A DNA stretch of 64,000 bases. Source: Gammaproteobacteria bacterium (GTDB lineage: Bacteria; Pseudomonadota; Gammaproteobacteria; S012-40). Positions within the stretch are counted from its first letter, which is position 1, and each line of letters begins with the position of its first letter. The stretch spans positions 6,654 through 70,653 of the forward strand of contig WFPC01000025.1 of assembly GCA_015487785.1 (NCBI GenBank), given 5' to 3'. A program made the translations under genes and the position numbers. The notes beneath the pieces were generated by a model, which did no database searches, was not told where the DNA came from, and worked only from the letters and a program-made list of their open reading frames with translations. Of the stretch, positions 1-64,000 are shown one piece after another.

Positions 1-77
1 CCATCAGCGCCGATTCGGCCGATGGCGATTTCTCCAACAAGCTCAATGTCGCTTTGAAGAACTGGAAACGCTCATGA
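1..77 (+). CDS. fliO: 3' end of probable flagellar biosynthesis protein FliO (partial)
   Basis: Open frame 3 ([24 protein letters not shown]) ends in TGA overlapping the fliP ATG. The identity is inferred from position upstream of fliP only. Confidence 0.55.
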
Positions 78-829
78 ACCGCGTTGTGGTGTTACGCACG
101 AGCCTGCTGTTGCTGTGCCTGTTGTTGCCACAACTTTCCGTGGCGCAGGAAGTTGGTATTCCCGCGCTCACGGTGCAGGACAATGCCGATGGCGGCCAGA
201 CCTACACCCTGACCCTGCAGGTGTTGGCTCTGATGACATTGCTGACCCTGCTGCCGGCAGGGTTGATGATGTTGACGGCTTTTACCCGCATCGTCATCGT
301 ATTGTCCATTTTGCGCCAGGCCATTGGTCTCATGCAGGCGCCCTCCAACCAGATCATCATCGGCCTGGCCTTGTTTCTGACCTTTTTCATCATGGCGCCG
401 GTCTTCGATCGCGTCTACCAGGAGGCCATTTCACCCTATGTGGACGAGGAAATCGAAATTCAGCAGGCCTTTGCCAAGGCCCAGCAGCCGTTTCGGGAGT
501 TCATGGTGGGCCAGACACGGGAGACCGATCTCGATATGTTCATGAAAATCTCCGGCACCAAGGAAATCGAGTCGGCGGAAGACATTCCCTTTTCTCTCTT
601 GGTGCCGGCTTTCATCACCAGTGAATTGAAAACGGCTTTCCAGATCGGTTTTCTGATCTATATCCCGTTTCTGGTGATCGACCTGGTGGTAGCCAGCGTT
701 CTGATGGCCATGGGCATGATGATGCTCTCACCGATGATGATCTCGCTGCCTTTCAAGATCATGCTGTTCGTTCTGGTGGATGGCTGGGCCCTGATCATGG
801 GCACCCTGGCGTCCAGTTTCTATGTATAG
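74..829 (+). CDS. fliP: Flagellar export apparatus protein FliP
   Basis: Motifs [54 protein letters not shown]. Confidence 0.98.
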
Positions 830-841
830 GGGGAAAGTGTA

Positions 842-1111
842 ATGACACCCGAAGTGGTTCTCGATGTGTTTCGCTCCACCCTGGCTCTGATCACCCTGCT
901 GGTGGCCATCATCCTGTTGCCGGCATTGGCGGTGGGTCTTTTGGTGGCCATGTTCCAGGCGGCCACCTCGATCAATGAAATGACGCTGAGCTTCATCCCC
1001 AAACTGATGATCACTTTCCTCGCCCTGATGCTGGCCGGACCCTACATGCTCAATGCCATGATCACCTATATACAGCGCACCTTTGCCGACATCCCCTACC
1101 TCATCGGTTGA
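842..1111 (+). CDS. fliQ: Flagellar export protein FliQ
   Basis: 89 aa; FQAATSINEMTLSFIPK motif; lies between fliP and fliR. Confidence 0.97.
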   Translation: MTPEVVLDVFRSTLALITLLVAIILLPALAVGLLVAMFQAATSINEMTLSFIPKLMITFLALMLAGPYMLNAMITYIQRTFADIPYLIG

Positions 1112-1116
1112 CCCGA

Positions 1117-1893
1117 ATGTTGTTCACCGGTGAGGAAATCGGGTCCATGGTCGGCCAGTTCGTCTGGCCGTTCTTTCGCATCGCCGCCATGGTGGGCGCC
1201 TTTCCCGTTTTCAGCTCGGCCTTCATTCCCATGCGGGTTCGCCTCATCATCGCCCTGGCCCTGACGCTGGTGATCGCCCCTCTCGTGCCGACGGTGCCGC
1301 AGATCGATCCCCTGAGTCTGGACGCGGTGGTGTTGATCCTGCAACAGGTACTCATCGGCATTGCCATGGGTTTCATTTTCCACCTGGTGATAAATGCCTT
1401 CATCATTGGCGGACAAATCATCGCCATGCAGATGGGGCTGGGTTTTTCCACCATGATAGATCCGGTGAACGGTGCCCAGGCCCCCGTATTGAGCATGCTG
1501 TTCTTGATGCTGGTGACCCTTTTCTTCCTGCTGTTGGACGGGCATCTGCTGATCATCGCCGTAGTGGCCGAAAGTTTCCATACTCTGCCCATCAGCACCG
1601 ATGGCCTGCTACGCCAGGATTTCTGGCAACTGGCCAGTTGGGGAAGCGACATGTTTGTCGGTGCCATGAAGATTGCTTTGCCGGCCATAACGGCCCTGTT
1701 GCTGGTGAACATGGCGCTGGGCGTAATGGGTCGGGCCGCGCCGCAACTGAATATTTTCGCGGTGGGTTTTTCCATCACTATCACCGGTGGCTTCTACATC
1801 ATCATGATCATGTTGCCGGTGGTGTTGCCGCAGTTCGAGCAATTGACAGCCAATGCCTTCGGTGTGGTGCAGTCCATGATGCGGGTGCAGTAG
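1117..1893 (+). CDS. fliR: Flagellar export protein FliR
   Basis: Hydrophobic; QMGLGF, APQLNIFAVGF motifs. Alternative TTG start at 1108. Confidence 0.96.
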   Translation: MLFTGEEIGSMVGQFVWPFFRIAAMVGAFPVFSSAFIPMRVRLIIALALTLVIAPLVPTVPQIDPLSLDAVVLILQQVLIGIAMGFIFHLVINAFIIGGQIIAMQMGLGFSTMIDPVNGAQAPVLSMLFLMLVTLFFLLLDGHLLIIAVVAESFHTLPISTDGLLRQDFWQLASWGSDMFVGAMKIALPAITALLLVNMALGVMGRAAPQLNIFAVGFSITITGGFYIIMIMLPVVLPQFEQLTANAFGVVQSMMRVQ

Positions 1894-1895
1894 GG

Positions 1896-3038
1896 ATGGC
1901 GGAGAACCAGGAAGGCCAGGAAAAAACCGAAGAGCCCAGTGCCAAGCGCCTGCGCGATGCACGCGAAAAGGGCCAGGTGCCGCGTTCACGGGAGTTCAAT
2001 ACTTTTTTCATGATGCTGATGTCGGCCGCCGGCCTGTTGCTGCTGGGGCCGGGTATGATGAATGACCTGATGGATCTGTTGCGCGCACATTTCATCATCG
2101 AGCGCGGCAAGGTCTTCGATACCCAGTATCTGATCTTGCAACTCCAGAGCGGCTTGCTGGATTCATTGGTACTGTTGCTGCCTTTCTTCGTGCTGGCCTT
2201 GCTGGTGGCCATCGGTTCCTCGTTGCTGATCGGTGGTTGGAATTTCAGTGTCAAGGCCATGGCCTTTCGTGGCAGCAAGATGAATCCGATCACAGGCATC
2301 AAGCGCATTTTCGGTCCCCAGGGCCTGATGGAGTTGGTCAAGGCCATTGCCAAGGTGAGCCTGGTGGGCGGGGTGGCGGTGGCGCTATTGCTCTGGCAAG
2401 GGGATGCAGTACTGGCATTGGGCTACCAGTCGTTGGAGACGGCACTGGCCGAAATGGGTGAGCAACTGGCCTGGTTTTTTCTCGCGCTCAGCGCCAGTCT
2501 GGTGGTGGTGGCCGCCATCGATGCACCGTTTCAGCTCTGGAACAACCGTAATCAGCTCAAGATGAGCAAGCAGGAGGTCAAGCAGGAGCACAAGCAGACC
2601 GAGGGCAGTCCCGAGACCAAGGCGAGGATTCGCAAGGTGCAGAATGAAATGGCCCAGCGCCGCATGATGCAGCAGGTGCCGGAGGCCGATGTGGTGATCA
2701 CCAACCCCACCCATTACGCAGTGGCGCTGAAATACGACCAGGACAGCGATGGCGCGCCGGTGTTGGTGGCCAAGGGCAGTGACCTGCTGGCGGCCAGGAT
2801 ACGCGAACTGGCCGCGGAACACCAAGTGCCCATTGTCTCGGCGCCAGCGTTGGCGCGGGCCCTGTACTACAACACCGAGTTGGATCACGAGATCCCCGCC
2901 GGGCTGTATGTCGCGGTGGCCAAGGTTCTGGCCTATGTGTTCTCGTTGCGGCGCAAACCTGGCACTGTTTTTTCAAGCCCTGTGACATTCGACGACCTGG
3001 ATATTCCCGATGAACTGCGTCGCGACGACGACCGATAA
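1896..3038 (+). CDS. flhB: Flagellar export substrate-specificity switch FlhB
   Basis: N-terminal EKTEEPSAKRLRDAREKGQV, NPTH autocleavage motif. Start moved to ATG 1896 just after the fliR stop; the ORF-track extension from 1638 overlaps fliR. Confidence 0.97.
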   Translation: MAENQEGQEKTEEPSAKRLRDAREKGQVPRSREFNTFFMMLMSAAGLLLLGPGMMNDLMDLLRAHFIIERGKVFDTQYLILQLQSGLLDSLVLLLPFFVLALLVAIGSSLLIGGWNFSVKAMAFRGSKMNPITGIKRIFGPQGLMELVKAIAKVSLVGGVAVALLLWQGDAVLALGYQSLETALAEMGEQLAWFFLALSASLVVVAAIDAPFQLWNNRNQLKMSKQEVKQEHKQTEGSPETKARIRKVQNEMAQRRMMQQVPEADVVITNPTHYAVALKYDQDSDGAPVLVAKGSDLLAARIRELAAEHQVPIVSAPALARALYYNTELDHEIPAGLYVAVAKVLAYVFSLRRKPGTVFSSPVTFDDLDIPDELRRDDDR

Positions 3039-3050
3039 CCGAGAGAGCCC

Positions 3051-5165
3051 ATGGCAAGCCTTGAACTGACCCAGAACAATCTGCTCAATGGTCTGAAGGA
3101 AGTCGGCCGTAGTGGCCTGGGGGTGCCGCTGTTGCTGGTGATCATGCTGGGCATGATGATCCTGCCCATGCCACCGGTACTGCTGGACATGTTGTTCACC
3201 TTCAACATTTCCCTGGCCCTGGTGGTGCTGCTGGCGGCGATCTATGTCAGCCGGCCGCTGGATTTCTCGGTATTTCCCACCGTGCTGCTGATCGCGACCC
3301 TGCTGCGCCTGGCGCTCAATATCGCCTCCACCCGGGTGGTTCTGCTGGAGGGACATAGCGGAACCGCTGCGGCAGGGAACGTGATCGAGTCTTTCGGTGA
3401 ATTCGTCATCGGCGGCAACTATGCCGTGGGCCTGGTGGTGTTCGCCATTCTGGTGATCATCAACTTCGTGGTGGTCACCAAGGGAGCGGGGCGGATCTCC
3501 GAGGTCAGCGCGCGTTTTACCCTGGATGCCATGCCCGGCAAGCAAATGGCCATCGACGCCGATCTCAATGCCGGCAGCATCACCCAGGATGAGGCCCAGC
3601 AGCGTCGCCTGGAAGTGGTGCGCGAGGCGGATTTCTATGGGGCCATGGATGGGGCCAGCAAGTTCGTGCGCGGCGATGCCATCGCCGGTATCCTGATCCT
3701 GTTCATCAACATCATCGGCGGCCTGCTCATTGGCATGATGCAGCATGGCCTGCCCTTTGCCGATGCCGCACGCAATTACACCTTGCTCACCATTGGTGAC
3801 GGTTTGGTGGCGCAGATTCCCTCGTTGTTGCTGTCCACTGCCGCGGCCATCATCGTTACCCGGGTATCGGCCTCGGAGAACATGGGCAAGCAGGTGTTCA
3901 GCCAATTGTTCGAGAGTCCCAGGGCCTTGGCGGTGACCGGTGGCATCATCGGAGGCATGGGCTTGATTCCCGGTATGCCCAACATGGCCTTTCTGTTACT
4001 GGGCGGCGTGTCCGGTGGCGCAGCCTATATGTTGCACCGGCGCAACAAGCAGGCCGAACAGCCGGCCCAGGAACTCCGCGAACAGGCACCGGCGCCCGAA
4101 CCCCCCAAGGAGTTGAGCTGGGACGACGTGGTGCCGGTGGATCTGATCGGGCTGGAGGTGGGATACCGCCTGATTCCCCTAGTGGACAAGAATCAGGGCG
4201 GACAGTTGATGACACGCATCAAGGGCGTGCGCAAGAAACTTTCCCAGGATCTGGGGTTCCTGATTCCCGCGGTGCATATCCGCGACAACCTGGAACTCAA
4301 TCCCAGCGCCTACCGCATTACGCTCCACGGTGTGCCCATCGCCGAGGCCGAGATTCATCCGGACAAGGAGATGGCCATCAACCCCGGTCAGGTCTATGGC
4401 AGCTTGCAGGGCATTCCCGGCAAGGATCCGGCCTTTGGCCTGGAAGCCATCTGGATCGAGCCCTCGCAGCGTGATCACGCCCAGACCATGGGGTATACCG
4501 TGGTCGACGCCAGCACCGTGGTGGCCACCCATCTCAGCCAAATCCTGCAGAATCACGCCCACGAGCTGCTGGGGCGCGAAGAGGTTCAGCAATTGCTGGA
4601 CAAGCTGGCCAAGACAGCGCCCAAACTGGTGGAAGAGCTGGTGCCGGAGACCCTTTCGCTGGGTGTGGTGTTGAAGGTTTTGCAGAACCTTTTGGAGGAG
4701 CAGGTACCCATCCGCGACATGCGTACCATTGCCGAAACTCTGGCGGACGAGGCGGTCAAGACCAAGGACGTCGAGGAGTTGACGGCGGCGGTGCGAGTTG
4801 CCCTGAGCCGCTCCATCATCCAGCAGATCAACGGGCTCGAAGAGGAATTACCGGTCATTACCCTGGATCCATCACTGGAACAGATATTGCTGCAGACCGT
4901 TCAGGCCGGTGGCGATGCCAGCGCGGGCCTGGAACCGGGGCTGGCGGAGCGTATCCACGAACAACTGGCCGAGGCCGCGCAGAAGCAGGAAATGACCGGG
5001 CAGCCTTCGATACTTCTGGTGTCGCCGCCGCTGCGCCGTCTGATGTCACAGTTCACCAGGCGGTCGATTCCGGGCCTGCACGTGCTCTCGTTCAACGAGA
5101 TACCGGACAACAAACAAATCAAACTGATCGCGACAGTCGGCCAGCCCGCGCCCGCCAATGTGTAG
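3051..5165 (+). CDS. flhA: Flagellar export gate protein FlhA
   Basis: 704 aa; EVSARFTLDAMPGKQMAIDADL and FYGAMDGASKFV motifs. Confidence 0.98.
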   Translation: MASLELTQNNLLNGLKEVGRSGLGVPLLLVIMLGMMILPMPPVLLDMLFTFNISLALVVLLAAIYVSRPLDFSVFPTVLLIATLLRLALNIASTRVVLLEGHSGTAAAGNVIESFGEFVIGGNYAVGLVVFAILVIINFVVVTKGAGRISEVSARFTLDAMPGKQMAIDADLNAGSITQDEAQQRRLEVVREADFYGAMDGASKFVRGDAIAGILILFINIIGGLLIGMMQHGLPFADAARNYTLLTIGDGLVAQIPSLLLSTAAAIIVTRVSASENMGKQVFSQLFESPRALAVTGGIIGGMGLIPGMPNMAFLLLGGVSGGAAYMLHRRNKQAEQPAQELREQAPAPEPPKELSWDDVVPVDLIGLEVGYRLIPLVDKNQGGQLMTRIKGVRKKLSQDLGFLIPAVHIRDNLELNPSAYRITLHGVPIAEAEIHPDKEMAINPGQVYGSLQGIPGKDPAFGLEAIWIEPSQRDHAQTMGYTVVDASTVVATHLSQILQNHAHELLGREEVQQLLDKLAKTAPKLVEELVPETLSLGVVLKVLQNLLEEQVPIRDMRTIAETLADEAVKTKDVEELTAAVRVALSRSIIQQINGLEEELPVITLDPSLEQILLQTVQAGGDASAGLEPGLAERIHEQLAEAAQKQEMTGQPSILLVSPPLRRLMSQFTRRSIPGLHVLSFNEIPDNKQIKLIATVGQPAPANV

Positions 5166-5203
5166 GACTGGCCGCAAGCAGCGTCGCAACGAGGTAGCCT
5201 GGC

Positions 5204-6589
5204 ATGAAACTGAAGCGATACCATGCGCCGGATATCCGGCGGGCGATCAACAAGGTGCGTGACGAACTGGGACCGGATGCAGTCATTCTGTCCAACCGTC
5301 CCATCGACGACGGGGTGGAGATCATCGCCGCCATCGACTACGACGATGCCATCGTGGACTCGGCGGAGGCTGTGCAGAGCCAGGATCGTCACCGGTCTTC
5401 CACCAGTCCGGCAAGCCTGTCGAAGAACAAGTCCGCGGTGGCAGCCGGTGGTGATGAGCCGTTTTGGAAACGAGTGGCCGACAAGGTCATCGAGCAGGAC
5501 CAGAAGAAGCAGCAGGTCTCGGAAGACAGTAAGCATGATTGGTTGGACAAACTCAACGATCCTCGTCTCTATAGGGAAAGCCTGCAACAGCAGCCCGACG
5601 CGGAAGCCGCCAAGCCTGCGCCAGTCAGCCAAAATGCCCGGGGCGAACAGGCACAAGACCTCACTGGGGTTTGGAATGAGTTACAGAATCTGCGTGGCCT
5701 GCTGGAGCATCAGTTGTCGTCGCTGGCCTGGGGCGAGCTGGCCTCGCGTCACCCCTACCGGGCCAAGGCCATGCGCAGCCTGTTGGAGCTGGGGATCGGT
5801 CCGGCCATCGCGCGGCAGTTGATCGAGGGACTGGACGACGAGTCCAGTTTCGAGAAAGTCTGGCGCCAGGCATTGACCCGGTTTGCCCTGCGCCTGCCGG
5901 TCATCGAACAGGACATTCTCACCCATGGCGGGATGTTTGCCCTGGTGGGGCCCACAGGCGTGGGCAAGACCACCACCCTGGCCAAGATGGCCGCGCGTTT
6001 CGCCCTGCAGCAAGGTACCAAGGACATCGCCCTGGTCACCACCGACAACTACCGTGTGGGCGCGCAGGAACAACTGCGCACCTACGGTCGCATTCTGGAA
6101 ACTCCCGTGCGCGTGGCCAATGATGGTAATGAGTTGCGCGATATCCTGCACAGCCTGCGCGACAAGAAACTGGTACTGATCGACACTGCTGGCATGAGCC
6201 AGCGCGATATTCGCTTGACCGAACAGTTCGCCATGCTCAGTGAAGGTGCTGCGCAGATCAAGACCCTGTTGGTGTTGTCGGCCTCGTCGCAAATGTCGGT
6301 GTTGGACGAGACCGTGGAGGCCTATGCCAGGGTCGCGCTTAGTGGTTGTATCCTCACCAAGCTGGACGAGAGCAATACCCTGGGAGGTGTTCTGACGGTG
6401 GCTTCAACCCATCAATTGCCCATTGCCTATATCAGTGATGGTCAGCGAGTGCCCGAGGATTTGCATCGCGAGGACGCGGTGAAACTGATCAAGCGCGGCA
6501 TAGCCATGATGAAGCGACACAGCCGGCCAGTGGACGAGGAATTCGTCGAAATGGCCTACGGAGGGCTGGTTGCCGATGATGTTGGCTAG
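5204..6589 (+). CDS. flhF: SRP-family GTPase FlhF (polar flagellar placement)
   Basis: GPTGVGKTTT, DTAG and TKLDE motifs; follows flhA. Confidence 0.97.
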   Translation: MKLKRYHAPDIRRAINKVRDELGPDAVILSNRPIDDGVEIIAAIDYDDAIVDSAEAVQSQDRHRSSTSPASLSKNKSAVAAGGDEPFWKRVADKVIEQDQKKQQVSEDSKHDWLDKLNDPRLYRESLQQQPDAEAAKPAPVSQNARGEQAQDLTGVWNELQNLRGLLEHQLSSLAWGELASRHPYRAKAMRSLLELGIGPAIARQLIEGLDDESSFEKVWRQALTRFALRLPVIEQDILTHGGMFALVGPTGVGKTTTLAKMAARFALQQGTKDIALVTTDNYRVGAQEQLRTYGRILETPVRVANDGNELRDILHSLRDKKLVLIDTAGMSQRDIRLTEQFAMLSEGAAQIKTLLVLSASSQMSVLDETVEAYARVALSGCILTKLDESNTLGGVLTVASTHQLPIAYISDGQRVPEDLHREDAVKLIKRGIAMMKRHSRPVDEEFVEMAYGGLVADDVG

Positions 6590-6596
6590 TACACAT

Positions 6597-7463
6597 ATGG
6601 ATCAGGCAATGGGGCTGCGACAGATGAAACGGCCGAAACCGGTGCGTGTCATCGCCGTCACCAGCGGCAAGGGTGGCGTGGGCAAGACCACGGTTTCGGT
6701 GAATCTGGCCATCTCGATGGCCAATCGCAATCAGCGCGTGATGCTGATGGATGCGGATCTCGGGCTGGCCAATGTAGATGTGTTGCTGGGCCTGCATCCC
6801 ACCGCCAACCTGTCTCATGTGATCAGTGGCGAGTGCGCGCTGGAAGACATTTTGCTCGATGGCCCTGGCGGCATCCAGATCGTACCCGCGGCTTCGGGTA
6901 CGCAGAAAATGGCGGAGCTGAGCGAGCGGGAGAATGCCGGCGTGATTCGGGCCTTCAGCGATCTCAGCCACAGGGTGGACACCCTGATCATCGACACCGC
7001 TGCCGGTATTGCACACAGTGTGGTGAGTTATTGCAAGGCGGCCCAGGAGGTGTTGGTGGTGGTGTGCGACGAGCCCACATCCATTACCGATGCCTATGCC
7101 CTGATCAAGGTCATGAGTCGAGAGCATGGTATCCGCCGGTTTCATATTGTCGCCAATATGACCCACAGCAGCCAGGAAGGTCGGGAATTGTTCGGCAAGC
7201 TGAGCAAGGTCTCCAATCGTTTCCTCGATGTCACCCTGGATTTCATGGGTGTATTACCCTATGACCCGCAGGTGAAAAAGGCCGTGCAGCGCCAACGCGC
7301 GGTGGTGGATGCCTATCCCCGCAGCAAGGCGTCAACGGCATTCAAGAATTTGGCCCAGAAAGCCGACAAATGGCCGAGACCCACGAAGGCTGCGGGACAT
7401 CTCGAGTTTTTCGTGGAGCGCCTGATCCAGGCGACCCAGAACAATGTGGAGGCTTCGCTATGA
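6597..7463 (+). CDS. flhG: MinD-like flagellar number regulator FlhG/FleN
   Basis: MDQAxGLR N-terminus, SGKGGVGKT, DADLGLANVD. Alternative start 6570. Confidence 0.95.
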   Translation: MDQAMGLRQMKRPKPVRVIAVTSGKGGVGKTTVSVNLAISMANRNQRVMLMDADLGLANVDVLLGLHPTANLSHVISGECALEDILLDGPGGIQIVPAASGTQKMAELSERENAGVIRAFSDLSHRVDTLIIDTAAGIAHSVVSYCKAAQEVLVVVCDEPTSITDAYALIKVMSREHGIRRFHIVANMTHSSQEGRELFGKLSKVSNRFLDVTLDFMGVLPYDPQVKKAVQRQRAVVDAYPRSKASTAFKNLAQKADKWPRPTKAAGHLEFFVERLIQATQNNVEASL

Positions 7464-8188
7464 ACGGTATCGCAGGCTATGCGGTAGCGCAAAAGGCCGC
7501 GGACGAGGACGATCTGCTGGGCAAATACGCGCCACTGGTCAAGCGTATAGCCTATCACCTGATCAGTCGTCTGCCACCCAGCGTACAGCCGGACGATCTG
7601 ATCCAGGCCGGCATGATCGGGCTGCTGGAAGCAGCAAAAAACTACGATTCGCAGCAAGGCGCCAGTTTCGAGACCTATGCCGGCATACGCATTCGTGGCG
7701 CCATGCTCGATGAGATCCGGCGCAGCGACTGGGCACCCCGCTCGGTGCACAAGAAGGCGAGGATCCTGGCCGAGGCCGTGCGCACCATAGAGAACCAGAC
7801 GGGACGTGACGCCCGCGACCACGAAGTGGCGGAGGAGCTGGGCGTGTCGCTGGAAGAATACCATCAGATGTTGCAGGCGGCCAGTGGCTACAGGATCAGC
7901 AGCTTCGAGGAAATCACCCCCGGTGACGAGGCCTGCGTGGAGCAGATGATGGGGGAGAGCGCCACACCATTGGATGGCTTGCAGAAAGAGGATTTCAAAC
8001 GTTGTCTGGCCGAGGCGGTGGCCGGGTTGCCGGAACGCGAGCGTTTGGTGATGGCCCTGTATTACGACGAGGAACTGAACCTGCGTGAGATTGGCGAGGT
8101 GCTCGGCGTCAGTGAATCACGGGTATGCCAGATTCACAGCCAGGCGGTGATTCGCCTACAGGCCCGCATGGCCGAATGGAGAAAATAG
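7460..8188 (+). CDS. fliA: RNA polymerase sigma-28 factor FliA
   Basis: DDLIQAGMIGLL, RIRGAMLDEIR, LGVSESRVCQIH; ATG overlaps the flhG stop. Confidence 0.97.
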   Translation: MNGIAGYAVAQKAADEDDLLGKYAPLVKRIAYHLISRLPPSVQPDDLIQAGMIGLLEAAKNYDSQQGASFETYAGIRIRGAMLDEIRRSDWAPRSVHKKARILAEAVRTIENQTGRDARDHEVAEELGVSLEEYHQMLQAASGYRISSFEEITPGDEACVEQMMGESATPLDGLQKEDFKRCLAEAVAGLPERERLVMALYYDEELNLREIGEVLGVSESRVCQIHSQAVIRLQARMAEWRK

Positions 8189-8226
8189 TGTTTCAAAACG
8201 ATTTTACTGAAGATGGGTTGCATTAA

Positions 8227-8622
8227 ATGGTAAACAAAGACATCAAGATCCTGATAGTGGACGATTTCTCCACCATGCGCCGGATCATCAAGAATCTTCT
8301 GCGTGATCTCGGCTTCAACAATACCGCCGAAGCCGACGATGGTTCCACGGCCTTGCCGATGCTCAAGGCCGGTGGTTTCGATTTTCTCATCACCGACTGG
8401 AACATGCCGGGCATGACCGGCATCGAGCTGCTCAAGACGGTGCGTGCCGACCCCGATCTCAAGACCTTGCCTGTGCTCATGGTGACCGCGGAGCAAAAAC
8501 GCGAGCAGATCATCGAGGCGGCCCAGGCGGGCGTGAACGGCTACATCGTCAAGCCCTTCACCGCCACCACCCTGAAGGAAAAACTGGACAAGATCTTTGA
8601 GCGTATCAACGCGGCTGGGTGA
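8227..8622 (+). CDS. cheY: Chemotaxis response regulator CheY
   Basis: [18 protein letters not shown] receiver motifs. Confidence 0.98.
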
Positions 8623-8627
8623 GGATC

Positions 8628-9377
8628 ATGACGGAACAAGCAAGCAACCCGGAGATGCTCGAGCGCGCCCGTGACCTGGTGGCGGCCCTGGAGGCCGGTG
8701 AGAGTGAAAGGGCCGAGGAAGTGTTGGCCAGCCTGACCAAGATGCACGAAACCGAGTTGTTTCAGCAACTGGGGCGGCTCACGCGGGATTTCCATGAGGC
8801 CATGAACAAGTTTCGCTACGATGAACGTGTGAGCACCCTGGCGCAAGAGGACATTCCCGATGCCAAGGAGCGGCTGCGCTATGTCATCCAGCGTACCGAC
8901 GATGCCGCCCACCGCACCATGAACGCGGTGGAGAGTTCCCTGCCCGTGTGTGAGAGCCTGCTGGCCAAGTCGCACGAACTCAATGCGTTGTGGACACGTT
9001 TCACCCAGCGCGAGCTGACCCCCCAGCAGTTTCGCGATCTCAGCAAGCAATTGGGTATGTTCCTGGGTGAAGTGCAGGGCGACGCGGAAACCATCAAGAA
9101 ACACCTCACCGATGTATTGATGGCGCAGGATTTCCAGGATATCACCGGCCAGATCATTGGCCGGGTGATAGGTCTGGTGGAGGAAGTGGAGCAAAGCCTG
9201 GTCGATCTGATCAAGCTGGGTGGGAAGGGACTAAAGCCCCAGCAGAATACTGTCGATAAGGGTAAGGAAAAAGAGACGACCAGTCTCGATGGCCCGCAGA
9301 TTCCGGGCATGGAATCGAAGGGCGTGGTCTCGGGGCAGGATGAAGTCGACGATTTGTTATCGAGTTTGGGGTTCTAG
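8628..9377 (+). CDS. cheZ: CheY-P phosphatase CheZ
   Basis: AQDFQDITGQII and C-terminal QDEVDDLLSSLGF. Confidence 0.96.
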   Translation: MTEQASNPEMLERARDLVAALEAGESERAEEVLASLTKMHETELFQQLGRLTRDFHEAMNKFRYDERVSTLAQEDIPDAKERLRYVIQRTDDAAHRTMNAVESSLPVCESLLAKSHELNALWTRFTQRELTPQQFRDLSKQLGMFLGEVQGDAETIKKHLTDVLMAQDFQDITGQIIGRVIGLVEEVEQSLVDLIKLGGKGLKPQQNTVDKGKEKETTSLDGPQIPGMESKGVVSGQDEVDDLLSSLGF

Positions 9378-9386
9378 GGTAGAAAC

Positions 9387-11588
9387 ATGTCTTTCGATGC
9401 GGATGATGAAATAGTCCAGGACTTTCTGGTCGAGGCCGGTGAGATTCTCGAGCAGCTTGGCGAGCAACTGGTGGATCTGGAACAAAACCCCACCGATGCC
9501 GACTTGCTCAACGCGGTATTTCGGGGCTTCCATACCATTAAGGGGGGCGCCAGTTTCATCGGTCTGACCAATATGGTGGAAATCTGCCATGTGGCAGAGG
9601 ACGTGTTCAACCTGCTGCGCAATGGCGAGAAACAGGTCAGTGCCCACTTGATGGATGTCATCCTGCAGGTGCTGGATGTCTTGAACGAGATGTTCGACGG
9701 CATGCGCAACGGGCTCGAGCCCGAGGCGGCCGATCCCGAGCTGGTGCGCCAGCTCAAGGCACTGCTCAGTGATGACGAAGCGACACCGGAGCTGCCACAG
9801 CAAGCGGCCGATACCGAAACGGTCTCCGAGACTGAAGCGGGGACGCCAGCAGCTGAGGGCCAGGCGAGCACAGAAGGCGATATTTCCGATTCTGAGTTCG
9901 AGAAACTGCTGGGTGCGCTCGACGAGCAGGAGGGGGAACAGGCTGCCGAGGCCGCGGCGGCTCCCGAGGCTGCGCCGGCTCCGGTGGAAGCGACCGCCGC
10001 AGCCGATGACGAGATTACCGAGGAAGAGTTCGAGGCCCTGCTCGATCAATTGCACGGGGGGGCCGCGCCAGGCATGAGCCCCGGCGAGGAAAAGTCGGCA
10101 GCGGCCGCGACGGAGGAGCCCGCCGCAGCACGCCAAGCACCGGCACAGCCAGATGCCGCTGTGGCCGACGACGAGATCACCGAGGAAGAATTCGAGGCCC
10201 TGCTCGACCAGTTACATGGCAAGGGCAAGGGGCCGGGCAGCGAGTCGGTGGCGGAGGAAAAGGCGCCTGCCGAATCGACAGCCGCAGGCCAGATGACGGA
10301 TGCGGCGGCCACAGCGGTGGCGGCTCAGCCAGAGCCCAAGACAGAAGCCAAGCCGCAACCGAAGCCGGCGACCAAGGCCGAGTCCAAGGTACCGGCCAAG
10401 CCCAAGGAAGCCCCGCCGGCGGAGACCACGGTGCGCGTGGACACCAAGCGTCTGGACGACATCATGAACATGGTGGGCGAGTTGGTGTTGGTGCGCAACC
10501 GGCTGGTGACCCTGGAAAACTCCCTGGGCAACGAGGAAATCGCCCAGGCCATCAGCAACCTGGACCTGGTGACGGCGGATCTGCAGGCATCGGTGATGAA
10601 GACCCGCATGCAGCCCATCAAGAAGGTTTTTGGGCGTTTCCCCCGCGTGGTGCGCGATCTGGCGCGCAATCTGAAAAAAGAAGTCCAGCTCGAACTGCAG
10701 GGCGAGGATACCGACCTGGACAAGAACCTGGTGGAAGCCTTGGCCGATCCCCTGATCCATCTGGTGCGCAACGCGGTGGATCACGGCATCGAAATGCCCG
10801 ATGTACGGGAAAAGGCCGGCAAGCCGCGCAAGGGTACGGTGTTGTTGTCGGCGGAGCAGGAGGGTGATCATATCCTGCTGACCATCAGCGACGATGGCGG
10901 CGGCATGGATCCGGAGAAGCTGCGCGCCCTGGCGGTGGAAAAAGGCATACTCGACCAGGAGAGCGCCGACCGGCTCACCGAGAAGGAGTGCTACAACCTG
11001 ATCTTTGCGCCGGGATTCTCCACCAAGCAGGAAATTTCCGATATCTCCGGCCGTGGCGTGGGCATGGACGTGGTGAAGACCCGCATCGTGCAGCTCAACG
11101 GTTCCATCGACATCACATCGGAGCTGGGGGAAGGTACCCGGCTGCAGATCAAGGTGCCGCTCACCCTGGCCATCATGCCCACCCTGATGGTGAAGCTGGA
11201 GCAACAGATCTTTGCCCTGCCCCTGGTGAGTGTCAATGAAATCTTCAACCTGGATCTCACCAATACCAATGTGGTCGATGGTCAGATCGTGATCATGCTG
11301 CGGGATCATCCCTTACCCCTGTATTTTCTCAAAGACTGGCTGGTGCAGGGTGCCATGGGACAGCCCCATCCCGAACAGGGACACGTGGTGGTGGTGACCA
11401 TCGGCGAGAAGAAGGTGGGCTTCGTGGTGGAGCATCTGATCGGCCAAGAGGAAGTGGTGATCAAGCCCCTGGGTGCTTTTCTGCAGGGCACGCGCGGGCT
11501 GGCGGGAGCCACCATTACCGGCGATGGGCGGATAGCACTGATTCTCGACGTACCCAGCCTGGTGTCGGCCTACGCCGGCCATTATTGA
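9387..11588 (+). CDS. cheA: Chemotaxis histidine kinase CheA
   Basis: Hpt FRGFHTIKGG, HLVRNAVDHGIE, GRGVGMDVV, C-terminal CheW-like domain. Confidence 0.98.
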   Translation: MSFDADDEIVQDFLVEAGEILEQLGEQLVDLEQNPTDADLLNAVFRGFHTIKGGASFIGLTNMVEICHVAEDVFNLLRNGEKQVSAHLMDVILQVLDVLNEMFDGMRNGLEPEAADPELVRQLKALLSDDEATPELPQQAADTETVSETEAGTPAAEGQASTEGDISDSEFEKLLGALDEQEGEQAAEAAAAPEAAPAPVEATAAADDEITEEEFEALLDQLHGGAAPGMSPGEEKSAAAATEEPAAARQAPAQPDAAVADDEITEEEFEALLDQLHGKGKGPGSESVAEEKAPAESTAAGQMTDAAATAVAAQPEPKTEAKPQPKPATKAESKVPAKPKEAPPAETTVRVDTKRLDDIMNMVGELVLVRNRLVTLENSLGNEEIAQAISNLDLVTADLQASVMKTRMQPIKKVFGRFPRVVRDLARNLKKEVQLELQGEDTDLDKNLVEALADPLIHLVRNAVDHGIEMPDVREKAGKPRKGTVLLSAEQEGDHILLTISDDGGGMDPEKLRALAVEKGILDQESADRLTEKECYNLIFAPGFSTKQEISDISGRGVGMDVVKTRIVQLNGSIDITSELGEGTRLQIKVPLTLAIMPTLMVKLEQQIFALPLVSVNEIFNLDLTNTNVVDGQIVIMLRDHPLPLYFLKDWLVQGAMGQPHPEQGHVVVVTIGEKKVGFVVEHLIGQEEVVIKPLGAFLQGTRGLAGATITGDGRIALILDVPSLVSAYAGHY
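10002..10220 (+). repeat. Two 57-bp imperfect direct repeats inside cheA (10002-10058 and 10164-10220) encoding ADDEITEEEFEALLDQLHG
   Basis: The peptide repeat is identical in the translation. A third degenerate copy (GDISDSEFEKLLGALD) lies upstream. Confidence 0.9.
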
Positions 11589-11617
11589 CGGCACAACATG
11601 TCCCAAGGAGTCGGATG

Positions 11618-12658
11618 ATGCCCGTGCGGGTGCTAGTCGTTGACGATTCGAGTTTTTTCCGGCGCCAGATCAAGCGTATCCTGGCATCCGACTCTCAGAT
11701 CGAAGTGGTGGGGATGGCGGCCGATGGCCGTGAGGCCGTGGAGCAGGCCCGGCAGCTCAAGCCCGATGCCATCACCATGGACGTGAGTATGCCGGTGATG
11801 GACGGCATCAGTGCCACCCGCGAGATCATGCGTGTGCAACCCACCCCTATTCTGATGTTCTCTTCGCTCACCACCGAGGGTGCCCAGGCGACCCTGGATG
11901 CCCTGGACGCCGGGGCGGTGGATTTCCTGCCCAAACAATTGCAGGACATCGCGCACCACCCGGAAGAAGTGCAACGGGTGTTGTGCGATCGCCTCAAGGC
12001 CATTGCGCGCAAGTCCCGCAGGAGCGGACGCAAGCTGGCAGCGGGCGCCATTGCTCCGTCGACACCGGCTGCGCGAAGCAGCAAGGCTTCGCGCATCAAA
12101 CTGGTGGCCATCGGTACCTCTACCGGCGGGCCGGTGGCGCTGCAATCCATTTTGACCGAATTACCCGCCGATTTTCCGGTGCCCATTCTGCTCATTCAGC
12201 ACATGCCCGGCAGTTTTACGCCGGCCTTTGCCAAGCGCCTGGACCAGTTGTGCCGGATTGGGGTGAAAGAGGCCGAGGATGGCGATGTGTTACAGCCGGC
12301 CAGCGCCTATCTGGCCCCCGGTGGCCGGCAGATGTGGCTCAAGCGGCGGGGAGACAAGCTGGCCCTGCGGGTGGAAGACGGTGATCCCGCCTTGACCTAC
12401 AAGCCCAGTGTGGATGTCACCTTTTCCTCCATCGCCGAACTGCTGCCGGGACAGGCCCTGGCCATCGTGCTCACCGGCATGGGTTCGGATGGTTGCAAGG
12501 GCGCTCAGTTGTTGCATCAGGGTGGATCCCGGGTCTGGGCCCAGGACGAGGCCAGTTCGGTGGTCTACGGCATGCCGGCGGCGGTATACGAGGCCGGTAT
12601 CGCCGACAAGGTCCTGCCCCTCAAAGACGTGGCGACACAGATGGTGAAAGCGCTGTGA
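11618..12658 (+). CDS. cheB: Chemotaxis methylesterase CheB
   Basis: Receiver domain plus GTSTGGP, IQHMP, LTGMGSDG; AAGGAG RBS at 11605-11610. Confidence 0.96.
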   Translation: MPVRVLVVDDSSFFRRQIKRILASDSQIEVVGMAADGREAVEQARQLKPDAITMDVSMPVMDGISATREIMRVQPTPILMFSSLTTEGAQATLDALDAGAVDFLPKQLQDIAHHPEEVQRVLCDRLKAIARKSRRSGRKLAAGAIAPSTPAARSSKASRIKLVAIGTSTGGPVALQSILTELPADFPVPILLIQHMPGSFTPAFAKRLDQLCRIGVKEAEDGDVLQPASAYLAPGGRQMWLKRRGDKLALRVEDGDPALTYKPSVDVTFSSIAELLPGQALAIVLTGMGSDGCKGAQLLHQGGSRVWAQDEASSVVYGMPAAVYEAGIADKVLPLKDVATQMVKAL

Positions 12659-12660
12659 GA

Positions 12661-13398
12661 ATGGACCTGTTGGCCATCGTGGGTATCACCGTGGCGGTGG
12701 CGGCTATCCTGCTCGGCCAGGTGTGGGAGGGCGGGCGTGCCGCGTCCCTGATCAATGGCCCGGCCCTGCTCATCGTGGGCGGGGGAACCTTCGGCGCCAT
12801 GATGATTCAGGCACCCTTCGATGTTTTCCGCCGCGCCATGCAGATGTTGCCCTGGGTCATTGCACCGCCCAAGGGTCTGACCATCGATCAGGTGCGCAAG
12901 GTGGTGGGCTGGGGTCAGAAGGCGCGTAAGAATGGCCTTCTGGGGCTGGAAGACGACCTGGATCGCGAGGTCGATCCCTTTGCCCGTCGTGCCCTGCAAA
13001 TGCTGGTGGACGGCAAGGAGCCGGCCACCATCCGCATGGTGCTGGAGATGGAGATCAATACCCGCGAGAACTATGACCTGGCCGCCGCCAAGATATTCGA
13101 ATCCATGGGCGGCTATGCCCCCACCATCGGCATCATCGGTGCTGTGATGGGGCTGATACAGGTGATGGAAAACCTGTCCGATCCCACGCGCCTGGGTTCC
13201 GGTATTGCCACCGCCTTCGTGGCCACCATCTATGGTGTGGCCCTGGCCAACCTGTTTCTGCTGCCGGTGGCCAACAAACTCAAGGCCCTGGTGCGGCGCC
13301 AGTCGCAGCGGCGCGAGATGATCATGGAAGGGGTGATCAGCATCGCCGATGGGGAAAATCCCCGCAATATCGAGATGAAACTCAAGAGCTTGCTGTAG
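12661..13398 (+). CDS. motC: Flagellar stator protein, MotA/MotC family
   Basis: GGYAPTIGIIGAVMGLI, VATIYGVALANL. Named motC by synteny with the Pseudomonas cheB-motCD-parA order. Confidence 0.88.
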   Translation: MDLLAIVGITVAVAAILLGQVWEGGRAASLINGPALLIVGGGTFGAMMIQAPFDVFRRAMQMLPWVIAPPKGLTIDQVRKVVGWGQKARKNGLLGLEDDLDREVDPFARRALQMLVDGKEPATIRMVLEMEINTRENYDLAAAKIFESMGGYAPTIGIIGAVMGLIQVMENLSDPTRLGSGIATAFVATIYGVALANLFLLPVANKLKALVRRQSQRREMIMEGVISIADGENPRNIEMKLKSLL

Positions 13399-13408
13399 GG
13401 GCCGGATC

Positions 13409-14245
13409 ATGCGCCATCAGAAATCGCAGGACGACGGTGAGAATCTCGATCGCTGGCTGCTCTCCTATGCCGATTTCATCACCCTGTTGTTCGCCTTCTT
13501 TGTGGTGTTATACGGCATTTCCTCCATCAACGAGGGCAAATACCGGGTGTTGTCGGATTCCCTGACCGATGCCTTCAAGGCCACGCCTCGCAGCATGGAA
13601 CCGGTACAGGTGGGCGAAATCAGTCGTGAACGCCCGGATGCGGTGATCGAAAACCAACACCAGCCCAGCGCGCCGCCGGACGAGGCCCGTGACCAGGGCG
13701 GCCAGGACATGCAGCTCAACCTCAAGGAAATGGCCGATGAAATCGAGCGCTCCCTGTCTGGATTGATTCGGGACGAGGTGGTGGGTGTGCGCAGGGCCGA
13801 TAACTGGCTGGAGATCGAGATCAATACCAGCATCTTGTTTACCAGTGGCAGCGCCAGGCTGGTGGACAGCGCGGTGCCGGTATTGCAGCGGATCGCGCGC
13901 ATTCTCAAGCCCTTTCCCAATCCCATCAACGTGGAAGGTTTCACCGATAACCGGCCCATCAACACCGCCACCTATCCATCCAACTGGGAACTCTCGGCGG
14001 CCCGCGCCGCCAGCGTGGTGCATCTGTTCACCCGTGCGGGGGTCGATCCCCGACGCATGACCGCCATTGGCTACGGTGAGTACCGGCCCATTGCGGACAA
14101 CAGCACACCGGAAGGAAGGTCAAAAAATCGACGCGTAGTACTGGCCATTCTGGCCGAGGACGTCAATGTGCGGGTGGATAGGCGCGTGGCGGGAGAGGAA
14201 GGCCAAGGTACCGGTTTCCCTCCCATAGAAGTCCTGCGTCGCTGA
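13409..14245 (+). CDS. motD: Flagellar stator protein, MotB/MotD family (OmpA-like domain)
   Basis: WLLSYADFITLLFAFF, VEGFTD, NWELSAARA, NRRV. Confidence 0.88.
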   Translation: MRHQKSQDDGENLDRWLLSYADFITLLFAFFVVLYGISSINEGKYRVLSDSLTDAFKATPRSMEPVQVGEISRERPDAVIENQHQPSAPPDEARDQGGQDMQLNLKEMADEIERSLSGLIRDEVVGVRRADNWLEIEINTSILFTSGSARLVDSAVPVLQRIARILKPFPNPINVEGFTDNRPINTATYPSNWELSAARAASVVHLFTRAGVDPRRMTAIGYGEYRPIADNSTPEGRSKNRRVVLAILAEDVNVRVDRRVAGEEGQGTGFPPIEVLRR

Positions 14246-14351
14246 GGTGCTCGTTACACTGTCAGAAATATGGCAGCATTTATGCATTGTTTTTCTCCGC
14301 GGTAATTCCGGTCATGCCTGGCATGACCACGAGGTACGGAGGAACAAAGCG

Positions 14352-15152
14352 GTGAATGTTTGGGCGATAGCAAACCAGAAGGGCGGGGTGGGCAAGACCA
14401 CCACCACCATCAATCTCGCCGGCCTGCTGGCGGCGGCGGGGCGCGAGACCCTGGTGATCGATCTCGACCCGCACGGTTCGTTGACCAGCTATCTGGGTTA
14501 CGACCCGGACGACATGGAAGGCAGTGTCTACCAACTCTACCGCGGCGGAGCCGGCAAGGTGGCGCAGGTGGTACGCAAGACCGCGATCAAAAACCTTTCC
14601 CTGATGCCTGCGTCCTCGGCCATGGCCACCTTGGACAGGCAACTGGGAGCCGAGGAGGGCAAGGGTCTGGTATTGGCCCATGCCCTGCAGCGGCTGAGTG
14701 GCCGTTTCCAGCATGTGCTCATCGACTGTCCGCCCCTGCTGGGCGTGCTGATGGTCAATGCCCTGGCCGCCAGCGAGCGCCTGCTGATTCCGGTGCAGAC
14801 CGAGTTTCTCGCCCTCAAGGGGCTGGAGCGCATGGTGCGCACTCTCAACATGATCACCCAGGCGCGCGGCCAGGCCCTGCCCTATACCATTGTGCCCACC
14901 ATGTACGACCAGCGTACTCGCGCCGCGCAGGAAAGCTTGCGGGTATTACGCGAGACTTACCCCTACAATATCTGGGAACACGTGATTCCGGTGGATACCC
15001 GTTTCCGCGAGGCCAGCCGCCGTGGCAAGCCGCTGACCCTGCTGAGCACCCGCAGTCGTGGCGCCATTGCCTATCGCAAGCTGCTGATGCACCTCATCAT
15101 GTCTCAGGGGACGGGACAGCCACGCCAAGCCTCCGTGGCCATGGCCTCGTGA
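14352..15152 (+). CDS. ParA-family ATPase of the chemotaxis cluster (ParC-type array positioning)
   Basis: NQKGGVGKTTT, DLDPHGSLT, IDCPP; GTG start inferred. Role inferred from position between motD and cheW. Confidence 0.88.
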   Translation: MNVWAIANQKGGVGKTTTTINLAGLLAAAGRETLVIDLDPHGSLTSYLGYDPDDMEGSVYQLYRGGAGKVAQVVRKTAIKNLSLMPASSAMATLDRQLGAEEGKGLVLAHALQRLSGRFQHVLIDCPPLLGVLMVNALAASERLLIPVQTEFLALKGLERMVRTLNMITQARGQALPYTIVPTMYDQRTRAAQESLRVLRETYPYNIWEHVIPVDTRFREASRRGKPLTLLSTRSRGAIAYRKLLMHLIMSQGTGQPRQASVAMAS

Positions 15153-15162
15153 GGTCGCGGGC

Positions 15163-16185
15163 ATGAGTGTGGTGGACGACCCTGTGACCGATTCCCTGGA
15201 CCAGGAACGCGAGGCCGTCGAGCACTATCTGGCCTCGCTGCTCAAACAGCAGATCAAGGTCACCGAGCTGCGGGTGGGCAATGGCGTGGTGGAAAAGAAC
15301 GGTCCGCCGCCGGAGAGCGTGGCCGGATCGGAGCCGGTGGGCGTTGACGGGCTTGCGCCCGCGGCGGAAGCCCCGGACCAAGCAGACGAGCCCGCAATGC
15401 AAACCCCGGCGGGTGTAGAGGATACGGCCCCGCCACCCCGGCAAACGGCCGCTGCCGAAACGGCTTGCGCAGACGAGGAAGTGCTGATATCGCAGGCACC
15501 CGATCTTGGTATGAACACCCTGCCGGAGATGATGACAGAGAGTGATGAGCCCCGGCTTGCGGAACCCCAGACGGAGAGTGTCGCAGCGGGAGCACTCGAG
15601 CCTGTTGTGCCGGTCGGGCGAGACGAGGCACCTTCCCCTGAGTCGATGGTTGAAGCCGCCTCATCGGAGGAAGTACAAGGTCCGGAGCAAGCGGAGACGG
15701 ACGAGTCCTGCCAGGGCGAGTCACTGGCGGCTGCTGCGGTGGAGGTGAGTGAACGCGCGGCACAGGAGCTGGATCTGCGGGTTTTTCGCGTGGGTGGTAT
15801 TCGCCTGGCGGTACCGTTCAATGAAATCCTGGGCCAGGGGGCTTGCGGCGCCACCATCAAGGTCAAGGGCACACCGGAATGGTTGTATGCCACCCGCCAC
15901 GAGGGGCGTCCGGCCTGGCTGATCGATGCCTTTCGCCTGGTATTTCCGCCATCGCAGCGTGGTCGGCGCCAGCCGCCGGAACACCACACGGGCGAAGTGA
16001 TCTGGTTGCGTCCGGATGGCGTGGGCCTGTGGTGCGAGGCCTTGGAAGGTGAGTTGAAACTGGATCCGGCGGAGGTGACCTGGAGCACCCGCCAGCGCAA
16101 GCGGGCCTGGCTGGCGGGCACCGTCGCCGCGCAGCGTTGCGCCATCGTGGATGTGGCCAGTCTGCTGGGGTTGTTGCCGGAGTGA
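15163..16185 (+). CDS. CheW-like domain protein with long acidic linker (ParP-type)
   Basis: Acidic low-complexity N-half; C-terminal region resembling CheW ending WLAGTVAAQRCAIVDV; adjacent to the ParA ATPase. Confidence 0.75.
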   Translation: MSVVDDPVTDSLDQEREAVEHYLASLLKQQIKVTELRVGNGVVEKNGPPPESVAGSEPVGVDGLAPAAEAPDQADEPAMQTPAGVEDTAPPPRQTAAAETACADEEVLISQAPDLGMNTLPEMMTESDEPRLAEPQTESVAAGALEPVVPVGRDEAPSPESMVEAASSEEVQGPEQAETDESCQGESLAAAAVEVSERAAQELDLRVFRVGGIRLAVPFNEILGQGACGATIKVKGTPEWLYATRHEGRPAWLIDAFRLVFPPSQRGRRQPPEHHTGEVIWLRPDGVGLWCEALEGELKLDPAEVTWSTRQRKRAWLAGTVAAQRCAIVDVASLLGLLPE

Positions 16186-16200
16186 GGATGAAACCGGGTA

Positions 16201-16227
16201 TAAATACTGCAACCGAACTGCCGATAA
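16201..16227 (+). promoter_or_regulatory. Sigma28 (FliA) promoter for cheW-DUF2802
   Basis: Exact consensus TAAA-N15-GCCGATAA, ending 42 bp before the cheW ATG. Confidence 0.9.
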
Positions 16228-16269
16228 GGGAAGGGAACGGCATAGTTCCCTTTCAACAGAGGTAGCGTC

Positions 16270-16746
16270 ATGACAGTGGAAGAAGAGATTCTGGAAGACG
16301 AGGTGGCCCGCTGGGTGACCTTTCAGCTCGAGAACGAGACTTACGGCATCAACGTGGAGCAGGTGAAAGAGGTTCTGCGGGTAAGCGAGATCGCGCCGGT
16401 GCCGGGGGCGCCAGACTATGTCCTGGGTATCATCAATCTGCGCGGCAACGTGGTCACCGTAGTGGATACGCGCAAGCGTTTCGGCCTGGCGCCGGCGGAA
16501 ACCACCGATGCCAGTCGCATTGTCATCATCGAAGTGGAAGGCCAGGAAATCGGCATGCTGGTGGACAGCGTGGCCGAGGTGATGGAGCTGAGTCTGTCGG
16601 CCATAGAGACCGCGCCCAACGTGGGCAATGAGGATTCCTCCCGTTACATACAGGGCGTGGCCAGTCAGGAGGGCGAGTTACTGATCCTGGTCGATGTCAA
16701 CCGTTTCCTCGACGAGAGCGAGCTGGCCGAGGTGACCTCCTTCTGA
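16270..16746 (+). CDS. cheW: Chemotaxis coupling protein CheW
   Basis: YGINVEQVKEVL, VPGAPDYVLGIINLRG, GMLVDSVAEV. Confidence 0.97.
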   Translation: MTVEEEILEDEVARWVTFQLENETYGINVEQVKEVLRVSEIAPVPGAPDYVLGIINLRGNVVTVVDTRKRFGLAPAETTDASRIVIIEVEGQEIGMLVDSVAEVMELSLSAIETAPNVGNEDSSRYIQGVASQEGELLILVDVNRFLDESELAEVTSF

Positions 16747-16756
16747 GGCGAGGAGC

Positions 16757-17185
16757 ATGACGGATATCGGACTGTTGCTGCAATCCCTGCCCCTGAGTTG
16801 GCAGTTCGGCGCCGCCGTGTTGCTGGGGATGGGGCTGGTCTATGGGGTGTTGAGCCGCCGCCTGCGTGCCATGGAACGGCGCCACCAGGAGAATATGGAG
16901 AACCTGCAGCGGGAGCTGGTGATGATGAGCAGCTCGGCTCGCGGATTGGGACGCAAGCTCAACAGCCTGGAGCAACAACAGCAGGTGTTGCAGGAGCGGC
17001 TGGACTTGTTCAGCCTGAAGGAACCGGGCGAGCAGGTGTTCAGCCATGCGGTGCGCCTGCTCAAGAGCGGCGCCGATGTGGAAACGGTGATGGAGCAGAG
17101 TGGTCTGTCACGGGGTGAGGTGGAGTTGCTGCAACGCATGAACGACATCGTCGCCGCCTCGGCCCGGGCGTCCACCACCGCTTGA
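16757..17185 (+). CDS. DUF2802-like membrane-anchored protein
   Basis: N-terminal TM segment, coiled coil, C-terminal AVRLLKSGADVETVMEQSGLSRGEVELL; usual position after cheW. Confidence 0.75.
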   Translation: MTDIGLLLQSLPLSWQFGAAVLLGMGLVYGVLSRRLRAMERRHQENMENLQRELVMMSSSARGLGRKLNSLEQQQQVLQERLDLFSLKEPGEQVFSHAVRLLKSGADVETVMEQSGLSRGEVELLQRMNDIVAASARASTTA

Positions 17186-17192
17186 GGGCCCG

Positions 17193-17212
17193 GGCGGCCC
17201 CGGATGGCCGCC
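17193..17212. terminator. GC-rich hairpin between convergent genes
   Basis: GGCGGCC-6 nt-GGCCGCC; no U-tract. Confidence 0.3.
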
Positions 17213-17226
17213 AAGACACCTTGTAT

Positions 17227-17397
17227 TCAGGCTTCGCCGTCGCGGGACGGGGGCTCGTCGCGCAGCAGGCGCAGTTCTTCCAGGCAATGAATCACCGCGC
17301 AGTCTCCCTGGAAGGCTTCCTGTTCCTGCAGATCCTGTTCACTGCCGGCCAGGCGGGGCGCCGTGGCCGCGAATCGGACGAGTTTTTCCAACAACAT
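17227..17397 (-). CDS. Small hypothetical protein (56 aa)
   Basis: GAGGTG RBS just upstream of ATG (MLLEKLVRFAAT...); fills the gap between DUF2802 and ettA; no recognisable domain. Confidence 0.5.
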   Translation of the reverse strand: MLLEKLVRFAATAPRLAGSEQDLQEQEAFQGDCAVIHCLEELRLLRDEPPSRDGEA

Positions 17398-17600
17398 GAC
17401 ACACCTCGCTTTTTGGCACCGATTTGGACACAATCGGGTCAGGTAGGTGTGCAGGATACCCTGCCTGTATTAATCTTTTATTAATCCCACACGGTTTTTC
17501 CTGGCCTCTTGTCTCCTGTTTCGGCTCGCGCCGATACCGGCTTTAGGGCATACCGGCGGCGTGGCATGGAGTGTCCGGTCCGGCTGGTGAGCCCATCGGG

Positions 17601-19265
<1,665 letters not shown>

Positions 19266-19277
19266 GGTCCTCGGATC

Positions 19278-19922
19278 TCAGTGGTCTTGATGGTTGCGAA
19301 AGAATTGTTCCAGGGTGTGCCAGCGGTTGACGATGGCGCAGAACAGATCAGCGGTTTTCTCCGCGTCGTAGTCGGCCGAGTGTGCTTTGCTTTCATCCCA
19401 TACGATCTGGGCCTCACGGGCCGCCTTGGCCAGCACGGTCTGGCCATAGGCCAGGCCGGCCAGAGTGGCGGTGTCGAAGCTGCTGAAGGGATGGAAGGGG
19501 TTGCGCTTGATACTGCTGCGTTCGGCCGCGGCGTTGAGAAATCCCTGGTCGAAAAAGGCATTGTGTCCCACCAGGATGGCGCGGGTGCAATGGTTTTCCT
19601 TAAGCGCCTGGCGCACCGGCTGGAAGATGTTCTGCAAGGCTTCGCGTTCGCTGACCGCGAAGCGAAAGGGATGGTAGGGGTCGATCTTGTTGAATTCCAG
19701 CGCCTTGGGATCGATGTTGGCACCGGGAAAGGGTTCCACGTGATAGTGCAGGGTGCGGTCACGGTGCAGGCGGCCTTCGCTGTCCATGCGGATCAGCACC
19801 GCGGCGATTTCCAGCAGGGCATCGGTCTTGGCATTGAAGCCGCCGGTTTCCACGTCCACCACCACCGGCAGATAGCCGCGGAAACGGGTGGCCATGCTGA
19901 GTTTGTTGTAGTTCAGGCTCAT
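19278..19922 (-). CDS. rnt: Ribonuclease T
   Basis: [28 protein letters not shown] (DEDDh); ATG overlaps the pyrC stop. Confidence 0.95.
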
Positions 19923-20956
19923 GGGGTGATCAGTTTCCAGTACAGTTCCTCGCCGGCACGCAAGGGGACGAGGTCGTCCGCGCCCAGGACATAGCGTTCG
20001 GGTACGCGCCAGCTCTCGCGCACCAGGGTGATGGTCTGGCGATTGACCGGCAGACCGTAGAAGGCCGGCCCATTGCGGCTGGCGAAGGCTTCCAGGCGAT
20101 CCAGCGCACCGGCCTGCTCGAAGGCCTCGGCATAGAGCTCCATGGCTGCGTGAGCAGTATAGATCCCGGCGCAGCCACAGGCGGACTCTTTGCGTCGGCG
20201 GGCATGCGGGGCGCTGTCGGTGCCGAGAAAAAAACGGGAGTCGCCGCTGGTGGCGGCTTCCAGCAGGGCTTGGCGATGGCTTTCGCGCTTGAGTACCGGC
20301 AGGCAATAGTGGTGGGGACGCAGGCCGCCACGGAAAAGGGCATTGCGGTTCATCAATAGATGATGGGCGGTGAGGGTGGCGGCGACCCTGGCACCGGCCG
20401 TGCCGACGAACTCCACGCCTTGACGGGTGGTGACGTGCTCCAGTACCAGGGGCAGGTCGGGGAAACGCTCCAGCAGGGGGTTCAGCACGGTATCGATGAA
20501 CACGGCCTCGCGGTCGAACACGTCCACCGCGGGATCGGTGACCTCGCCATGCACCAGCAGGGGCAGGCCATGTCGCTCCATGGCGGCGAACACCGGGTCA
20601 CGTCGGCCGATATGGGTGACTCCGGCGGCGGAGTTGGTGGTGGCGCCGCTGGGGTAGAGCTTGACCCCGATGATGTCTGGATGGGCCGCGGCCCGTTGGA
20701 TTTCTTCTTCCGAGGTATGGTCGGTGAGGTACAGGGTCATCAGCGGGCGAAAGGCACTGTCCTTGGGCAGGGCGGCGAGGATGCGGCGACGATAGGCCTC
20801 GGCCTCGGCCACCGTGGTCACCGGCGGGTCGAGGTTGGGCATGACCACGGCGCGGGCGAACTGGCGTGCACTGTCCCCGACCACGGCGCGTAGGGCTTCA
20901 CCGTCGCGCAGGTGCAGATGCCAGTCGTCGGGTTGAATCAGGCTGAGTCGCTGCAT
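19919..20956 (-). CDS. pyrC: Dihydroorotase (type II)
   Basis: [31 protein letters not shown]. Confidence 0.97.
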
Positions 20957-21205
20957 GGGTCAATACTCGGGCGCAAATCGGCGCGTATTATGCCATGTTT
21001 TCCGGCTGGTCGCGCAGGCCTATGTATACCTCTTTGTTTTTCAAATGAATAGTTTGTTCCCTCGTGGTCCGGTGGGGGTCCTTGCCGGCGCCGTGACTTG
21101 ACCTGGAAGGGTAAAAACACGATCATACGCCGTTTCCGAGCGGCGCGCCCTGGGAGAGTCGGGCCTGCTTGCGCCATTTTCAACAGAATGTGACAAAGGT
21201 ATTCC

Positions 21206-22198
21206 ATGAATAACGCGGACAAAAAGCGGCTGCTACGTGAGATGCTGTTTGCTCGGCGCTTCGAAGAGCGTTGCTACGAAGCCTATGTGGAACGCAAGAT
21301 CGGTGGTTTCTTGCACTTGTATCCGGGCCAGGAGGCCTGTTGCTTCGGAGTAATGGAGGCAGCCAGGCCGGGTCACGACTACGTGATCACCGGTTATCGC
21401 GACCATGTTCACGCGATCAAGTGTGGCGCCGATCCCAAGGAAGTCATGGCCGAGCTCTATGGCAAGGAAACCGGTTCCAGCAAGGGTCGCGGTGGTTCCA
21501 TGCACATCTTCGACGTCAAGCACCGTTTCATGGGAGGCTATGCCTTGGTGGGCGGGCCCTTTCCGCTGGCGGCCGGCATGGCCAAGGCCATCAAGCTCAA
21601 GGGGGGCGACGAGATCGCCATCTGCTTCCTGGGCGATGCGGCCAACAACCAGGGCACCTTCCACGAGGCGCTCAACATGGCCTCGGTGTGGAAACTGCCG
21701 GTGCTGTATGTGTGCGAGAACAACCTCTATGGCATCGGCACCCGCATCGACCGTTCCACCGCGGTGACCGACCAGTACAAGCGTGTCGCGGCCTACGATA
21801 TTCCCGCCGCCCAGGTGGACGGCCAGGATATCGAGACCGTCTATGAGGCGGCCAAAGTGGCGGTGGAGCATGTGCGTTCCGGCAAGGGCCCGTATTTCCT
21901 CGAGCTGATGACCTATCGTTACCGTGGTCACTCCATGTCCGACTCCAATGCCTACCGTTCCAAGGACGAGGAGAAGGAATGGGCCAATCGCGATCCCATC
22001 TATATCCTGCGTGACCGCCTCATCGAGGCCGGCGAACTCAGCGAGGACGAGTACAAGGCCATGGACAAGACCATCATCGATGAAATCGAGAACGAAGTAA
22101 TCAAATTCGCCGAGGAATCCCCCGAGCCGCCGGTGGAGGAGCTGGAGAAATACGTGCTGGCGGAGAACGACCCCTGGGTACACGGAGGCGTGAAGTAA
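21206..22198 (+). CDS. pdhA: Pyruvate dehydrogenase E1 alpha subunit
   Basis: GFLHLYPGQEA, GRGGSMH, GDAANNQG ThDP motif, YRYRGHSMSD. Confidence 0.93.
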   Translation: MNNADKKRLLREMLFARRFEERCYEAYVERKIGGFLHLYPGQEACCFGVMEAARPGHDYVITGYRDHVHAIKCGADPKEVMAELYGKETGSSKGRGGSMHIFDVKHRFMGGYALVGGPFPLAAGMAKAIKLKGGDEIAICFLGDAANNQGTFHEALNMASVWKLPVLYVCENNLYGIGTRIDRSTAVTDQYKRVAAYDIPAAQVDGQDIETVYEAAKVAVEHVRSGKGPYFLELMTYRYRGHSMSDSNAYRSKDEEKEWANRDPIYILRDRLIEAGELSEDEYKAMDKTIIDEIENEVIKFAEESPEPPVEELEKYVLAENDPWVHGGVK

Positions 22199-23178
22199 TG
22201 GCTGAAATGATGTTTTGGGAAGCGGTGCGCCGCGCTCACGATGAGGAAATGGCCCGTGATCCGCTGGTGATCGCCATGGGTGAGGACATCGGCGTGGCCG
22301 GTGGAACCTACAAGGCCACCCAGGGCTTGTGGGACAAATACGGTCCGGAGCGGGTGATCGACACCCCGATTTCCGAGAACGGGTTCACCGGCCTGGGAAT
22401 AGGGGCCTCGTTCCTGGGGGTGCGACCCATCATCGAGATCATGTCGGTGAATTTCGCCTGGCTGGCCATGGACCAGATCTTCAACACGGCGGCCAAGGTG
22501 CGTTACATGTCCGGCGGCCAGTTGGAGGCGCCGGTGGTGATCCGTTCGCCCGGCGGTTGTGCCCATCAACTGGGGGCCCAGCATTCGGCACGCATGGAGA
22601 AGGTCTTCATGGGCGTGGCCGGGCTGCGTGTGGTGACCCCTTCCAATCCCCGCCAGGCCTATGGCCTGATCAAGTCGGCGGTGCGCTGCAATGACCCGGT
22701 GTTCATCAATGAGCACGAGTTGATGTACAACATGAAGGGTGAGGTGCCCGACGGGGAATACTTCCATCCCCTGGAAGGCTCGGAAGTGGCCCGCGAGGGC
22801 AAGGACGTGACCCTGTTCGGTTATAACGTCTCGGTGCACTGGTGCCTGCAGGCGGCGGAGATCCTCTCCAAACAACATGGCATAGAGGCCGAGGTGGTCG
22901 ATCTCTACAGCCTGTCACCGCTGGATCGCAAGGGTATCGTCGAATCGGTGAGCAAGACCCATCGCGCGGTGATCGCCGAGGAAGCTGAGCCGGCAGTGGG
23001 TGTGGGTGCCGAGGTCATGGCCATCCTCAACGAGGAATGTTTCTTCGAACTGGACGCCGCGCCGGTGCGGGTGTCTGCTGCCAATGTGCCGGTGCCCTAC
23101 AACCATGGCTTGGAGAAGGCGGCCATTCCCAACGCGAAGGACGTGGTGGAGGCCGTGCTGAGCCTGTATGGCCGTTGA
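22198..23178 (+). CDS. pdhB: Pyruvate dehydrogenase E1 beta subunit
   Basis: GEDIG, DTPISE, RPIIEIM, GAQHS; translationally coupled to pdhA. Confidence 0.93.
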   Translation: MAEMMFWEAVRRAHDEEMARDPLVIAMGEDIGVAGGTYKATQGLWDKYGPERVIDTPISENGFTGLGIGASFLGVRPIIEIMSVNFAWLAMDQIFNTAAKVRYMSGGQLEAPVVIRSPGGCAHQLGAQHSARMEKVFMGVAGLRVVTPSNPRQAYGLIKSAVRCNDPVFINEHELMYNMKGEVPDGEYFHPLEGSEVAREGKDVTLFGYNVSVHWCLQAAEILSKQHGIEAEVVDLYSLSPLDRKGIVESVSKTHRAVIAEEAEPAVGVGAEVMAILNEECFFELDAAPVRVSAANVPVPYNHGLEKAAIPNAKDVVEAVLSLYGR

Positions 23179-23232
23179 GCACCGTGCTCGCGGCCGCCGG
23201 GGCGTCGTGAAGGCGCACCCGCCTGTTTCAAC

Positions 23233-23259
23233 CATCGCCCGGCTCAGCGCCGGGCGATG
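23233..23259. other. Perfect 11-bp inverted repeat in the pdhB-pdhC spacer
   Basis: CATCGCCCGGC-TCAGC-GCCGGGCGATG; no U-tract. Confidence 0.7.
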
Positions 23260-23279
23260 CAATATCTATGGGAAGAATT

Positions 23280-26200
23280 ATGGCTGAACCTTATATCATT
23301 AAGATGCCCCAGCTTTCCGACACCATGACCGAAGGCGTGCTGGTGAGCTGGGAAAAGAATATTGGTGATAAGGTCGAGCGTGGCGACATCGTTGCCACGG
23401 TGGAAACCGACAAGGCGGTGATGGACGTGGAGGTGTTCCGCGAGGGTTACCTGTCCGGGCCGCTGGCCGAGATCGACGCCGTGGTGCCGGTGGGCGAACC
23501 CATCGCCTACCTGGTGGCCACGCCGGAAGAGGTTCAGCGCGATGGCGCCGCGCCGGCCGCCGAGCCGGTGGTGGCGGAACAGGAACCACCCGCCGAGGCC
23601 ACATCCAGTGCGCCGGCCGCGGCCAGCTATACCATCAAGATGCCCCAGCTTTCCGACACCATGACCGAGGGTGTGATGGTGAGCTGGGAAAAGAATATCG
23701 GCGACAAGGTCGAGCGTGGCGATACCGTTGCCACGGTGGAGACCGACAAGGCGGTGATGGACGTGGAGGTGTTCCGCGAGGGCTACCTGTCCGGGCCGCT
23801 GGCCGAGATCGATGCAGTGGTGCCGGTGGGCGAGCCCATCGCCTACCTGGTGGACAGCCCCGAACAGGTGGTGGACGAAACCCGGGCCACTGGGGCGGTC
23901 GCTGCCGCCAGGCCTTCCGAGGAAACCCCGCGCCATGCCGCCGCCAGCCATCCGGTGCCTGGCCACAAGCCGCCCACGCCCCACGTGGACACCGGCGACA
24001 ACAAACCCGCGCCTCGGCCCGACAACAAGCATGCCTCGCCCTATGCGCGCAAGCTGGCCGGTGCCCTGCACGTGAACCTGAACAATGTGAAGGGCAGCGG
24101 TGCCGGTGGTGCCATCACCGGTGCCGACGTGCTGGCGGCCCAGCCCATCGAACGGCCCACCGAGGTGGCGCGCGAGGTTCCGGCCCATGCCATGCCGGAG
24201 ATCCAGGTGCCTGGTCATGGCCGCCCCATGACGACCATGGAGCGGGCGGTGAGTCACTCCATGACCGCCTCGCTGACCATGCCCACCTTCCATGTCACCG
24301 TCAATGCCAAGCCCGGGGCTCTGATCAAGGCGGCCAAGAAGGCCGGCGTGTCGGTGACCGTAGCCATTGCCAAGGCTTGTGCCGAGGCCATCAAGCAACA
24401 TCCCACCATCAACTGGTGTTACCAGCCGGTGGACAAGCTGGTGGAGCGAGACAACGTCGACATCGGCATGGCGGTGGCGGCCGATGGCGGTGGTTTGGTG
24501 GTGCCGGTGTTGCGCCATTGTGAGTCCCGCAGCCTGGAGGATCTCAACGAGGCCTGGGGCGATCTGGTGCAGCGGGCGCGCAAGCGCCGCCTGGCACCGG
24601 AGGAATACGCCAATCCCACCTTCATGGTATCCAACATGGGCATGCTGGGGGTCAGTTATTTCGATGCCATTCCCACTCCCGGCACTGCCGCCATCCTGGC
24701 CATCGCCTCTGCCGGTCCCGAGGGCATGCCGCTTACCATCACCGCTGATCATCGGGTGGTCAATGGTGCCGAGGTGGCCCTGTATCTCAACACGCTCAAG
24801 CAAGCCATCGAACAGCCGGAGACCTGGATGGGCCCCATGGGGCCAGCCATCCCCGAGGGTGACTGGGATTACGATGTCGTGGTCATCGGTGGCGGCCCCG
24901 GCGGCGAGGATTGCGCCCGTGAGCTGGCCGAACACGGTCTCAAGGTGGCCATGATCAACGACGCGCCCTTTCCCGGTGGTGAGTGCCTGTGGCGGGGCTG
25001 TATTCCCTCCAAGGCCTGGCGGGCGGCGGCCGACCGTATCCGTGACCGTGCCCACGACGAACACCTCGGGGTGGAAGGTACCACCGGCGCGAGGCTGGCG
25101 TGGGACAAGCTGGAGGCCACCCGCCGCAAGGTGCTGGAGACCCGTGGCCAGATGGCCCTCAAGACCGATACCGGAGTCAAGATCAAGGTCATCCAGGGCT
25201 ATGCCAGTTTCGAGACCGATCACCGGGTCTTCGTGGACACCAGCGGCAACAGCGATGACCCCCATCGTCGCGCCGAGCCGGGCGACAAGTCCCGCGGTGA
25301 GCGCATCACCTTCGGTTGTGCCGTCATCGCCACCGGGGCTCCTCCCTTCGTGCCGCCCATTCCTGGTGCTCGCGAGGGCCTGGCCACGGGGGGGGTGCTC
25401 ACCTCCGATACCGTATGGGGTCTGCCGGGTGTGCCCCGACGCCTGGGCGTGATCGGCGGTGGTGCCATCGGTATGGAAATGGCACAGATCTTCCAGGACT
25501 TCGGTACCAGGGTCACCTTGTTGGAAGGGCAGGACCGAGTGTTGGCCGAGGTGGAGCCGGAGATCGCCAAGAGTCTCACCGCAGTGCTCAACGACGATCC
25601 CAACCTGGACATCGTCACTTCGGTCAAGGTGACCGAGATCAGCGGCGAGCCCGGCGCCATGGTGATGCGCTACGAAGATGCCGATGGCAATACGCAGCAG
25701 GTGGAATGCGATTATGTGCTGATGGCCACCGGCAAGCGTCCGGTACTCGATGGCCTCGGCCTGGAGGCCGCCGGGGTGGCGGTGGAGCAGGGGGTGGTCA
25801 AGGCCGACGAGCGTTGTCGCACCAGTGTGCCGCACATCTTCGCCGTGGGCGATGTCATCGGGGGTCTGATGTTGGCCCATACCGCCGGCCAGCAGGGCCG
25901 GGTGGCGGCAGCCACCATTCTCGGCGAAGACATGCGTTACGACGAGGCCAAGGATTGCGGGGTGATCTTCACCCGCCCGGAAGCGGCCTTCGTGGGTCTC
26001 AGCCTGGAGCAGGCCAAGGCGCGGGGCATCGACGCCGCCGAGGTCAAGGTGCCCATCAGCATCGACGCCAAGGCCATGATCACCAACGAGACCCATGGCA
26101 TGATCAAGATCGTGGCCGACAAGAACAGCCACCGCATCGTCGGCGTGCATTTCCTGGCCGATCATGCCGACACCCTGATCGGTGAGGGCGTGATGATGGT

Positions 26201-26330
26201 TTCCGGCGAAATGACCCTGGAGCAGGTGGCTCAGGCTATCCATCCCCATCCTACGCAGACGGAAATGTTCGGCGAGATGGCGCGGCGGCTGTTGTCACGC
26301 TTGCGCCGTTCCAAGCGCAAGAAAAAATAG
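23280..26330 (+). CDS. pdhC-lpdA: Fused dihydrolipoamide acetyltransferase (E2: two lipoyl domains, E3-binding domain, catalytic domain) and dihydrolipoamide dehydrogenase (E3)
   Basis: Two VETDKA lipoyl motifs, ASPYARKLA binding domain, DHRVVNG catalytic motif, then VVIGGGPGG, GGECLWRGCIPSK, GGGAIG, HPHPTQTE. One uninterrupted frame. Confidence 0.92.
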   Translation: MAEPYIIKMPQLSDTMTEGVLVSWEKNIGDKVERGDIVATVETDKAVMDVEVFREGYLSGPLAEIDAVVPVGEPIAYLVATPEEVQRDGAAPAAEPVVAEQEPPAEATSSAPAAASYTIKMPQLSDTMTEGVMVSWEKNIGDKVERGDTVATVETDKAVMDVEVFREGYLSGPLAEIDAVVPVGEPIAYLVDSPEQVVDETRATGAVAAARPSEETPRHAAASHPVPGHKPPTPHVDTGDNKPAPRPDNKHASPYARKLAGALHVNLNNVKGSGAGGAITGADVLAAQPIERPTEVAREVPAHAMPEIQVPGHGRPMTTMERAVSHSMTASLTMPTFHVTVNAKPGALIKAAKKAGVSVTVAIAKACAEAIKQHPTINWCYQPVDKLVERDNVDIGMAVAADGGGLVVPVLRHCESRSLEDLNEAWGDLVQRARKRRLAPEEYANPTFMVSNMGMLGVSYFDAIPTPGTAAILAIASAGPEGMPLTITADHRVVNGAEVALYLNTLKQAIEQPETWMGPMGPAIPEGDWDYDVVVIGGGPGGEDCARELAEHGLKVAMINDAPFPGGECLWRGCIPSKAWRAAADRIRDRAHDEHLGVEGTTGARLAWDKLEATRRKVLETRGQMALKTDTGVKIKVIQGYASFETDHRVFVDTSGNSDDPHRRAEPGDKSRGERITFGCAVIATGAPPFVPPIPGAREGLATGGVLTSDTVWGLPGVPRRLGVIGGGAIGMEMAQIFQDFGTRVTLLEGQDRVLAEVEPEIAKSLTAVLNDDPNLDIVTSVKVTEISGEPGAMVMRYEDADGNTQQVECDYVLMATGKRPVLDGLGLEAAGVAVEQGVVKADERCRTSVPHIFAVGDVIGGLMLAHTAGQQGRVAAATILGEDMRYDEAKDCGVIFTRPEAAFVGLSLEQAKARGIDAAEVKVPISIDAKAMITNETHGMIKIVADKNSHRIVGVHFLADHADTLIGEGVMMVSGEMTLEQVAQAIHPHPTQTEMFGEMARRLLSRLRRSKRKKK
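23301..23853 (+). repeat. Direct repeat of the lipoyl-domain coding sequence (23301-23517 and 23637-23853)
   Basis: 217-bp copies with 13 mismatches by manual count, 11 of them synonymous. Confidence 0.92.
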
Positions 26331-26354
26331 AACCGTGCGCAAGAGGTTAGTCTC

Positions 26355-27560
<1,206 letters not shown>

Positions 27561-27694
27561 AACCCGTGGCGCGGTTTTGTGACCGCGCTCTCATGGCCGA
27601 GGGGGGATACGTGATCCCTTTCACGCCTTCTTTGCCGTGCACACCCTAGAATGTTCTGGAGATGAGGGACAGGCATGAACGAAAGGAGTGTGTG

Positions 27695-27916
27695 ATGGCT
27701 ACATTCGGATCCAAGACCTCGCTGGACTTCCCCCGGGACCGCAAACCCCTGTTTGCCGCCCGTCCGCGCTGGCCGCGCAAGTCGGCCTGGTTCCTGTTGT
27801 TTCTTTTGGTGCTGCTGCTGGTGGTGAATCTCTACCAGGCCATTGCCGGTGGTAGTGACATGGCCGGCGCGGGTCAGGCGGGCGATGCGGTGGTGCAGGC
27901 GCTGAAACTGCCCTGA
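27695..27916 (+). CDS. Small single-TM hypothetical protein (73 aa)
   Basis: AAGGAG RBS; basic N-terminus followed by the hydrophobic stretch WFLLFLLVLLLVVNLYQAI. Confidence 0.65.
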   Translation: MATFGSKTSLDFPRDRKPLFAARPRWPRKSAWFLLFLLVLLLVVNLYQAIAGGSDMAGAGQAGDAVVQALKLP

Positions 27917-27930
27917 GCCGGGCTGATGAC

Positions 27931-29490
27931 TCATCCCCTTGCCTGCCGGCGCAAGTGTCCGGCCAGGGTCGCCGGATCCAGGGCCTGGCTGGTGTCCACG
28001 GATACGGTGTAGGCGCTTTCCTCCGGCTCCAGCGGCTGTTGCCACTGCTCTTGTTGCTGCAATACCGTCAGCCCGGCCTCGGAGGCATCCTGTCCCGTCT
28101 GCTGGCGCTGGCGTATCCGCTGCTCCAGAAGAGAGTATTCGGCTTGGCAATGAAGGATGATCAGCCTCACGCCCAGGGTTTGGGCCAGGGTATGGAAACG
28201 CTGGCGTTGTGAACGCTGGAGAAAGGTAGCGTCGACGATCACCGGATAGGCATAGCCAATAATCTGCTCAGTGAGTTCGGCCAGGCGCCGGTAGGTTTGT
28301 TCGCTGCTGGCCTGATCGTAGATGAACATGCCGGCCTGCTGGCTGTCGGCCTCGGGAGGCAATCGGTGGAGTCGTTTGCGTTCCACATCGGAACGGATAT
28401 GGATGGCCCCCAAATGGGGTGCCAGGCGTGTCGCCAACCAGCTCTTGCCACTGCCGGAGAGGCCATGGGTGAGTATGATCAGGGGCTGCGCGCCCTGCAG
28501 GCACCGCCCGGCCAGGGCCAGGTAATCGCATACCGTTTGCCGGCTCTGCCACCGTTCTTCCCCGCCTTGTTGGGTCATGCGCAGGGCCGCCACCTTGGCC
28601 CGTACCATGGCGCGGTAGCTCTGATAGAAACGCAGCCCCCCCAGGCCGTGATAGTCGCCGGTGAGTTCCAGGTAGCGATTCAACAGCCGGTTGGCGAAAT
28701 CATGGCGTTGCTGATCGCACAGATCCATCAACAGAAAGGCGAGATCACTGATCACATCGATCCAGCGCAACTCTTCGCTGAATTCTATAGCATCGAACAA
28801 CACCGGCCGCCCATCGATGCGAGCGATATTGCCCAGATGCAGATCACCATGGCATTCACGCACGAAACCTTCCCGTCGGCGTTGCTCGAACCAGGGGTGT
28901 AGGGATTCGTACACGGCCAGGGTATGCTGTTCCAGGGTATCGAGGTGGGCCTGTTGTTCGCCGGCCGGCAAATGACGGCGCAGGGCGGCAAAATTTTCCG
29001 TCACCGGCTGCCATACCGCCGCCGGGCTGCCAAAGGGACTGGCGGGGTCGGCCCGTTCGATGCGCTGGTGAAAATCGGCCAGGGTGGCGGCCAGCTCGAG
29101 GATATCGTCTTCGTCCACCAGTCCCTGGGCCAACAGCCGCTGGAACAGGGCATGGGGGTCGAACTGGCGCATGCGCAGGGCATAGTCCAGTACGCGTCCG
29201 CGGCAGCCCAGGTGCAGGCCTCCCCTGGGGTCCTCGGTAAGGGGGAGCACGCCCAGATAGAGCCCGGCGGCGGTGCGCCGGTTGAGGCGCAACTCCTCCA
29301 GACAGAAGTGTTTGCGCCTGGTCAGAGTGGAGAAATCCAGAAAGCCGAAGTTCACCGGCTTTTTCACCTTGTAGGCATAGGGGCCGGTGAGAAACACCCA
29401 GGAGATATGTGTTTCGATCAGCCTTATCTTCTCTACCGGGTGGGGATAGAAACTGGCGCGGCATAAACTGTCGATGATGATCTTGGACAT
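27931..29490 (-). CDS. Bifunctional APH-like kinase / AAA_33 P-loop protein (Rv2004c-like)
   Basis: IETHISWVFL, RECHGDLHLGNI, FDAIEF, C-terminal GLSGSGKS, IVDATFL. Confidence 0.88.
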   Translation of the reverse strand: MSKIIIDSLCRASFYPHPVEKIRLIETHISWVFLTGPYAYKVKKPVNFGFLDFSTLTRRKHFCLEELRLNRRTAAGLYLGVLPLTEDPRGGLHLGCRGRVLDYALRMRQFDPHALFQRLLAQGLVDEDDILELAATLADFHQRIERADPASPFGSPAAVWQPVTENFAALRRHLPAGEQQAHLDTLEQHTLAVYESLHPWFEQRRREGFVRECHGDLHLGNIARIDGRPVLFDAIEFSEELRWIDVISDLAFLLMDLCDQQRHDFANRLLNRYLELTGDYHGLGGLRFYQSYRAMVRAKVAALRMTQQGGEERWQSRQTVCDYLALAGRCLQGAQPLIILTHGLSGSGKSWLATRLAPHLGAIHIRSDVERKRLHRLPPEADSQQAGMFIYDQASSEQTYRRLAELTEQIIGYAYPVIVDATFLQRSQRQRFHTLAQTLGVRLIILHCQAEYSLLEQRIRQRQQTGQDASEAGLTVLQQQEQWQQPLEPEESAYTVSVDTSQALDPATLAGHLRRQARG

Positions 29491-29549
29491 GATTGCCCAC
29501 CTGCATGGCGGAACCCGGTCACAGTATATCAGCTTGCATGCGATGAAGG

Positions 29550-29565
29550 TGGTATGAAGCTTGCT
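29550..29565 (+). promoter_or_regulatory. Sigma54 -24/-12 promoter for flgGHI
   Basis: TGGTATGAAGCTTGCT (GG-N10-GC), ending 37 bp before the flgG ATG. Confidence 0.8.
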
Positions 29566-29602
29566 GATTTCCCGGCATGGATAAACAAGCAACGAGGTTG
29601 TC

Positions 29603-30388
29603 ATGAACCGAGCACTGTGGGTTGCCAAGACCGGACTGGAGACCCAGTCCCTGCGCATGGCCATCGTATCCAACAACCTGGCCAACGTGAGCACCAATGG
29701 CTACAAAAAATCCCGTGGCCTGTTCCAGGACCTGCTCTATCAAAACGTGCGCCAGCCGGGCGCCAAGACCAGCGAGAACACCACCTTGCCTTCGGGCCTG
29801 ATGCTGGGCAGCGGGGTGCGCACCACTGCGACCCAGAAGATTTTCACCCAGGGCAACTTCATCCAGACCGAGAACACCTACGACATGGGTATCCAGGGGC
29901 GGGGATTCTTTCAGATCCTGATGCCCGATGGAACCATCAACTATACCCGTGACGGGGCCTTCCAGGTGGATGCCAATGGCCTGTTGGTGACCTCCAGCGG
30001 TTATCAGTTGCAGCCCAGCGTCCAGATTCCCTTCAATGCCCAGTCGTTCACCGTGGGTGCCGACGGCGTGGTGACGGTACAGGAAGCGGGATCACCCGAT
30101 GCTGTCCAGGTGGGGCAGATCCAGTTGGCGGATTTCATCAATCCGGCGGGCCTGGAATCCCTGGGCGACAATCTCTATGCCGAAACCACCGCCAGTGGTC
30201 CGCCGCAGATCGGCAACCCCGGGGTGGACAGCCTGGGAACCCTGATCCAGGGCTCGGTGGAGAGTTCCAACGTCAATGTGGTGGAGGAGCTGGTCAACAT
30301 GATCGAGACCCAGCGGGCTTACGAAATGAACTCCAAGGCCATCTCGGCGGTAGACGGCATGTTGCGCAATCTCAACCAGAACCTCTAG
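29603..30388 (+). CDS. flgG: Flagellar distal rod protein FlgG
   Basis: SNNLANVST, FQDLLYQ, YTRDGAF, ESSNVNVVEELVNMIETQRAYEMNSK. Confidence 0.97.
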   Translation: MNRALWVAKTGLETQSLRMAIVSNNLANVSTNGYKKSRGLFQDLLYQNVRQPGAKTSENTTLPSGLMLGSGVRTTATQKIFTQGNFIQTENTYDMGIQGRGFFQILMPDGTINYTRDGAFQVDANGLLVTSSGYQLQPSVQIPFNAQSFTVGADGVVTVQEAGSPDAVQVGQIQLADFINPAGLESLGDNLYAETTASGPPQIGNPGVDSLGTLIQGSVESSNVNVVEELVNMIETQRAYEMNSKAISAVDGMLRNLNQNL

Positions 30389-30396
30389 GGACTGAC

Positions 30397-31068
30397 ATGA
30401 AACGCTTATTTCTGCCGCTCGTCTTGTTGGGGCTTTCCGCCTGCAGCATGAATCCGCCGGCCAAGCCCGATCCGGAATTCGTCGCCATCCGACCCATCGT
30501 GTCCATGCCGCCACCGGCGGAGGACGGTTCCTTGTATCAGGCCGGGTATGGAATGAGCCTTTTCAGTGACCGCAAGGCCATGCAAGTGGGTGACCTGATC
30601 ACCGTGATCCTGCAGGAACGTACCCAGGCCAGCAAGAGCAACAGCGCCCAGAGCAGCAAGCAGAGCACCGCCGAGCTGCCTGGTCCGACCCTGATGGGAC
30701 GGCCCATCACCGTCAACGGTGTGGAGGTGTTCTCTGCCTCGCTGGGTTCGCAGAGCGACTTCAACGGCAGTGGCAAGGCTCAGCAGAGCAACAGCCTCAC
30801 CGGGCAGATCACGGTCACGGTGTCGGAGGTGTTGCCCAATGGCAATCTCATTGTACAGGGTGAGAAGCGCCTGTCGCTGACCGAGGGTAGCGAGCACATT
30901 CGTTTTGCCGGCATCGTACGCCCGGAAGATGTGCGCAGTGACAACACGGTATTGTCCAGCAATGTGGCCAATGCCCAGATCATTTACGGCGGCACCGGCT
31001 CGCTGGCCAATGCCAGTTCGCCGGGCTGGTTGACCCGCATATTCAACAGCCCCTGGTGGCCGTTCTAG
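30397..31068 (+). CDS. flgH: Flagellar L-ring lipoprotein FlgH
   Basis: Lipobox LSAC, LFSDRKA, VLPNGNL, GWLTRIF. Confidence 0.96.
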
Positions 31069-31076
31069 GTGAACTC

Positions 31077-32180
31077 ATGAAAATACGTTTGCTGACCCTG
31101 TTGATAATCGTGATCCTGCCGGCGACGGCCCTGGCCGAGCGGGTGAAGGACCTGGCCTCGGTGGCCGGCGTACGCGCCAACCAACTAGTGGGCTATGGCC
31201 TGGTGGTGGGCCTGGACGGTACCGGCGACCAGACCCAGCAAACGCCTTTCACGGTGCAAAGTCTCAACAACATGTTGAGCCAGTTTGGAATCATCCTGCC
31301 GCCGGACCAGGTGCGCCGGGCCCAGTTGAAGAATGTGGCGGCGGTATCGGTGCATGCGGAACTGCCGCCATTTGCCAAGCCAGGGCAGCAAATCGATGTC
31401 ACGGTGTCTTCCATCGGTACCGCCAAGAGCTTGCGGGGTGGCAGCCTTTTGCTGACAGCGCTCAAGGGGGCCGATGGCAAGATCTACGCCCTGGCCCAGG
31501 GCAACCTGATCGCCAGCGGTTTCGGTGCCGCCCAGGACGGTTCGCGGGTGACGGTGAACGTACCCAGCACCGGGCGCATTCCCAATGGGGCCACGGTGGA
31601 GCGGGCGATTCCCAATTCCTTTGCCAGTGGTTCCACCATCGACCTCAATCTGCACAACGCCGATTTCACCACTTCCCTGCGCCTGGTGGAAGCCATCAAC
31701 AAGACCCTGGGCGAGGGTACTGCCCGTTCGGTGGATGCCTCTACGGTGCAGGTGATGGCGCCACGAGATCCCAGTCAGCGCGTGGCCTTCGTTTCCGTGC
31801 TGGAGAATATCGAGGTGGAGCCGGGCGATGCGCCGGCCCGCGTGATCATCAACTCACGCACTGGCACGGTGGTGATCGGCAGTCACGTGCGGGTGTCGCC
31901 GGCGGCGGTTTCCCATGGTAATCTCACCGTGCGTATTACCGCCCGCCCGGAAGTGAGCCAGCCCTCGCCCCTGTCCCAGGGACAGACCGTGGTGGTGCCG
32001 CGTACCGAGATCTCGGTGGAAGAGAAGGATTCGCGCATGTTCCTCTTTGCTCCCGGTGTGTCGTTGGACGAAATCGTCAATGCGGTAAACCAGGTGGGCG
32101 CGGCCCCCGGTGACCTGGTGGCCATTCTCGAGGCCCTGAAAGAGGCTGGTTCGCTGCGGGCGGAACTGATTGTGATCTGA
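31077..32180 (+). CDS. flgI: Flagellar P-ring protein FlgI
   Basis: [44 protein letters not shown]. Confidence 0.98.
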
Positions 32181-32196
32181 CTGCCGCCTTTTGCCA

Positions 32197-32233
32197 GGCC
32201 GGCAAGGGTTTTCCTTGCCGGCCGGTGTTTGTT
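32197..32233 (+). terminator. Probable intrinsic terminator after flgI
   Basis: 11-bp stem GGCCGGCAAGG/CCTTGCCGGCC with a 5-nt loop, followed by GGTGTTTGTTT. Confidence 0.6.
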
Positions 32234-32289
32234 TCCTCCCTTGTCTCAAAATATTCCGTAACTATTTGAAAATAATTTGCATGTCTAGG

Positions 32290-32305
32290 TGGCATGCATC
32301 TTGAA
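32290..32305 (+). promoter_or_regulatory. Non-canonical sigma54 promoter candidate for flgJKL
   Basis: TGGCATGCATCTTGAA (GG-N10-GA: -12 is GA instead of GC); AT-rich IHF-like site at 32258-32270. Confidence 0.5.
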
Positions 32306-32338
32306 ATATTGTCTTGCAACAGAGTACGGGACACGAGC

Positions 32339-33316
32339 ATGATCAATACCGGCGCAGACGTTTACCTCGACATCCAGGGCCTGGGCCAGCTCAAGGGCAT
32401 GGCCAATCGCCAGTCCCGGCAGGCATTGCGGGAAGTGGCCCGGCAATTCGAAGCGGTGTTTGTGAAAATGATGCTCAAGTCCATGCGCGAGGCCAGTTTC
32501 GGTGATCCCCTGTTCGATTCTGAAACCAGTGAGTTCTACCGCGACATGTACGATCATCAACTGTCGCTGGAATTGACCAAGAACGGCTCCATCGGCCTGG
32601 CCGACATGTTGGTACGCCAGTTGGGTCGCTTCGTGGAACCGCAGCAGGCCACGGATGGGGACACAGGGCCGGCCACCTGGGGACGGCCGTCGACACCGGT
32701 GCCAGCGGTCCGCCCGGATGCTGAACCCGCAACCGGGAGCGAGACGATCGAGACGCTTGAAAAAAAACGGGCGAAACCCGTGGCTGCGGCATCGAAGCCG
32801 GAGCCCGAGCTGAGTGCGCATGACCCGGAGAGTTTTATTCGCGCCCTGTGGCCCCTCGCCGAGCGCAGTGCCCGGGAGCTGGGCACCTCGCCCTCGGTGC
32901 TGCTGGCCCAGGCCGGCCTGGAAACCGGTTGGGGGCGCTATGTGCTGCGCGATGCCGAGGGCAGGAGCAGCCGTAACCTGTTCAACATCAAGGCCGATCA
33001 TCGCTGGAAGGGGGATACCGTCAGCCGCACGGTGGTGGAATACCGCGATGGCATCGCGGTGAAGGAACAGGCCCGCTTCCGGGCCTATGAGTCCTATGCC
33101 GAGAGTTTTCGCGACTACGTGGATTTCCTGAAGCAGAGTCCGCGCTATCTGCAGGCCTTGCAGCAAGCGGCCGATCCCCGGCGGTTCATTTCCGAACTGC
33201 ATCGGGCCGGTTATGCCACGGATCCCCGCTATGCGGAAAAGATCATCGACATCATGCAGCGGGAACCGTCTCTGCGGCCGCAAGCGCTGGAGATCAGTCG
33301 GCTGCTGGATGGCTAG
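32339..33316 (+). CDS. flgJ: Flagellar rod-cap / muramidase FlgJ
   Basis: QFEAVFVKMMLKSMR, AQAGLETGWG, NLFNIKA, GYATDPRYAEK. Confidence 0.96.
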   Translation: MINTGADVYLDIQGLGQLKGMANRQSRQALREVARQFEAVFVKMMLKSMREASFGDPLFDSETSEFYRDMYDHQLSLELTKNGSIGLADMLVRQLGRFVEPQQATDGDTGPATWGRPSTPVPAVRPDAEPATGSETIETLEKKRAKPVAAASKPEPELSAHDPESFIRALWPLAERSARELGTSPSVLLAQAGLETGWGRYVLRDAEGRSSRNLFNIKADHRWKGDTVSRTVVEYRDGIAVKEQARFRAYESYAESFRDYVDFLKQSPRYLQALQQAADPRRFISELHRAGYATDPRYAEKIIDIMQREPSLRPQALEISRLLDG

Positions 33317-33325
33317 GAGTGAATA

Positions 33326-35338
33326 ATGGGCGGTAGCACACTTCAGGTAGGAATCTCCGGACTGGCCGCGTTTCAGCGTTCACTGAGCACCATCGGCCAC
33401 AACATCTCCAATGCCAATACCGAGGGCTACTCGCGTCAGCGGGTGGATCTCACCGCGCGCAATCCCTCACCCAGTTCCGCGGGCTTCATAGGCAACGGGG
33501 TCACGGTGGAGTCGGTGCGGCGTTTCTACGACAGTTTCGCGGTTTCACAGGTGCGCTCGCGCTCGGCGGCGACGGAGTATTTCACCACCTACAAGAGCTT
33601 GGCCTCGCAGGTGGACAACCTGCTGGCCGACCCCGACGCCGGGGTATCCTCGGCGCTCAACAGCTTCTTCGATGCGGTGCAGGGAGTGGCCGACGATCCC
33701 AGCTCGGTATCGGCGCGCGAGGTCATGCTCACCGAAGGGCAGGGCCTGGTGGATCGTTTCCAGACCCTGGACGACTGGTTACAGGACCTGGGCAAGAACG
33801 CCAACGACCGCATCGTCAGCAAGGTGGGTGAGATCAACAGCCTGGCGCGCAACATCGCCAACATGAACAACGACATCATCGTGGCTTCCGGCCTCGGTGC
33901 CGGCCAGCCTCCCAATGATCTGCTGGACAAGCGCGACAAGTTGCTGGACGATCTTTCCAAGCTGATCTCGGTGAAAATCGTTGAGGGCACGGGCAACTCC
34001 ATCAATGTCTATGTGGGCAATGGCCAGAGTCTGGTATTGGACACCAACTACATGCAGCTGGAGGCGGGTATCGACCCGGACGACCCGGAGAACTACCAAG
34101 TGTCCTACCAGATGCCCAATGGCACCAGCTATCCGGTGACCGATACCCTCACCGGTGGCGAGCTGGGTGGCGTGATCGCCTTTCGCAATGAAATTCTCAA
34201 CCCCACTCGCAACAAGCTGGGCCGCCTGGCCATGGGTATTGCCATGACCTTCAACGAACAGCAGAAGCTGGGGGTGGACCTCGACGGCTTGTTGGGTGAC
34301 AACTTCTTTGAAGAACCCCTGCCGGAAGCGGTGCCCGGAGTGAACAACACCGGCGGCGAAACCCTTACAGTGACGGTGGACGACATCACCGCCATTACCA
34401 CCGCCGACTATACCCTGAGCTACAATGGTACCAACTACGTACTCACCAACCAGGACGATGGCAGCACCACCAATCTGACCATCGCCAGCGCAGGGCCGCC
34501 CATCGTTTTCGATCCGGTGGATGGCCTGAGCTTCGAGTTGAGCAATACACCGGCGGTGGGCGACGAATTTTTCATCCGCCCCACTCGGGGAGCCGCGCGC
34601 ACCTTCGAGCTGGCCATGGACAATCCCAATCGCATTGCCGCCGCCGGGCCTCTGCTCACACGTATCGACAACGGCAACCTGGGTGATGCCACCATCAGTG
34701 AGGCCACCGTGGTGGATTTCACCAATGCGGCATTGACCACATCGCCGGGTTCCTTGACGCCGCCGGTGCTCATCGTGTTCGACGATCCGCCGGTACCCAC
34801 TGCGCCAGCGACCCTATCCTACAGCATCTACGACAATAGCACGCCCGGCGCGCCAGTGTTGCTGGAAGCCAACATCTCCTACGATGTCAACGATCCCACC
34901 AACGGGCACGACATCTTTCCCAGCCCCGGTGGCCTGGACTACGGCTATACCGTGCGCATCGACGGGGAACCCCAACCCGGCGACCAGTTCACGGTGGAAT
35001 TCAACAGTAATGGCGTGAGTGACAACCGCAACGCCTTGTTACTGGCCGACCTGCAACAAAAAGGCACCCTGATCGGTGGCAATGCAACCTATTCCGATGT
35101 CTATAACGAGGCCGTGGTCTACGTGGGCAACCGTACACGCCAGGCGGAAATAAACCAACAGGCACAGAACGCCCTGCTGGACGAGGCCACCTCCATGCGA
35201 GAGGCGGTCTCGGGTGTCAACCTGGACGAGGAAGCGGCCAACCTGTTGCGCTATCAGCAGGCCTATGCCGCTGCGGCCCAGGTGATCACCGCCGCCGACC
35301 AGTTGTTTCAAACCCTGTTGAGTGCAGTGAGGAGCTAG
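33326..35338 (+). CDS. flgK: Hook-associated protein FlgK
   Basis: GHNISNANTEGYSRQ, NDLLDKRD, SGVNLDEEAANL. Confidence 0.97.
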   Translation: MGGSTLQVGISGLAAFQRSLSTIGHNISNANTEGYSRQRVDLTARNPSPSSAGFIGNGVTVESVRRFYDSFAVSQVRSRSAATEYFTTYKSLASQVDNLLADPDAGVSSALNSFFDAVQGVADDPSSVSAREVMLTEGQGLVDRFQTLDDWLQDLGKNANDRIVSKVGEINSLARNIANMNNDIIVASGLGAGQPPNDLLDKRDKLLDDLSKLISVKIVEGTGNSINVYVGNGQSLVLDTNYMQLEAGIDPDDPENYQVSYQMPNGTSYPVTDTLTGGELGGVIAFRNEILNPTRNKLGRLAMGIAMTFNEQQKLGVDLDGLLGDNFFEEPLPEAVPGVNNTGGETLTVTVDDITAITTADYTLSYNGTNYVLTNQDDGSTTNLTIASAGPPIVFDPVDGLSFELSNTPAVGDEFFIRPTRGAARTFELAMDNPNRIAAAGPLLTRIDNGNLGDATISEATVVDFTNAALTTSPGSLTPPVLIVFDDPPVPTAPATLSYSIYDNSTPGAPVLLEANISYDVNDPTNGHDIFPSPGGLDYGYTVRIDGEPQPGDQFTVEFNSNGVSDNRNALLLADLQQKGTLIGGNATYSDVYNEAVVYVGNRTRQAEINQQAQNALLDEATSMREAVSGVNLDEEAANLLRYQQAYAAAAQVITAADQLFQTLLSAVRS

Positions 35339-35344
35339 TGAAAA

Positions 35345-36643
35345 ATGCGTATTTCCACCGCGCAAATGGCCGAGTTGTCACTCAATTCCATGAACCGGCA
35401 GCAAGCCAAGTTGAGTCGGACCCAGCTGAAGATTTCCACCGGCCAGGCGCTGTTGTCGCCCTCCGACAATCCCTATGCCTCGTCGCGGGCATTGAGACTG
35501 GAGGAATCCATCGGCAGCTTCGAGCAATACCAGGTCAATGCTGGTTATGCCCGTGATCGCCTGGTGACCGAGGAAGGCGTGCTGGAAGGCGTGGGTAATC
35601 TCCTGCAGCGGGTGCGTGAGCTGACCCTCAATGCCACCAGTGACAGCCAGACCGCGGAAAGTCGCAAATTCATCGCCGCCGAGGTACGTCAACTCTATGA
35701 TCAAATGCTGTCACTGGCCAATAGCACCGACGCCAACAACGAATACCTGTTCGCCGGCTACCAGGGCAAGACCAAGCCCTTCGTGCCCAATGCCGCCACT
35801 GGTCGGGTGGAGTACAAGGGTGACAATGGCCAGCGATTCCTCAAGGTTGGCCCCAGCACCAATGTGGCGGTGAGTGATTCGGGAGAGTCGGTGTTCTACA
35901 ACATCCGCAATGGCAATGGCACCTTCGTCACCGAAGACGATGCCAACAACACCGGCACCGGCATCATCGATCCCGGCTCGGTGTTGGGCAATTACGTGCC
36001 GGAAGACTATACCATCAAGTTCATTCCTCCCACCTCGCCGCCCAACCAACCCGATGACCCGGTGGAATACTACGTGCTGGACCGCAATGGCGACATTGTG
36101 GTGCCCTCAGCCTATGCAGGCAGTACCGAGGCGGTGTTTACCGCCGACGTGGCGGCCAATCTCACCAGTGGGATTCCCTACGAAGAAAATTCCCTGATCC
36201 AGGGGCTCGACAGCAATGGTGCCCAGGTGAGCATTTCCGGCGAACCGGCCGCCGGTGACGTGTTCTACGTGAAGCGCAGCCGTTACCAAGAAGTGTTCCA
36301 GACCATCAAGAACCTCTATACCGTGCTGGAAGAGCCCATCAACGACGACAGTGACCGTGCCCGTTTCCACAATGCCATGAACCGGGTCTTGGTGGATGTG
36401 GACCAGGCCCTGGGCACAGTACTCGATGCGCGTGCCCGGGTGGGTGCCCGGCTCAATATCACCGACAAGCAATTCGAGATCAACGAATCGTTCAACTTGC
36501 AAATGAAGCAGACCCTGTCGTCGGTGAAGGATCTGGATTTCGCCCAGGCAGTCACCGACCTCAATCTGCAACTGGCCGGTTTGCAGGCAGCCCAGAATGC
36601 CTATACCAAGGTTCAGGGATTGTCGCTGTTCAATTATCTATAG
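35345..36643 (+). CDS. flgL: Hook-associated protein FlgL
   Basis: MRIST start, PSDNP, YLFAG, C-terminal LSLFNYL. Confidence 0.96.
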   Translation: MRISTAQMAELSLNSMNRQQAKLSRTQLKISTGQALLSPSDNPYASSRALRLEESIGSFEQYQVNAGYARDRLVTEEGVLEGVGNLLQRVRELTLNATSDSQTAESRKFIAAEVRQLYDQMLSLANSTDANNEYLFAGYQGKTKPFVPNAATGRVEYKGDNGQRFLKVGPSTNVAVSDSGESVFYNIRNGNGTFVTEDDANNTGTGIIDPGSVLGNYVPEDYTIKFIPPTSPPNQPDDPVEYYVLDRNGDIVVPSAYAGSTEAVFTADVAANLTSGIPYEENSLIQGLDSNGAQVSISGEPAAGDVFYVKRSRYQEVFQTIKNLYTVLEEPINDDSDRARFHNAMNRVLVDVDQALGTVLDARARVGARLNITDKQFEINESFNLQMKQTLSSVKDLDFAQAVTDLNLQLAGLQAAQNAYTKVQGLSLFNYL

Positions 36644-36649
36644 ATTTTC

Positions 36650-36665
36650 TGGCTAGAGCCTTGCA
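36650..36665 (+). promoter_or_regulatory. Sigma54 promoter for the pse operon
   Basis: TGGCTAGAGCCTTGCA (GG-N10-GC) in the flgL-pseB spacer. Confidence 0.8.
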
Positions 36666-36693
36666 TTCCCTTGTGATAGCTTAGACGAGGTGA

Positions 36694-38857
<2,164 letters not shown>

Positions 38858-38861
<4 letters not shown>

Positions 38862-39610
38862 GGAAGGTCGCCATCGTTCAGGCCCGCATGGGCTCCACTC
38901 GCTTGCCTGGCAAGGTAATGAAACCACTGTGCGGGATCTCCGTGCTGGGGCATATCCTGCTGCGACTGCGGCGCAGCCAGCGCTTGGATGATATCGTCGT
39001 CGCCACCTCGACCCTGTCACGAGACGATGTGGTGGCCGTGGAGGCGCGGCGCCACGGTGCGCAGGTTTGCCGGGGCAGTGAAACGGATGTGCTGGCGCGT
39101 TACCGCCAGGCCGCGGAACAGGCCGGGGCCGACTGGGTGGTGCGCATCACCGCCGACTGTCCATTGATCGACCCGCTCCTGCTGGACAGCATGCTCGAAG
39201 ATCTGCAGGAACGCCTGGGCTGTGGCGAGCGCATCGGATTTTTCACCAATACCCAGCCGCACAGCTATCCCCGGGGGCTCGATGTGGAGATCTTTCCCCG
39301 CTGGGCCCTGGAGCAGGCTTGTGCCGAAGCCAGCGAGACATATCAGCGCGAGCACGTGACCCCTTTCATCATCGAGCATGGTGAGCGTTATCCCCTGGTG
39401 AATGTCAAGGCCTGCCGGGACACTTCCCATTTGCGCTGGACCCTGGATACGCCGGAGGATTTCCAGTTCTTTCAGACGATCTACGAAGCCCTGTACCGCG
39501 ATGGTGACATCATTACCACGGCGCAAGTGATGGATCTGCTGGTGCGGCAACCGGAAATCAGTGCCATCAATGCCCATGTGCAACAAAAGGAGGGTCGTCT
39601 CGCCTCATGA
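38858..39610 (+). CDS. pseF: SpsF-type CMP-nonulosonate cytidylyltransferase (PseF role)
   Basis: IVQARMGSTRLPGKV, RITADCP, REHVTP, RWTLDTPED; role from position in the pse operon. Confidence 0.75.
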
Positions 39611-39651
39611 GGGCGCACGGTCATGGCTGATAACGACAGAGGAAGCCAGTA

Positions 39652-40800
39652 ATGCGTTATTGCACCCGTTGCGTAATGCCGGAAACCAAGCCAGACCTGT
39701 ATCTGGATGAAGAAGGTGTCTGCAATGCCTGCCGCAGCTACGAGAACCGCAAGCAGGTGGACTGGGATGCCCGGCGCCAGGAATTACTCGATCTGGTGGA
39801 GCGCTACCGAAACACCTCCGGTTCCAACTGGGACTGCATCGTGCCGGTCAGTGGTGGCAAGGACAGCACCTTCCAAGTGGTGCGCATGCTGCAACTGGGG
39901 CTCAATCCCCTGTGTGTCACCGCCACCACTTGTGATCTCACCGAAATCGGTCGCAAGAATATCGAAAACCTCAAGAACCTCGGGGTGGATTACATCGAGT
40001 TCTCCGCCAACCCGGTCATCCGGCGCAAGCTCAACCGTATTGGCCTGACCCAGGTGGGCGACATCTCCTGGCCGGAGCATGTGGCCATCTTCACCGTGCC
40101 GGTGCGTGCGGCGGTACAGTATCAAGTACCACTGATCATCTGGGGCGAGAACTCACAGAACGAATACGGCGGACCGGCCGCGGCCAGTGAGAACAATATA
40201 CTCGATCGCCAGTGGCTGGAGGAGTTTGGTGGTCTGCTGGGCCTGCGGGTGAGTGACCTGGTGGGCCTGGAGGGTATCGAAAAACGCCACCTGATTCCCT
40301 ATCGTTATCCCAGTGATGAAGAATTACGCCGGGTTGGGGTTACCGGATTGTTTCTGGGTTACTACCTGCCCTGGGACGGCCTGTCCAATGCCCTGCTGGC
40401 CCAGGCCCACGGTTTCACCACTTGGCACAAACCCACCGAGGGCTCCATGGTGAATTACGAAAACCTGGATAATTACCAGACCGCCATTCATGAATATTTC
40501 AAGTTTCTCAAGTTCGGCTTCGGGCGGGCCACCGATCATGCCTGCCTGCATATTCGCCGTGGCCGCATCACCCGAGAGGATGCCCTGGAAATCGTGCGCA
40601 AGCACGAGGGCAAGTTCCCCTGGAGTTATCTTGGCAAGCCGCTGGAGGAAATTCTCGCGCCGCTGGAAATCAGCCTGGACGAGTTCATAAAGATCTGTGA
40701 CCGCTTCACCAACAAGCGGCTTTTCAAGACAGATGCCAATGGCAGGCTGATAAAGGACAAGGACGGCAATCTCATCAAACGCTATTACGACAACCCATGA
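39652..40800 (+). CDS. N-acetyl sugar amidotransferase (PseA/WbuX/LmbE-unrelated PP-loop family)
   Basis: CTRC and CNAC zinc motif, PP-loop SGGKDS, KFGFGRA, IRRGRITREDAL. Confidence 0.85.
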   Translation: MRYCTRCVMPETKPDLYLDEEGVCNACRSYENRKQVDWDARRQELLDLVERYRNTSGSNWDCIVPVSGGKDSTFQVVRMLQLGLNPLCVTATTCDLTEIGRKNIENLKNLGVDYIEFSANPVIRRKLNRIGLTQVGDISWPEHVAIFTVPVRAAVQYQVPLIIWGENSQNEYGGPAAASENNILDRQWLEEFGGLLGLRVSDLVGLEGIEKRHLIPYRYPSDEELRRVGVTGLFLGYYLPWDGLSNALLAQAHGFTTWHKPTEGSMVNYENLDNYQTAIHEYFKFLKFGFGRATDHACLHIRRGRITREDALEIVRKHEGKFPWSYLGKPLEEILAPLEISLDEFIKICDRFTNKRLFKTDANGRLIKDKDGNLIKRYYDNP

Positions 40801-41408
40801 AGGTCGCGATTCTGGACTACGGCATGGGTAACCTGGGTTCGGTGACCCGGGCCCTGGAGGACTGTGGTGCCGAGGTGGTGTTGTGCACCGAGGGCGCTGC
40901 CCTGGAAGGTATCGGCAAGGTGGTGCTGCCCGGTGTGGGCGCCTTCGCCGATGGCATGGCGGCGCTACGTCAACGCGGGCTGGATCGTGCGCTGGGTGAG
41001 TATGTGGCAGCAGGCCGCGGTGAGTTGCTGGGTATCTGCCTGGGCATGCAACTGCTGGCCGACTGGGGTCTGGAAGGTGAACGCACTGCCGGTCTGGGTC
41101 TGATTGCGGGCGAGGTGATTCGTCTGCAGCCTGGCGCGGGGGAGCGTGTTCCCCATGTGGGCTGGAACTGTGTGCAGCGGTTGAGTGACGACCCGTTATG
41201 GCAGGGTATCGCCGAAGGGACGGATTTCTATTTCGTACACAGTTATCATTTTGCCGTGACACGGCAAAAACAGGCCATCGCTCGTACGCCTTATTGCGGA
41301 GAGGTGATATCCGCGGTGCGTTCCGGCAGGGTCTATGGGGTGCAGTTCCATCCGGAGAAAAGTTCCTTTCCGGGGCGACGCCTGTTGCAGAACTTTCTTT
41401 CTTTGTGA
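40797..41408 (+). CDS. HisH-like glutamine amidotransferase (glycan-associated)
   Basis: LPGVGAF, GICLGMQ, YFVHSY, QFHPEKS; coupled to the amidotransferase. Confidence 0.88.
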   Translation: MKVAILDYGMGNLGSVTRALEDCGAEVVLCTEGAALEGIGKVVLPGVGAFADGMAALRQRGLDRALGEYVAAGRGELLGICLGMQLLADWGLEGERTAGLGLIAGEVIRLQPGAGERVPHVGWNCVQRLSDDPLWQGIAEGTDFYFVHSYHFAVTRQKQAIARTPYCGEVISAVRSGRVYGVQFHPEKSSFPGRRLLQNFLSL

Positions 41409-41414
41409 GTCGTC

Positions 41415-42194
41415 ATGTTGAAGACACGCGTGATTCCCACCCTGTTATGGAAGGATTTCGGCCTGGTCAAGGGCAAGGGTTTCGACAGTTGGCGCCGGGT
41501 GGGTACGGTATTGCCGGCGATCAAGGTCTACAACACCCGTGATGTGGATGAACTGATTCTGCTCGATATCACCGCCACCGCTCAGGAGCGGGAGCCGGAT
41601 TATGAGGCCATTCGCGACTTCACTGCCGAATGCTCGGTGCCTCTCACGCTCGGTGGCGGGGTGAACGATCTGGAGGTGATTCGCAAGCTGCTCTACAGCG
41701 GGGCCGACAAGGTGGCCATCAACAGTGCAGCCTATGCACGTCCGCAGTTGATCACTGAGGCGGCGCAACGTTTTGGGAGCCAGTGCGTGGTGGTGAGCAT
41801 CGATGCCCGCCGCGATGCCCATGGCCGCTACCGTTGTTATCGCTGTTGCGGGCAGGAGGATACCGGGCGTGAATTGGTTGCGTGGGCAATGGAGGTGGAG
41901 AGCCTGGGAGCAGGGGAGATTCTGCTGACTTCCATCGAGCGTGATGGCAGCCTGCAAGGTTACGATGTGGGCATGATCCGGCAGGTCGCCCGGGCGGTGA
42001 ATATCCCAGTGATTGCTGCTGGTGGCGCGGGTGAGGCGTCCCATTTCCATCAGGCCCTGGTGCAGGGTGGGGCGAATGCGGTGGCCGCGGCCAGTGTGTT
42101 CCACTTCACCGAGTTGACCCCGGAAGAAGTCAAGCAATATCTGCGTGAACGGGGTATTGCTGTGCGTAATACTCTGCAGCGTGATGCCGCCTGA
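41415..42194 (+). CDS. HisF-like TIM-barrel protein (glycan-associated)
   Basis: [43 protein letters not shown]. Confidence 0.88.
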
Positions 42195-43668
42195 GATTGT
42201 TGTCCGGGCCGATGCTTCCCGCCACATGGGGTTGGGGCATGTGGCGCGTTGCCTGGCGCTGGCGCGCGCCTTGCGTCGGCGGGGTGCCACCGTAACGTTT
42301 CTGTGTCGTAGCCTGCCCGGTGATGCCGGTGAGCGCATAATCCGCGAAGGGTTTGCTCTGCAGCGGCTAGAGGTACCCATCGGCAACGAGAGCGAGGATG
42401 CCGCGGCCTGTCTGGCTTGGTTACAACAGCGGGTCGGGGTGCGCTGGTTGATCGTCGATCACTATGGGTTGGGCGCAGACTGGGAGAGTCGTCTGCGGCC
42501 CCATGTGGGTCAACTGCTGGCCATCGACGATCTGCCCGAGCGGCGGCATTGCTGTGATCTGCTGTTGGAGCCCAACCTGCCGGCCCGGTCACCCGGTCGT
42601 GACCACCGTGGCGCCAGGGAATGGCTTTCCGGGCCACGTTACGCCCTGTTGGATGCGGCCTTCGCCGCAGTGGGTGAAAAGCGCGGGAGACAGACCGCAC
42701 AGGCGTGCAGGCTGTTGGTGAGCTTCGGCGGAGCGGATCCCTCTGGTGATACGGAGAAGGTCCTGCGTGCTCTGGGCGCCATGGCGCGGAACTGGCGGGT
42801 CGAGGTGGTGATAGGGCCGGCCAATGGCCGTCGTCGGCAAATCGAGGCACTGGCCGCGCGATTACCCGATACGCGTTGTCATTACGACATCACACCGACA
42901 GAAATGGCGGCGGCCATGGCGCGGGCTGAGTTGGCCGTGGGCGCGGGTGGTGGCAGCGCCCTGGAACGCTGTGCCGCGGCCTTACCCGGCGTGGTCATTG
43001 CCCAGGCCGACAACCAGCGTGCGCCGGCGCGTCTATTGGCCGAGCATGGAGCCCAGCTCTACCTGGGAGAGTCGTCCGCGGTGGACGAAGAGCAGATCGC
43101 ACGTGCGTTGCTCGTGCTGGCGGAGAATGCCAGCCTGCGCCACAGCCTTGCCCGTCGCGGACGGGAATTGGTGGACGGCTTGGGTGCCGAGCGTCTGGCC
43201 AGGCACTTGTGTCGGCCGGATATCCTGTTGCGTCCGGCTCGCCAGGGTGATTGCGAGGCCGTTTGGTACTGGCGCAATGCACCGGAGGTGAGGCGTTATT
43301 CCGGCGATGGTGAGGTTATTGCCTGGCCGGTGCATCGTGCCTGGTTCGAGTCGGTGTTGGCCAATCCCTCGCGCCATCTGCTCATCGGTGAAAACGAGGG
43401 CAGACCGGTGGGTGTGTTGCGCTTTGATCTGGCACGGGACGAGGCCGAGGTGTCCATCTATTTGTGTCCGGACAAGCACGGTCAGGGCTATGGTGCGGCC
43501 TTGCTGGCCCAGGGACACCGGTGGTTGCGGGAGCACTGCCCGGGCTTGCGACGAGTGATCGCCGAGGTGCGCAGTGACAATACCGCCTCCCTGGCCCTGT
43601 TCCGTGCCCAGGGTTACCGGCAGTGGAAACAACAATGGGTCTATACGATGGAAGCCGATCTGTCATGA
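42184..43668 (+). CDS. pseG: PseG UDP-sugar hydrolase fused to a PseH-like GNAT N-acetyltransferase
   Basis: RADAS..GLGHVARC, VDHYGL, AIDD, LVSFGGADP, ADNQ; C-terminal GNAT domain (WRNAPEVR, VGVLRFD, GQGYG, NTASLALF). Confidence 0.88.
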   Translation: MPPEIVVRADASRHMGLGHVARCLALARALRRRGATVTFLCRSLPGDAGERIIREGFALQRLEVPIGNESEDAAACLAWLQQRVGVRWLIVDHYGLGADWESRLRPHVGQLLAIDDLPERRHCCDLLLEPNLPARSPGRDHRGAREWLSGPRYALLDAAFAAVGEKRGRQTAQACRLLVSFGGADPSGDTEKVLRALGAMARNWRVEVVIGPANGRRRQIEALAARLPDTRCHYDITPTEMAAAMARAELAVGAGGGSALERCAAALPGVVIAQADNQRAPARLLAEHGAQLYLGESSAVDEEQIARALLVLAENASLRHSLARRGRELVDGLGAERLARHLCRPDILLRPARQGDCEAVWYWRNAPEVRRYSGDGEVIAWPVHRAWFESVLANPSRHLLIGENEGRPVGVLRFDLARDEAEVSIYLCPDKHGQGYGAALLAQGHRWLREHCPGLRRVIAEVRSDNTASLALFRAQGYRQWKQQWVYTMEADLS

Positions 43669-44735
43669 ACAACGGTATCAGCCTGGGTGGCCACAAGGTG
43701 GGCGAGGGGCAGCCACCCTTCATCATCGCTGAAATGTCCGGCAATCACAATCAGTCGCTGGAGCGCGCGCTGGCCATCGTCGATGCCGCCGCCGAGGCCG
43801 GTGCCCATGCCTTGAAACTGCAGACCTATACCGCCGATACCATGACCCTGGACCTGGCACAGGGCGAATTCGTGATCGACGACGAAAACAGTCTGTGGCA
43901 CGGTGAAACCCTCTACCGGCTCTATCAGAAGGCGCATACGCCATGGGACTGGCACGAGCCCATTTTCCAGCGCTGTCGCGAACGCGGGCTGGTATGCATC
44001 AGCTCACCCTTCGATGCCACGGCGGTGGATTTTCTGCTCGAGAGTGGTGTGGACGCGCTCAAAATCGCCTCTTTCGAGAATACCGACCTGGCCCTGATTC
44101 GCAAGGCCGCCGCCAGCGGTCTGCCCGTTATCATCTCCACTGGACTGGCCAGCCTGGCGGAACTGGATATGGCGGTGCGCACCGCCCGCGAGGCCGGTTG
44201 TGAGCGGCCGGTCCTGCTGAAATGCACCAGCAGTTATCCGGCCACCCCGGCCGACGCCAATCTGGCCACCCTGGCACACATGCGTGAAGCTTTTGCCTGC
44301 CCGGTGGGCTTGTCAGATCATACCCCGGGTATCGGTGTGGCGGTGGCAGCCGCCGCTCTCGGTGCCTGCGTGATCGAGAAACATTTCACCCTTCGCCGCG
44401 CCGACGGTGGTGTGGATGCGGCATTTTCCCTGCAGCCGGAAGAACTGGCGGCGCTGGTGCGGGAAACGGCACGGGCCTGGCAGGCCATCGGTGAGCCACG
44501 CTATGGCGCCGGCGAGGCGGAGCGGGCCTCGCGCAAGTTTCGCCGCTCGCTGTATGTCGTCGAGGACATGCGGGCCGGTGAAATCCTGGGGCCGCACAAT
44601 CTGCGCGCCATCCGGCCCGGTTTTGGCTTGTCGCCACAATATTATGAAACCGTCCTGGGTATGGCGGTGACGCGCGATGTGACGCGCGGAACGGCTTTGA
44701 CCTGGGCGCTTCTGAAACCAGTACGAGGTGATTGA
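43665..44735 (+). CDS. pseI: Pseudaminic acid synthase PseI
   Basis: IIAEMSGNHN, KLQTY, KIASFE, GLSDHT, IEKHFTL, SAF domain RPGFGL. Confidence 0.94.
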   Translation: MNNGISLGGHKVGEGQPPFIIAEMSGNHNQSLERALAIVDAAAEAGAHALKLQTYTADTMTLDLAQGEFVIDDENSLWHGETLYRLYQKAHTPWDWHEPIFQRCRERGLVCISSPFDATAVDFLLESGVDALKIASFENTDLALIRKAAASGLPVIISTGLASLAELDMAVRTAREAGCERPVLLKCTSSYPATPADANLATLAHMREAFACPVGLSDHTPGIGVAVAAAALGACVIEKHFTLRRADGGVDAAFSLQPEELAALVRETARAWQAIGEPRYGAGEAERASRKFRRSLYVVEDMRAGEILGPHNLRAIRPGFGLSPQYYETVLGMAVTRDVTRGTALTWALLKPVRGD

Positions 44736-45430
44736 TGACGCAACAAAGCAAGACGGCTTTTAAGGACTGGGCAGACTATTATCGCCAGGCTAGCGCCAGT
44801 GGCGAGGCCCTGGCCTATCCCAGCGAAACCCTGGTGCGCCTGTTCAAGGGAAAGTATATCACCGGCATGCCGAGGGACTTTCACGGCCTGTCGGTACTCG
44901 ACGTGGGCTGTGGCGGCGCCAACAATGCCCTGATGATGGCGCGTCTGGGGTTGCGGGTTTTCGGTACCGAGGTAGATGAGAGTCTGTGCCGAGAGGCCCG
45001 GGACATTCTGGCATCGCAGGGTTTCGAGGCCGATTTCCGCGTTGGTACCAACACCCGGTTGCCCTTTGACGACGACCAGTTCGATTTCCTGGTCTCCTGG
45101 AATGTGCTGCACTATGAAAACACCGAGCCGGACATCGTGGCCGGTTTGCAGGAGTATGCCAGGGTTCTCAAGCCGGGTGGCCGTCTATTGCTGTCCACCA
45201 CCGGGCCCGACCATGCCATTCTGAAAAATGCCAGAACCCTGGGCGGGCATCGTTACCAGATCGGTCGCGAGGACGATTTCCGCAAGGGCGAAATCTATTT
45301 CTATTTCGACAGCCCGGCCTATATCCATTTCTATTTCGATCCGGTTTTTCACCAGGTGCAGGTGGGGAGAACCCACGATCGGTTGTTCAACGACACCCTG
45401 GATTGGTTCATCGTTACTGCCGTCAAGTGA
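44732..45430 (+). CDS. Class I SAM-dependent methyltransferase
   Basis: VLDVGCGGA, FDFLVSWNVLHY, RVLKPGG. Confidence 0.9.
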   Translation: MMTQQSKTAFKDWADYYRQASASGEALAYPSETLVRLFKGKYITGMPRDFHGLSVLDVGCGGANNALMMARLGLRVFGTEVDESLCREARDILASQGFEADFRVGTNTRLPFDDDQFDFLVSWNVLHYENTEPDIVAGLQEYARVLKPGGRLLLSTTGPDHAILKNARTLGGHRYQIGREDDFRKGEIYFYFDSPAYIHFYFDPVFHQVQVGRTHDRLFNDTLDWFIVTAVK

Positions 45431-46724
45431 GTTCACGGATCAGGCCCTTGGCCAGGCAGTCGCGCGCGGCCTGGTGAAGCTCGCCGATGTCCAGCCCCGA
45501 GCGCTCGGCGATGTCCAGCAGGTCGTGTTCGCCATCACTGTAGTTGAGCAACCACAACAGGGCCTCGATGCGACGTTCCACATGGGACTGGGTGCCCAGG
45601 GAAGGATAAAGCCCGCGTTTGCCCAGTTGGGGCTCGCCATGGGGTTGCAGGTTGAGATAGCGCCGGTTCATTTCCAGTACCCGACAGATTTCGGTGTAGG
45701 TCTTCACCGATTGCGCCATGGCCTTGAAGGAAACGATGGCCTTGTTGTCCAATGAGGTGTGGTATTCCGGATACTCGGCATAGGGCGTGCGCATCAGTGA
45801 GCCCACCGGAAGATTGAAACCGGGTGAGCAATACTGGCGCTCGTCGCTGCCGGTGGGCCTGAAGTCACGCAGGCGGTGGAAACCCGGGTGCCGCTTCCGC
45901 AACACATATTCGGTGGCTCGGTCGGCCAGACTGTTGCCGGCGCGGGAGCGCTGATAGGTGAAGGGTGCATCGTGGCCGTTGCAGGTGATCACGAAACCGG
46001 CGGCGAGATGCCGCTTGAGATGCTCGCCATGGCGGTGTAGATAACAGATGCTGCCGATAGTCTCCGGGGCGAGCACGAAGCGATAGGTGTAGTAGCGTTC
46101 CTCGAGGGTGGCGAGTTCCCGATAGAGAAAGGCACATACCAATGGACCCGACAACTCGTTGACTGCCAGCGAGGGATGACAGGTATAACTGCTGAGCAGG
46201 ATTTCCTGCCGCGAACGGCCGGGTAGTACAGCATCGGACAGGGTCAGGCTGCCGTCGATGTGATCAGTGTCGACAACCACTTGGTATTCGCCCTCGACTA
46301 ATTGCTCCCGTTGGCGGTGGCTGAGGCAGAAGCCCCAGTAAGGGGAATAATACGAAGTGACATAGGGGATGGCATCGGGCTTGTACGGCAGGCTGTGCAG
46401 GTGGCCCTGTAACTCGGCCAGGCTCAGGTTGCCGCGAAAGGCGACGGAATAGTTCACCAGGTGCAGGTTGTTATCACGGATGTCGAGGATGCGCCTGCCG
46501 CTTGGATCGATTACATAGGCTTCCCGTACCACCCATTCCTTGGGAACCCGCCAGTCCAGCACTTGGCTGCCCGAGGGAATCTCGTGACGCACCAGCGGCA
46601 GGATCTCGCCGAGAATGTCATGGGTCTGGCGCACGCCCTTGCCGGTGATGCTGCGCAGAATGGGCCACAGTCGGTCGAAATAATATTCCAGGCTGGCCGC
46701 CAGCCGGTTCAGGTCTTCAGCCAT
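45423..46724 (-). CDS. DUF4910/DUF2172 protein (M28 peptidase-like fold, C-terminal winged helix)
   Basis: RSITGKGVRQT, IPYVTSYY, YTCHPS, NELSG, GSDERQYCSPG, EYHTS, PQLGKRGLY. Confidence 0.85.
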   Translation of the reverse strand: MAEDLNRLAASLEYYFDRLWPILRSITGKGVRQTHDILGEILPLVRHEIPSGSQVLDWRVPKEWVVREAYVIDPSGRRILDIRDNNLHLVNYSVAFRGNLSLAELQGHLHSLPYKPDAIPYVTSYYSPYWGFCLSHRQREQLVEGEYQVVVDTDHIDGSLTLSDAVLPGRSRQEILLSSYTCHPSLAVNELSGPLVCAFLYRELATLEERYYTYRFVLAPETIGSICYLHRHGEHLKRHLAAGFVITCNGHDAPFTYQRSRAGNSLADRATEYVLRKRHPGFHRLRDFRPTGSDERQYCSPGFNLPVGSLMRTPYAEYPEYHTSLDNKAIVSFKAMAQSVKTYTEICRVLEMNRRYLNLQPHGEPQLGKRGLYPSLGTQSHVERRIEALLWLLNYSDGEHDLLDIAERSGLDIGELHQAARDCLAKGLIRELT

Positions 46725-48268
46725 GCTTCACACGCTTCGGTATTGTCGAATATTTTGTGGGCAATGACTTTCCGTTCAGGCAGGCAACGGGGAATAAGGT
46801 GCTTGGCGGAGAAGGGCCCGGGGTGGATCAACAGGACGAGCCCTTTCCGGGTGTGCCAGCCTTGTTGCAGGCGCTGGAACCAAGCCAGGGCCTGCAACAG
46901 TTGCCTGCTGTCCAGGGTCACCGAGATTACCCGTATTCCGCGATCTACGTCACCCATGCTCAGCACGCCCACCGGCAGGGCGCCAAAGCGTTGCCGGGTC
47001 TGGATGTTCACCCGGTAGCGCGGGGCCCGCAGGCGTCCGACGAGCGAGGCCGGCAGCGACAGGCCCCAGCGGTTTTGTTCCAGCAGGGTGGCGGGGATGA
47101 AACTCTGGGGCCGCTCCGGATCATAGACCAGGTGCTGGAGCAGTTCTTCCCGCGTGACTTCACCCTCGAAGCTGCGCCCGTGGCTGGGCACCAGGTGGGG
47201 CGAGCTGCGTTGGTCGATGATGAGCCGGCCGGCATCGTCTTGCAGACTGGCTGATTCCAGCCACCAGTATTCGGGCACCAGCAGCTCGCCTATCGCGGTG
47301 CCGGTGGGCAGACGCTGGATGTGAAGACTCTCGAACAAGCTTTTCAGGCTGCGCAGGGCGGCCTCCACGCCGGGCACCAAGCCCAGCAGGGGCCAGTTGT
47401 CCAGGCCACGCTGTAGCTCATCGATGCTGTCTGTGGCTACGGGCCGAATGCCATGCGGCTCGGTGTAGGGAGAGATTTGGGGTGCCTGTCGCTTTTTCCC
47501 GGCCAGAGTCAGCAGCCAGGGTTGCCGTGGCAGGGTATGGGCCAGCAGATCGAAGGTGTCGCGTGCGCGCAGGGCCACCACGGCGCCACGTCCCACGGGT
47601 ACGCTTCGGGCGATGCCTTGCTCGCGGGCCAGACGGTCGAAAGGCTCGAACTCCGCCAGGGTGAGTTCATTGCCCAGGTCCATCACATGAATTACATTGC
47701 GCCATTGGCGGGGTCTGCCCTGCTCGATCAGTGTGCCGCGAAAGGCCTTGTCATAGCGGTAGGGCACCTTCAGTCGGCGCTCGACATAGTGAATGAAGGT
47801 GGATCCGGCATCGAAATTCAGATTGCAGATAATGCCATCAGCGTTCAGGAAACGCTCGAAGAAACAGTTGTCACCAAAACTGTTTTGCGGGACGTCTCGG
47901 GTGAGTTCTCTGGCACGCCGGCCAATGGCGGCAACGGAGTAACTGGGGTCTAGCGAGCGCAGGGAGCAGGGGTCGCGACGCAGCATCTCGGTGAATATAC
48001 CGCAGGTCGAGGGGGTGTTCTGGGGGTCGTAGGTCTCGCCGCGGGGAAAGGAATAGGTGAAGGTGGGTAGTACCAGGGTACCTTCTTCGCCCAGCACATC
48101 GAAAAAGGCGCCGAGCAGGGTTTGATAAACGGTTTGTGCCTGCATGCCGCCTTCTGGCACGCCGAAGAAACCGATATTGCTGTGACAGAACACGGTGTCG
48201 CCGGCGCGCAGGCCCACCCGCTCCAGGGCCGCGGCCAGTTGTGCACGGGTATAGTCGGTCTGGGCCAT
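46709..48268 (-). CDS. AAC(3)-family acyltransferase fused to a degenerate DUF4910-like domain
   Basis: VFCHSNI, GTLVLPTFTY, TPSTCGIFTE, DPSYSVAAIG, FIHYVE, VPYRYDK; the C-half aligns by eye to the neighbouring DUF4910 protein. Confidence 0.8.
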   Translation of the reverse strand: MAQTDYTRAQLAAALERVGLRAGDTVFCHSNIGFFGVPEGGMQAQTVYQTLLGAFFDVLGEEGTLVLPTFTYSFPRGETYDPQNTPSTCGIFTEMLRRDPCSLRSLDPSYSVAAIGRRARELTRDVPQNSFGDNCFFERFLNADGIICNLNFDAGSTFIHYVERRLKVPYRYDKAFRGTLIEQGRPRQWRNVIHVMDLGNELTLAEFEPFDRLAREQGIARSVPVGRGAVVALRARDTFDLLAHTLPRQPWLLTLAGKKRQAPQISPYTEPHGIRPVATDSIDELQRGLDNWPLLGLVPGVEAALRSLKSLFESLHIQRLPTGTAIGELLVPEYWWLESASLQDDAGRLIIDQRSSPHLVPSHGRSFEGEVTREELLQHLVYDPERPQSFIPATLLEQNRWGLSLPASLVGRLRAPRYRVNIQTRQRFGALPVGVLSMGDVDRGIRVISVTLDSRQLLQALAWFQRLQQGWHTRKGLVLLIHPGPFSAKHLIPRCLPERKVIAHKIFDNTEACEAWLKT

Positions 48269-48270
48269 GG

Positions 48271-48531
48271 TTATGGGTGTGTTGCCCGGGTCTCGGCGAT
48301 GATCTGGCACAGGCCGCTGAGCGTGGTGAAACGGCGGTCCTGGAATTGCTCGGCAGTGAAACGAATGCCGAACCGGGCCTCGGTATCGGCAATCAGCTCG
48401 ATGATGTTGAAACTGTCGATCAGGCCGGCCTGGATGTAGTCGGCATCGAGCAGGGCAGCGATGTCTGTTGCCCTACGCCCCGATTTTTTGACGAACCAGT
48501 CTTGTAACCAGCTGAGGATGGCGTCGTTCAT
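48271..48531 (-). CDS. Acyl carrier protein
   Basis: 86 aa; GLIDSF phosphopantetheinylation motif, FGI, FTTLSGL. Confidence 0.88.
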   Translation of the reverse strand: MNDAILSWLQDWFVKKSGRRATDIAALLDADYIQAGLIDSFNIIELIADTEARFGIRFTAEQFQDRRFTTLSGLCQIIAETRATHP

Positions 48532-49199
48532 GAGATTGCCTCGTCTTCCAGGGCAAAGACCCGTGCGGGAGCGCCGTCACCGTCGAGGATCTTGAGCGGG
48601 GCCACCACCAGTTGCACCTGTTTTTGCCGCAGCGCGGCGAGGTTGCAGAGATATTCCACCAGCACCACGCCGTTGCCGAGAAGAATCTTGTGTATGGGCG
48701 AGTCAATGTCACAGCCCTTGCCGTTTTTCGGGTCGTCGGGCATGGGTGTGTCCATGGCCAGCAGGCGGCAACCCCGCTGCACCAGCCAGTTGGCAGCCTG
48801 TTCCGACAGGAAGGGATGGTCGGTGTAATAGCGCATGGTATCCAGTTGTCTGGACCAGTCGTAGCGCAGGATGATGCGTTCGGGGCGTTCCTCGCCCAGC
48901 TCGTCTTCTAGCTCGTCGATGCCTATCATCTGGAAATCCCTTGCCTGGGTGAAGTCGCAGACCCGGGCCGGGCCCACCAGTTGCTCCGGTGCAATGGCAT
49001 CGATGGAAGCCCCTTCGGGAATGAAGTGTCGTGGCGCGTCCACGTGGGTGCCGGTATGGGTGCCCAGCACCAGCTTGCGGGTTTCCCGGTCTTCTATGCC
49101 GAAACGACCCAGCTGGGTGATTTCCACGAAAGGATGCCAGGGTACGGGAAAGGTGGTCATGCCCTCCCGGATGGTCAGGGTGAGATCCACGATGCGCAT
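48528..49199 (-). CDS. Cyclase-family (kynurenine formamidase-like) metal hydrolase
   Basis: HTGTHVDAPRH (HxGTHxDxPxH), VEYLCNL, APLKI, GAPARV; GGAGA RBS. Confidence 0.88.
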   Translation of the reverse strand: MRIVDLTLTIREGMTTFPVPWHPFVEITQLGRFGIEDRETRKLVLGTHTGTHVDAPRHFIPEGASIDAIAPEQLVGPARVCDFTQARDFQMIGIDELEDELGEERPERIILRYDWSRQLDTMRYYTDHPFLSEQAANWLVQRGCRLLAMDTPMPDDPKNGKGCDIDSPIHKILLGNGVVLVEYLCNLAALRQKQVQLVVAPLKILDGDGAPARVFALEDEAIS

Positions 49200-49259
49200 G
49201 TTGTGTTCTCCATCGTTCAATCGTAAAAAATAGCCGGGCCGGTTGTCTATCTCGCATCA

Positions 49260-49275
49260 TGCAGTTTGAATGCCC
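49260..49275 (-). promoter_or_regulatory. Internal sigma54 promoter candidate for cyclase-ACP-AAC(3)-DUF4910
   Basis: Minus strand GGGCATTCAAACTGCA (GG-N10-GC) in the 88-bp spacer. Confidence 0.55.
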
Positions 49276-49287
49276 GGGCGGAAAATT

Positions 49288-50076
49288 TCATTTTTCCGGT
49301 TGCAGAAGCTCGCAAATGGCGCCACCGGGTGTGCGCAACAGACCAATGCGTAGGTGTTTGTGGTTCACCTCCAGCGCGAAGGGAGCACTCAGCCAGCGGG
49401 CACCATTCGAGTCGGCCCGCTGCAGGTCGGCCTCGAGGTCGTTGCTGAACATGGCAAGGCAAGTGAAGCCCGCGCTGTCCAATGGATATTCGGGCCATGT
49501 GTTCCCGTGGAGCAGCAGTAGCTGGCAACACCATTGGGTCAGTGGGGAAATCAGTTCCAGCCATGCCCAGTTTTTTTCCTGCTGGCGTACTCGCCAGCCC
49601 AGGCCATGGCGCCAGAAGACGCATTCCTGCTGGACATCGCCGGTGTAGAGCATGACCAGGGTGGGTGCGTGTTCGTCTGTCTGCCAGAGCGGGACGGGGC
49701 TGTCTTGCCAGAATACCGGTCGGGCGTGCCCGTGACCGATGACCTTCAGGGCTTGTGCCACAGCCTGTTCGTGTTTTGCCACCTGGCGAGGCGTGGCCAT
49801 GCCCGCCGTGCTAGGTAACAGGGGCTGATAGGGCGCCTGGCAGGTGGTGTCCGGCGGACCGTGCGCTGTGAGTTCCAGGGCCAGGCCCGCGCCGGGTGGC
49901 GCCAGCCAGGCGATGTCGTGGTGTTCGCGATAGCACGACAACAGAATGCGTTTCTGGTTGTGGTTGGGCAGATCGGTTTCGCGAAAGCACAACCGCCAGC
50001 CCTGTTTTTCCATGTTTTCACTGGTGGGGCTCAGCGAGGCCACGCTGAGAGCCAGGTGGTCAGTGCCGAGAATCAT
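49288..50076 (-). CDS. VOC/glyoxalase-like protein
   Basis: N-terminal DHLALSVASL and C-terminal RTPGGAICELL resemble VOC beta-alpha-beta-beta-beta ends; otherwise divergent. Confidence 0.5.
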   Translation of the reverse strand: MILGTDHLALSVASLSPTSENMEKQGWRLCFRETDLPNHNQKRILLSCYREHHDIAWLAPPGAGLALELTAHGPPDTTCQAPYQPLLPSTAGMATPRQVAKHEQAVAQALKVIGHGHARPVFWQDSPVPLWQTDEHAPTLVMLYTGDVQQECVFWRHGLGWRVRQQEKNWAWLELISPLTQWCCQLLLLHGNTWPEYPLDSAGFTCLAMFSNDLEADLQRADSNGARWLSAPFALEVNHKHLRIGLLRTPGGAICELLQPEK

Positions 50077-51581
50077 GGCGTGGCGGCCCCGGCAGTGCCC
50101 AGGCAGTCCTGGCGCAACAGGTGTTTCTGAATTTTTCCGGTGACGCTGCGGGGAAAATCCCGGCGCTGGATGAAACGGGTGGGACGGGCGTGAGGTGGCA
50201 GTTCACGCCGACAGTGTGCCAGCAGCTCGGCATAAAGGCTTTGCCAGTCATGATCCGCCCTGGCGATGACCAGGGCTACTACTTCTTCACCGTGGAAGTC
50301 GTGGGGTAGGCCGATCACGGCAGCGTCTTCCACGCCCTCGAGTTGCAACAGGCAAGCTTCTACCGCGGCAGGGCTCACGTTGTGACCACCGTGAATGATC
50401 AGATCCTTCTTGCGCCCGGTGATGCTGAGGCAGCCTGTTTCATCCAGTTTGGCCAGGTCGCCGGTATCCATCCAACCGTCGGTCAGGGGTGATATTAGCT
50501 CACCCCGGTCGGGATCCAGGTAGCCGGCCAGGGCGTGGGGTGTATTGACCCACAGGACCTTTTGTTGTCCGCGTAACTGTATTTTTATCCCTGGCAACGG
50601 CGAACCGACCGAGCCTGCGTCACAATGATGTCCGGGACGTTGACCGGCCACCAGCAGGATTTCGCTCATGCCATAGCTCTGGTAGGTCTTGAGACCAAAT
50701 TCTTCCTCGAAGCGCATCCGCACTGCGGCAGGCAGGGGCGCGGTGCCCACGCAGACATCCAGGGGGTTGGCGCGGGTCCAGCGGACCACCCCGGGATCCC
50801 GCTGCAGGCGTGACAGCAGGGCCAGCATGGTGGGGCTGAGCCAGACAGCATTGGCTTGTTGGCTCATCACCGGTTGCCAGAAGGACAACGCGCTGCGCGC
50901 ATCGAAGCGAGGTGCCAGTACCACGCAGCCGCCGGCCATGAAGGGGACCAATATGGTGTTGAGGAATCCAGCCATGTAGCTCATGGGCAGAACGTGTAGC
51001 AGGCGCAGATCTTCATTCCAGCCCATGTGGTGGGCGAAGGTTGCGGCATTGTCCAGCATGCGCCAGGCGAGATGGCATACGGCCTTGGGTCGACTGGTGG
51101 TGCCGGAGGTGAAGAAAATACCGATGATGTGTTCATCACCGGCTTGCCAGGGAGCCGGTGGCAGATGCGCGGCCTTTTGTATCAAGCCTTTTTCTCCCAG
51201 TTGCCATAGCTCCATAGCCCTGATGTCGAGGTTGTCATTTTGTTCGCGGGTGACGATCCGTTTGGCCTGGCTCAACTGCAGTAGGAAGGCCACCTCATGG
51301 GCCGGCAGCTCCGGGTTGAGGGGGATTACGGTGATGCCCCCATGCAGACATCCCAGATAGAGCAGCACGAGGTCGAGACTGTTGGGTAACATGACGGCCA
51401 GACGATCACCAGGCCCCAGGCCCTGCTGGGAGAGCAGGCTGGCCACGCGTGCCGCCTGTTCGCCTAGTTCGGCATAGCTGAAGGTCCGCGGCTCTCCCGG
51501 TGAGGAAAGTGTATCGATCAGGGCGGGCCGGAGGTTGTTGGTTTGGAAACGTCCGTGGAATTGCTCAAGACGGGTGTTCAT
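50073..51581 (-). CDS. Class I adenylate-forming enzyme (acyl-CoA/acyl-ACP ligase)
   Basis: FTSGTTSRPK, SYGMSE, TGDL, GRKKDLII, NVSPAAVE, SVTGKIQK. Confidence 0.92.
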   Translation of the reverse strand: MNTRLEQFHGRFQTNNLRPALIDTLSSPGEPRTFSYAELGEQAARVASLLSQQGLGPGDRLAVMLPNSLDLVLLYLGCLHGGITVIPLNPELPAHEVAFLLQLSQAKRIVTREQNDNLDIRAMELWQLGEKGLIQKAAHLPPAPWQAGDEHIIGIFFTSGTTSRPKAVCHLAWRMLDNAATFAHHMGWNEDLRLLHVLPMSYMAGFLNTILVPFMAGGCVVLAPRFDARSALSFWQPVMSQQANAVWLSPTMLALLSRLQRDPGVVRWTRANPLDVCVGTAPLPAAVRMRFEEEFGLKTYQSYGMSEILLVAGQRPGHHCDAGSVGSPLPGIKIQLRGQQKVLWVNTPHALAGYLDPDRGELISPLTDGWMDTGDLAKLDETGCLSITGRKKDLIIHGGHNVSPAAVEACLLQLEGVEDAAVIGLPHDFHGEEVVALVIARADHDWQSLYAELLAHCRRELPPHARPTRFIQRRDFPRSVTGKIQKHLLRQDCLGTAGAATP

Positions 51582-52674
51582 GGGTCTTCTGTTTCAGCAG
51601 GCTGAAGCGGTATTGTTCGTCGCCGTGATACTGATCGAGGCCGAAGCGGGTGGTGGTTAGGTCTTGCATGCGCTTTGTCTCGGCCAGCCTGCGTGCTTCC
51701 TCTTCCACCATTTCGGGGGCGGCCTCGACCTTGTCGCGTCGGGTGACCGCCATGATGAGTTCGCGTGGATCGACCTGGTAACGACTGGAATATTCGCGAA
51801 TGATACCCATGTAGCTGCTGTGAAACTGGGCATGGCCGGAAATGGTGTCGATGGAACTGTGTCCACCCCTTGTGATGAGGGGGCGGATATATTCCTCACC
51901 GGCATCCATCAGGCCTAGAAGCTCATAGCTCAGTTGTGGGTACAGGCGATTCATAATGCATGCCAGGCGCTCGGTTGCGGTATTGCCGCCACTACGGCCA
52001 AAGCCTTGAAGGGATGCATCGACTACCATGGCGCCCAGCTCCATGGCCTTTAGAGAGTTGGCCATGGCCAAGCCCAGGTTGTCGTGGCCATGGAAGCCGA
52101 TGGGTATGTCCGAGCATTCACGGATAGCGCTCACATAGCGCTCGATATCCGCAGGAGTCATGCCACCCGCCGAATCCACGATGTAGATCAGGTCGGCCCC
52201 AAAATCGACAGATTTCTTCACCTGCTTGGCGAAAGCCCGCGGTGGAGAGGCATAGGATTTCATGTAGTTGGCACATACCATCATGCCGTGCTGCTTGGCT
52301 TTTTCGATGAAGGGGCGGGAGTCGTCCACGTTGTCCACGTTGGTGCCTATGCGAATGAAATCCATGCCGTAGCCGGCTGCCAGTTCCACGTGATGGAGCT
52401 TGGCAATGCCAGGAATACAGAACATTCCCCAGCCGGCCCGATCCAGTTCGTCACTAATGGCGCGCATGTAGTCCTCGTCACTGGCGGCAGCCTGGCCGAA
52501 ACCCGCCTCCGTGGCACCGAGACCCACGCCGTGGCCGATTTCTATCAGGCTGATGCGGGCATTTTCCAACGCCCTGGCAATGGTACGGGTGTCGTTGGCG
52601 GTGAACTGGAAATTGATGGCATAGCTACCATCACGCAGGGTGCAGTCGAGAATGTGTGGTGCCGGTTCCCCCAT
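51565..52674 (-). CDS. DRE-TIM aldolase, 4-hydroxy-2-oxovalerate aldolase (DmpG)-like
   Basis: DCTLRDG, EIGHGVGLG, YIVDSAG, GFHGHDNLGLAMANS, GRSGGN; DmpG-like C-terminal tail. Confidence 0.82.
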   Translation of the reverse strand: MGEPAPHILDCTLRDGSYAINFQFTANDTRTIARALENARISLIEIGHGVGLGATEAGFGQAAASDEDYMRAISDELDRAGWGMFCIPGIAKLHHVELAAGYGMDFIRIGTNVDNVDDSRPFIEKAKQHGMMVCANYMKSYASPPRAFAKQVKKSVDFGADLIYIVDSAGGMTPADIERYVSAIRECSDIPIGFHGHDNLGLAMANSLKAMELGAMVVDASLQGFGRSGGNTATERLACIMNRLYPQLSYELLGLMDAGEEYIRPLITRGGHSSIDTISGHAQFHSSYMGIIREYSSRYQVDPRELIMAVTRRDKVEAAPEMVEEEARRLAETKRMQDLTTTRFGLDQYHGDEQYRFSLLKQKTHEHPS

Positions 52675-52725
52675 GGCAGGTACAAGGATCAATGCGTATG
52701 TTGTGGGTGCTGGCGGCTGTGCTGT

Positions 52726-54357
52726 TCATGCATGGTTTAGCCGTTGCTCCCGGTCGTGGCGTTGCAGTTGATCGAAATTGAGCATGTGATCGTAGTCGTT
52801 TTCCAGTTGGATCTTGAAATTGTGGTATAGGGGGTCATCCTGGTGCCTGTTGTTCAGTACGGCTTCGGCGGCATCATGCCAGATCTCGGCTTCTTCACGG
52901 TGTGCCCAGAATACGTCGGGCATTTCCGGAATATAGATGCTGTCGACCCGGCTGAGGACCTGGTAGATATAGGTGAAAACATGGGCCCGGTCAATGGCGT
53001 CGGCGTCGGGTCGAGGCAGGTTCTGGATGTTTTGCAGCATGGTGCGATATTCGTCGATACTCTTGGGCTCCAGGGTGAAGCCAAAGTCGGTGAACAGGCT
53101 CTTGCCCGCGCAGATGGCGGGAATGCCCTTGCTGGGGAACTCCAGCGCGGCCGAGCCGGTGACGGTAATGACCGCGGTGGCAATGTGGAACAGACTGGCG
53201 GTATTCATGTCGGTGGGGGAGAGGGCGATGTGAGGGTATTTCTCGATATACGCCCGGCTGAGATTTTCCGCCGAATGATCGGTTTTGTAATGCTTGTTGT
53301 CGGGATGGGGTTTGATCAGCCAGTTGACCTGGGGGATGTCCTTGATGATCTCCAGGGTTTCCTGCAGCCAGATATAGTAGTCGTCGTAGATCATCCAGTC
53401 GAAGCTGTGCGGGGCATCGGCCAAGATGTGTGACATGACGCCCACCACGGGTTTGCCGGGATCGAAGCCGGTGGCCTGATCCAGTTCCTCCCGGCGGTAG
53501 ATCTTTTTGTGATCGCCATAGGCCTCCACGGCATCCCATTTCTTGTTGCGCAAGGGCATGGACATGCGCTGGTCGAGATAATTCCGCGCCTCGCGAATGG
53601 CCAGGTCGTGATAGTTGTCGTAGATGTAGGCGAACTCCTCCGGTGAAAACTTGAATTCGTGATTGCGGATCTGTTCCAGCGAGGTGTACTTGCGAATGGT
53701 AAAGGGACCCGCGGCGAATTTGCGTCCAAACACGGTGCCACCGCTTTTTAGCAGGCTTCGAGCCAGGGTGCCGAAATTAGAATAGATGGTATGGCCCTGG
53801 ACCGACATCACGGCCTGATTCTGCTTGATCATGTTCTGAAACAGGATGACATCGCGCACTGCCTGTAACAGGTGATTGAGCACCACGTTGTCGATTTTCT
53901 CTATGGTGCCATTGGTGGTGCTGCGCATGTAACTGTCGTAGATGAGATCGCCGATGAGGATGCCGCCGAAATGGTAGTTGAGCAAGGTCTTGCGCTGTTG
54001 TTCGATGGTCTGACCGCCGAAGATCTGGTTGGCATCCAGCTTGAGATTCACGGGCAGGGGAGTGTCGTAGTAGAGAAAGCCATCGAAGCAAAAGGAATTG
54101 GCCACGGCCACCTCGGTGAAAGAAGACTTGGAACGCACCACTCCGATGACGCGATAGCCATAGTGTTCCTGGAGGTACTTGGCAATGAGGCAGTTGCCAA
54201 TGAGATAGCCGGCGTGTCCCACCATGAGGTCCACCAGAATGGCCTGTGGTTGACGCGCTGTCGCGGGCGCGACCTGGCTCCAGTAACGCTGGTTGACTTC
54301 CAGGTAGCGGTTGAATTCGGCAAGCCTCTTCTGTGCGATGTCACTGTCATTGCTCAT
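52726..54357 (-). CDS. Capsule-synthesis (KpsS/KpsC-like) putative glycosyltransferase
   Basis: WLIKPHP motif, TVTGSAALE, YIWLQETL; GGAG RBS. Family assigned from motifs only. Confidence 0.6.
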   Translation of the reverse strand: MSNDSDIAQKRLAEFNRYLEVNQRYWSQVAPATARQPQAILVDLMVGHAGYLIGNCLIAKYLQEHYGYRVIGVVRSKSSFTEVAVANSFCFDGFLYYDTPLPVNLKLDANQIFGGQTIEQQRKTLLNYHFGGILIGDLIYDSYMRSTTNGTIEKIDNVVLNHLLQAVRDVILFQNMIKQNQAVMSVQGHTIYSNFGTLARSLLKSGGTVFGRKFAAGPFTIRKYTSLEQIRNHEFKFSPEEFAYIYDNYHDLAIREARNYLDQRMSMPLRNKKWDAVEAYGDHKKIYRREELDQATGFDPGKPVVGVMSHILADAPHSFDWMIYDDYYIWLQETLEIIKDIPQVNWLIKPHPDNKHYKTDHSAENLSRAYIEKYPHIALSPTDMNTASLFHIATAVITVTGSAALEFPSKGIPAICAGKSLFTDFGFTLEPKSIDEYRTMLQNIQNLPRPDADAIDRAHVFTYIYQVLSRVDSIYIPEMPDVFWAHREEAEIWHDAAEAVLNNRHQDDPLYHNFKIQLENDYDHMLNFDQLQRHDREQRLNHA

Positions 54358-54396
54358 GGCATACTCCAGGGTGATGACGGATGATGTGGGCAATTA

Positions 54397-54412
54397 CGCA
54401 AAATCCAAGCCA
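54397..54412 (-). promoter_or_regulatory. Sigma54 promoter for the minus-strand tailoring operon
   Basis: Minus strand TGGCTTGGATTTTGCG (GG-N10-GC), about 40 bp before the ATG at 54357. Confidence 0.75.
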
Positions 54413-54423
54413 GAAACCGTATC

Positions 54424-54439
54424 CGGTGCGGTTATTGCC
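54424..54439 (+). promoter_or_regulatory. Sigma54 promoter candidate for the first GT41 gene
   Basis: CGGTGCGGTTATTGCC (GG-N10-GC), back to back with the minus-strand motif. Confidence 0.55.
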
Positions 54440-54482
54440 TGTAGCTTGGTGGGAACGATCACCGAACGATCACCGGGAGTGC

Positions 54483-56384
54483 ATGATGGAAAGAGACACC
54501 GTCCAGGCCTTGTTGGACAAGGGCTTTGCCTTGCATCGCGCGGGCCAAGCCGAGGCGGCGAGGGATCTCTATCTCGCCGTGTTGGCCCGTTGTCCCGGGC
54601 ACGCCGAGGCAAGAAACCTCCTTGGCCTGGCCTTGCACCAGATGGGTGACAATGCGGCTGCCCTGAGGGAATTGCGCCAGGCCATCGAACTGGCGCCGGA
54701 CAACGCCCATTACCACTACAACGCGGGCGTGGTGCTACAGGCCCTGGGGCGGCACGAGGACGCCCTGCGGCATTATGGGAAGGCCATCGACCTGCAACCG
54801 GGCTATGTTCTGGCGCACAACAATTGCGGTGTGATCTGGCGTCAGCTCGGCGACGACGAGAAGGCGCGTGCCTGCTATAGGGAGGCCTTGCAATATGAAC
54901 CCCGCAGCGCCGAATTGCTCAACAACCTGGCCGCCACCTATCGCCGCGAGGCCGACGCTCGGCAGATGCTGGCCTATGCCGAGGCGGCCCTGCGTGAGCG
55001 ACCCGACCTGGCGCAGGCCCATGTCAATAAAGCCTATGCCCTGGGCCGGCAGAATCGCATCGACGAGGCTTTGCAGGCCCTGCGACAGGGACTGGAGCTG
55101 GACCCCTCCATGGTGGAGGAACATTCCGTCTATCTGATGAACATGCACTATCTGGAGAAGTTTTCGGCCCGGGAGATAGCCGATGAACACCGGCGCTGGG
55201 GGCGCATGCATGCGGATTCCCTGTGGGATGGGCGGCCTCATGGCAATGATCCGGATCCCGTGCGGCGCCTGCGTATCGGCTATGTCTCACAGGATTTCTT
55301 CTTCCATTCGGTGGCCTATTTCTTCGAGCCCTTGCTGGAGCATCACAACAGGGCGGAGTTCGAGATCTATTGCTATTCCAGCGTGCGCGAGCCGGATCAT
55401 GTGACCGCGCGCATGCGCGCACAGGCCGATGAGTGGCGGGAGGTTGGTGAATTGAGCGATGCCGCTCTGGCCGAGCGTATCCGTCAGGACAGGATCGATA
55501 TCCTGGTGGACTTGTCCGGCCATACGCCGGGTCACCGCCTGCTGGCCTTTGCGCGCAAGCCGGCGCCGATCCAGATGACCTACATCGGTTATCCCGATAC
55601 CACCGGCATGCGGGCCATGGACTATCGCATCACCGATGCCGAAGCCGATCCCGTGGGGGCGACCGATGAACTGCATAGCGAGACCCTGGTCCGTCTCAAG
55701 CACGGTTTTCTGAGTTATCGGCCCAATGAGTTTGCACCCGAGGTGAGTTCCCTGCCGGCTCTGCGTAAGGGTTATGTCACCTTCGGTTCGTTCAACAGCT
55801 TTGCCAAGATGAGCGAATCTTGTATACGTCTGTGGTCGCGTATTCTACAGCAGTTGCCCGATGCCAGGCTGTGTCTCAAATATAGGAATCTGACTCAACA
55901 GGTGGTGCGGGAGAATCTGCTGGCGCGTTTCGCGCGCCATGGGGTGGAGAGTCGACGCATCGAGTTGCTGGATCATGCCGAACGAGCGGCGGAACATCTT
56001 GCGCTGTATGACGAGATCGATATCGCCCTCGATCCCTTTCCCTACAACGGTACCGCCACCACCTGCGAGGCGTTGTGGATGGGGGTGCCGGTGGTGTCAC
56101 TGGCGGGCGAGCATCATGTCTCGCGGGTGGGCCTGAGCCTGCTCAGCCATGTGGGCATGTCGCAGTTGGCGGCCAACAGCGAGGATGAATATGTGGGCCT
56201 GGCCGTGGCACTGGCCGGCCAGCTAGAGGATCTGGCCCGTATCCGGGCCAATCTGCGACCCATGATGGCACGTTCCGACCTTGCCAACGGAGCCTTGCTC
56301 ACGCATTCCATGGAGCAGGTCTATCGTGCCTTGTGGCAACATTATTGTCGTGAGAATCTGGTTGTTTCACCCATGTCCATGTAA
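54483..56384 (+). CDS. TPR + GT41 (O-GlcNAc transferase/SPINDLY-like) glycosyltransferase
   Basis: Multiple TPRs; RLRIGYVSQDF..HSV, DILVDLSGHT, PAPIQMTYIGYPDTTG, TFGSFN..K, DPFPYNGTATTCEALWMGVPVV. Confidence 0.92.
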   Translation: MMERDTVQALLDKGFALHRAGQAEAARDLYLAVLARCPGHAEARNLLGLALHQMGDNAAALRELRQAIELAPDNAHYHYNAGVVLQALGRHEDALRHYGKAIDLQPGYVLAHNNCGVIWRQLGDDEKARACYREALQYEPRSAELLNNLAATYRREADARQMLAYAEAALRERPDLAQAHVNKAYALGRQNRIDEALQALRQGLELDPSMVEEHSVYLMNMHYLEKFSAREIADEHRRWGRMHADSLWDGRPHGNDPDPVRRLRIGYVSQDFFFHSVAYFFEPLLEHHNRAEFEIYCYSSVREPDHVTARMRAQADEWREVGELSDAALAERIRQDRIDILVDLSGHTPGHRLLAFARKPAPIQMTYIGYPDTTGMRAMDYRITDAEADPVGATDELHSETLVRLKHGFLSYRPNEFAPEVSSLPALRKGYVTFGSFNSFAKMSESCIRLWSRILQQLPDARLCLKYRNLTQQVVRENLLARFARHGVESRRIELLDHAERAAEHLALYDEIDIALDPFPYNGTATTCEALWMGVPVVSLAGEHHVSRVGLSLLSHVGMSQLAANSEDEYVGLAVALAGQLEDLARIRANLRPMMARSDLANGALLTHSMEQVYRALWQHYCRENLVVSPMSM

Positions 56385-56391
56385 CCTGGCC

Positions 56392-59300
56392 TCAGGCGAG
56401 AGGATGTGAATATCCCAGCAGGCTCAGTGCTTCCCAGTAATCCATATTGCTTTCGAAGCGCTCACGGATATCGGCCGGCAAGGGGCGGGGTGCGGGTATC
56501 GTGATCTTGTCGCCGGAACGACCACCATTGCGTTCGCCGGTAATGTGGGCGTATTGGGCGAAGCGATTCACGAAGTCGTCCTGATAATTGATTCCGAGGA
56601 CGTTGCAGATGTGGCGCAACACCTTGTGCGGCTCGGCGCAGAAGTCTTCGTAGCGTATGAAACCCATTTCCCTGGCCTTGAGGGCGAATTGCCTGAAGCC
56701 TTTTAGGTAGTGGTCGATATCCAGCCTGCCCTGCATGATGGCCAGCTTCGACAGACTGAGAAACGTGTCTATGGGATGGCGCACGGTGGCAATTTGACGA
56801 ATGCCAAATTCATCCTGTAACAGCTCGCTCTGAGTCAGGCGATAGCTGGGGTGGTCCACGAAGGGCACACCGATGAAGTCGATGTGGCTCCAGTCTCGCA
56901 GAATCAGTTTCTGTCCAAGTTGGCGGGCCTTTTCCTCGATGATGCGAATACGCGCCTGGTAGTCGGGTAGTTCCCGTTTCAGGCGCTCGGCCTCTTCTGT
57001 GCTGAACAGTTCGAACCACTGGCAGGCCTGGTCCAGGGGGTCGGCCACCGAAACGATGGGGTGTATTTCGCTCAGCAGCAGGTTGCCCTCGATACAGGCC
57101 AGGCATTTCGAAATCAGGGTGCCACCGCTGCGAGCGAGATGGTAGACGATGGCCAGCTCGGGCCTGGCGACCGGGCGCTCGGCCACGCGGCGCGGATCCA
57201 CGGTGTGTTCCGCCGCGGAGGATTGGAGCTGGGCCTGCTGCCATTGCAGAACGGCCAGGCGTTGCTGAACACGTTCGCTCTGAAAGCCTAGTCGCTCGAA
57301 TAACTCCAGGCGCTCCAGATCCTCTTGGGTGGAAGCCAGCACATTGCTGGCACGGTTGTGTTCCAGGGCATCGATAATGGCCGCCAGACACCATTCGGCC
57401 AGGCGTTCTCCTGGGTCCTGGCGGTCGAAATACGCCGAGGGGGCCAGGAATGTCTCGTTGAAATCCAGGCTTTCACTGCAGGTGACATGCTGGAACAGCA
57501 GGTTGAGGACTTCGCAGGCATTGTCGCGCAGGCCGAGATCGGAGGCCATGCGGGCCAGGCTGAGCAGCCGTGGCAAGCTGGGGTGGTAATCGATGATGGC
57601 GACGAGCCCCTGAAAAGCCTCCAGCAGGCGGCCATAGCGCCAGGCGGGCGTTTGTTCGGGGTGCATGGCCTCGGTGTAATGAGCCAGGGCCTGATGATAT
57701 TCGTGGGCATGGGGCTGGGTTTCGCGCCGGTCATGCCATTCGTCGATGTAGGGGCGTGCATAGGGCAGTTGTTTCAGGGCCTGAGCCCAGCCACCGGCCT
57801 GGGCTGTGTGGGTGGGGATATCATCCAGAGAGGGTATCAGGACGCCTTGCAGGGCCAAGCGCTGGGCACGTTCGGGTTTGCACAGAAACAGGCTGCAGCG
57901 TTCTTCCGCCGGGCTCGTTTCATCGAAGATCACGGGAATGAGACATGCCAGTCCCGGAGCCAGACGAAAGGCCTTGTAGCCCCATTGCCGCAGAGTTGTC
58001 AGGGCCCCGGAAGCCTGGCGCAAATGGTCCTCCGGTGTTATGACGAGCAGGGCGTTTAGTTGTTGTATAAGCAACGACTCGTCCTGATGAAGGAAATGCT
58101 CCATTTGCGCCAGGCTGGAAAAACGGATCAGATCCACGCTCTGGCCCGCGGTGATTTCGCTCAGGGGGCGGTTTTCGTCGAGCAAGATGACCTTGTCCAG
58201 ATTGGCAATGTTGCTGGCCAGATGGTTGCGTAGCAGGACATGCTCCTCCCGGGCCAGAATGCGCGCCTGGGCAGGCGTGTTGTCGGCCGCGAAGCGACTG
58301 AAAACACCGATCTCGGCCGCCATATCGATTATCGTCTGGCTGTGTTCGAGAATGCGTGCGAGCACACGGGCATCGGGCTGGAACCAGGCCTGCTGCTCTA
58401 ATGGGGCGGAGATGCTAGGGGGCAGCTCGGCCAATGGAGCGCTGAAGCGGGCCTGGTGAAACTGGATGTGCAGGGCCTGATCGTCGCTGTGTACATGGGG
58501 CAGCACGCAGGCATCGGCTGGTGCCTGCCGTGATGGCCGGCTGTCGTCTGTATCGGGATCGAGATAGTGTTGCCACATGTGCGCATAGGCCTCTTCCACG
58601 TCCCGGATCATGGACTCGGCATCGGTGAGGCGGGAGTGGCGCAGGTGTTCGCGCAGGTTCTGGCGCAAGTGGCGCAAGGCTTCCGGTTGCCTGGCCAGTT
58701 CCACCGCGAGTTGGCAATAATGATCTTCTGAGCCGGCGATCAGGTCAACGAGGCCGGCCTGTTGCATGATGCTCACGCCGACGCGGGAGAGGTGTCGGTC
58801 ACCTTCCAACACGATGACCGGAACCCCCATCCACAGGGCCTCACAGGTGGTCGTGGTGCCATTGTAGGGGAAACTGTCCAGAGCGATGTCGACCCTCTGG
58901 TATTGCGCCATGTGCTCCAGCATGCTTTTGGTATAGGGGAGGATCTCGATACGCTCGGGGGCTATACCCTGTTTTTCAAACAAGTGGAGATAACGTTGGC
59001 GTGTTTCTTCCAGCGCCAGACCCTTGGATTTCAGTAGCAGGCGGCTGTTGGGCAGGGCAAGCAGGATTTTCGCCCACAGTTCCACGACATGCCGGTTGAT
59101 TTTCTTCAGGTTGTTGAATGAACCGAAAGTAATGAAACCGTTGCGCTCACAGGGGGGGGGCGTGATGTCCGGCACATTGACCGGGGGTTGATAACAGAGA
59201 AAGCCGTGCTTCAGGCGCAGCAAGGTCTCGGTATGCCATTGCTCGCTGTGTCCGGGGGGATCGGCCCAGGCATCGGTGATGCGATAGTCCATGGTGTCCA

Positions 59301-60339
59301 GGCCAGTGGTGTCGGGATAGCCCAGGTATGTTACCTGGATGGGAGCGGGTTTGCGCGCCAGGGCCTTCATGCGGTTGTAGGCGGTGTGGCCGGCCAGGTC
59401 CACCAGGATATCGATCTTGTCCTGGCGGATACGCTGGCAGAGTTCGTCGTCGGTCAGCCTATGGGTGTCACGCCAGTGATGCGAGAGCGTCTTGAGATGC
59501 TCGGTCAATTCGTCCGGGGTGGAGGTGTCGGAATAACAGAATATCTCGAACCTTTCCGCATCGTGGGATTTCAGCAGGGGGACGAAAAAATATGCCACCG
59601 AGTGAACCTTGAAATCCGGCGACAGGTAGGCGATGCGCAGGCGCCTGTCGGTGGTATTCAGCTTCTTGTGTTCGAAGCGGGGTAGCTGGCCATGGCGCCT
59701 GGCCCATTGCAGGTGTTCTTCGAACAGGGTCTGGGCATCAATCTCGGGGTCGTAGTGCAGATCGAGCAGGTAATTGGAATGTACACTGTGCAGGGAAGGA
59801 TCTGCCTGTAGCGCGCGGCGCGCCAGCGCCAGGGCCTTGTCTATCTGCCCGGTTTCGGCATAGGTGATGGCGAGATTGCCCATGGCCTTGGCTTCGGAAG
59901 GGTCCAGTTCGATGACTTTTTCTAGGTGGAAGATGGCATCGCTGTAGGCCTGGTTCATATAGTGTATGGCAGCCAGGTTGATGTGTGCGCTGCACAGTCC
60001 GGGTTCACGGGCCAGGGCCTGTTCATAGAAGTGAATGGCCTGGCCGTGATCATTGATGCGATGATGACACAGTCCCAGGTTGTAGATGACTCTGGCGTTG
60101 CTGCCATCGATGCGCAGGGATTTTTCCAAGTAGCCTATGGCTTCTTCGAAACGGTTCTGGTCCAGGCAGGCCTGACCCAGGCTGGCCAGCAACGGCGCAT
60201 TGTCGGGGTGTTCGGTGAGCAATAGCCGGTAGAGTTTTTCCGCCCTGGCAAAGTCACCGGCCTGGTGAGCCTCGATGGCCTGGCTGCCCAGGGTTTCGTT
60301 CTGTGCCTGCTGTCGTTTCTTGCGTTTCGCCCGCGCCAT
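56392..60339 (-). CDS. TPR + GT41 glycosyltransferase fused to a degenerate FkbM-like domain and a C-terminal sulfotransferase
   Basis: TPRs; RLRIAYLSPDF..HSV, DLAGHT, YLGYPDTTG, FGSFNNLKK, DSFPYNGTTTTCEALWMGVPV; IIDMAAEIG; HLARSGGT and RHPIDTFLS PAPS motifs. Start set at MARAKRKK behind AAGGA (ORF track extends to 60387). Confidence 0.88.
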   Translation of the reverse strand: MARAKRKKRQQAQNETLGSQAIEAHQAGDFARAEKLYRLLLTEHPDNAPLLASLGQACLDQNRFEEAIGYLEKSLRIDGSNARVIYNLGLCHHRINDHGQAIHFYEQALAREPGLCSAHINLAAIHYMNQAYSDAIFHLEKVIELDPSEAKAMGNLAITYAETGQIDKALALARRALQADPSLHSVHSNYLLDLHYDPEIDAQTLFEEHLQWARRHGQLPRFEHKKLNTTDRRLRIAYLSPDFKVHSVAYFFVPLLKSHDAERFEIFCYSDTSTPDELTEHLKTLSHHWRDTHRLTDDELCQRIRQDKIDILVDLAGHTAYNRMKALARKPAPIQVTYLGYPDTTGLDTMDYRITDAWADPPGHSEQWHTETLLRLKHGFLCYQPPVNVPDITPPPCERNGFITFGSFNNLKKINRHVVELWAKILLALPNSRLLLKSKGLALEETRQRYLHLFEKQGIAPERIEILPYTKSMLEHMAQYQRVDIALDSFPYNGTTTTCEALWMGVPVIVLEGDRHLSRVGVSIMQQAGLVDLIAGSEDHYCQLAVELARQPEALRHLRQNLREHLRHSRLTDAESMIRDVEEAYAHMWQHYLDPDTDDSRPSRQAPADACVLPHVHSDDQALHIQFHQARFSAPLAELPPSISAPLEQQAWFQPDARVLARILEHSQTIIDMAAEIGVFSRFAADNTPAQARILAREEHVLLRNHLASNIANLDKVILLDENRPLSEITAGQSVDLIRFSSLAQMEHFLHQDESLLIQQLNALLVITPEDHLRQASGALTTLRQWGYKAFRLAPGLACLIPVIFDETSPAEERCSLFLCKPERAQRLALQGVLIPSLDDIPTHTAQAGGWAQALKQLPYARPYIDEWHDRRETQPHAHEYHQALAHYTEAMHPEQTPAWRYGRLLEAFQGLVAIIDYHPSLPRLLSLARMASDLGLRDNACEVLNLLFQHVTCSESLDFNETFLAPSAYFDRQDPGERLAEWCLAAIIDALEHNRASNVLASTQEDLERLELFERLGFQSERVQQRLAVLQWQQAQLQSSAAEHTVDPRRVAERPVARPELAIVYHLARSGGTLISKCLACIEGNLLLSEIHPIVSVADPLDQACQWFELFSTEEAERLKRELPDYQARIRIIEEKARQLGQKLILRDWSHIDFIGVPFVDHPSYRLTQSELLQDEFGIRQIATVRHPIDTFLSLSKLAIMQGRLDIDHYLKGFRQFALKAREMGFIRYEDFCAEPHKVLRHICNVLGINYQDDFVNRFAQYAHITGERNGGRSGDKITIPAPRPLPADIRERFESNMDYWEALSLLGYSHPLA
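59152..59160 (-). repeat. C9 homopolymer (coding strand) inside the second GT41 gene
   Basis: ACG CCC CCC CCC TGT encodes T-P-P-P-C; longest homopolymer noticed in the window. Confidence 0.85.
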
Positions 60340-60382
60340 GTTTTCACTGGATCCTTGCATCATGAGATTGTGGTTATTTGTA

Positions 60383-60398
60383 CGCAAGCAATATGCCG
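60383..60398 (-). promoter_or_regulatory. Sigma54 promoter for the GT41-sulfotransferase gene
   Basis: Minus strand CGGCATATTGCTTGCG (GG-N10-GC). Confidence 0.72.
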
Positions 60399-60573
60399 TT
60401 TCGGCTGCCGCCGGGAGGCAAGAGTTTGCCTATCGGCGGCAAGGATTGTGGAATCTGATCATCTGGCTATTTCTTCTGGGGACCACTCGAACAGAATTGA
60501 CAAAAGGCTATTTCGTTGTAACTATATGATTTAAAACAAATAATTTATTTTATTGTGGCATGGGCCAAAGAGT

Positions 60574-60589
60574 TGGCATGTGGCCTGCA
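60574..60589 (+). promoter_or_regulatory. Sigma54 promoter for flagellin 1
   Basis: TGGCATGTGGCCTGCA (GG-N10-GC) preceded by an AT-rich tract at 60510-60554; no sigma28 match seen. Confidence 0.7.
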
Positions 60590-60718
60590 GTTGTGCTGGG
60601 GCAAGAAGCATGTTGCGTGCTTGCCGAGTCGCGGAGAACGCAAAGTACGTGGTCCGTGAGTGCAAGCGGGTTTGCACAGGCAAGATTCGTACTTTAAACG
60701 ACATGAGGAATTTCAGCC

Positions 60719-62167
60719 ATGCCTCAAATAATCAACACCAATATCATGTCCCTGAATTCGCAGCGGAACCTCAACCGCTCCCAGGGAGCCATGCAGACCG
60801 CCTTGTCCCGCCTGTCTTCCGGCCTGCGGATCAACAGCGCCAAGGACGATGCCGCGGGCCTGGCGATTTCCGAGCGCTTCACCTCGCAGATAAAGGGGCT
60901 CACGGTGGCGGCACGAAATGCCAACGACGGTATTTCCCTGTCCCAGGTGGCCGAGGGCGCCCTGGGTGAAATCGGCAATATCTTGCAGCGTATTCGCGAG
61001 CTGGCGGTGCAATCCATCAATGCCACCAACTCCGCCACCGATCGCCAGGCCCTGAACGCCGAGGTGGGGCAGTTGACCGCGGAACTGGATCGGATTGCCA
61101 AGACCACCGAGTTCAACGGCCAGAAGATTCTCGATGGTTCCTTCACCACGGCCTTGTTCCAGGTGGGGGCCAATGCCAACCAGATGATCGTGGCCACCAC
61201 GGCCAATTTCCAGGCCAATCAATACGGTGACTATCGTGTCGAGGGTTATGGCACCTCGGTGGCCACGGCCTCGCGTTATCTTGCCGCCAACAGTTTCAGC
61301 GTGGTGGGCTCGGAAGGGGCGGCGACAATCAGCTTCGCCGCTGGTGCCAGCGCCAAGGATATTGCCGCCGCAACCAACCTGGAGGCCGACAATACCGGCG
61401 TGAAGGCCTTTGCCATCACCGAGACCGATGTGACCTTCGGGGCCGCTGGTGCCTACCAATTCACCCTGGAAGGGGAGAATGCGGGTTCCCCGGTCACGGT
61501 GGGTTTTTCCATTACCGCGGCCACGGGTTCGGAAGCCTTGTCGGCGGCGGTGACGGCGTTCAACGACCAGACTGCGCGTACCGGTATCGTGGCTACGGTG
61601 AAACCGGACGGTTCGGGGATTCGCCTGACCAACTATGAAGGCGAGGACATCGTGCTGAACGACACCACTTTTACCAACAGCGGTAACGTGACGGTGACCG
61701 GCGCGGGCGCGGGCTCGGTGACTCTGACGGCGGATTCCATATCGGATCCGTCGGTGAGTGTGGGGCAGGTGATCTTCGATTCCAACAAGTCCTTCACCAT
61801 GACCGGCACCGCCGCAGAGGTCTTGACCAACGCTTCGGAGGCTTCGGTATTGAAAGATGTCGCCTCACTGAGCATCGATACGGTGGACAATGCCAACGTG
61901 GCCCTGGTGATCGTGGACGCGGCCATCGCCCGGGTGAGCGATCAACGGGCCAGGTTCGGTGCCCTGCAGAGCCGCTTCGAGGCGACCATCCGGAACCTGG
62001 AGACCAGTGTGGAGAATCTCAGCGCCGCTCGTTCACGGATACGGGATGCGGATTTCGCGGCCGAGACCTCGGAGCTGACCCGTACCCAGATCCTGCAGCA
62101 GGCCGGTACCGCCATGCTGGCCCAGGCCAACCAGATTCCACAGAACGTACTCAGTCTGTTGCAGTAG
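60719..62167 (+). CDS. fliC: Flagellin 1
   Basis: [57 protein letters not shown]. Confidence 0.97.
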
Positions 62168-62180
62168 ATGTTTCCCCTCC

Positions 62181-62206
62181 GGCGGCCCGTCCCGGGCCGC
62201 CCGTTT
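62181..62206 (+). terminator. Possible terminator after flagellin 1
   Basis: 9-bp stem GGCGGCCCG/CGGGCCGCC with a short U-run. Confidence 0.45.
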
Positions 62207-62280
62207 CCCCTCGGTTTCCTGGGGTTTCGGCGCGAGCCCAAGGGTTTCGCGAGCCTGTCCGCAGCCGGACAAAATTTGCT

Positions 62281-62307
62281 TAAAGTTTCCCCTCAAGCGG
62301 GCGATAC
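62281..62307 (+). promoter_or_regulatory. Sigma28 promoter for flagellin 2
   Basis: TAAAGTTT extended -35; TAAA-N15-GGCGATAC. Confidence 0.82.
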
Positions 62308-62403
62308 AGGACGTGGGAGCGGTGAATAGGCACGTGATGTCTATATCCGCTATGTCAATTCTGCGCCGGATCTCCCATGTCCGGCCCATGGGGAGAAGCA
62401 ATT

Positions 62404-63894
62404 ATGCCTCAGATTATCAACACGAATTTAATGTCATTGAATTCACAACGGAACCTGAACCGTTCCCAGAGCACCCTGAGTACGTCGCTGCAGCGTCTGT
62501 CATCCGGTCTGCGGATCAACAGCGCCAAGGACGACGCCGCGGGGCTGGCCATCTCCGAGCGGTTCACGTCTCAGATCCGGGGCCTGACCATGGCCTCGCG
62601 CAACGCCAACGATGGTATTTCCATGGCCCAGGTGGCCGAGGGTGCCCTGGCCGAGGTGGGCAATATCCTGCAACGGATTCGCGAGCTGGCGGTGCAGTCG
62701 GCCAATGCCACCAACTCGGCCTCGGACCGTCAGGCCCTGCAGGCTGAAGTGTCCCAGCTCACTGCGGAACTGAACCGTATCGCCAAGACCACCGAGTTCA
62801 ACGGCACCAAGCTGCTCGATGGCAGCAATGCCACCTCTCTGTTCCAGGTGGGCGCCAATGCCAACGAGACCATCGTGGCCACCACCAACAACTTCAAGAC
62901 CAGCCAGTTTGGCGACTACCGGGTGACCGGTCGCGCCACCGAAGCCTTTGCGGGCACCAACGGACGCTATGATGCCACCACCGCGGCCTATGATTTCCGC
63001 ATCGTGGGCTCCGAGGGCTCGGCGTCCATCAACATCAGTGCCGGTGACAGCGCCAAGGACGTGGCCGCGGCGGTCAACCTGGTCAAGGACAGCACGGGTG
63101 TGACCGCCACCGCGACGACCGAGGTCACCCTGACTTTCGCCGCCGCGGGCTCCTATCAGCTGACCCTGGGCTCCGATCAGGGTACAAGTACCGCTGATGC
63201 CGTCACCCTGGGTTTCTCGATCAGCGCCAACACCGGTGTCGAGGCCTTGTCCGCGGCGGTGAATGCCTTCAATGACCAGACCGCCACCACTGGCGTGGTG
63301 GCCACGGTGAAGGACGATGGCTCCGGCATCACCCTGACCAACTATGAGGGTGAGGAGATCGTGGTGCGTGACACCACCTTCCAGAACAGTGGCAACGTCA
63401 CCGTGACCGGTGGCGCGGGTTCTGCCCAGACCCTCACCGCCAATACAGCGGCCGACACGGTCACGGTGACCGGCAAGGTGGTGTTCGACTCCACCAAGAG
63501 TTTCACCATCGACAGTACCACGGGCACGGCGACCCTGGTGTTGACCGCCACCAGCGGCGGTTCCGAGGCTTCGTCACTGCAGGCGGTGAAGGATCTGGAC
63601 ATCAGCTCGGTGGCCGGCGCCAACGATGCCCTGGTGATCGTGGATGCGGCCATTGCCCAGGTGAGCAACCAGCGGGCCAAGTTCGGGGCCCTGCAGAGCC
63701 GCTTCGAGGCCACGGTGCGTAACCTGGAGACCAGCGTGGAAAACCTCAGCGGAGCGCGGTCACGGATCAGGGACGCCGATTTCGCGGTGGAGACCTCGGA
63801 GCTGACACGTTCGCAGATCCTGCAACAGGCCGGTACGGCGATGTTGGCCCAGGCCAACTCCATACCGCAGAACGTCCTCAGTCTCTTGGGGTAG
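62404..63894 (+). CDS. fliC: Flagellin 2
   Basis: Same conserved flagellin termini; MPQIINTN start after a GGGAG RBS. Confidence 0.97.
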
Positions 63895-63915
63895 GCCGGC
63901 AATAAGTGAGGCTAT

Positions 63916-63949
63916 AATGGGGGGAACACTGCGAAGGGTTCCCCCCATT
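63916..63949. other. 12-bp inverted repeat downstream of flagellin 2
   Basis: AATGGGGGGAAC-10 nt-GTTCCCCCCATT; no U-tract. Confidence 0.7.
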
Positions 63950-63968
63950 CTGCCAGGAGGATAGCGAC

Positions 63969-64000
63969 ATGCCCGCGGACATCAACAGCAATATCCCGGT
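63969..64000 (+). CDS. 5' end of next gene, probably FlaG (partial)
   Basis: AGGAGG RBS and ATG (MPADINSNIP...). Identity from typical fliC-flaG-fliD order only. Confidence 0.45.
   Translation, partial: MPADINSNIP

Follow-up and report, generated by a model that had tools for sequence, protein, structure and literature searches.

A symmetric core with loosely bound peripheral enzymes is the textbook picture of a 2-oxoacid dehydrogenase complex, and the locus considered here raises the question of how a pyruvate dehydrogenase (PDH) complex would be built if its acetyltransferase (E2) and its dihydrolipoamide dehydrogenase (E3) were encoded as one polypeptide. The gene lies in a 64,000-nucleotide stretch of contig WFPC01000025.1 from a gammaproteobacterial genome (the window), directly 3' of the genes for E1 alpha and E1 beta, in the following arrangement.

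21206..22198, forward strand: pdhA, E1 alpha, 330 aa (PF00676, 2.5e-90; TIGR03182 PDH_E1_alph_y, 429 bits, cut-off 393.85)
22198..23178, forward strand: pdhB, E1 beta, 326 aa (PF02779 and PF02780; NF006667, 370.5 bits, cut-off 321)
23280..26330, forward strand: pdhC-type E2-E3 fusion gene, 1016 aa, frame open from ATG 23268
23289..23522, forward strand: lipoyl domain 1, residues ~8-85 (Pfam Biotin_lipoyl in two stretches; lipoyl-lysine K49 in ETDKA)
23625..23858, forward strand: lipoyl domain 2, residues ~120-197 (Biotin_lipoyl 122-194; lipoyl-lysine K161)
24030..24134, forward strand: peripheral subunit-binding domain, residues 255-289 (PF02817, E3_binding, 1.6e-11)
24222..24830, forward strand: E2 acetyltransferase domain, shortened, residues 319-521 (PF00198, 2-oxoacid_dh, 5.6e-47)
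24831..24869, forward strand: junction GPMGPAIPEGDWD, 13 residues, 522-534 (conservation and AlphaFold2 order)
24870..26279, forward strand: E3 dihydrolipoamide dehydrogenase, residues 535-1004 (PF07992, PF00070 and PF02852)
26280..26327, forward strand: conserved basic C-terminal helix ARRLLSRLRRSKRKKK (alignment and AlphaFold2)
26355..27560, forward strand: argG, argininosuccinate synthase (PF00764 and PF20979), 25 nt 3' of the fusion gene

The frame is open and uninterrupted across 1020 codons (ORF 23268..26330, forward strand). Its likely start is the ATG at 23280, which has GGGAAG 5 nt upstream and equals the 1016-aa gene call (P0005), while the upstream ATG at 23268 would give a 1020-aa version of the protein. 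The original prediction held that this single frame combines two lipoyl domains and a subunit-binding domain with an acetyltransferase domain and a complete E3, and Pfam recovers every one of them above its gathering cut-off. The motifs it named are all present (DHRVVNG with H495, CLWRGC with C573/C578, and HPHPTQTE with H994/E999), the linker between the two enzymes is as short as claimed, the connector being GPMGPAIPEGDW, and the fusion by itself fixes E2 and E3 chains at 1:1. In principle, two neighbouring genes could have been joined through a missing stop codon or a frameshift during assembly, a concern for a window that belongs to a metagenome-assembled genome and whose four supporting sequencing runs come from one hydrothermal-vent study and are probably the source samples of the assembly. 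However, Logan contigs from these runs span positions 24300-25400 with no gap, and all of them lack an indel at the junction (one 2052-nt contig is identical and one of 2016 nt carries a single substitution), so that the runs support the junction as predicted. Given the probable origin of the runs, conservation is the stronger argument: the junction is in frame and conserved in sequence across hundreds of independent assemblies, among them complete genomes from cultured species, and it is unbroken in approximately 79 other genomes and in an alignment of 75 non-identical homologues drawn from the loci retrieved. Together, the contigs and this conservation rule out a merged-gene artefact, to which we assign a negligible probability, and the E2-E3 fusion gene is genuine.

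The original prediction also implied that such a fusion is rare, and here it was mistaken. The architecture is common in sulfur-oxidising Gammaproteobacteria, and RefSeq and UniRef annotate it in cultured species. It is found in at least 1295 database proteins and in approximately 79 of 401 genomes of the class in a sample stratified by family, while a close relative of the junction segment occurs in at least 210 stretches from a species-representative genome collection. At 50% identity the family groups into a single cluster. Named hosts include Acidithiobacillus, Sulfuriflexus, Thiohalophilus, Thiohalorhabdus and Sulfuritortus, those cultured and sequenced being Acidithiobacillus, Sulfuriflexus mobilis, Thiohalophilus thiocyanatoxydans and Sulfuritortus calidifontis. 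A phylum-wide draw matched only 2 of 401 genomes, both of the same class. One further match, labelled 'Nitrospinota' (L046), lies on a contig of 2 kb that may have been binned wrongly. The fusion is moreover already known rather than new, having reportedly been described for pdhC of Thiobacillus ferrooxidans by Powles and Rawlings in Microbiology in 1997. Our search of the open-access literature for a paper on an E2-E3 fusion found none. An architecture both common and structurally characterised had been named as grounds against the idea of an unusual assembly; it is indeed common, yet neither sequence nor fold searches returned a solved structure covering both the E2 and the E3 halves. The gene in the window is consequently an ordinary orthologue of a widespread fusion, and no new kind of system.

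Several loci bear on whether the E2 part also occurs unfused. One genome (G296) carries the same short-type E2 without a fusion and without the orthologous E3, from which it appears that the E2 part is viable on its own. Two other apparently unfused E2 proteins (P0125 and P0130) both go on into the junction and the first part of E3, and are truncated fragments of the fusion, whereas a seemingly 'split' gene in genome G176 sits in an operon that, together with argG, is full of frameshifts, and we read it as a problem of assembly quality.

The neighbourhood of the gene points to its function. The start of pdhB overlaps the stop of pdhA, E1 genes lie upstream of the fusion gene in 67 of 68 related loci, and E1 alpha and E1 beta both score above the cut-offs of PDH-specific NCBIfam models. 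All domains and catalytic residues of the fusion protein are intact and invariant in 69 homologues. Only two E2 catalytic domains occur in the genome, those of sucB and of the fusion, which makes the fusion the genome's only PDH E2. On this sequence evidence the gene is very probably pdhC of a three-gene PDH operon (pdhA-pdhB-pdhC), its product being a natural fusion of a complete E2 with a complete E3 and an orthologue of the fusion in sulfur-oxidising Gammaproteobacteria. Following established PDH chemistry, the E1 alpha2-beta2 tetramer would dock onto the subunit-binding domain and reductively acetylate the lipoyl arms, and the acetyl group would be transferred to CoA by the E2 domain, active only as a trimer. 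The covalently attached E3 would then reoxidise the dihydrolipoyl arm and pass its electrons to NAD+; it would be active only as a dimer, because H994 and E999 complete the active site of the partner subunit. In autotrophs, such a PDH complex may serve mainly biosynthesis. Scarcity of E3 does not account for the fusion: the idea that the genome lacks any other E3, and so needs the fused one, is ruled out by a canonical lpdA beside sucA-sucB (on contig C5) and by four more members of the family. Downstream, argG comes after the fusion gene in 40 of 74 related loci and is possibly co-transcribed with it, a terminator-like site lying at 27549-27571, but it is no part of the PDH complex. None of the RNA runs searched for the stretch contains it.

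The E3 half possesses the expected motifs, namely an FAD-binding GxGxxG (541-546), the redox pair C573/C578, an NAD-binding GxGxxG (730-735) and the His-Glu pair H994/E999, its Pfam matches extend over residues 535-877 (Pyr_redox_2) and 898-1004 (Pyr_redox_dim), and its catalytic residues are invariant throughout the 69 homologues. Its best NCBIfam model is TIGR01350, at 386.1 bits, below the equivalog cut-off of 408.8, and the fused E3 of this family belongs to a clade of its own in the E3 tree (support 100/99). Judging from sequence, the fused part works like an E3 yet represents a divergent subfamily, and given the score and the separate clade we infer its exact substrate. The C-terminal flavoprotein might alternatively be a disulfide reductase that acts on a different substrate or uses a different acceptor, such that lipoyl electrons go elsewhere than to NAD+. 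Besides the score under the TIGR01350 cut-off, MerA-type models also score high (304.8 bits), the separate clade is marked by a basic tail and by the unusual motifs ECLWRGC and HPHPTQTE, and one of its members (P0129) carries a lipoyl domain and an AhpD-like CMD domain in the same chain. Lipoamide dehydrogenase nevertheless remains the top-scoring model; no homologue departs from the His-Glu pair, the redox disulfide or the NAD-type GxGxxG...E, the fold resembles that of solved E3s (Foldseek TMt 0.86-0.90), and the protein is joined to a lipoyl-bearing E2 within a PDH operon. We therefore consider another substrate or acceptor very improbable. In the basic C-terminal helix, R1006, R1007, R1011, L1012 and R1014 are invariant; AlphaFold2 places a helix at 1000-1019, and the feature is shared with a stand-alone E3 (P0126).

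Within the E2 half, the hallmarks of the family are retained alongside several departures from the canonical form. The lipoyl-lysine K49 is conserved in at least 90% of the family alignment, AlphaFold2 modelling lipoyl domain 1 as a beta-barrel (pLDDT 82-90), and K161 of lipoyl domain 2 is invariant across the 69 sequences. In the subunit-binding domain R261 is invariant, while the family has V or A where GGR(I/V) normally places its Arg, as seen when the family consensus is compared with the genome's own sucB. The acetyltransferase domain has retained its catalytic His, within DHRxx(D/N)G, as well as the Ser conserved in (S/T)N(L/M)G, and S455, H495 and W520 are invariant in the 69 homologues. 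N499 stands in place of the more usual Asp in DHRxx(D/N)G; E2p of Azotobacter vinelandii likewise has Asn at the equivalent site. Just 203 residues cover positions 7-231 of the PF00198 profile, and in comparison with canonical domains this one lacks a hairpin strand of 13 aa and a further segment of 8 aa, leaving it ~21 residues shorter; the E2 model TIGR01349 scores 317.8 bits, below its cut-off of 445. The domain ends in a short helix, PETWM (518-521), after which the chain runs on into E3, and consequently the free C-terminal 3-10 helix that makes the knob-and-socket contacts between trimers is absent.

How the two halves are connected bears directly on assembly. The junction is conserved on a par with the catalytic domains (mean majority-residue frequency 0.80, versus 0.38-0.57 in the flexible linkers), and its length is identical in 59 of 69 sequences. 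The query has both the motif PExW(M/L)G..GPAIPEG(D/N)WDYDVVVIGGGPGGEDCAR, shared in a junction alignment of 76 sequences that includes Acidithiobacillus sp., Thiohalophilus, Sulfuritortus and Thiohalorhabdus, and the shortened catalytic domain, and the IPEGDW part of the junction also heads the stand-alone E3 of the same clade (P0126). AlphaFold predicts the junction to be ordered, with a pLDDT of 75-76 against 29-43 in the true linkers. A construct of the catalytic domain plus E3 gave a pTM of 0.78, even though E3 alone makes up only 69% of its chain, which speaks for a fixed arrangement. These models are, however, monomers of obligate oligomers and weigh little on inter-domain geometry. Six family members carry an Ala/Pro/Ser-rich insert of 7-39 residues at the junction, which indicates that a rigid connection between E2 and E3 is not obligatory.

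Each fusion chain would have to belong both to a trimer, through E2, and to a dimer, through E3. Since these two demands meet in one chain across a short, conserved and ordered connector, the E3 dimers are probably structural links between E2 trimers and not peripheral passengers, and the outcome would be a non-canonical core, such as a D3 hexamer like that of OdhA (two trimers and three dimers) or a cage strutted by E3. The simplest alternative is that E2 forms the usual 24- or 60-mer through its C-terminal knob-and-socket, with E3 carried as a passenger and the fusion merely fixing stoichiometry. In keeping with this, the PExW(M/L) helix is kept at the E2 C terminus with W520 invariant, the E2 part is closest in a PDB sequence search to the 60-mer mitochondrial-type E2p, and some members have the long flexible junction inserts described above. 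However, the connector is conserved, ordered and only ~6-13 residues long, the catalytic domain shows remodelling of its own, and 60 E3 chains (~3 MDa) would, by our estimate from the dimensions of such cages, be too big for a lumen of ~12 nm. That lumen is where they would be expected, for the C terminus of canonical E2 cages faces inwards, and dimeric domains fused to the C terminus of the 60-mer E2p are found within the cage, where they sit at the two-fold interface (PMC8113551). We accordingly regard a canonical core as unlikely. By a modest margin over even chances, and by analogy as well as from sequence and models, we favour an assembly in which E3 dimers replace trimer-trimer contacts as two-fold struts, the product being either a D3 hexamer as in OdhA or a cage of tetrahedral, octahedral or icosahedral form with E3 along its edges; the missing hairpin strand, the changes in the subunit-binding domain and the basic helix at the C terminus may be co-adaptations to such an arrangement. 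The small core or cross-linked lattice suggested in the original prediction is likewise plausible, and is indirectly favoured by the ordered and conserved junction, by the inward-facing C terminus of canonical cages and by OdhA.

The closest topological precedent is the actinobacterial E2o-E1o fusion OdhA/KGD (PDB 8p5t and others), in which E2 trimers that carry a dimeric E1 at their C termini assemble into a D3 homohexamer and the E2 C-terminal helix folds back onto its own socket (PMC10415282). As in the fusion studied here, the C terminus of an obligately trimeric E2 catalytic domain leads into an enzyme that must dimerise. The analogy is one of topology only: the partner is E1o and not E3, OdhA lacks lipoyl and subunit-binding domains, and the sequence relationship is limited to the E2 domain. 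That fusion demonstrates that joining trimer to dimer can alter architecture, and the E2-E3 fusion, present in many families of the class, offers a second test case, a natural analogue of engineered trimer-dimer fusion cages, and one that bears on whether covalent attachment of E3 alters substrate channelling or stoichiometry in autotrophs.

Among known relatives, PdhC of Thiobacillus (Acidithiobacillus) ferrooxidans is one of the closest, sharing the pdhA-pdhB-pdhC operon, an alpha/beta-type E1, and lipoyl, subunit-binding, acetyltransferase and E3 domains in one polypeptide. An Acidithiobacillus sp. protein (WP_291509888.1, 878 aa) is ~60% identical to the query, has the same junction motif and groups with it in the E3 tree, but carries one lipoyl domain instead of two. 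We know of no biochemical or structural work on A. ferrooxidans PdhC or on the query protein. Canonical PDH complexes with alpha/beta-type E1 (Geobacillus stearothermophilus and mitochondria; PDB 1ebd, 1b5s and 6ct0, the top PDB sequence matches to each half) agree in E1 type, order of E2 domains and chemistry. They differ in having a 60-mer E2 core, a separate E3 bound to the subunit-binding domain and an E2 C terminus free for trimer-trimer contacts, as well as the ~21 catalytic-domain residues and the GGR(I/V) Arg that the query lacks. Lipoyl-E3 fusions of the Neisseria type (P64k/LpdA; PDB 1bhy, 1ojt and 5u25, matches to the E3 half) likewise bind E3 covalently to a lipoyl domain, but have neither subunit-binding nor acetyltransferase domains, and E3 is consequently not forced into the core.

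Finally, unrelated E2-E3 fusions have arisen several times, including in archaea. Such proteins, for example from Bathyarchaeota (MBD3186654.1) and Promethearchaeota (MHA1682757.1), unite the same five domains in one chain, yet are only 31-35% identical to the query, with canonical full-length catalytic domains and long non-conserved connectors. The E3 parts of fusions from other lineages are scattered over several places in the E3 tree, and, as these differences also show, they are separate fusion events.

The reading frame at window positions 23268-26330 of the forward strand runs uninterrupted for 1020 codons, with ATG 23280 as its likely start (GGGAAG lies 5 bases upstream). The original prediction had placed the gene at 23280-26330 and read a full set of E2 (acetyltransferase) and E3 (dihydrolipoamide dehydrogenase) domains in one frame, which is correct; its coordinates match this start and the resulting 1016-aa product, which is also present in the protein collection as P0005, and Pfam recovers every domain above its curated cut-off, as follows (residues numbered along the 1020-aa frame).

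23280-26330, + strand: E2-E3 fusion gene, 1016 aa
N-terminal part: two Biotin_lipoyl domains
Residues 255-289 (window 24030-24134, +): E3_binding, the subunit-binding domain
Residues 319-521 (window 24222-24830, +): 2-oxoacid_dh, the E2 catalytic domain
Residues 535-877: Pyr_redox_2, with Pyr_redox nested within
Residues 898-1004: Pyr_redox_dim
26355-27560: argG

The top NCBIfam models are a mitochondrial-type pyruvate dehydrogenase (PDH) acetyltransferase for the N-terminal half and lipoamide dehydrogenase for the C-terminal half. Directly upstream lie the genes for E1 alpha and E1 beta (pdhA and pdhB), both exceeding the cut-offs of PDH-specific models, while argG begins 25 nt 3' of the fusion gene, an order shared by 40 of 74 related loci. 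Since the sole terminator-like site lies past argG (27549-27571), the four genes may share one transcript. The pdhB-pdhC spacer also holds a GC-rich inverted repeat (23237-23257; CGCCCGGC TCAG CGCCGGGCG) with no T-run behind it, which could form a hairpin for mRNA stability or processing.

The window derives from a hydrothermal-vent metagenome, and a check of reads across the junction had been proposed in the original prediction. Contigs from four runs cover 24300-25400 without any indel, supporting the junction; all four come from a single study and are possibly the window's source samples, so conservation provides the decisive evidence. Indeed, at least 1295 proteins in the protein collection match residues 400-700, and among the best 120 of these (81-100% identity over those residues) most measure roughly 1000-1050 aa and share the domain set, the shorter ones being cut products. 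Moreover, the junction (query residues 430-650) is crossed uninterrupted, at 60-90% identity, in about 79 of 401 genomes drawn evenly across families of the class; a phylum-wide draw added just one further genome, also within the class, and at least 210 stretches in the species-representative genome collection code for a near relative of that segment. The rarity of the fusion implied by the original prediction is thus wrong. Exact look-up named divergent members from Acidithiobacillus sp. (WP_291509888.1), Thiohalophilus thiocyanatoxydans, Sulfuritortus calidifontis, Thiohalorhabdus methylotrophus and Thiohalorhabdus denitrificans, and the protein and genome searches add Sulfuriflexus mobilis and Thiohalomonas denitrificans; database labels for these fusions read 'FAD-dependent oxidoreductase', 'dihydrolipoamide dehydrogenase' or 'pyruvate dehydrogenase'. 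The sole match labelled outside Pseudomonadota, a 2078-nt contig of a 'Nitrospinota bacterium' (L046, JAOUNV010000573.1), is 86% identical to the query and probably reflects misbinning, not a true occurrence in Nitrospinota.

The nearest known system is pdhC of Thiobacillus ferrooxidans, which Powles and Rawlings reportedly described as an E2-E3 fusion (Microbiology 1997), and junction alignment, look-up and E3 tree all place the Acidithiobacillus protein in the window's family. The window's gene is an orthologue of this widely annotated fusion: real, functional-looking and of a kind already known. The gene itself is of modest interest, and the structural question that its family raises is worthwhile.

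An alignment of 69 full-length members (58-80% identity) shows invariant lipoyl lysine K161, E2 residues S455 and H495, E3 redox cysteines C573/C578 and the His-Glu pair H994/E999; lipoyl lysine K49 is conserved at 90% or more, its domain being absent from one-lipoyl members. This conservation shows that both the E2 and E3 parts are under selection as active enzymes. Nearly all members share the junction IEQPExWMGPxGPAIPEG(D/N)WDYDVVVIGGGPGGEDCAR, whose mean majority-residue frequency (0.80) equals that of the catalytic domains (0.80-0.82), compared with 0.38-0.57 for the three Ala/Pro-rich linkers. Its length is identical in 59 of the 69 sequences, and six members carry an Ala/Pro/Ser-rich insert of 7-39 residues between W(M/L) and IPEGDW. 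P0126, a stand-alone E3 from this clade whose gene adjoins a conventional E1a-E1b-E2-E3 operon, begins ...VIPEGDWD, so IPEGDW belongs to the N-terminus of this E3 subfamily and the true connector is just some 6 residues. Compared with canonical E2s, the catalytic domain of the family is missing a hairpin strand of 13 residues that would directly precede the catalytic-His strand, as well as 8 residues past its second helix; both are retained in independent E2-E3 fusions and in the genome's own sucB. The subunit-binding domain keeps R261, yet V/A replaces the Arg of the usual GGR(I/V) seen in sucB, and it may now bind E1 only. At its C terminus the E3 carries a conserved basic amphipathic helix, RRLLSRLRRS... 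(RRLLSRLRRSKRKKK; residues 1005-1020, window 26280-26327), with five invariant positions, also found in P0126. A charged loop (SGNSDDPHRRAEPGDKSRGE; residues about 655-682, window 25230-25310), in which AlphaFold models no secondary structure, by eye resembles an insertion when compared with canonical E3s.

AlphaFold gave the whole chain a mean pLDDT of 84 and a pTM of 0.59, with the junction at 76 versus 29-43 for the true linkers; residues 310-1020 alone reached 90.3 and 0.78, with no segment below 50. As E3 makes up 69% of this construct, the latter pTM weakly suggests that the E2 catalytic domain and E3 are placed as one body, the model being a monomer of an obligate oligomer. No PDB chain covers both halves by sequence, nor did a fold search of the PDB return one, its matches aligning at most 488 columns and all being E3s.

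The window's genes encode intact E1 alpha-beta, two lipoyl arms, a subunit-binding domain and the E2 and E3 active-site residues. Under the established 2-oxoacid dehydrogenase mechanism, E1 would bind the subunit-binding domain and acetylate a lipoyl arm, the E2 trimer would make acetyl-CoA, and the fused E3 dimer would reoxidise the arm with NAD+. In E2 the active sites sit between trimer subunits, and in E3 the partner chain's His-Glu pair completes them, so each chain would have to take part in both a three-fold and a two-fold contact. In engineered 60-mer E2p particles, small dimeric domains attached to the C terminus are located within the cage, at the interface that forms the particle (PMC8113551). 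The canonical E2p C terminus therefore faces the lumen near the two-fold axis. By our estimate, sixty E3 chains cannot fit in that lumen, and a classical core with E3 as a passenger seems unlikely to us. Actinobacterial OdhA, in which an E2 trimer is joined via its C terminus to a dimeric E1, assembles as a D3 hexamer built from two trimers and three dimers, the E2 C-terminal helix being folded on its own socket (PMC10415282). By such analogy we lean somewhat towards a non-canonical core in which E3 dimers serve as struts, which we rank as likelier than the classical core, and the unusual architecture originally speculated upon is reasonable.

In an exhaustive representative search, the gammaproteobacterial family forms a single 50% cluster, and at least 8 further clusters share the identical five-domain architecture at 31-35% identity. 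Two are archaeal, from Bathyarchaeota and Promethearchaeota (Asgard) MAGs (P0157 and P0182, 914-916 aa), whose catalytic domains are canonical and whose connectors run to some 30-40 residues; the fusions in these further clusters have a catalytic domain of full length and a long connector that is not conserved. Their E3 parts are scattered over several places in the E3 tree, so E2-E3 fusion has arisen repeatedly. One gammaproteobacterial genome (G296) holds an unfused short-type E2 (locus L109, contig C21, 4518-5822, - strand) in a disrupted operon, with a GGDEF gene and others between it and E1 beta; a search elsewhere in this genome found no orthologous E3, which looks like a secondary fission or loss.

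The window's own genome (2.44 Mb, 95% complete) has just two E2 catalytic domains, those of sucB and the fusion, making the latter its sole PDH E2. An ordinary lpdA lies immediately behind sucA-sucB on another contig, so the fused E3 is an additional, dedicated paralogue; four other flavoprotein-family members are present. The family's fused proteins, P0126 and P0129 form one E3 clade (support 100/99) separate from lpdA. P0129, from a Logan contig (797 aa), combines an N-terminal lipoyl domain, an E3 of this clade and a C-terminal carboxymuconolactone-decarboxylase (CMD, AhpD-like) domain with a CxxC motif, and may be a self-contained lipoyl-dependent peroxide-reducing system. Elsewhere in the window's genome, contig C48 (- strand) encodes a 720-aa protein in which a DedA/SNARE-like membrane domain is linked to a flavoprotein disulfide reductase (CLNTGC; Pyr_redox_dim match at 34788-35108), and contig C12 encodes a MerA carrying an HMA domain and, at its C terminus, a CC pair.

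Follow-up and report, generated by a model that had tools for sequence, protein, structure and literature searches.

A widespread gene cassette predicted to replace an N-acetyl group of pseudaminic acid, found beside flagellin genes of a hydrothermal-vent bacterium

The stretch of DNA that we analysed (64,000 nucleotides of contig WFPC01000025.1, here called the window) carries at positions 45423-52674 a minus-strand operon that is probably one copy of a widespread, portable cassette. We propose that this cassette swaps an N-acetyl group of pseudaminic acid (Pse), most likely the one at N5, for an acyl group that the cassette itself makes and delivers on an acyl carrier protein (ACP), and we put the probability of this reading at roughly 0.6. 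The reading draws on gene content, domains, catalytic residues, conserved gene order, fused genes and the link with pse genes, from which we infer all steps of the mechanism.

The sialic-acid-like sugars of flagella, capsules and S-layers bear a variety of N-acyl groups, which influence how phages, antibodies and lectins recognise them, and we know of no biochemistry for the delivery of non-acetyl groups to the N5 position. The cassette spans organisms from marine vibrios to methanogens and offers eight defined proteins, including candidates for a deacetylase and for an ACP-dependent transferase, and what looks like a self-contained supply of acid. If its function were solved in a single cultured carrier, hundreds of loci could be annotated, DUF4910 would gain a function, and enzymes for modified pseudaminic acids would become available. 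Pseudoalteromonas phenolica S3663, Labrenzia sp. OB1 and Methylocystis sp. B8 are cultured, non-pathogenic organisms in which we found the cassette.

Gene content of the operon and its surroundings

The host is an uncultured hydrothermal-vent bacterium represented by a MAG, and the operon adjoins flagellin and pseudaminic acid genes. The surroundings comprise flgG-L, the pse genes, two TPR-GT41 proteins and two flagellins. The features to which we refer are as follows.

36709..44735, plus strand: pseB, pseC, pseF, a WbuX-type amidotransferase gene, a hisH/hisF-like pair, a pseG-pseH fusion and pseI (context)
44732..45430, plus strand: class I SAM methyltransferase, 232 aa, with its gene coupled to pseI through an overlap of 4 nt
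45423..46724, minus strand: DUF4910/DUF2172/HTH_47 protein with an M28-like fold, 433 aa (PF16254, E 3.5e-91; PF09940; PF16221)
46709..47488, minus strand: degenerate DUF2172/DUF4910-like C-terminal half of the AAC(3) fusion (PF09940, E 6e-11)
47489..48268, minus strand: AAC(3)-fold N-acyltransferase domain, N-terminal half of the 519-aa fusion at 46709-48268 (PF02522, E 1.3e-33)
48271..48531, minus strand: ACP, 86 aa (PF00550, 24.9 bits against a cut-off of 20.8)
48528..49199, minus strand: cyclase-family metal-dependent hydrolase, 223 aa (PF04199, E 9e-31)
49288..50076, minus strand: two-domain, glyoxalase-I-like VOC protein, 262 aa (Pfam matches sub-threshold)
50073..51581, minus strand: adenylate-forming AMP-ligase, 502 aa (PF00501 and PF13193; 17-nt overlap with the aldolase gene)
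51565..52674, minus strand: DmpG-like class II pyruvate aldolase (HMGL), 369 aa (PF00682 and DmpG_comm)
52726..54357, minus strand: KpsS/Capsule_synth-like protein, 543 aa (weak PF05159 match; gene calls in L002 and L008)
54398..54412, minus strand: sigma-54-like -24/-12 motif TGGCTTGGATTTTGC, about 40 nt 5' of the operon's first start codon

A first-pass annotation of the window had described one ACP-centred acyl-tailoring module within a flagellin and pseudaminic acid island, and our results support this description. Domain searches recovered all seven gene types that it had named, on the minus strand and where it had placed them within 45423-52674, and the genes are indeed contiguous and mostly overlapping (overlaps of 16, 4, 4 and 17 nt; gaps of 2 nt and 88 nt). 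Its remark that FkbH and FabH are absent also holds, as neither occurs among the large ORFs of the 26-64 kb region. However, its gene list contained no methyltransferase, and the SAM methyltransferase usual for the cassette lies just outside 45423-52674, at 44732-45430 on the plus strand, where it is an orthologue (52-62% identity) of one placed inside the cassette in many other loci. The AAC(3) protein is fused to a degenerate DUF2172/DUF4910 copy. The KpsS-like gene belongs to the same operon and stands at its head, and its product is a candidate sugar transferase that would lie outside the acyl chemistry. The pse-region genes are predicted to supply CMP-Pse and an acetamidino group.

Conservation of the cassette

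The first-pass annotation had taken the acid-making genes for an "unusual precursor branch", but they are not peculiar to this locus and belong instead to a conserved cassette with hundreds of relatives in bacterial phyla and archaea. The aldolase subfamily alone has 496 relatives in species-representative genomes. Across the 80 best loci, which come from many bacterial phyla and from methanogens, the order aldolase-ligase-(VOC)-cyclase-ACP-(methyltransferase)-AAC(3)-DUF4910 recurs, and the cassette usually adjoins pse/neuB genes. This arrangement, with its order repeated in dozens of unrelated genomes, is far beyond chance. Among 58 independent loci the ligase is present in 52, the cyclase in 50, and AAC3 and DUF4910 in 38 each. 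When both flanks are available (43 loci), AAC3 and DUF4910 occur together in 23 and NeuB in 24, while no neuB lies within 10 kb in the other 19 (about 44%), so that the acceptor may differ in some organisms.

Finer features of the order are also shared. The ligase gene lies directly downstream of the aldolase gene in 33 of 43 independent loci, and one protein, P0300, is a natural aldolase-ligase fusion of 827 aa. The ACP gene usually stands directly before AAC3, and in some related loci an AcpS-type PPTase gene (PF01648) precedes the aldolase gene. Fusions of AAC3 to DUF4910, with both domains apparently intact, occur in L017, L021, L040, L066 and L086. A literature search found no paper describing the aldolase-ligase-cyclase arm together with pseudaminic acid, and this arm is absent from both the Shewanella sfm cluster and a 2026 survey of Clostridium.

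Predicted enzymes and proposed mechanism

The aldolase has the fold, communication domain and pyruvate-metal site of DmpG/BphI, with about 35% identity, and R14, D15, H195 and H197 of that site are invariant. It matches PRK08195 at 296 bits, above the cut-off of 229, but falls below the TIGR03217 equivalog cut-off (265 versus 286 bits). Whereas DmpG/BphI has His21, Tyr291 and a DmpF partner, alignment to 1NVM, 4LRS and 8IH7 reveals a swapped catalytic pair, with Tyr in place of DmpG His21 and His in place of Tyr291, and no DmpF acylating aldehyde dehydrogenase is present here. The swap is invariant in 28 members of the family, whose invariant residues include T12 L13 R14 D15 G16 S17 Y18, F85 C86 I87 P88 G89, H195, H197 and H285. 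The aldehyde pocket, formed by F-C-I, seems to be hydrophobic and so better suited to a smaller, non-polar aldehyde. The role of the enzyme is probably biosynthetic, not catabolic as in the meta-cleavage pathways of DmpG/BphI, and it would join pyruvate to a small and probably non-polar aldehyde to yield a 4-hydroxy-2-oxo acid.

The translationally coupled ligase, which among proteins of solved structure is closest to malonyl-CoA synthetase, FadD13 and oxalate-CoA ligase, is presumed to load the acid onto the ACP; it would adenylate the 4-hydroxy-2-oxo acid and transfer it to the holo-ACP. The carrier protein gives weak DltC/AmcB-like matches and has a phosphopantetheine site of the DS type, at the GLIDS serine in GLIDSFN. 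The acid built upon it is most likely small and pyruvate-derived. It had been suggested earlier that aldolase, VOC protein and cyclase together make this acid. The aldolase and cyclase do form a constant triad with the ligase, but the VOC protein is optional: tblastn places it in about 40% of independent loci, and blastp clustering in 43 of 84 loci.

The cyclase carries the metal motif HxGTHxDxPxH (as HTGTHVDAPRH), and its relatives in the PDB are the hydrolases 8HMO and 1R61, isatin hydrolase and kynurenine formamidase. At 73 bits it falls far below the TIGR03035 cut-off of 223 and thus is not an arylformamidase orthologue. We expect it to work in the acid-making arm, where it might open the alpha-keto-gamma-lactone that 4-hydroxy-2-oxo acids readily form. 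A role as sugar N-deacetylase is less likely, as the cyclase accompanies the aldolase and ligase where tblastn shows no AAC(3) or DUF4910 gene (L010, L022 and L044).

The VOC protein corresponds to the 262-aa frame; a 125-aa ORF at 49247-49624 was rejected as its coding sequence. An exhaustive search returned 552 representative clusters. The AlphaFold model (pLDDT 96) has GLOD4 and maize glyoxalase I as top Foldseek matches (E 4e-12, TM about 0.6), and H7, E68 and E256 are invariant, in DH, ELT and EL(I/L) contexts that match glyoxalase I ligands. Three of the four His/Glu/His/Glu ligands of glyoxalase I are thus accounted for, with no His at the third position. We rejected an HPPD/HMS-like dioxygenase making 3-hydroxybutyrate as the main reading, since the conserved candidate ligands resemble those of glyoxalase I, and since strict anaerobes, methanogens among them, possess the protein, an occurrence that speaks against a dioxygenase. 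When present, it might instead catalyse an oxygen-independent proton transfer, for example an epimerisation or isomerisation of the thioester. The SAM methyltransferase would methylate the acyl group and, together with the VOC protein and cyclase, tailor or proofread the acid. The cassette core has no reductase, and a 2-hydroxy or 2-methoxy product would therefore depend on an enzyme encoded elsewhere.

The best PDB matches of the AAC(3)-fold domain are AAC(3)-IVa and then FrbF (3SMA), an AAC(3)-fold enzyme that acts on a CMP-linked amine. The protein scores far below the cut-offs of all NCBIfam AAC(3) resistance models (best 79 bits against a cut-off of 270); judged by sequence, it has the fold of a resistance enzyme but is not one. 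The degenerate half fused to it is 26% identical to residues 20-162 of the neighbouring DUF4910 protein and, compared column by column, lacks the conserved CHP, ETIG, SDERQ and R312 positions. The intact DUF4910 protein aligns with 3K9T at E 4e-113 and about 50% identity, and its H183, N189-E190 and H322 fall on the single-zinc ligands H189, D195 and H324 of that structure (PMC4000134). The N189-E190 pair is an 'NNE' variant seen in 22 of 40 DUF4910 homologues. In 3K9T the two invariant non-ligand active-site residues of M28 peptidases are replaced, and its authors doubted a hydrolase role (PMC4000134). We regard the DUF4910 protein as a candidate N-deacetylase or transacylase.

The most economical reading is that suggested by the first-pass annotation, namely deacetylation followed by re-acylation, an idea also published for Cj1295 (PMC3068675). 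The intact PseG-PseH (GNAT) gene suggests that the normal di-N-acetyl sugar is still made, and because PseG-PseH is retained here and in many other cassette loci, acylation would have to come after normal Pse synthesis. DUF4910, through its single-zinc site, would then take off the N-acetyl group already on (CMP-)Pse, probably the one at N5. The amine set free in this way would receive the ACP-bound acyl group by the action of the AAC(3)-fold enzyme. Finally, the neighbouring TPR-GT41 (FlmG-like) enzymes could place the modified CMP-sugar on the two flagellins.

Known systems and alternative readings

By its gene content the cassette is a variant of the Campylobacter Cj1295-type system, in which the DUF4910-family gene Cj1295 and the AAC(3)-like Cj1296/7 are neighboured by ACP, methyltransferase and FkbH/FabH-like genes. 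The match that had been noted earlier is sound for one half, consisting of DUF4910, AAC(3) and ACP (and the methyltransferase), and in both organisms a DUF4910 protein and an AAC(3)-fold protein lie beside pse and flagellin genes. The acid supply is unlike that of C. jejuni, with a Tyr/His-swapped aldolase, an AMP-ligase, a cyclase and a VOC protein in place of FkbH/FabH. C. jejuni uses Maf proteins for flagellin glycosylation, whereas the flagellin transferases at this locus are of the TPR-GT41 (FlmG-like) type, and the dead DUF2172 domain of the AAC(3) protein is a further difference. The flagellin glycan product of C. jejuni NCTC 11168 is Pse7Ac5(2,3-di-O-methylglyceroyl). Genetics showed that Cj1295 is required for Pse with the 5-N-(2,3-di-O-methylglyceroyl) group, and it was proposed to remove the 5-acetamido group ahead of re-acylation with an O-methylated hydroxy acid (PMC3068675). 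In neither flagellin variant of that strain was the AAC(3)-like Cj1296/7 in frame, not even in the one that makes the modified sugar (PMC3068675, Table 1), and hence the AAC(3) enzyme may not be the transferase.

This last observation favours a reading in which DUF4910 is itself the transacylase, in the manner of the single-zinc, M28-fold glutaminyl cyclases, with the AAC(3)-fold protein auxiliary or acting on another amine. Transacylation was suggested by the authors of 3K9T (PMC4000134), and the dead DUF4910-like domain of our AAC(3) fusion could simply dock AAC(3) to DUF4910. However, AAC3 occurs together with DUF4910, and repeatedly in fusions in which both domains look intact. AAC3 also usually follows the ACP gene immediately, and we consider this reading improbable. 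It also seems quite unlikely that the acceptor is something other than N5, such as the N7 amine, a UDP-4-amino sugar intermediate, a KpsS-extended amino sugar or a flagellin side chain. The loci without a nearby neuB, the cassettes that sit within ABC-transporter polysaccharide loci (L012, L020 and L023) and the KpsS-like gene heading our operon would fit such an acceptor. Nevertheless, the sugar pathways that do adjoin the cassette are almost without exception pse/neuB, the retained PseH implies normal acetylation of N7, and the C. jejuni precedent has its acyl group at N5 (PMC3068675).

Although the aldolase matches PRK08195 above cut-off, and its homologues are named '4-hydroxy-2-oxovalerate aldolase' in source annotations, we hold it highly improbable that the aldolase arm represents ordinary meta-cleavage DmpFG catabolism or an unrelated small-molecule pathway merely located beside glycosylation genes. 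There is neither a DmpF dehydrogenase nor a hydratase, the aldolase has the swapped catalytic His/Tyr pair and misses the TIGR03217 cut-off, and synteny with ACP, AAC3 and DUF4910 is kept across phyla.

Other systems resemble parts of the cassette. In the RfbK-O tetronate branch of Vibrio cholerae O1, much as proposed here, a dedicated ACP and AMP-ligase make a 3-deoxy hydroxy acid for the N-acylation of an amino sugar, although that branch employs an alcohol dehydrogenase and a LuxC/E-like reductase, acts on perosamine, and is not known to include an aldolase, cyclase, VOC protein or DUF4910. The neighbourhood of Clostridium acetobutylicum CA_C2195 (the protein of 3K9T) contains neuB-like, ACP, AAC(3)-like and 'glyoxylase' genes, and the paper on it assigned no function (PMC4000134). 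That locus pairs AAC(3) with an HAD/FkbH-type domain, whereas our operon has the aldolase arm instead. The first-pass annotation had expected the substituent to be undescribed, but one acyl group with an aldol-type skeleton is already described. The flagellin-linked, Pse-type nonulosonic acid of Treponema denticola flagella carries 2-methoxy-4,5,6-trihydroxyhexanoyl as its N-acyl group (PMC13439194), a skeleton that would correspond to the aldol product of pyruvate and glyceraldehyde after keto reduction and O-methylation. However, the cassette encodes no reductase, and its aldolase pocket looks hydrophobic and would favour a smaller aldehyde. When the ligase of L031, a locus from Spirochaetia, was used as query, none of the proteins retrieved bore a Treponema name.

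It is a tentative and rather unlikely extension that the cassette serves, in both domains, as the general route by which nonulosonic acids receive N5-acyl groups of the 3-deoxy-aldonoyl type, optionally 2-O-methylated, including the group of T. denticola. Were this so, four protein families would each gain a first function: a biosynthetic class II pyruvate aldolase with the Tyr/His swap, a glyoxalase-I-like enzyme whose substrates are acyl-ACP thioesters, an AAC(3)-fold transferase that depends on ACP, and DUF4910 as an N5-deacetylase.

The sequencing runs that contain the locus are only DNA runs, from vent metagenomes. Scans for sigma-70 promoters and terminators scored the real sequence no better than shuffles. 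The sigma-54-like motif upstream of the KpsS-like gene is weak, with two mismatches to the consensus, and such motifs were found 125 times against about 94 expected.

The island and its acyl operon

The window carries a flagellar glycosylation island at 29.6-64 kb, in which a plus-strand pse block is followed by a minus-strand acyl operon and then by two TPR-GT41 proteins and two flagellins. All seven gene types that the first-pass annotation had claimed for 45423-52674 are present.

Features of the island (coordinates, strand, description)
within the island, +, flgG-H-I-J-K-L
within the island, +, pseB, pseC, pseF
within the island, +, WbuX-type amidotransferase and hisH/hisF-like pair
within the island, +, pseG-pseH fusion, pseI, SAM methyltransferase
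36650-36664, +, sigma-54-like TGGC-N7-TTGC motif, intergenic, just upstream of pseB
45423-46724, -, DUF4910/DUF2172/HTH_47 protein
46709-48268, -, AAC(3)-fold protein
48271-48531, -, ACP
48528-49199, -, PF04199 cyclase-family hydrolase
49288-50076, -, two-domain VOC protein
50073-51581, -, AMP-ligase
51565-52674, -, HMGL/DmpG-like aldolase
52726-54357, -, KpsS-like/Capsule_synth-like protein, 543 aa, first gene of the acyl operon
54398-54412, -, weak sigma-54-like TGGC-N7-TTGC motif, intergenic, ~40 nt upstream of the KpsS-like start codon

The seven genes overlap by 4-17 nt or are separated by a 2-nt gap, with a single exception of 88 nt. The two sigma-54-like motifs hint at membership of both the pseB and the acyl operon in the flagellar regulon, although two-mismatch matches are common across the window. 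The bacterium is uncultured and known from hydrothermal-vent metagenomes; a single NCBI MAG record and several vent metagenome assemblies and runs contain the locus.

The PseG (GT28-C-like)-PseH (GNAT) fusion (507 aa, 42145-43668, +) recurs in 21 related loci. The two TPR-GT41 (FlmG-like) proteins, between the acyl operon and the two flagellin genes, are convergent (54381-56384, +; 56392-60387, -); in the related locus L008, the orthologue of the 1331-aa protein additionally matches Sulfotransfer_3. Between argG and flgG lies a 588-aa protein with APH-type phosphotransferase and AAA_33/zeta-toxin-like kinase domains (27931-29697, -).

Distribution of the cassette

The precursor branch had been described as unusual, but it is not a local oddity; the same cassette is conserved across bacterial groups and methanogens. 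Aldolase homologues at 55-62% identity number in the thousands, with 496 relatives in a one-genome-per-species collection, and we compared the best 80 of these 496 loci by tblastn with the window proteins and by clustering of all locus ORFs. Among these 80, the order aldolase-ligase-(VOC)-cyclase-ACP-(methyltransferase)-AAC(3)-DUF4910 recurs in Alpha-, Gamma- and Deltaproteobacteria, Verrucomicrobiota, Lentisphaerae, Elusimicrobia, Bacteroidota, Planctomycetes, Dependentiae, Deferribacterales, Methanoregula and Methanosarcinales. The chemistry can be tested directly in cultured organisms that have the cassette, among them Vibrio coralliilyticus ATCC BAA-450, Enterovibrio paralichthyis, Pseudoalteromonas phenolica, Methylocystis sp. 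B8, Bradyrhizobium sp. U531, Labrenzia sp. OB1 and Roseibium sp. AS2.

Across 58 independent loci whose downstream sequence was long enough, we found the ligase in 52, the cyclase in 50, AAC(3) and DUF4910 in 38 each, the ACP in 35, a methyltransferase orthologue in 24 and the VOC gene in 23. Where both flanks were available (43 loci), the ligase gene immediately follows that of the aldolase in 33, AAC(3) and DUF4910 occur together in 23, and 24 have neuB no more than 10 kb away. Gene fusions add weight to the unity of the cassette: an 827-aa protein (P0300) joins aldolase to ligase, and AAC(3) is fused to a full DUF4910 in five other loci.

Some loci carry additional genes, such as an AcpS-type phosphopantetheinyl transferase preceding the aldolase (L058, L065, L076, L082), extra methyltransferases or B12-radical-SAM enzymes. 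In about 8 loci (among them L017, L024, L038, L052 and L076) the aldolase or ligase gene has a class I/II aminotransferase gene as its neighbor, which suggests that some versions make a gamma-hydroxy amino acid. In seven loci (L021, L024, L049, L064, L071, L075, L093), three genes absent from the window stand between pseC and pseG/H of the pse operon beside the cassette; they encode an aldo/keto reductase, an additional cytidylyltransferase and a class III aminotransferase. Four ABC-transporter polysaccharide loci carrying the cassette (L012, L020, L023, L026) also encode a ~590-aa protein with an HP(R/D) motif (ORF cluster c23; no Pfam hit), distinct from the KpsS-like protein.

Papers from 2010 and 2014 already describe the association of DUF4910, AAC(3) and ACP with nonulosonic-acid loci; we did not find the aldolase-ligase-cyclase-VOC arm in the searchable literature. 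No flagellin or GT41 genes lie near the cassette in the 80 best loci; the flagellar FlmG-type setting is peculiar to one lineage, comprising the window and the related loci L001 and L008. The window is thus a further copy of the cassette, in a new setting of this flagellar kind and with its AAC(3) fused to an apparently dead domain.

Proposed acyl exchange on pseudaminic acid

The PseG-PseH gene is retained in the island, as in many cassette loci, and thus Pse5Ac7Ac is presumably made in the normal way. Because the N5-acetyl of Pse comes from UDP-GlcNAc, it can be changed only after removal. A precedent exists in Campylobacter jejuni NCTC 11168, where Cj1295, of the same family as the window DUF4910, is required for Pse bearing a 5-N-(2,3-di-O-methylglyceroyl) group and was proposed by its discoverers to cleave the 5-acetamido group (PMC3068675). 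Given this need and this precedent, we propose that the module couples an acid-making arm (aldolase, ligase, ACP, methyltransferase, cyclase and VOC) to an acyl-swap pair (DUF4910 and AAC(3)), and that the neighboring TPR-GT41 proteins, which resemble FlmG-type flagellin glycosyltransferases (bioRxiv 10.1101/2022.03.25.485807), would place the acylated product on flagellins. Alternatively, DUF4910 itself may transfer the acyl group, since Cj1296/7 is out of frame in both C. jejuni flagellin variants, including the one that makes the modified sugar (PMC3068675).

The window DUF4910 is about 50% identical to CA_C2195 (3K9T), which binds one zinc via His189, Asp195 and His324 (PMC4000134). The window protein has His183 and His322 and belongs to the NNE motif variant (here VNE), seen in 22 of 40 homologues, whose acidic zinc ligand seems to be shifted by one residue. 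Its putative partner in the acyl swap is a 519-aa fusion. The AAC(3) domain falls far below all resistance-enzyme cut-offs and has FrbF as its second-best solved relative. The C-terminal half (46709-47488) matches PF09940 and is 26% identical to residues 20-162 of the adjacent DUF4910 protein; lacking the CHP, ETIG and SDERQ motifs and the Arg312 that the family conserves, this DUF2172/DUF4910-like half is, judged by its sequence, a dead copy. L008 and a Magnetococcales locus (L047) share this architecture, each also encoding an intact DUF4910 on its own.

The acid and the enzymes that would make it

The aldolase is about 35% identical to DmpG (1NVM) and keeps the pyruvate-metal site (Arg14, Asp15, His195, His197), whereas the catalytic His21 of DmpG is Tyr and Tyr291 is His, a swap invariant in 28 family members. 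It scores below the TIGR03217 equivalog cut-off and no DmpF partner was found, which all but rules out a meta-cleavage enzyme. In BphI and DmpG an L-L-L pocket holds the alkyl group of the aldehyde; the corresponding F-C-I here would favor a small non-polar aldehyde. The nearest solved relatives of the ligase (malonyl-CoA synthetase, FadD13, oxalate-CoA ligase) would fit a substrate that is a small acid of the alpha-keto or dicarboxylic type.

The SAM methyltransferase (44732-45430, +) overlaps pseI by 4 nt. It belongs to the module despite its opposite strand, being 52-62% identical to the cassette-internal methyltransferase of many other loci, where the gene lies between those for ACP and AAC(3) or for VOC and cyclase. 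As a precedent for an acid with a suitable skeleton, the flagellar sugar of Treponema denticola carries a 2-methoxy-4,5,6-trihydroxyhexanoyl group (PMC13439194). By our reading, this group equals the aldol product of pyruvate and glyceraldehyde once its keto group is reduced and its 2-oxygen methylated; in C. jejuni, too, the acyl group is a 2-O-methylated hydroxy acid. However, the absence of a reductase from the cassette and the seemingly hydrophobic aldolase pocket count against simply equating the cassette's acid with the T. denticola group.

The cyclase accompanies aldolase and ligase even where tblastn detects no AAC(3) or DUF4910, and we therefore assign it to the acid-making arm. It carries an HxGTHxDxPxH metal motif and is similar to isatin hydrolase and kynurenine formamidase. 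As an alpha-keto lactam, isatin is isosteric with the alpha-keto-gamma-lactones that 4-hydroxy-2-oxo acids readily give; hence our best guess, a tentative one that we think more apt to fail than to hold, is that the cyclase opens or recycles such a lactone.

The VOC protein is an optional member of the cassette, and a word-indexed search returned only 3 matches, as against 552 representative clusters in an exhaustive HMMER search. Its AlphaFold model (pLDDT 96) resembles GLOD4 and two-domain glyoxalase I, with invariant His7, Glu68 and Glu256 in DH, ELT and EL(I/L) contexts, the motifs in which glyoxalase I has its metal ligands. We favor epimerization or isomerization of the thioester as its role. 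An oxygen-dependent dioxygenase was rejected because the protein occurs in methanogens and other strict anaerobes.

Follow-up and report, generated by a model that had tools for sequence, protein, structure and literature searches.

A degenerate DUF4910-type module on an AAC(3)-like N-acyltransferase: a probable atrophied remnant beside an intact DUF4910 gene

In an operon of a gammaproteobacterium (contig WFPC01000025.1; the window analyzed here is a 64,000-nucleotide stretch of it), an AAC(3)-like transferase is encoded immediately ahead of an intact DUF4910 protein, and the C-terminal half of the transferase itself resembles DUF4910. What this half is, where it came from and why it is kept are the questions that the locus raises. 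The original prediction, made by eye, held that the half is a pseudo-enzyme domain born from duplication of the neighbor, and that it docks the transferase on the hydrolase. We favor a different history, to which we assign a probability of about 0.7: the C-terminal half is the atrophied remnant of a once complete fused DUF4910 module, retained as a structural appendage after redundancy.

The open frame of the AAC(3)-like gene is longer than the protein that it likely encodes. The likely start is the ATG at 48268, which gives a gene at 46709..48268 on the minus strand and a protein of 519 aa, the same length as its database representative, P0001. The parts of this protein and the surrounding genes are collected in Table 1. 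The AlphaFold2 model of the whole protein is compact and confident (pLDDT 96.9, pTM 0.92), with the limit that confidence for the core stump may be inflated because the alignment holds many intact DUF4910 sequences. The linker has no regular secondary structure in this model, the two helices that follow it align with the N-terminal helices of both the full-length fusion proteins and the DUF4910 neighbor, and the core stump runs strand-helix-strand-helix-strand-helix.

Table 1. Positions of the genes and protein parts discussed, in window coordinates
Feature	Position	Strand	Evidence or remark
Upstream operon genes, acyl precursor branch	48528..52692	-	Pfam, NCBIfam
Acyl carrier protein, directly upstream of transferase	48271..48531	-	Pfam PP-binding
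AAC(3)-like gene, open reading frame	46709..48310	-	533-aa frame
AAC(3)/Antibiotic_NAT-fold N-acyltransferase domain, aa 1-262	47483..48268	-	Pfam, PDB sequence matches, Foldseek
Linker, aa 263-281, weakly conserved	47426..47482	-	dN/dS 0.49 against L082
Two N-terminal helices of DUF4910-like module, aa 282-311	47336..47425	-	AlphaFold2 helices 282-291, 299-311
Degenerate DUF2172-type insert domain, aa 312-440	46949..47335	-	Pfam PF09940, BLASTP
Atrophied M28-like core stump, aa 441-519	46712..46948	-	alignment, AlphaFold2, Foldseek
Intact DUF4910 + DUF2172 + HTH_47 protein, 433 aa	45423..46724	-	Pfam 305, 125, 94 bits

The transferase domain is clearly recognizable. Over aa 43-259 of the 533-aa frame it matches PF02522 (Antibiotic_NAT), scoring 116.9 bits where the gathering cut-off is 25, and it resembles the AAC(3)-IIIa/IVa and FrbF structures by Foldseek (E 1e-19, TM 0.8). 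The family's catalytic histidine is retained: sequence searches of the PDB match AAC(3)-IVa and FrbF, H160 in the motif STFIHYVE aligns with the histidine of AAC(3)-IVa, and across 36 homologues neither H160 nor E163 varies. Fold and catalytic histidine are thus shared with the AAC(3) aminoglycoside N-acetyltransferases and FrbF, whereas the setting differs, as the gene sits behind an acyl carrier protein (ACP) gene in a sugar-tailoring operon. An aminoglycoside-resistance gene is ruled out by this context together with the NCBIfam AAC(3) resistance equivalogs, whose best score of 79 bits lies far under the cut-off of 270. The ACP-adjacent, sugar-tailoring setting suggests that the donor is probably an acyl-ACP and the acceptor an amino sugar rather than an antibiotic. 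From this context (ACP, AMP-ligase and Pse genes) we infer a putative acyl-ACP-dependent sugar N-acyltransferase; a literature search found no biochemically characterized AAC(3)-fold enzyme of that kind.

The resemblance of the C-terminal part, from about aa 282 to 519, to DUF4910/DUF2172 is far past chance, and its homology is confirmed. The 519-aa protein matches PF09940 (DUF2172) at 43 bits against a cut-off of 27 (E 6e-11, model positions 2-91 of 92). BLASTP aligns the half with the neighboring protein at E 5e-10, with 27% of 142 residues identical (46976..47395 of the fusion gene, 46245..46667 of the neighbor gene), which is exactly the stretch that had been aligned by eye and roughly the interval 46240-47310 to which the resemblance had been assigned. 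The C-half of the AlphaFold2 model also matches CA_C2195 of Clostridium acetobutylicum (PDB 3K9T) by Foldseek at E 4.3e-17 over 224 columns of 422, so that the remnant and the first half of CA_C2195 have their fold in common. CA_C2195 and Cj1295 of Campylobacter jejuni are standalone proteins of DUF4910, DUF2172 and HTH_47, as is the neighbor, which is their orthologue (E 4e-113 against 3K9T), keeps all the DUF4910 motifs and is the only DUF4910 match in a search of the window's genome.

Measured against these intact proteins, the C-half has lost nearly every functional signature of the family. The CHPS, NELSG, SDERQ and EYHTS motifs, already reported missing, are indeed absent in the alignment, as is ETIGS. 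Alignment with full fusions shows that the core is cut after its third strand, that its second half is absent, and that the zinc-binding His/Asp/His residues are gone with the deletion of the metal-binding loops in the core stump. PF16254 (DUF4910) has no match at E <=0.1 in the 519-aa protein, and Pfam finds no trimerizing HTH_47 winged helix in a protein that ends about 190 residues short. The aromatic cluster of DUF2172 (Trp70, Tyr98, Tyr127, Tyr131 and Tyr132 in CA_C2195; PMC4000134) hardly varies across 59 standalone and 44 full-fusion modules; one of its five members survives in the insert, where W64 stays and H, P, L and E replace Y92, Y121, Y125 and Y126. These losses support the view that the C-half is a catalytically dead DUF4910-type module, and to that extent the call of a pseudo-enzyme domain stands.

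Its derivation from the neighbor does not. Most homologues are proteins of 695-725 aa in which AAC(3) is joined to a full DUF4910 and HTH_47 with all motifs kept, as in the 'DUF4910 domain-containing protein' P0016 of Desulfonauticus submarinus, which has the same order of parts. Fusions of about 700 aa occur in many metagenomes; JGI names them 'aminopeptidase-like protein/aminoglycoside N3'-acetyltransferase'. With the caveat of long branches, both halves of the window protein are closest to such full-length fusions. The AAC half is 56-61% identical to theirs (300-327 bits, with a median of 216 bits for standalone AACs), and the helices and DUF2172 part find their best matches in the DUF4910 modules of fusions (31-38% identity at 66-89 bits), with the protein of the adjacent gene near the bottom of the match list (26.8%, 45.8 bits). 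In our careful phylogeny, reduced to 51 rows (for 126 rows there is a quick tree only), the neighbor falls in a clade of standalone DUF4910 proteins (support 98/98), and the degenerate modules group together (95/94) and attach to the full-fusion part, a grouping and attachment that long-branch attraction may partly explain because the branches are long. An AU test rejects a clade of C-halves with their own neighbors (p 0.0011); the group tested was set by the earlier hypothesis, the test was run after a first tree had been seen, and long-branch attraction may affect it as well. Local duplication of the neighbor is ruled out by the similarity ranking, the tree and the AU test taken together.

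The alignment instead contains a graded series, from 700 aa through 613-618 aa to 505-521 aa. The forms of 613-618 aa keep every core segment and have lost the motifs and the winged helix. Compared with the full fusions, the window protein lacks about 190 residues (the second core half and the winged helix) as well as the motif residues, and it is backed by an intact DUF4910 gene. In the window and at L002, L082, L083/84, L085, L087, L088 and L089, the atrophied form has an intact DUF4910 next to it or close by, and in G003 there is one elsewhere in the genome. All but one of the atrophied forms with judgeable surroundings coexist with an intact DUF4910, the exception being L086, where none is found within the 8 kb examined. 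Two relatives need separate mention: P0022 was left out of the tally, as its contig is full of broken genes and it keeps an NDxLSG motif and may be a frameshifted full fusion, and the contig of P0052 ends before the position at which its relative L089 has DUF4910. Among genomes with a full fusion, 5 of 8 have no other DUF4910.

Together these comparisons indicate that the C-terminal 240 residues derive from a once complete DUF4910 module, and that the ancestor was one of the AAC(3)-DUF4910 fusion proteins of about 700 aa common in other bacteria. This lineage also has a second, standalone DUF4910 of the ordinary clade, which is now the next gene; its first 16 nt are shared with the end of the fusion gene, and the two are probably translationally coupled. 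Losses in the fused module then probably followed: the metal site, half of the core, the aromatic residues clustered in the lid domain, and the trimerizing winged helix.

What remains is under selection. With dS at 0.55, dN/dS is 0.22 in the insert and 0.51 in the core stump; the AAC domain has 0.11 and the DUF4910 neighbor 0.07. At least six lineages, with C-halves at 34-46% identity, keep both an open reading frame and the fold elements of this half, a distance at which synonymous sites are saturated. Purifying selection on the remnant (dN/dS 0.2-0.5) makes a non-catalytic structural role likely. The stump would be a folded appendage packed on the transferase domain, retained under weaker but real purifying selection, and the transferase most likely came to depend on it for stability, for solubility or for positioning a partner such as the ACP. 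Against such dependence, standalone AAC homologues of 260 aa work in most cassettes without any appendage, so the AAC fold does not intrinsically require the stump.

It is possible, at rather long odds, that the stump does nothing, being a fused module awaiting deletion since the standalone DUF4910 made it redundant. The loss of every functional signature would fit a neutral relic of this kind, as would a dN/dS of two to five times that of the transferase domain, the wide spread in length among the atrophied forms (479-641 aa) and the use of the appendage-free 260-aa homologue in most cassettes. An insert dN/dS well below 1, the conservation of frame and fold across these lineages and the compact model argue against it.

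The docking proposal would have the C-half, once duplicated from the neighbor, mimic the homo-oligomer interface of DUF4910, seat the transferase on the hydrolase trimer and channel acyl exchange. The two genes are adjacent, overlapping and probably coupled in translation, the remnant is under purifying selection, and at most loci the two families occur fused or side by side, which makes physical cooperation plausible. The CA_C2195 trimer is held by its winged helix, by loops 293-305 and by loop 62-64 of the DUF2172 insert, a loop in contact with the adjacent protomer's winged helix (PMC4000134); the remnant keeps this insert. However, the trimer interface consists mostly of the winged helix and the 293-305 loops, both missing from the remnant; where loop 62-64 would lie, the atrophied forms vary in sequence (IGE-L, LADGT, LGD-G, VGN-R, LDG-R); one atrophied form has no DUF4910 nearby; and the duplication part of the proposal fails on the ranking, clade and AU test described above. 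We therefore regard docking of this kind as unlikely. Similarly doubtful is a version in which the half-DUF4910 serves as an adaptor that brings the transferase to the standalone trimer, or presents holo-ACP to it, a non-covalent deacylase-acyltransferase channel thus replacing the covalent fusion; if this were true, a fused catalytic domain would have given rise to a pseudoenzyme scaffold. That the gene is simply a truncated pseudogene of a full fusion is ruled out, since the overlapping next gene leaves no space for the missing part and several distant lineages share the same C-terminal end point in the alignment.

Among 80 genome loci with an AAC homologue, 7 carry the full fusion; DUF4910 follows directly downstream in 27 and lies within 10 kb in 31, which supports a functional tie between AAC(3)-like and DUF4910 families. 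The Rosetta-stone argument of the original prediction was in this sense correct, and it had precedents: the AAC(3)/DUF4910 neighborhood and fusions were reported in PMC4000134, and the genetics of Cj1295 with a hypothesis of deacetylation followed by re-acylation in PMC3068675.

The operon offers a setting for such a reaction. The ACP gene, whose stop codon is separated from the transferase ATG by 2 nt, is kept at the same position in related cassettes, and its product is likely the acyl donor of the putative transferase. Further upstream are encoded a cyclase/arylformamidase-like hydrolase, a VOC-fold protein, an AMP-forming ligase and a 4-hydroxy-2-oxovalerate-aldolase-like protein, in an order that recurs in L082-L089 and at many genome loci. 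The cassette is conserved adjoining Pse genes, at least one full fusion (L001) sits in a like cassette adjoining nonulosonic-acid genes, and the gene context of CA_C2195 and Cj1295 matches the window in its aminosugar N-acyltransferase, ACP and Pse genes (PMC4000134, PMC3068675). The best explanation is that the 519-aa protein acts within a flagellin glycosylation island, in a cassette that tailors pseudaminic acid. Following the published hypotheses, the standalone DUF4910 would supply the hydrolase step by N-deacetylating the nonulosonic acid or a precursor of it, and the transferase would then load the ACP-borne acyl group onto the freed amine. It is tempting to speculate, purely as an idea, that this group is a short hydroxy-acid such as 3-hydroxybutyrate derived from 4-hydroxy-2-oxovalerate, which would fit the aldolase-like, VOC and ligase genes.

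This is no new kind of system, as the link among AAC(3), ACP and DUF4910, the fusions and the scheme of deacylating and then re-acylating were published in 2010 and 2014. The C-half is a case of domain atrophy of the kind described by Prakash and Bateman in 2015 (PMC4432964); the difference is that atrophy here follows redundancy with an intact paralogue next door, and intermediates (613-641 aa) survive in other genomes. The passage from full fusion to motif-less fusion to half-domain stump offers a clear natural case of a domain that atrophied once it was redundant. The practical value lies in annotation and in the design of experiments, and "AAC(3)" matches in such islands should not be taken as aminoglycoside-resistance genes. 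Moreover, this series, accompanied by an intact DUF4910 elsewhere, is independent comparative evidence that DUF4910 activity is needed with the transferase, and AAC(3)-like protein, ACP and DUF4910 together form a widespread, biochemically uncharacterized module that tailors the pseudaminic and legionaminic acids carried by flagellins and by surface polysaccharides.

The DUF4910-like C-terminal half of the AAC(3)-like transferase is a real feature, and the original prediction made for it is correct in part. The novelty lies in a fused module that has atrophied while an intact partner stands next to it; the association of AAC(3) with DUF4910 is itself known and published. Pfam finds Antibiotic_NAT (117 bits) and DUF2172 (43 bits; gathering score 27) in the transferase, and DUF4910, DUF2172 and HTH_47 in the neighbour, an orthologue of CA_C2195 (PDB 3K9T, E 4e-113). 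BLASTP aligns the two proteins at 27% identity across 142 residues (E 5e-10), the same region that had been matched by eye. In an AlphaFold2 model built from a 148-sequence alignment (pLDDT 96.9, pTM 0.92), the N-half resembles AAC(3) structures (E about 1e-19, TM 0.8) and the C-half resembles 3K9T (E 4.3e-17, 224 columns). The likely start, an ATG at 48268, lies 2 bases after the upstream ACP gene ends and gives 519 aa, the length of the database representative P0001. Identity as an aminoglycoside-resistance gene is ruled out by NCBIfam scores far under the cut-offs.

Features of the window and parts of the transferase C-half, the latter delimited from the AlphaFold2 model and an alignment with full-length relatives
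Feature	Position	Strand	Detail
flgK/flgL	33326..36643		island boundary
WbuX-type N-acetyl sugar amidotransferase, then HisH-like and HisF-like genes	39652-42194	plus	WbuX-type match 348 bits
PseG-PseH fusion	42145-43668	plus	one frame: PseG-like glycosyltransferase-28-type hydrolase part and GNAT (PseH-like) domain
DUF4910 neighbour gene	45423..46724	minus	starts 16 nt before transferase gene end
AAC(3)-like ORF	46709..48310	minus	519 aa from the ATG at 48268
Cassette genes upstream of transferase, 4-hydroxy-2-oxovalerate-aldolase-like to ACP	48271-52692	minus	cyclase is cyclase/arylformamidase-like
555-aa protein	52726-54393	minus	head of tailoring operon
Two flagellin genes	60719..63894		island boundary
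Two N-terminal helices of DUF4910 core	aa 282-311		model and alignment
DUF2172 insert	aa 312-440		model and alignment
M28-like core stump, strand-helix-strand-helix-strand-helix	aa 441-519		model and alignment

The CHPS- and NELSG-bearing loops are deleted from the C-half, ETIGS has become GPFSA, and nothing remains from the fourth core strand on, so that SDERQ, EYHTS and the winged helix are missing too. PMC4000134 highlights five conserved aromatic residues in the DUF2172 part of CA_C2195; all are near-invariant in 59 standalone and 44 full-fusion modules, and only the Trp is kept here. The C-half is unable to bind metal and its probable lid and substrate residues are gone, which makes it a catalytically dead domain, in line with the original proposal.

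The proposal that this half duplicates the neighbour does not hold. A whole-protein search of 5.8 billion proteins found 58 AAC(3)-DUF4910-type relatives, most of 695-725 aa with a complete DUF4910, HTH_47 and all motifs; in every relative up to 641 aa long, most or all motifs are missing. The closest matches of the window C-half are short forms like itself, at 73, 46, 37 and 34% identity; full-fusion modules follow (31-38%, 66-89 bits), and its own neighbour stands near the bottom of 130 modules (26.8%, 45.8 bits). In a careful maximum-likelihood tree (51 rows, first 165 module positions), with which a larger quick tree agrees, the standalone modules, including the neighbours in the window, L082, L083, L085 and L087, form a 98/98 clade, and the degenerate modules cluster together (95/94) and join the full-fusion part. 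Constraining window-type C-halves and their neighbours to one clade cost 73.9 log-likelihood units (AU p 0.0011), although tree and test are both weakened by the long branches on which the degenerate modules sit. The well-conserved AAC half is an independent signal supporting the same conclusion: it scores 300-327 bits with full fusions (56-61% identity), and the median score with standalone AAC homologues is 216 bits. The alignment holds a graded series, from a complete module at about 700 aa, through 613-618 aa forms that keep all core segments without motifs or winged helix, to 505-521 aa forms in which half of the core is lost. From these sequence comparisons we conclude that the C-half is most probably what atrophy has left of a fused module.

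Neither fusion nor fission was a single event: in the quick tree, L009 is a fusion within the standalone clade and Patescibacteria standalone modules fall within the fusion clade. Two loci, L027 (9962-12134) and L075 (8948-11119), carry DUF4910 modules that hardly differ (branch lengths 0 and 0.03). One belongs to an undivided 723-aa fusion frame; at the other locus a 319-aa AAC frame overlaps a 424-aa DUF4910 frame by 60 nt, and the split is either a very recent frameshift fission or an assembly error.

Atrophied forms with judgeable surroundings coexist with an intact DUF4910 (L002, a Magnetococcales MAG; L082, L083/84, L085, L087, L088 and L089), except at L086, where there is none within 8 kb. 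In the window the neighbour is the sole DUF4910 match in the 2.44-Mb genome. A Desulfovibrio MAG (G003, locus L003) has three AAC(3)-DUF4910-type genes: a motif-less 613-aa form inside the cassette and, on separate contigs, two 708-710-aa frames that also match DUF4910. The full fusion is the only DUF4910 in five of the eight genomes that have one. This pattern is consistent with the fused module having decayed once a second DUF4910 was available.

The flagellar genes flank an island encoding PseB, PseC, a CMP-transferase, a WbuX/HisH/HisF-like amidotransferase set, a PseG-PseH fusion and PseI. The amidotransferase set suggests that an acetamidino group is also made here. The same 494-aa PseG-PseH-type fusion occurs in L083. 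The 555-aa protein has a weak Capsule_synth (KpsS-like) match (19 bits), no NCBIfam hit, and a homologue at the equivalent place in L082 and L083. On the minus strand, the gene order of the operon is aldolase-like, AMP-ligase, VOC-fold protein, cyclase-like hydrolase, ACP, transferase and DUF4910, and this seven-gene cassette is conserved beside NeuB/Pse genes in many phyla (loci L001-L089), with examples in Vibrio coralliilyticus, Enterovibrio, Grimontia (including Grimontia hollisae), Pseudoalteromonas, Legionellaceae, Lachnospiraceae and many MAGs. Elsewhere it usually has a 260-aa AAC and a separate DUF4910. Among 80 genome loci, 7 have the full fusion; DUF4910 lies directly downstream of the AAC gene in 27 and within 10 kb in 31, and is absent from the examined stretch in 11, most on short contigs.

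According to a published working hypothesis, Cj1295 strips the N5-acetyl group from Pse5Ac7Ac and thereby makes room for a different acyl group (PMC3068675). From this, the most likely chemistry at the cassette would begin with synthesis of an acid and its loading onto ACP; DUF4910 would expose an amine, to which the AAC(3)-fold domain would pass the acyl group, at a guess a short hydroxy-acid such as 3-hydroxybutyrate.

In the CA_C2195 trimer the winged helix touches insert loop 62-64 and core loops 293-294 and 302-305 (PMC4000134). The remnant, unlike CA_C2195, lacks the winged helix and the 293-305 region, and its equivalent of loop 62-64 varies between atrophied forms, so that mimicry of the DUF4910 homo-oligomer interface, in the form first proposed, is unlikely. 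The remnant may make some other contact with DUF4910 or ACP.

Among 1.84 billion library representatives, the entire C-half finds 375 matches and the atrophied tail only about nine, so the extreme form is rare. Many 590-650-aa representatives among the C-half matches align at about query residues 290-450. AAC(3) fusions with a winged-helix-less DUF4910 module seem to be a common intermediate class rather than a rarity.

Against the 81%-identical relative in L082 (dS about 0.55), dN/dS is 0.11 for the AAC domain, 0.07 for the standalone DUF4910, 0.22 for the helices and DUF2172 remnant, 0.51 for the core stump and 0.49 for the linker; by this measure, constraint on the C-half is relaxed yet present. 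Even between lineages with C-halves just 34-46% identical, the reading frame has stayed open. Combined with the compact and confidently predicted model, these observations favour retention for a non-catalytic role over a neutral relic. The transferase domain may have come to depend on its C-terminal appendage.
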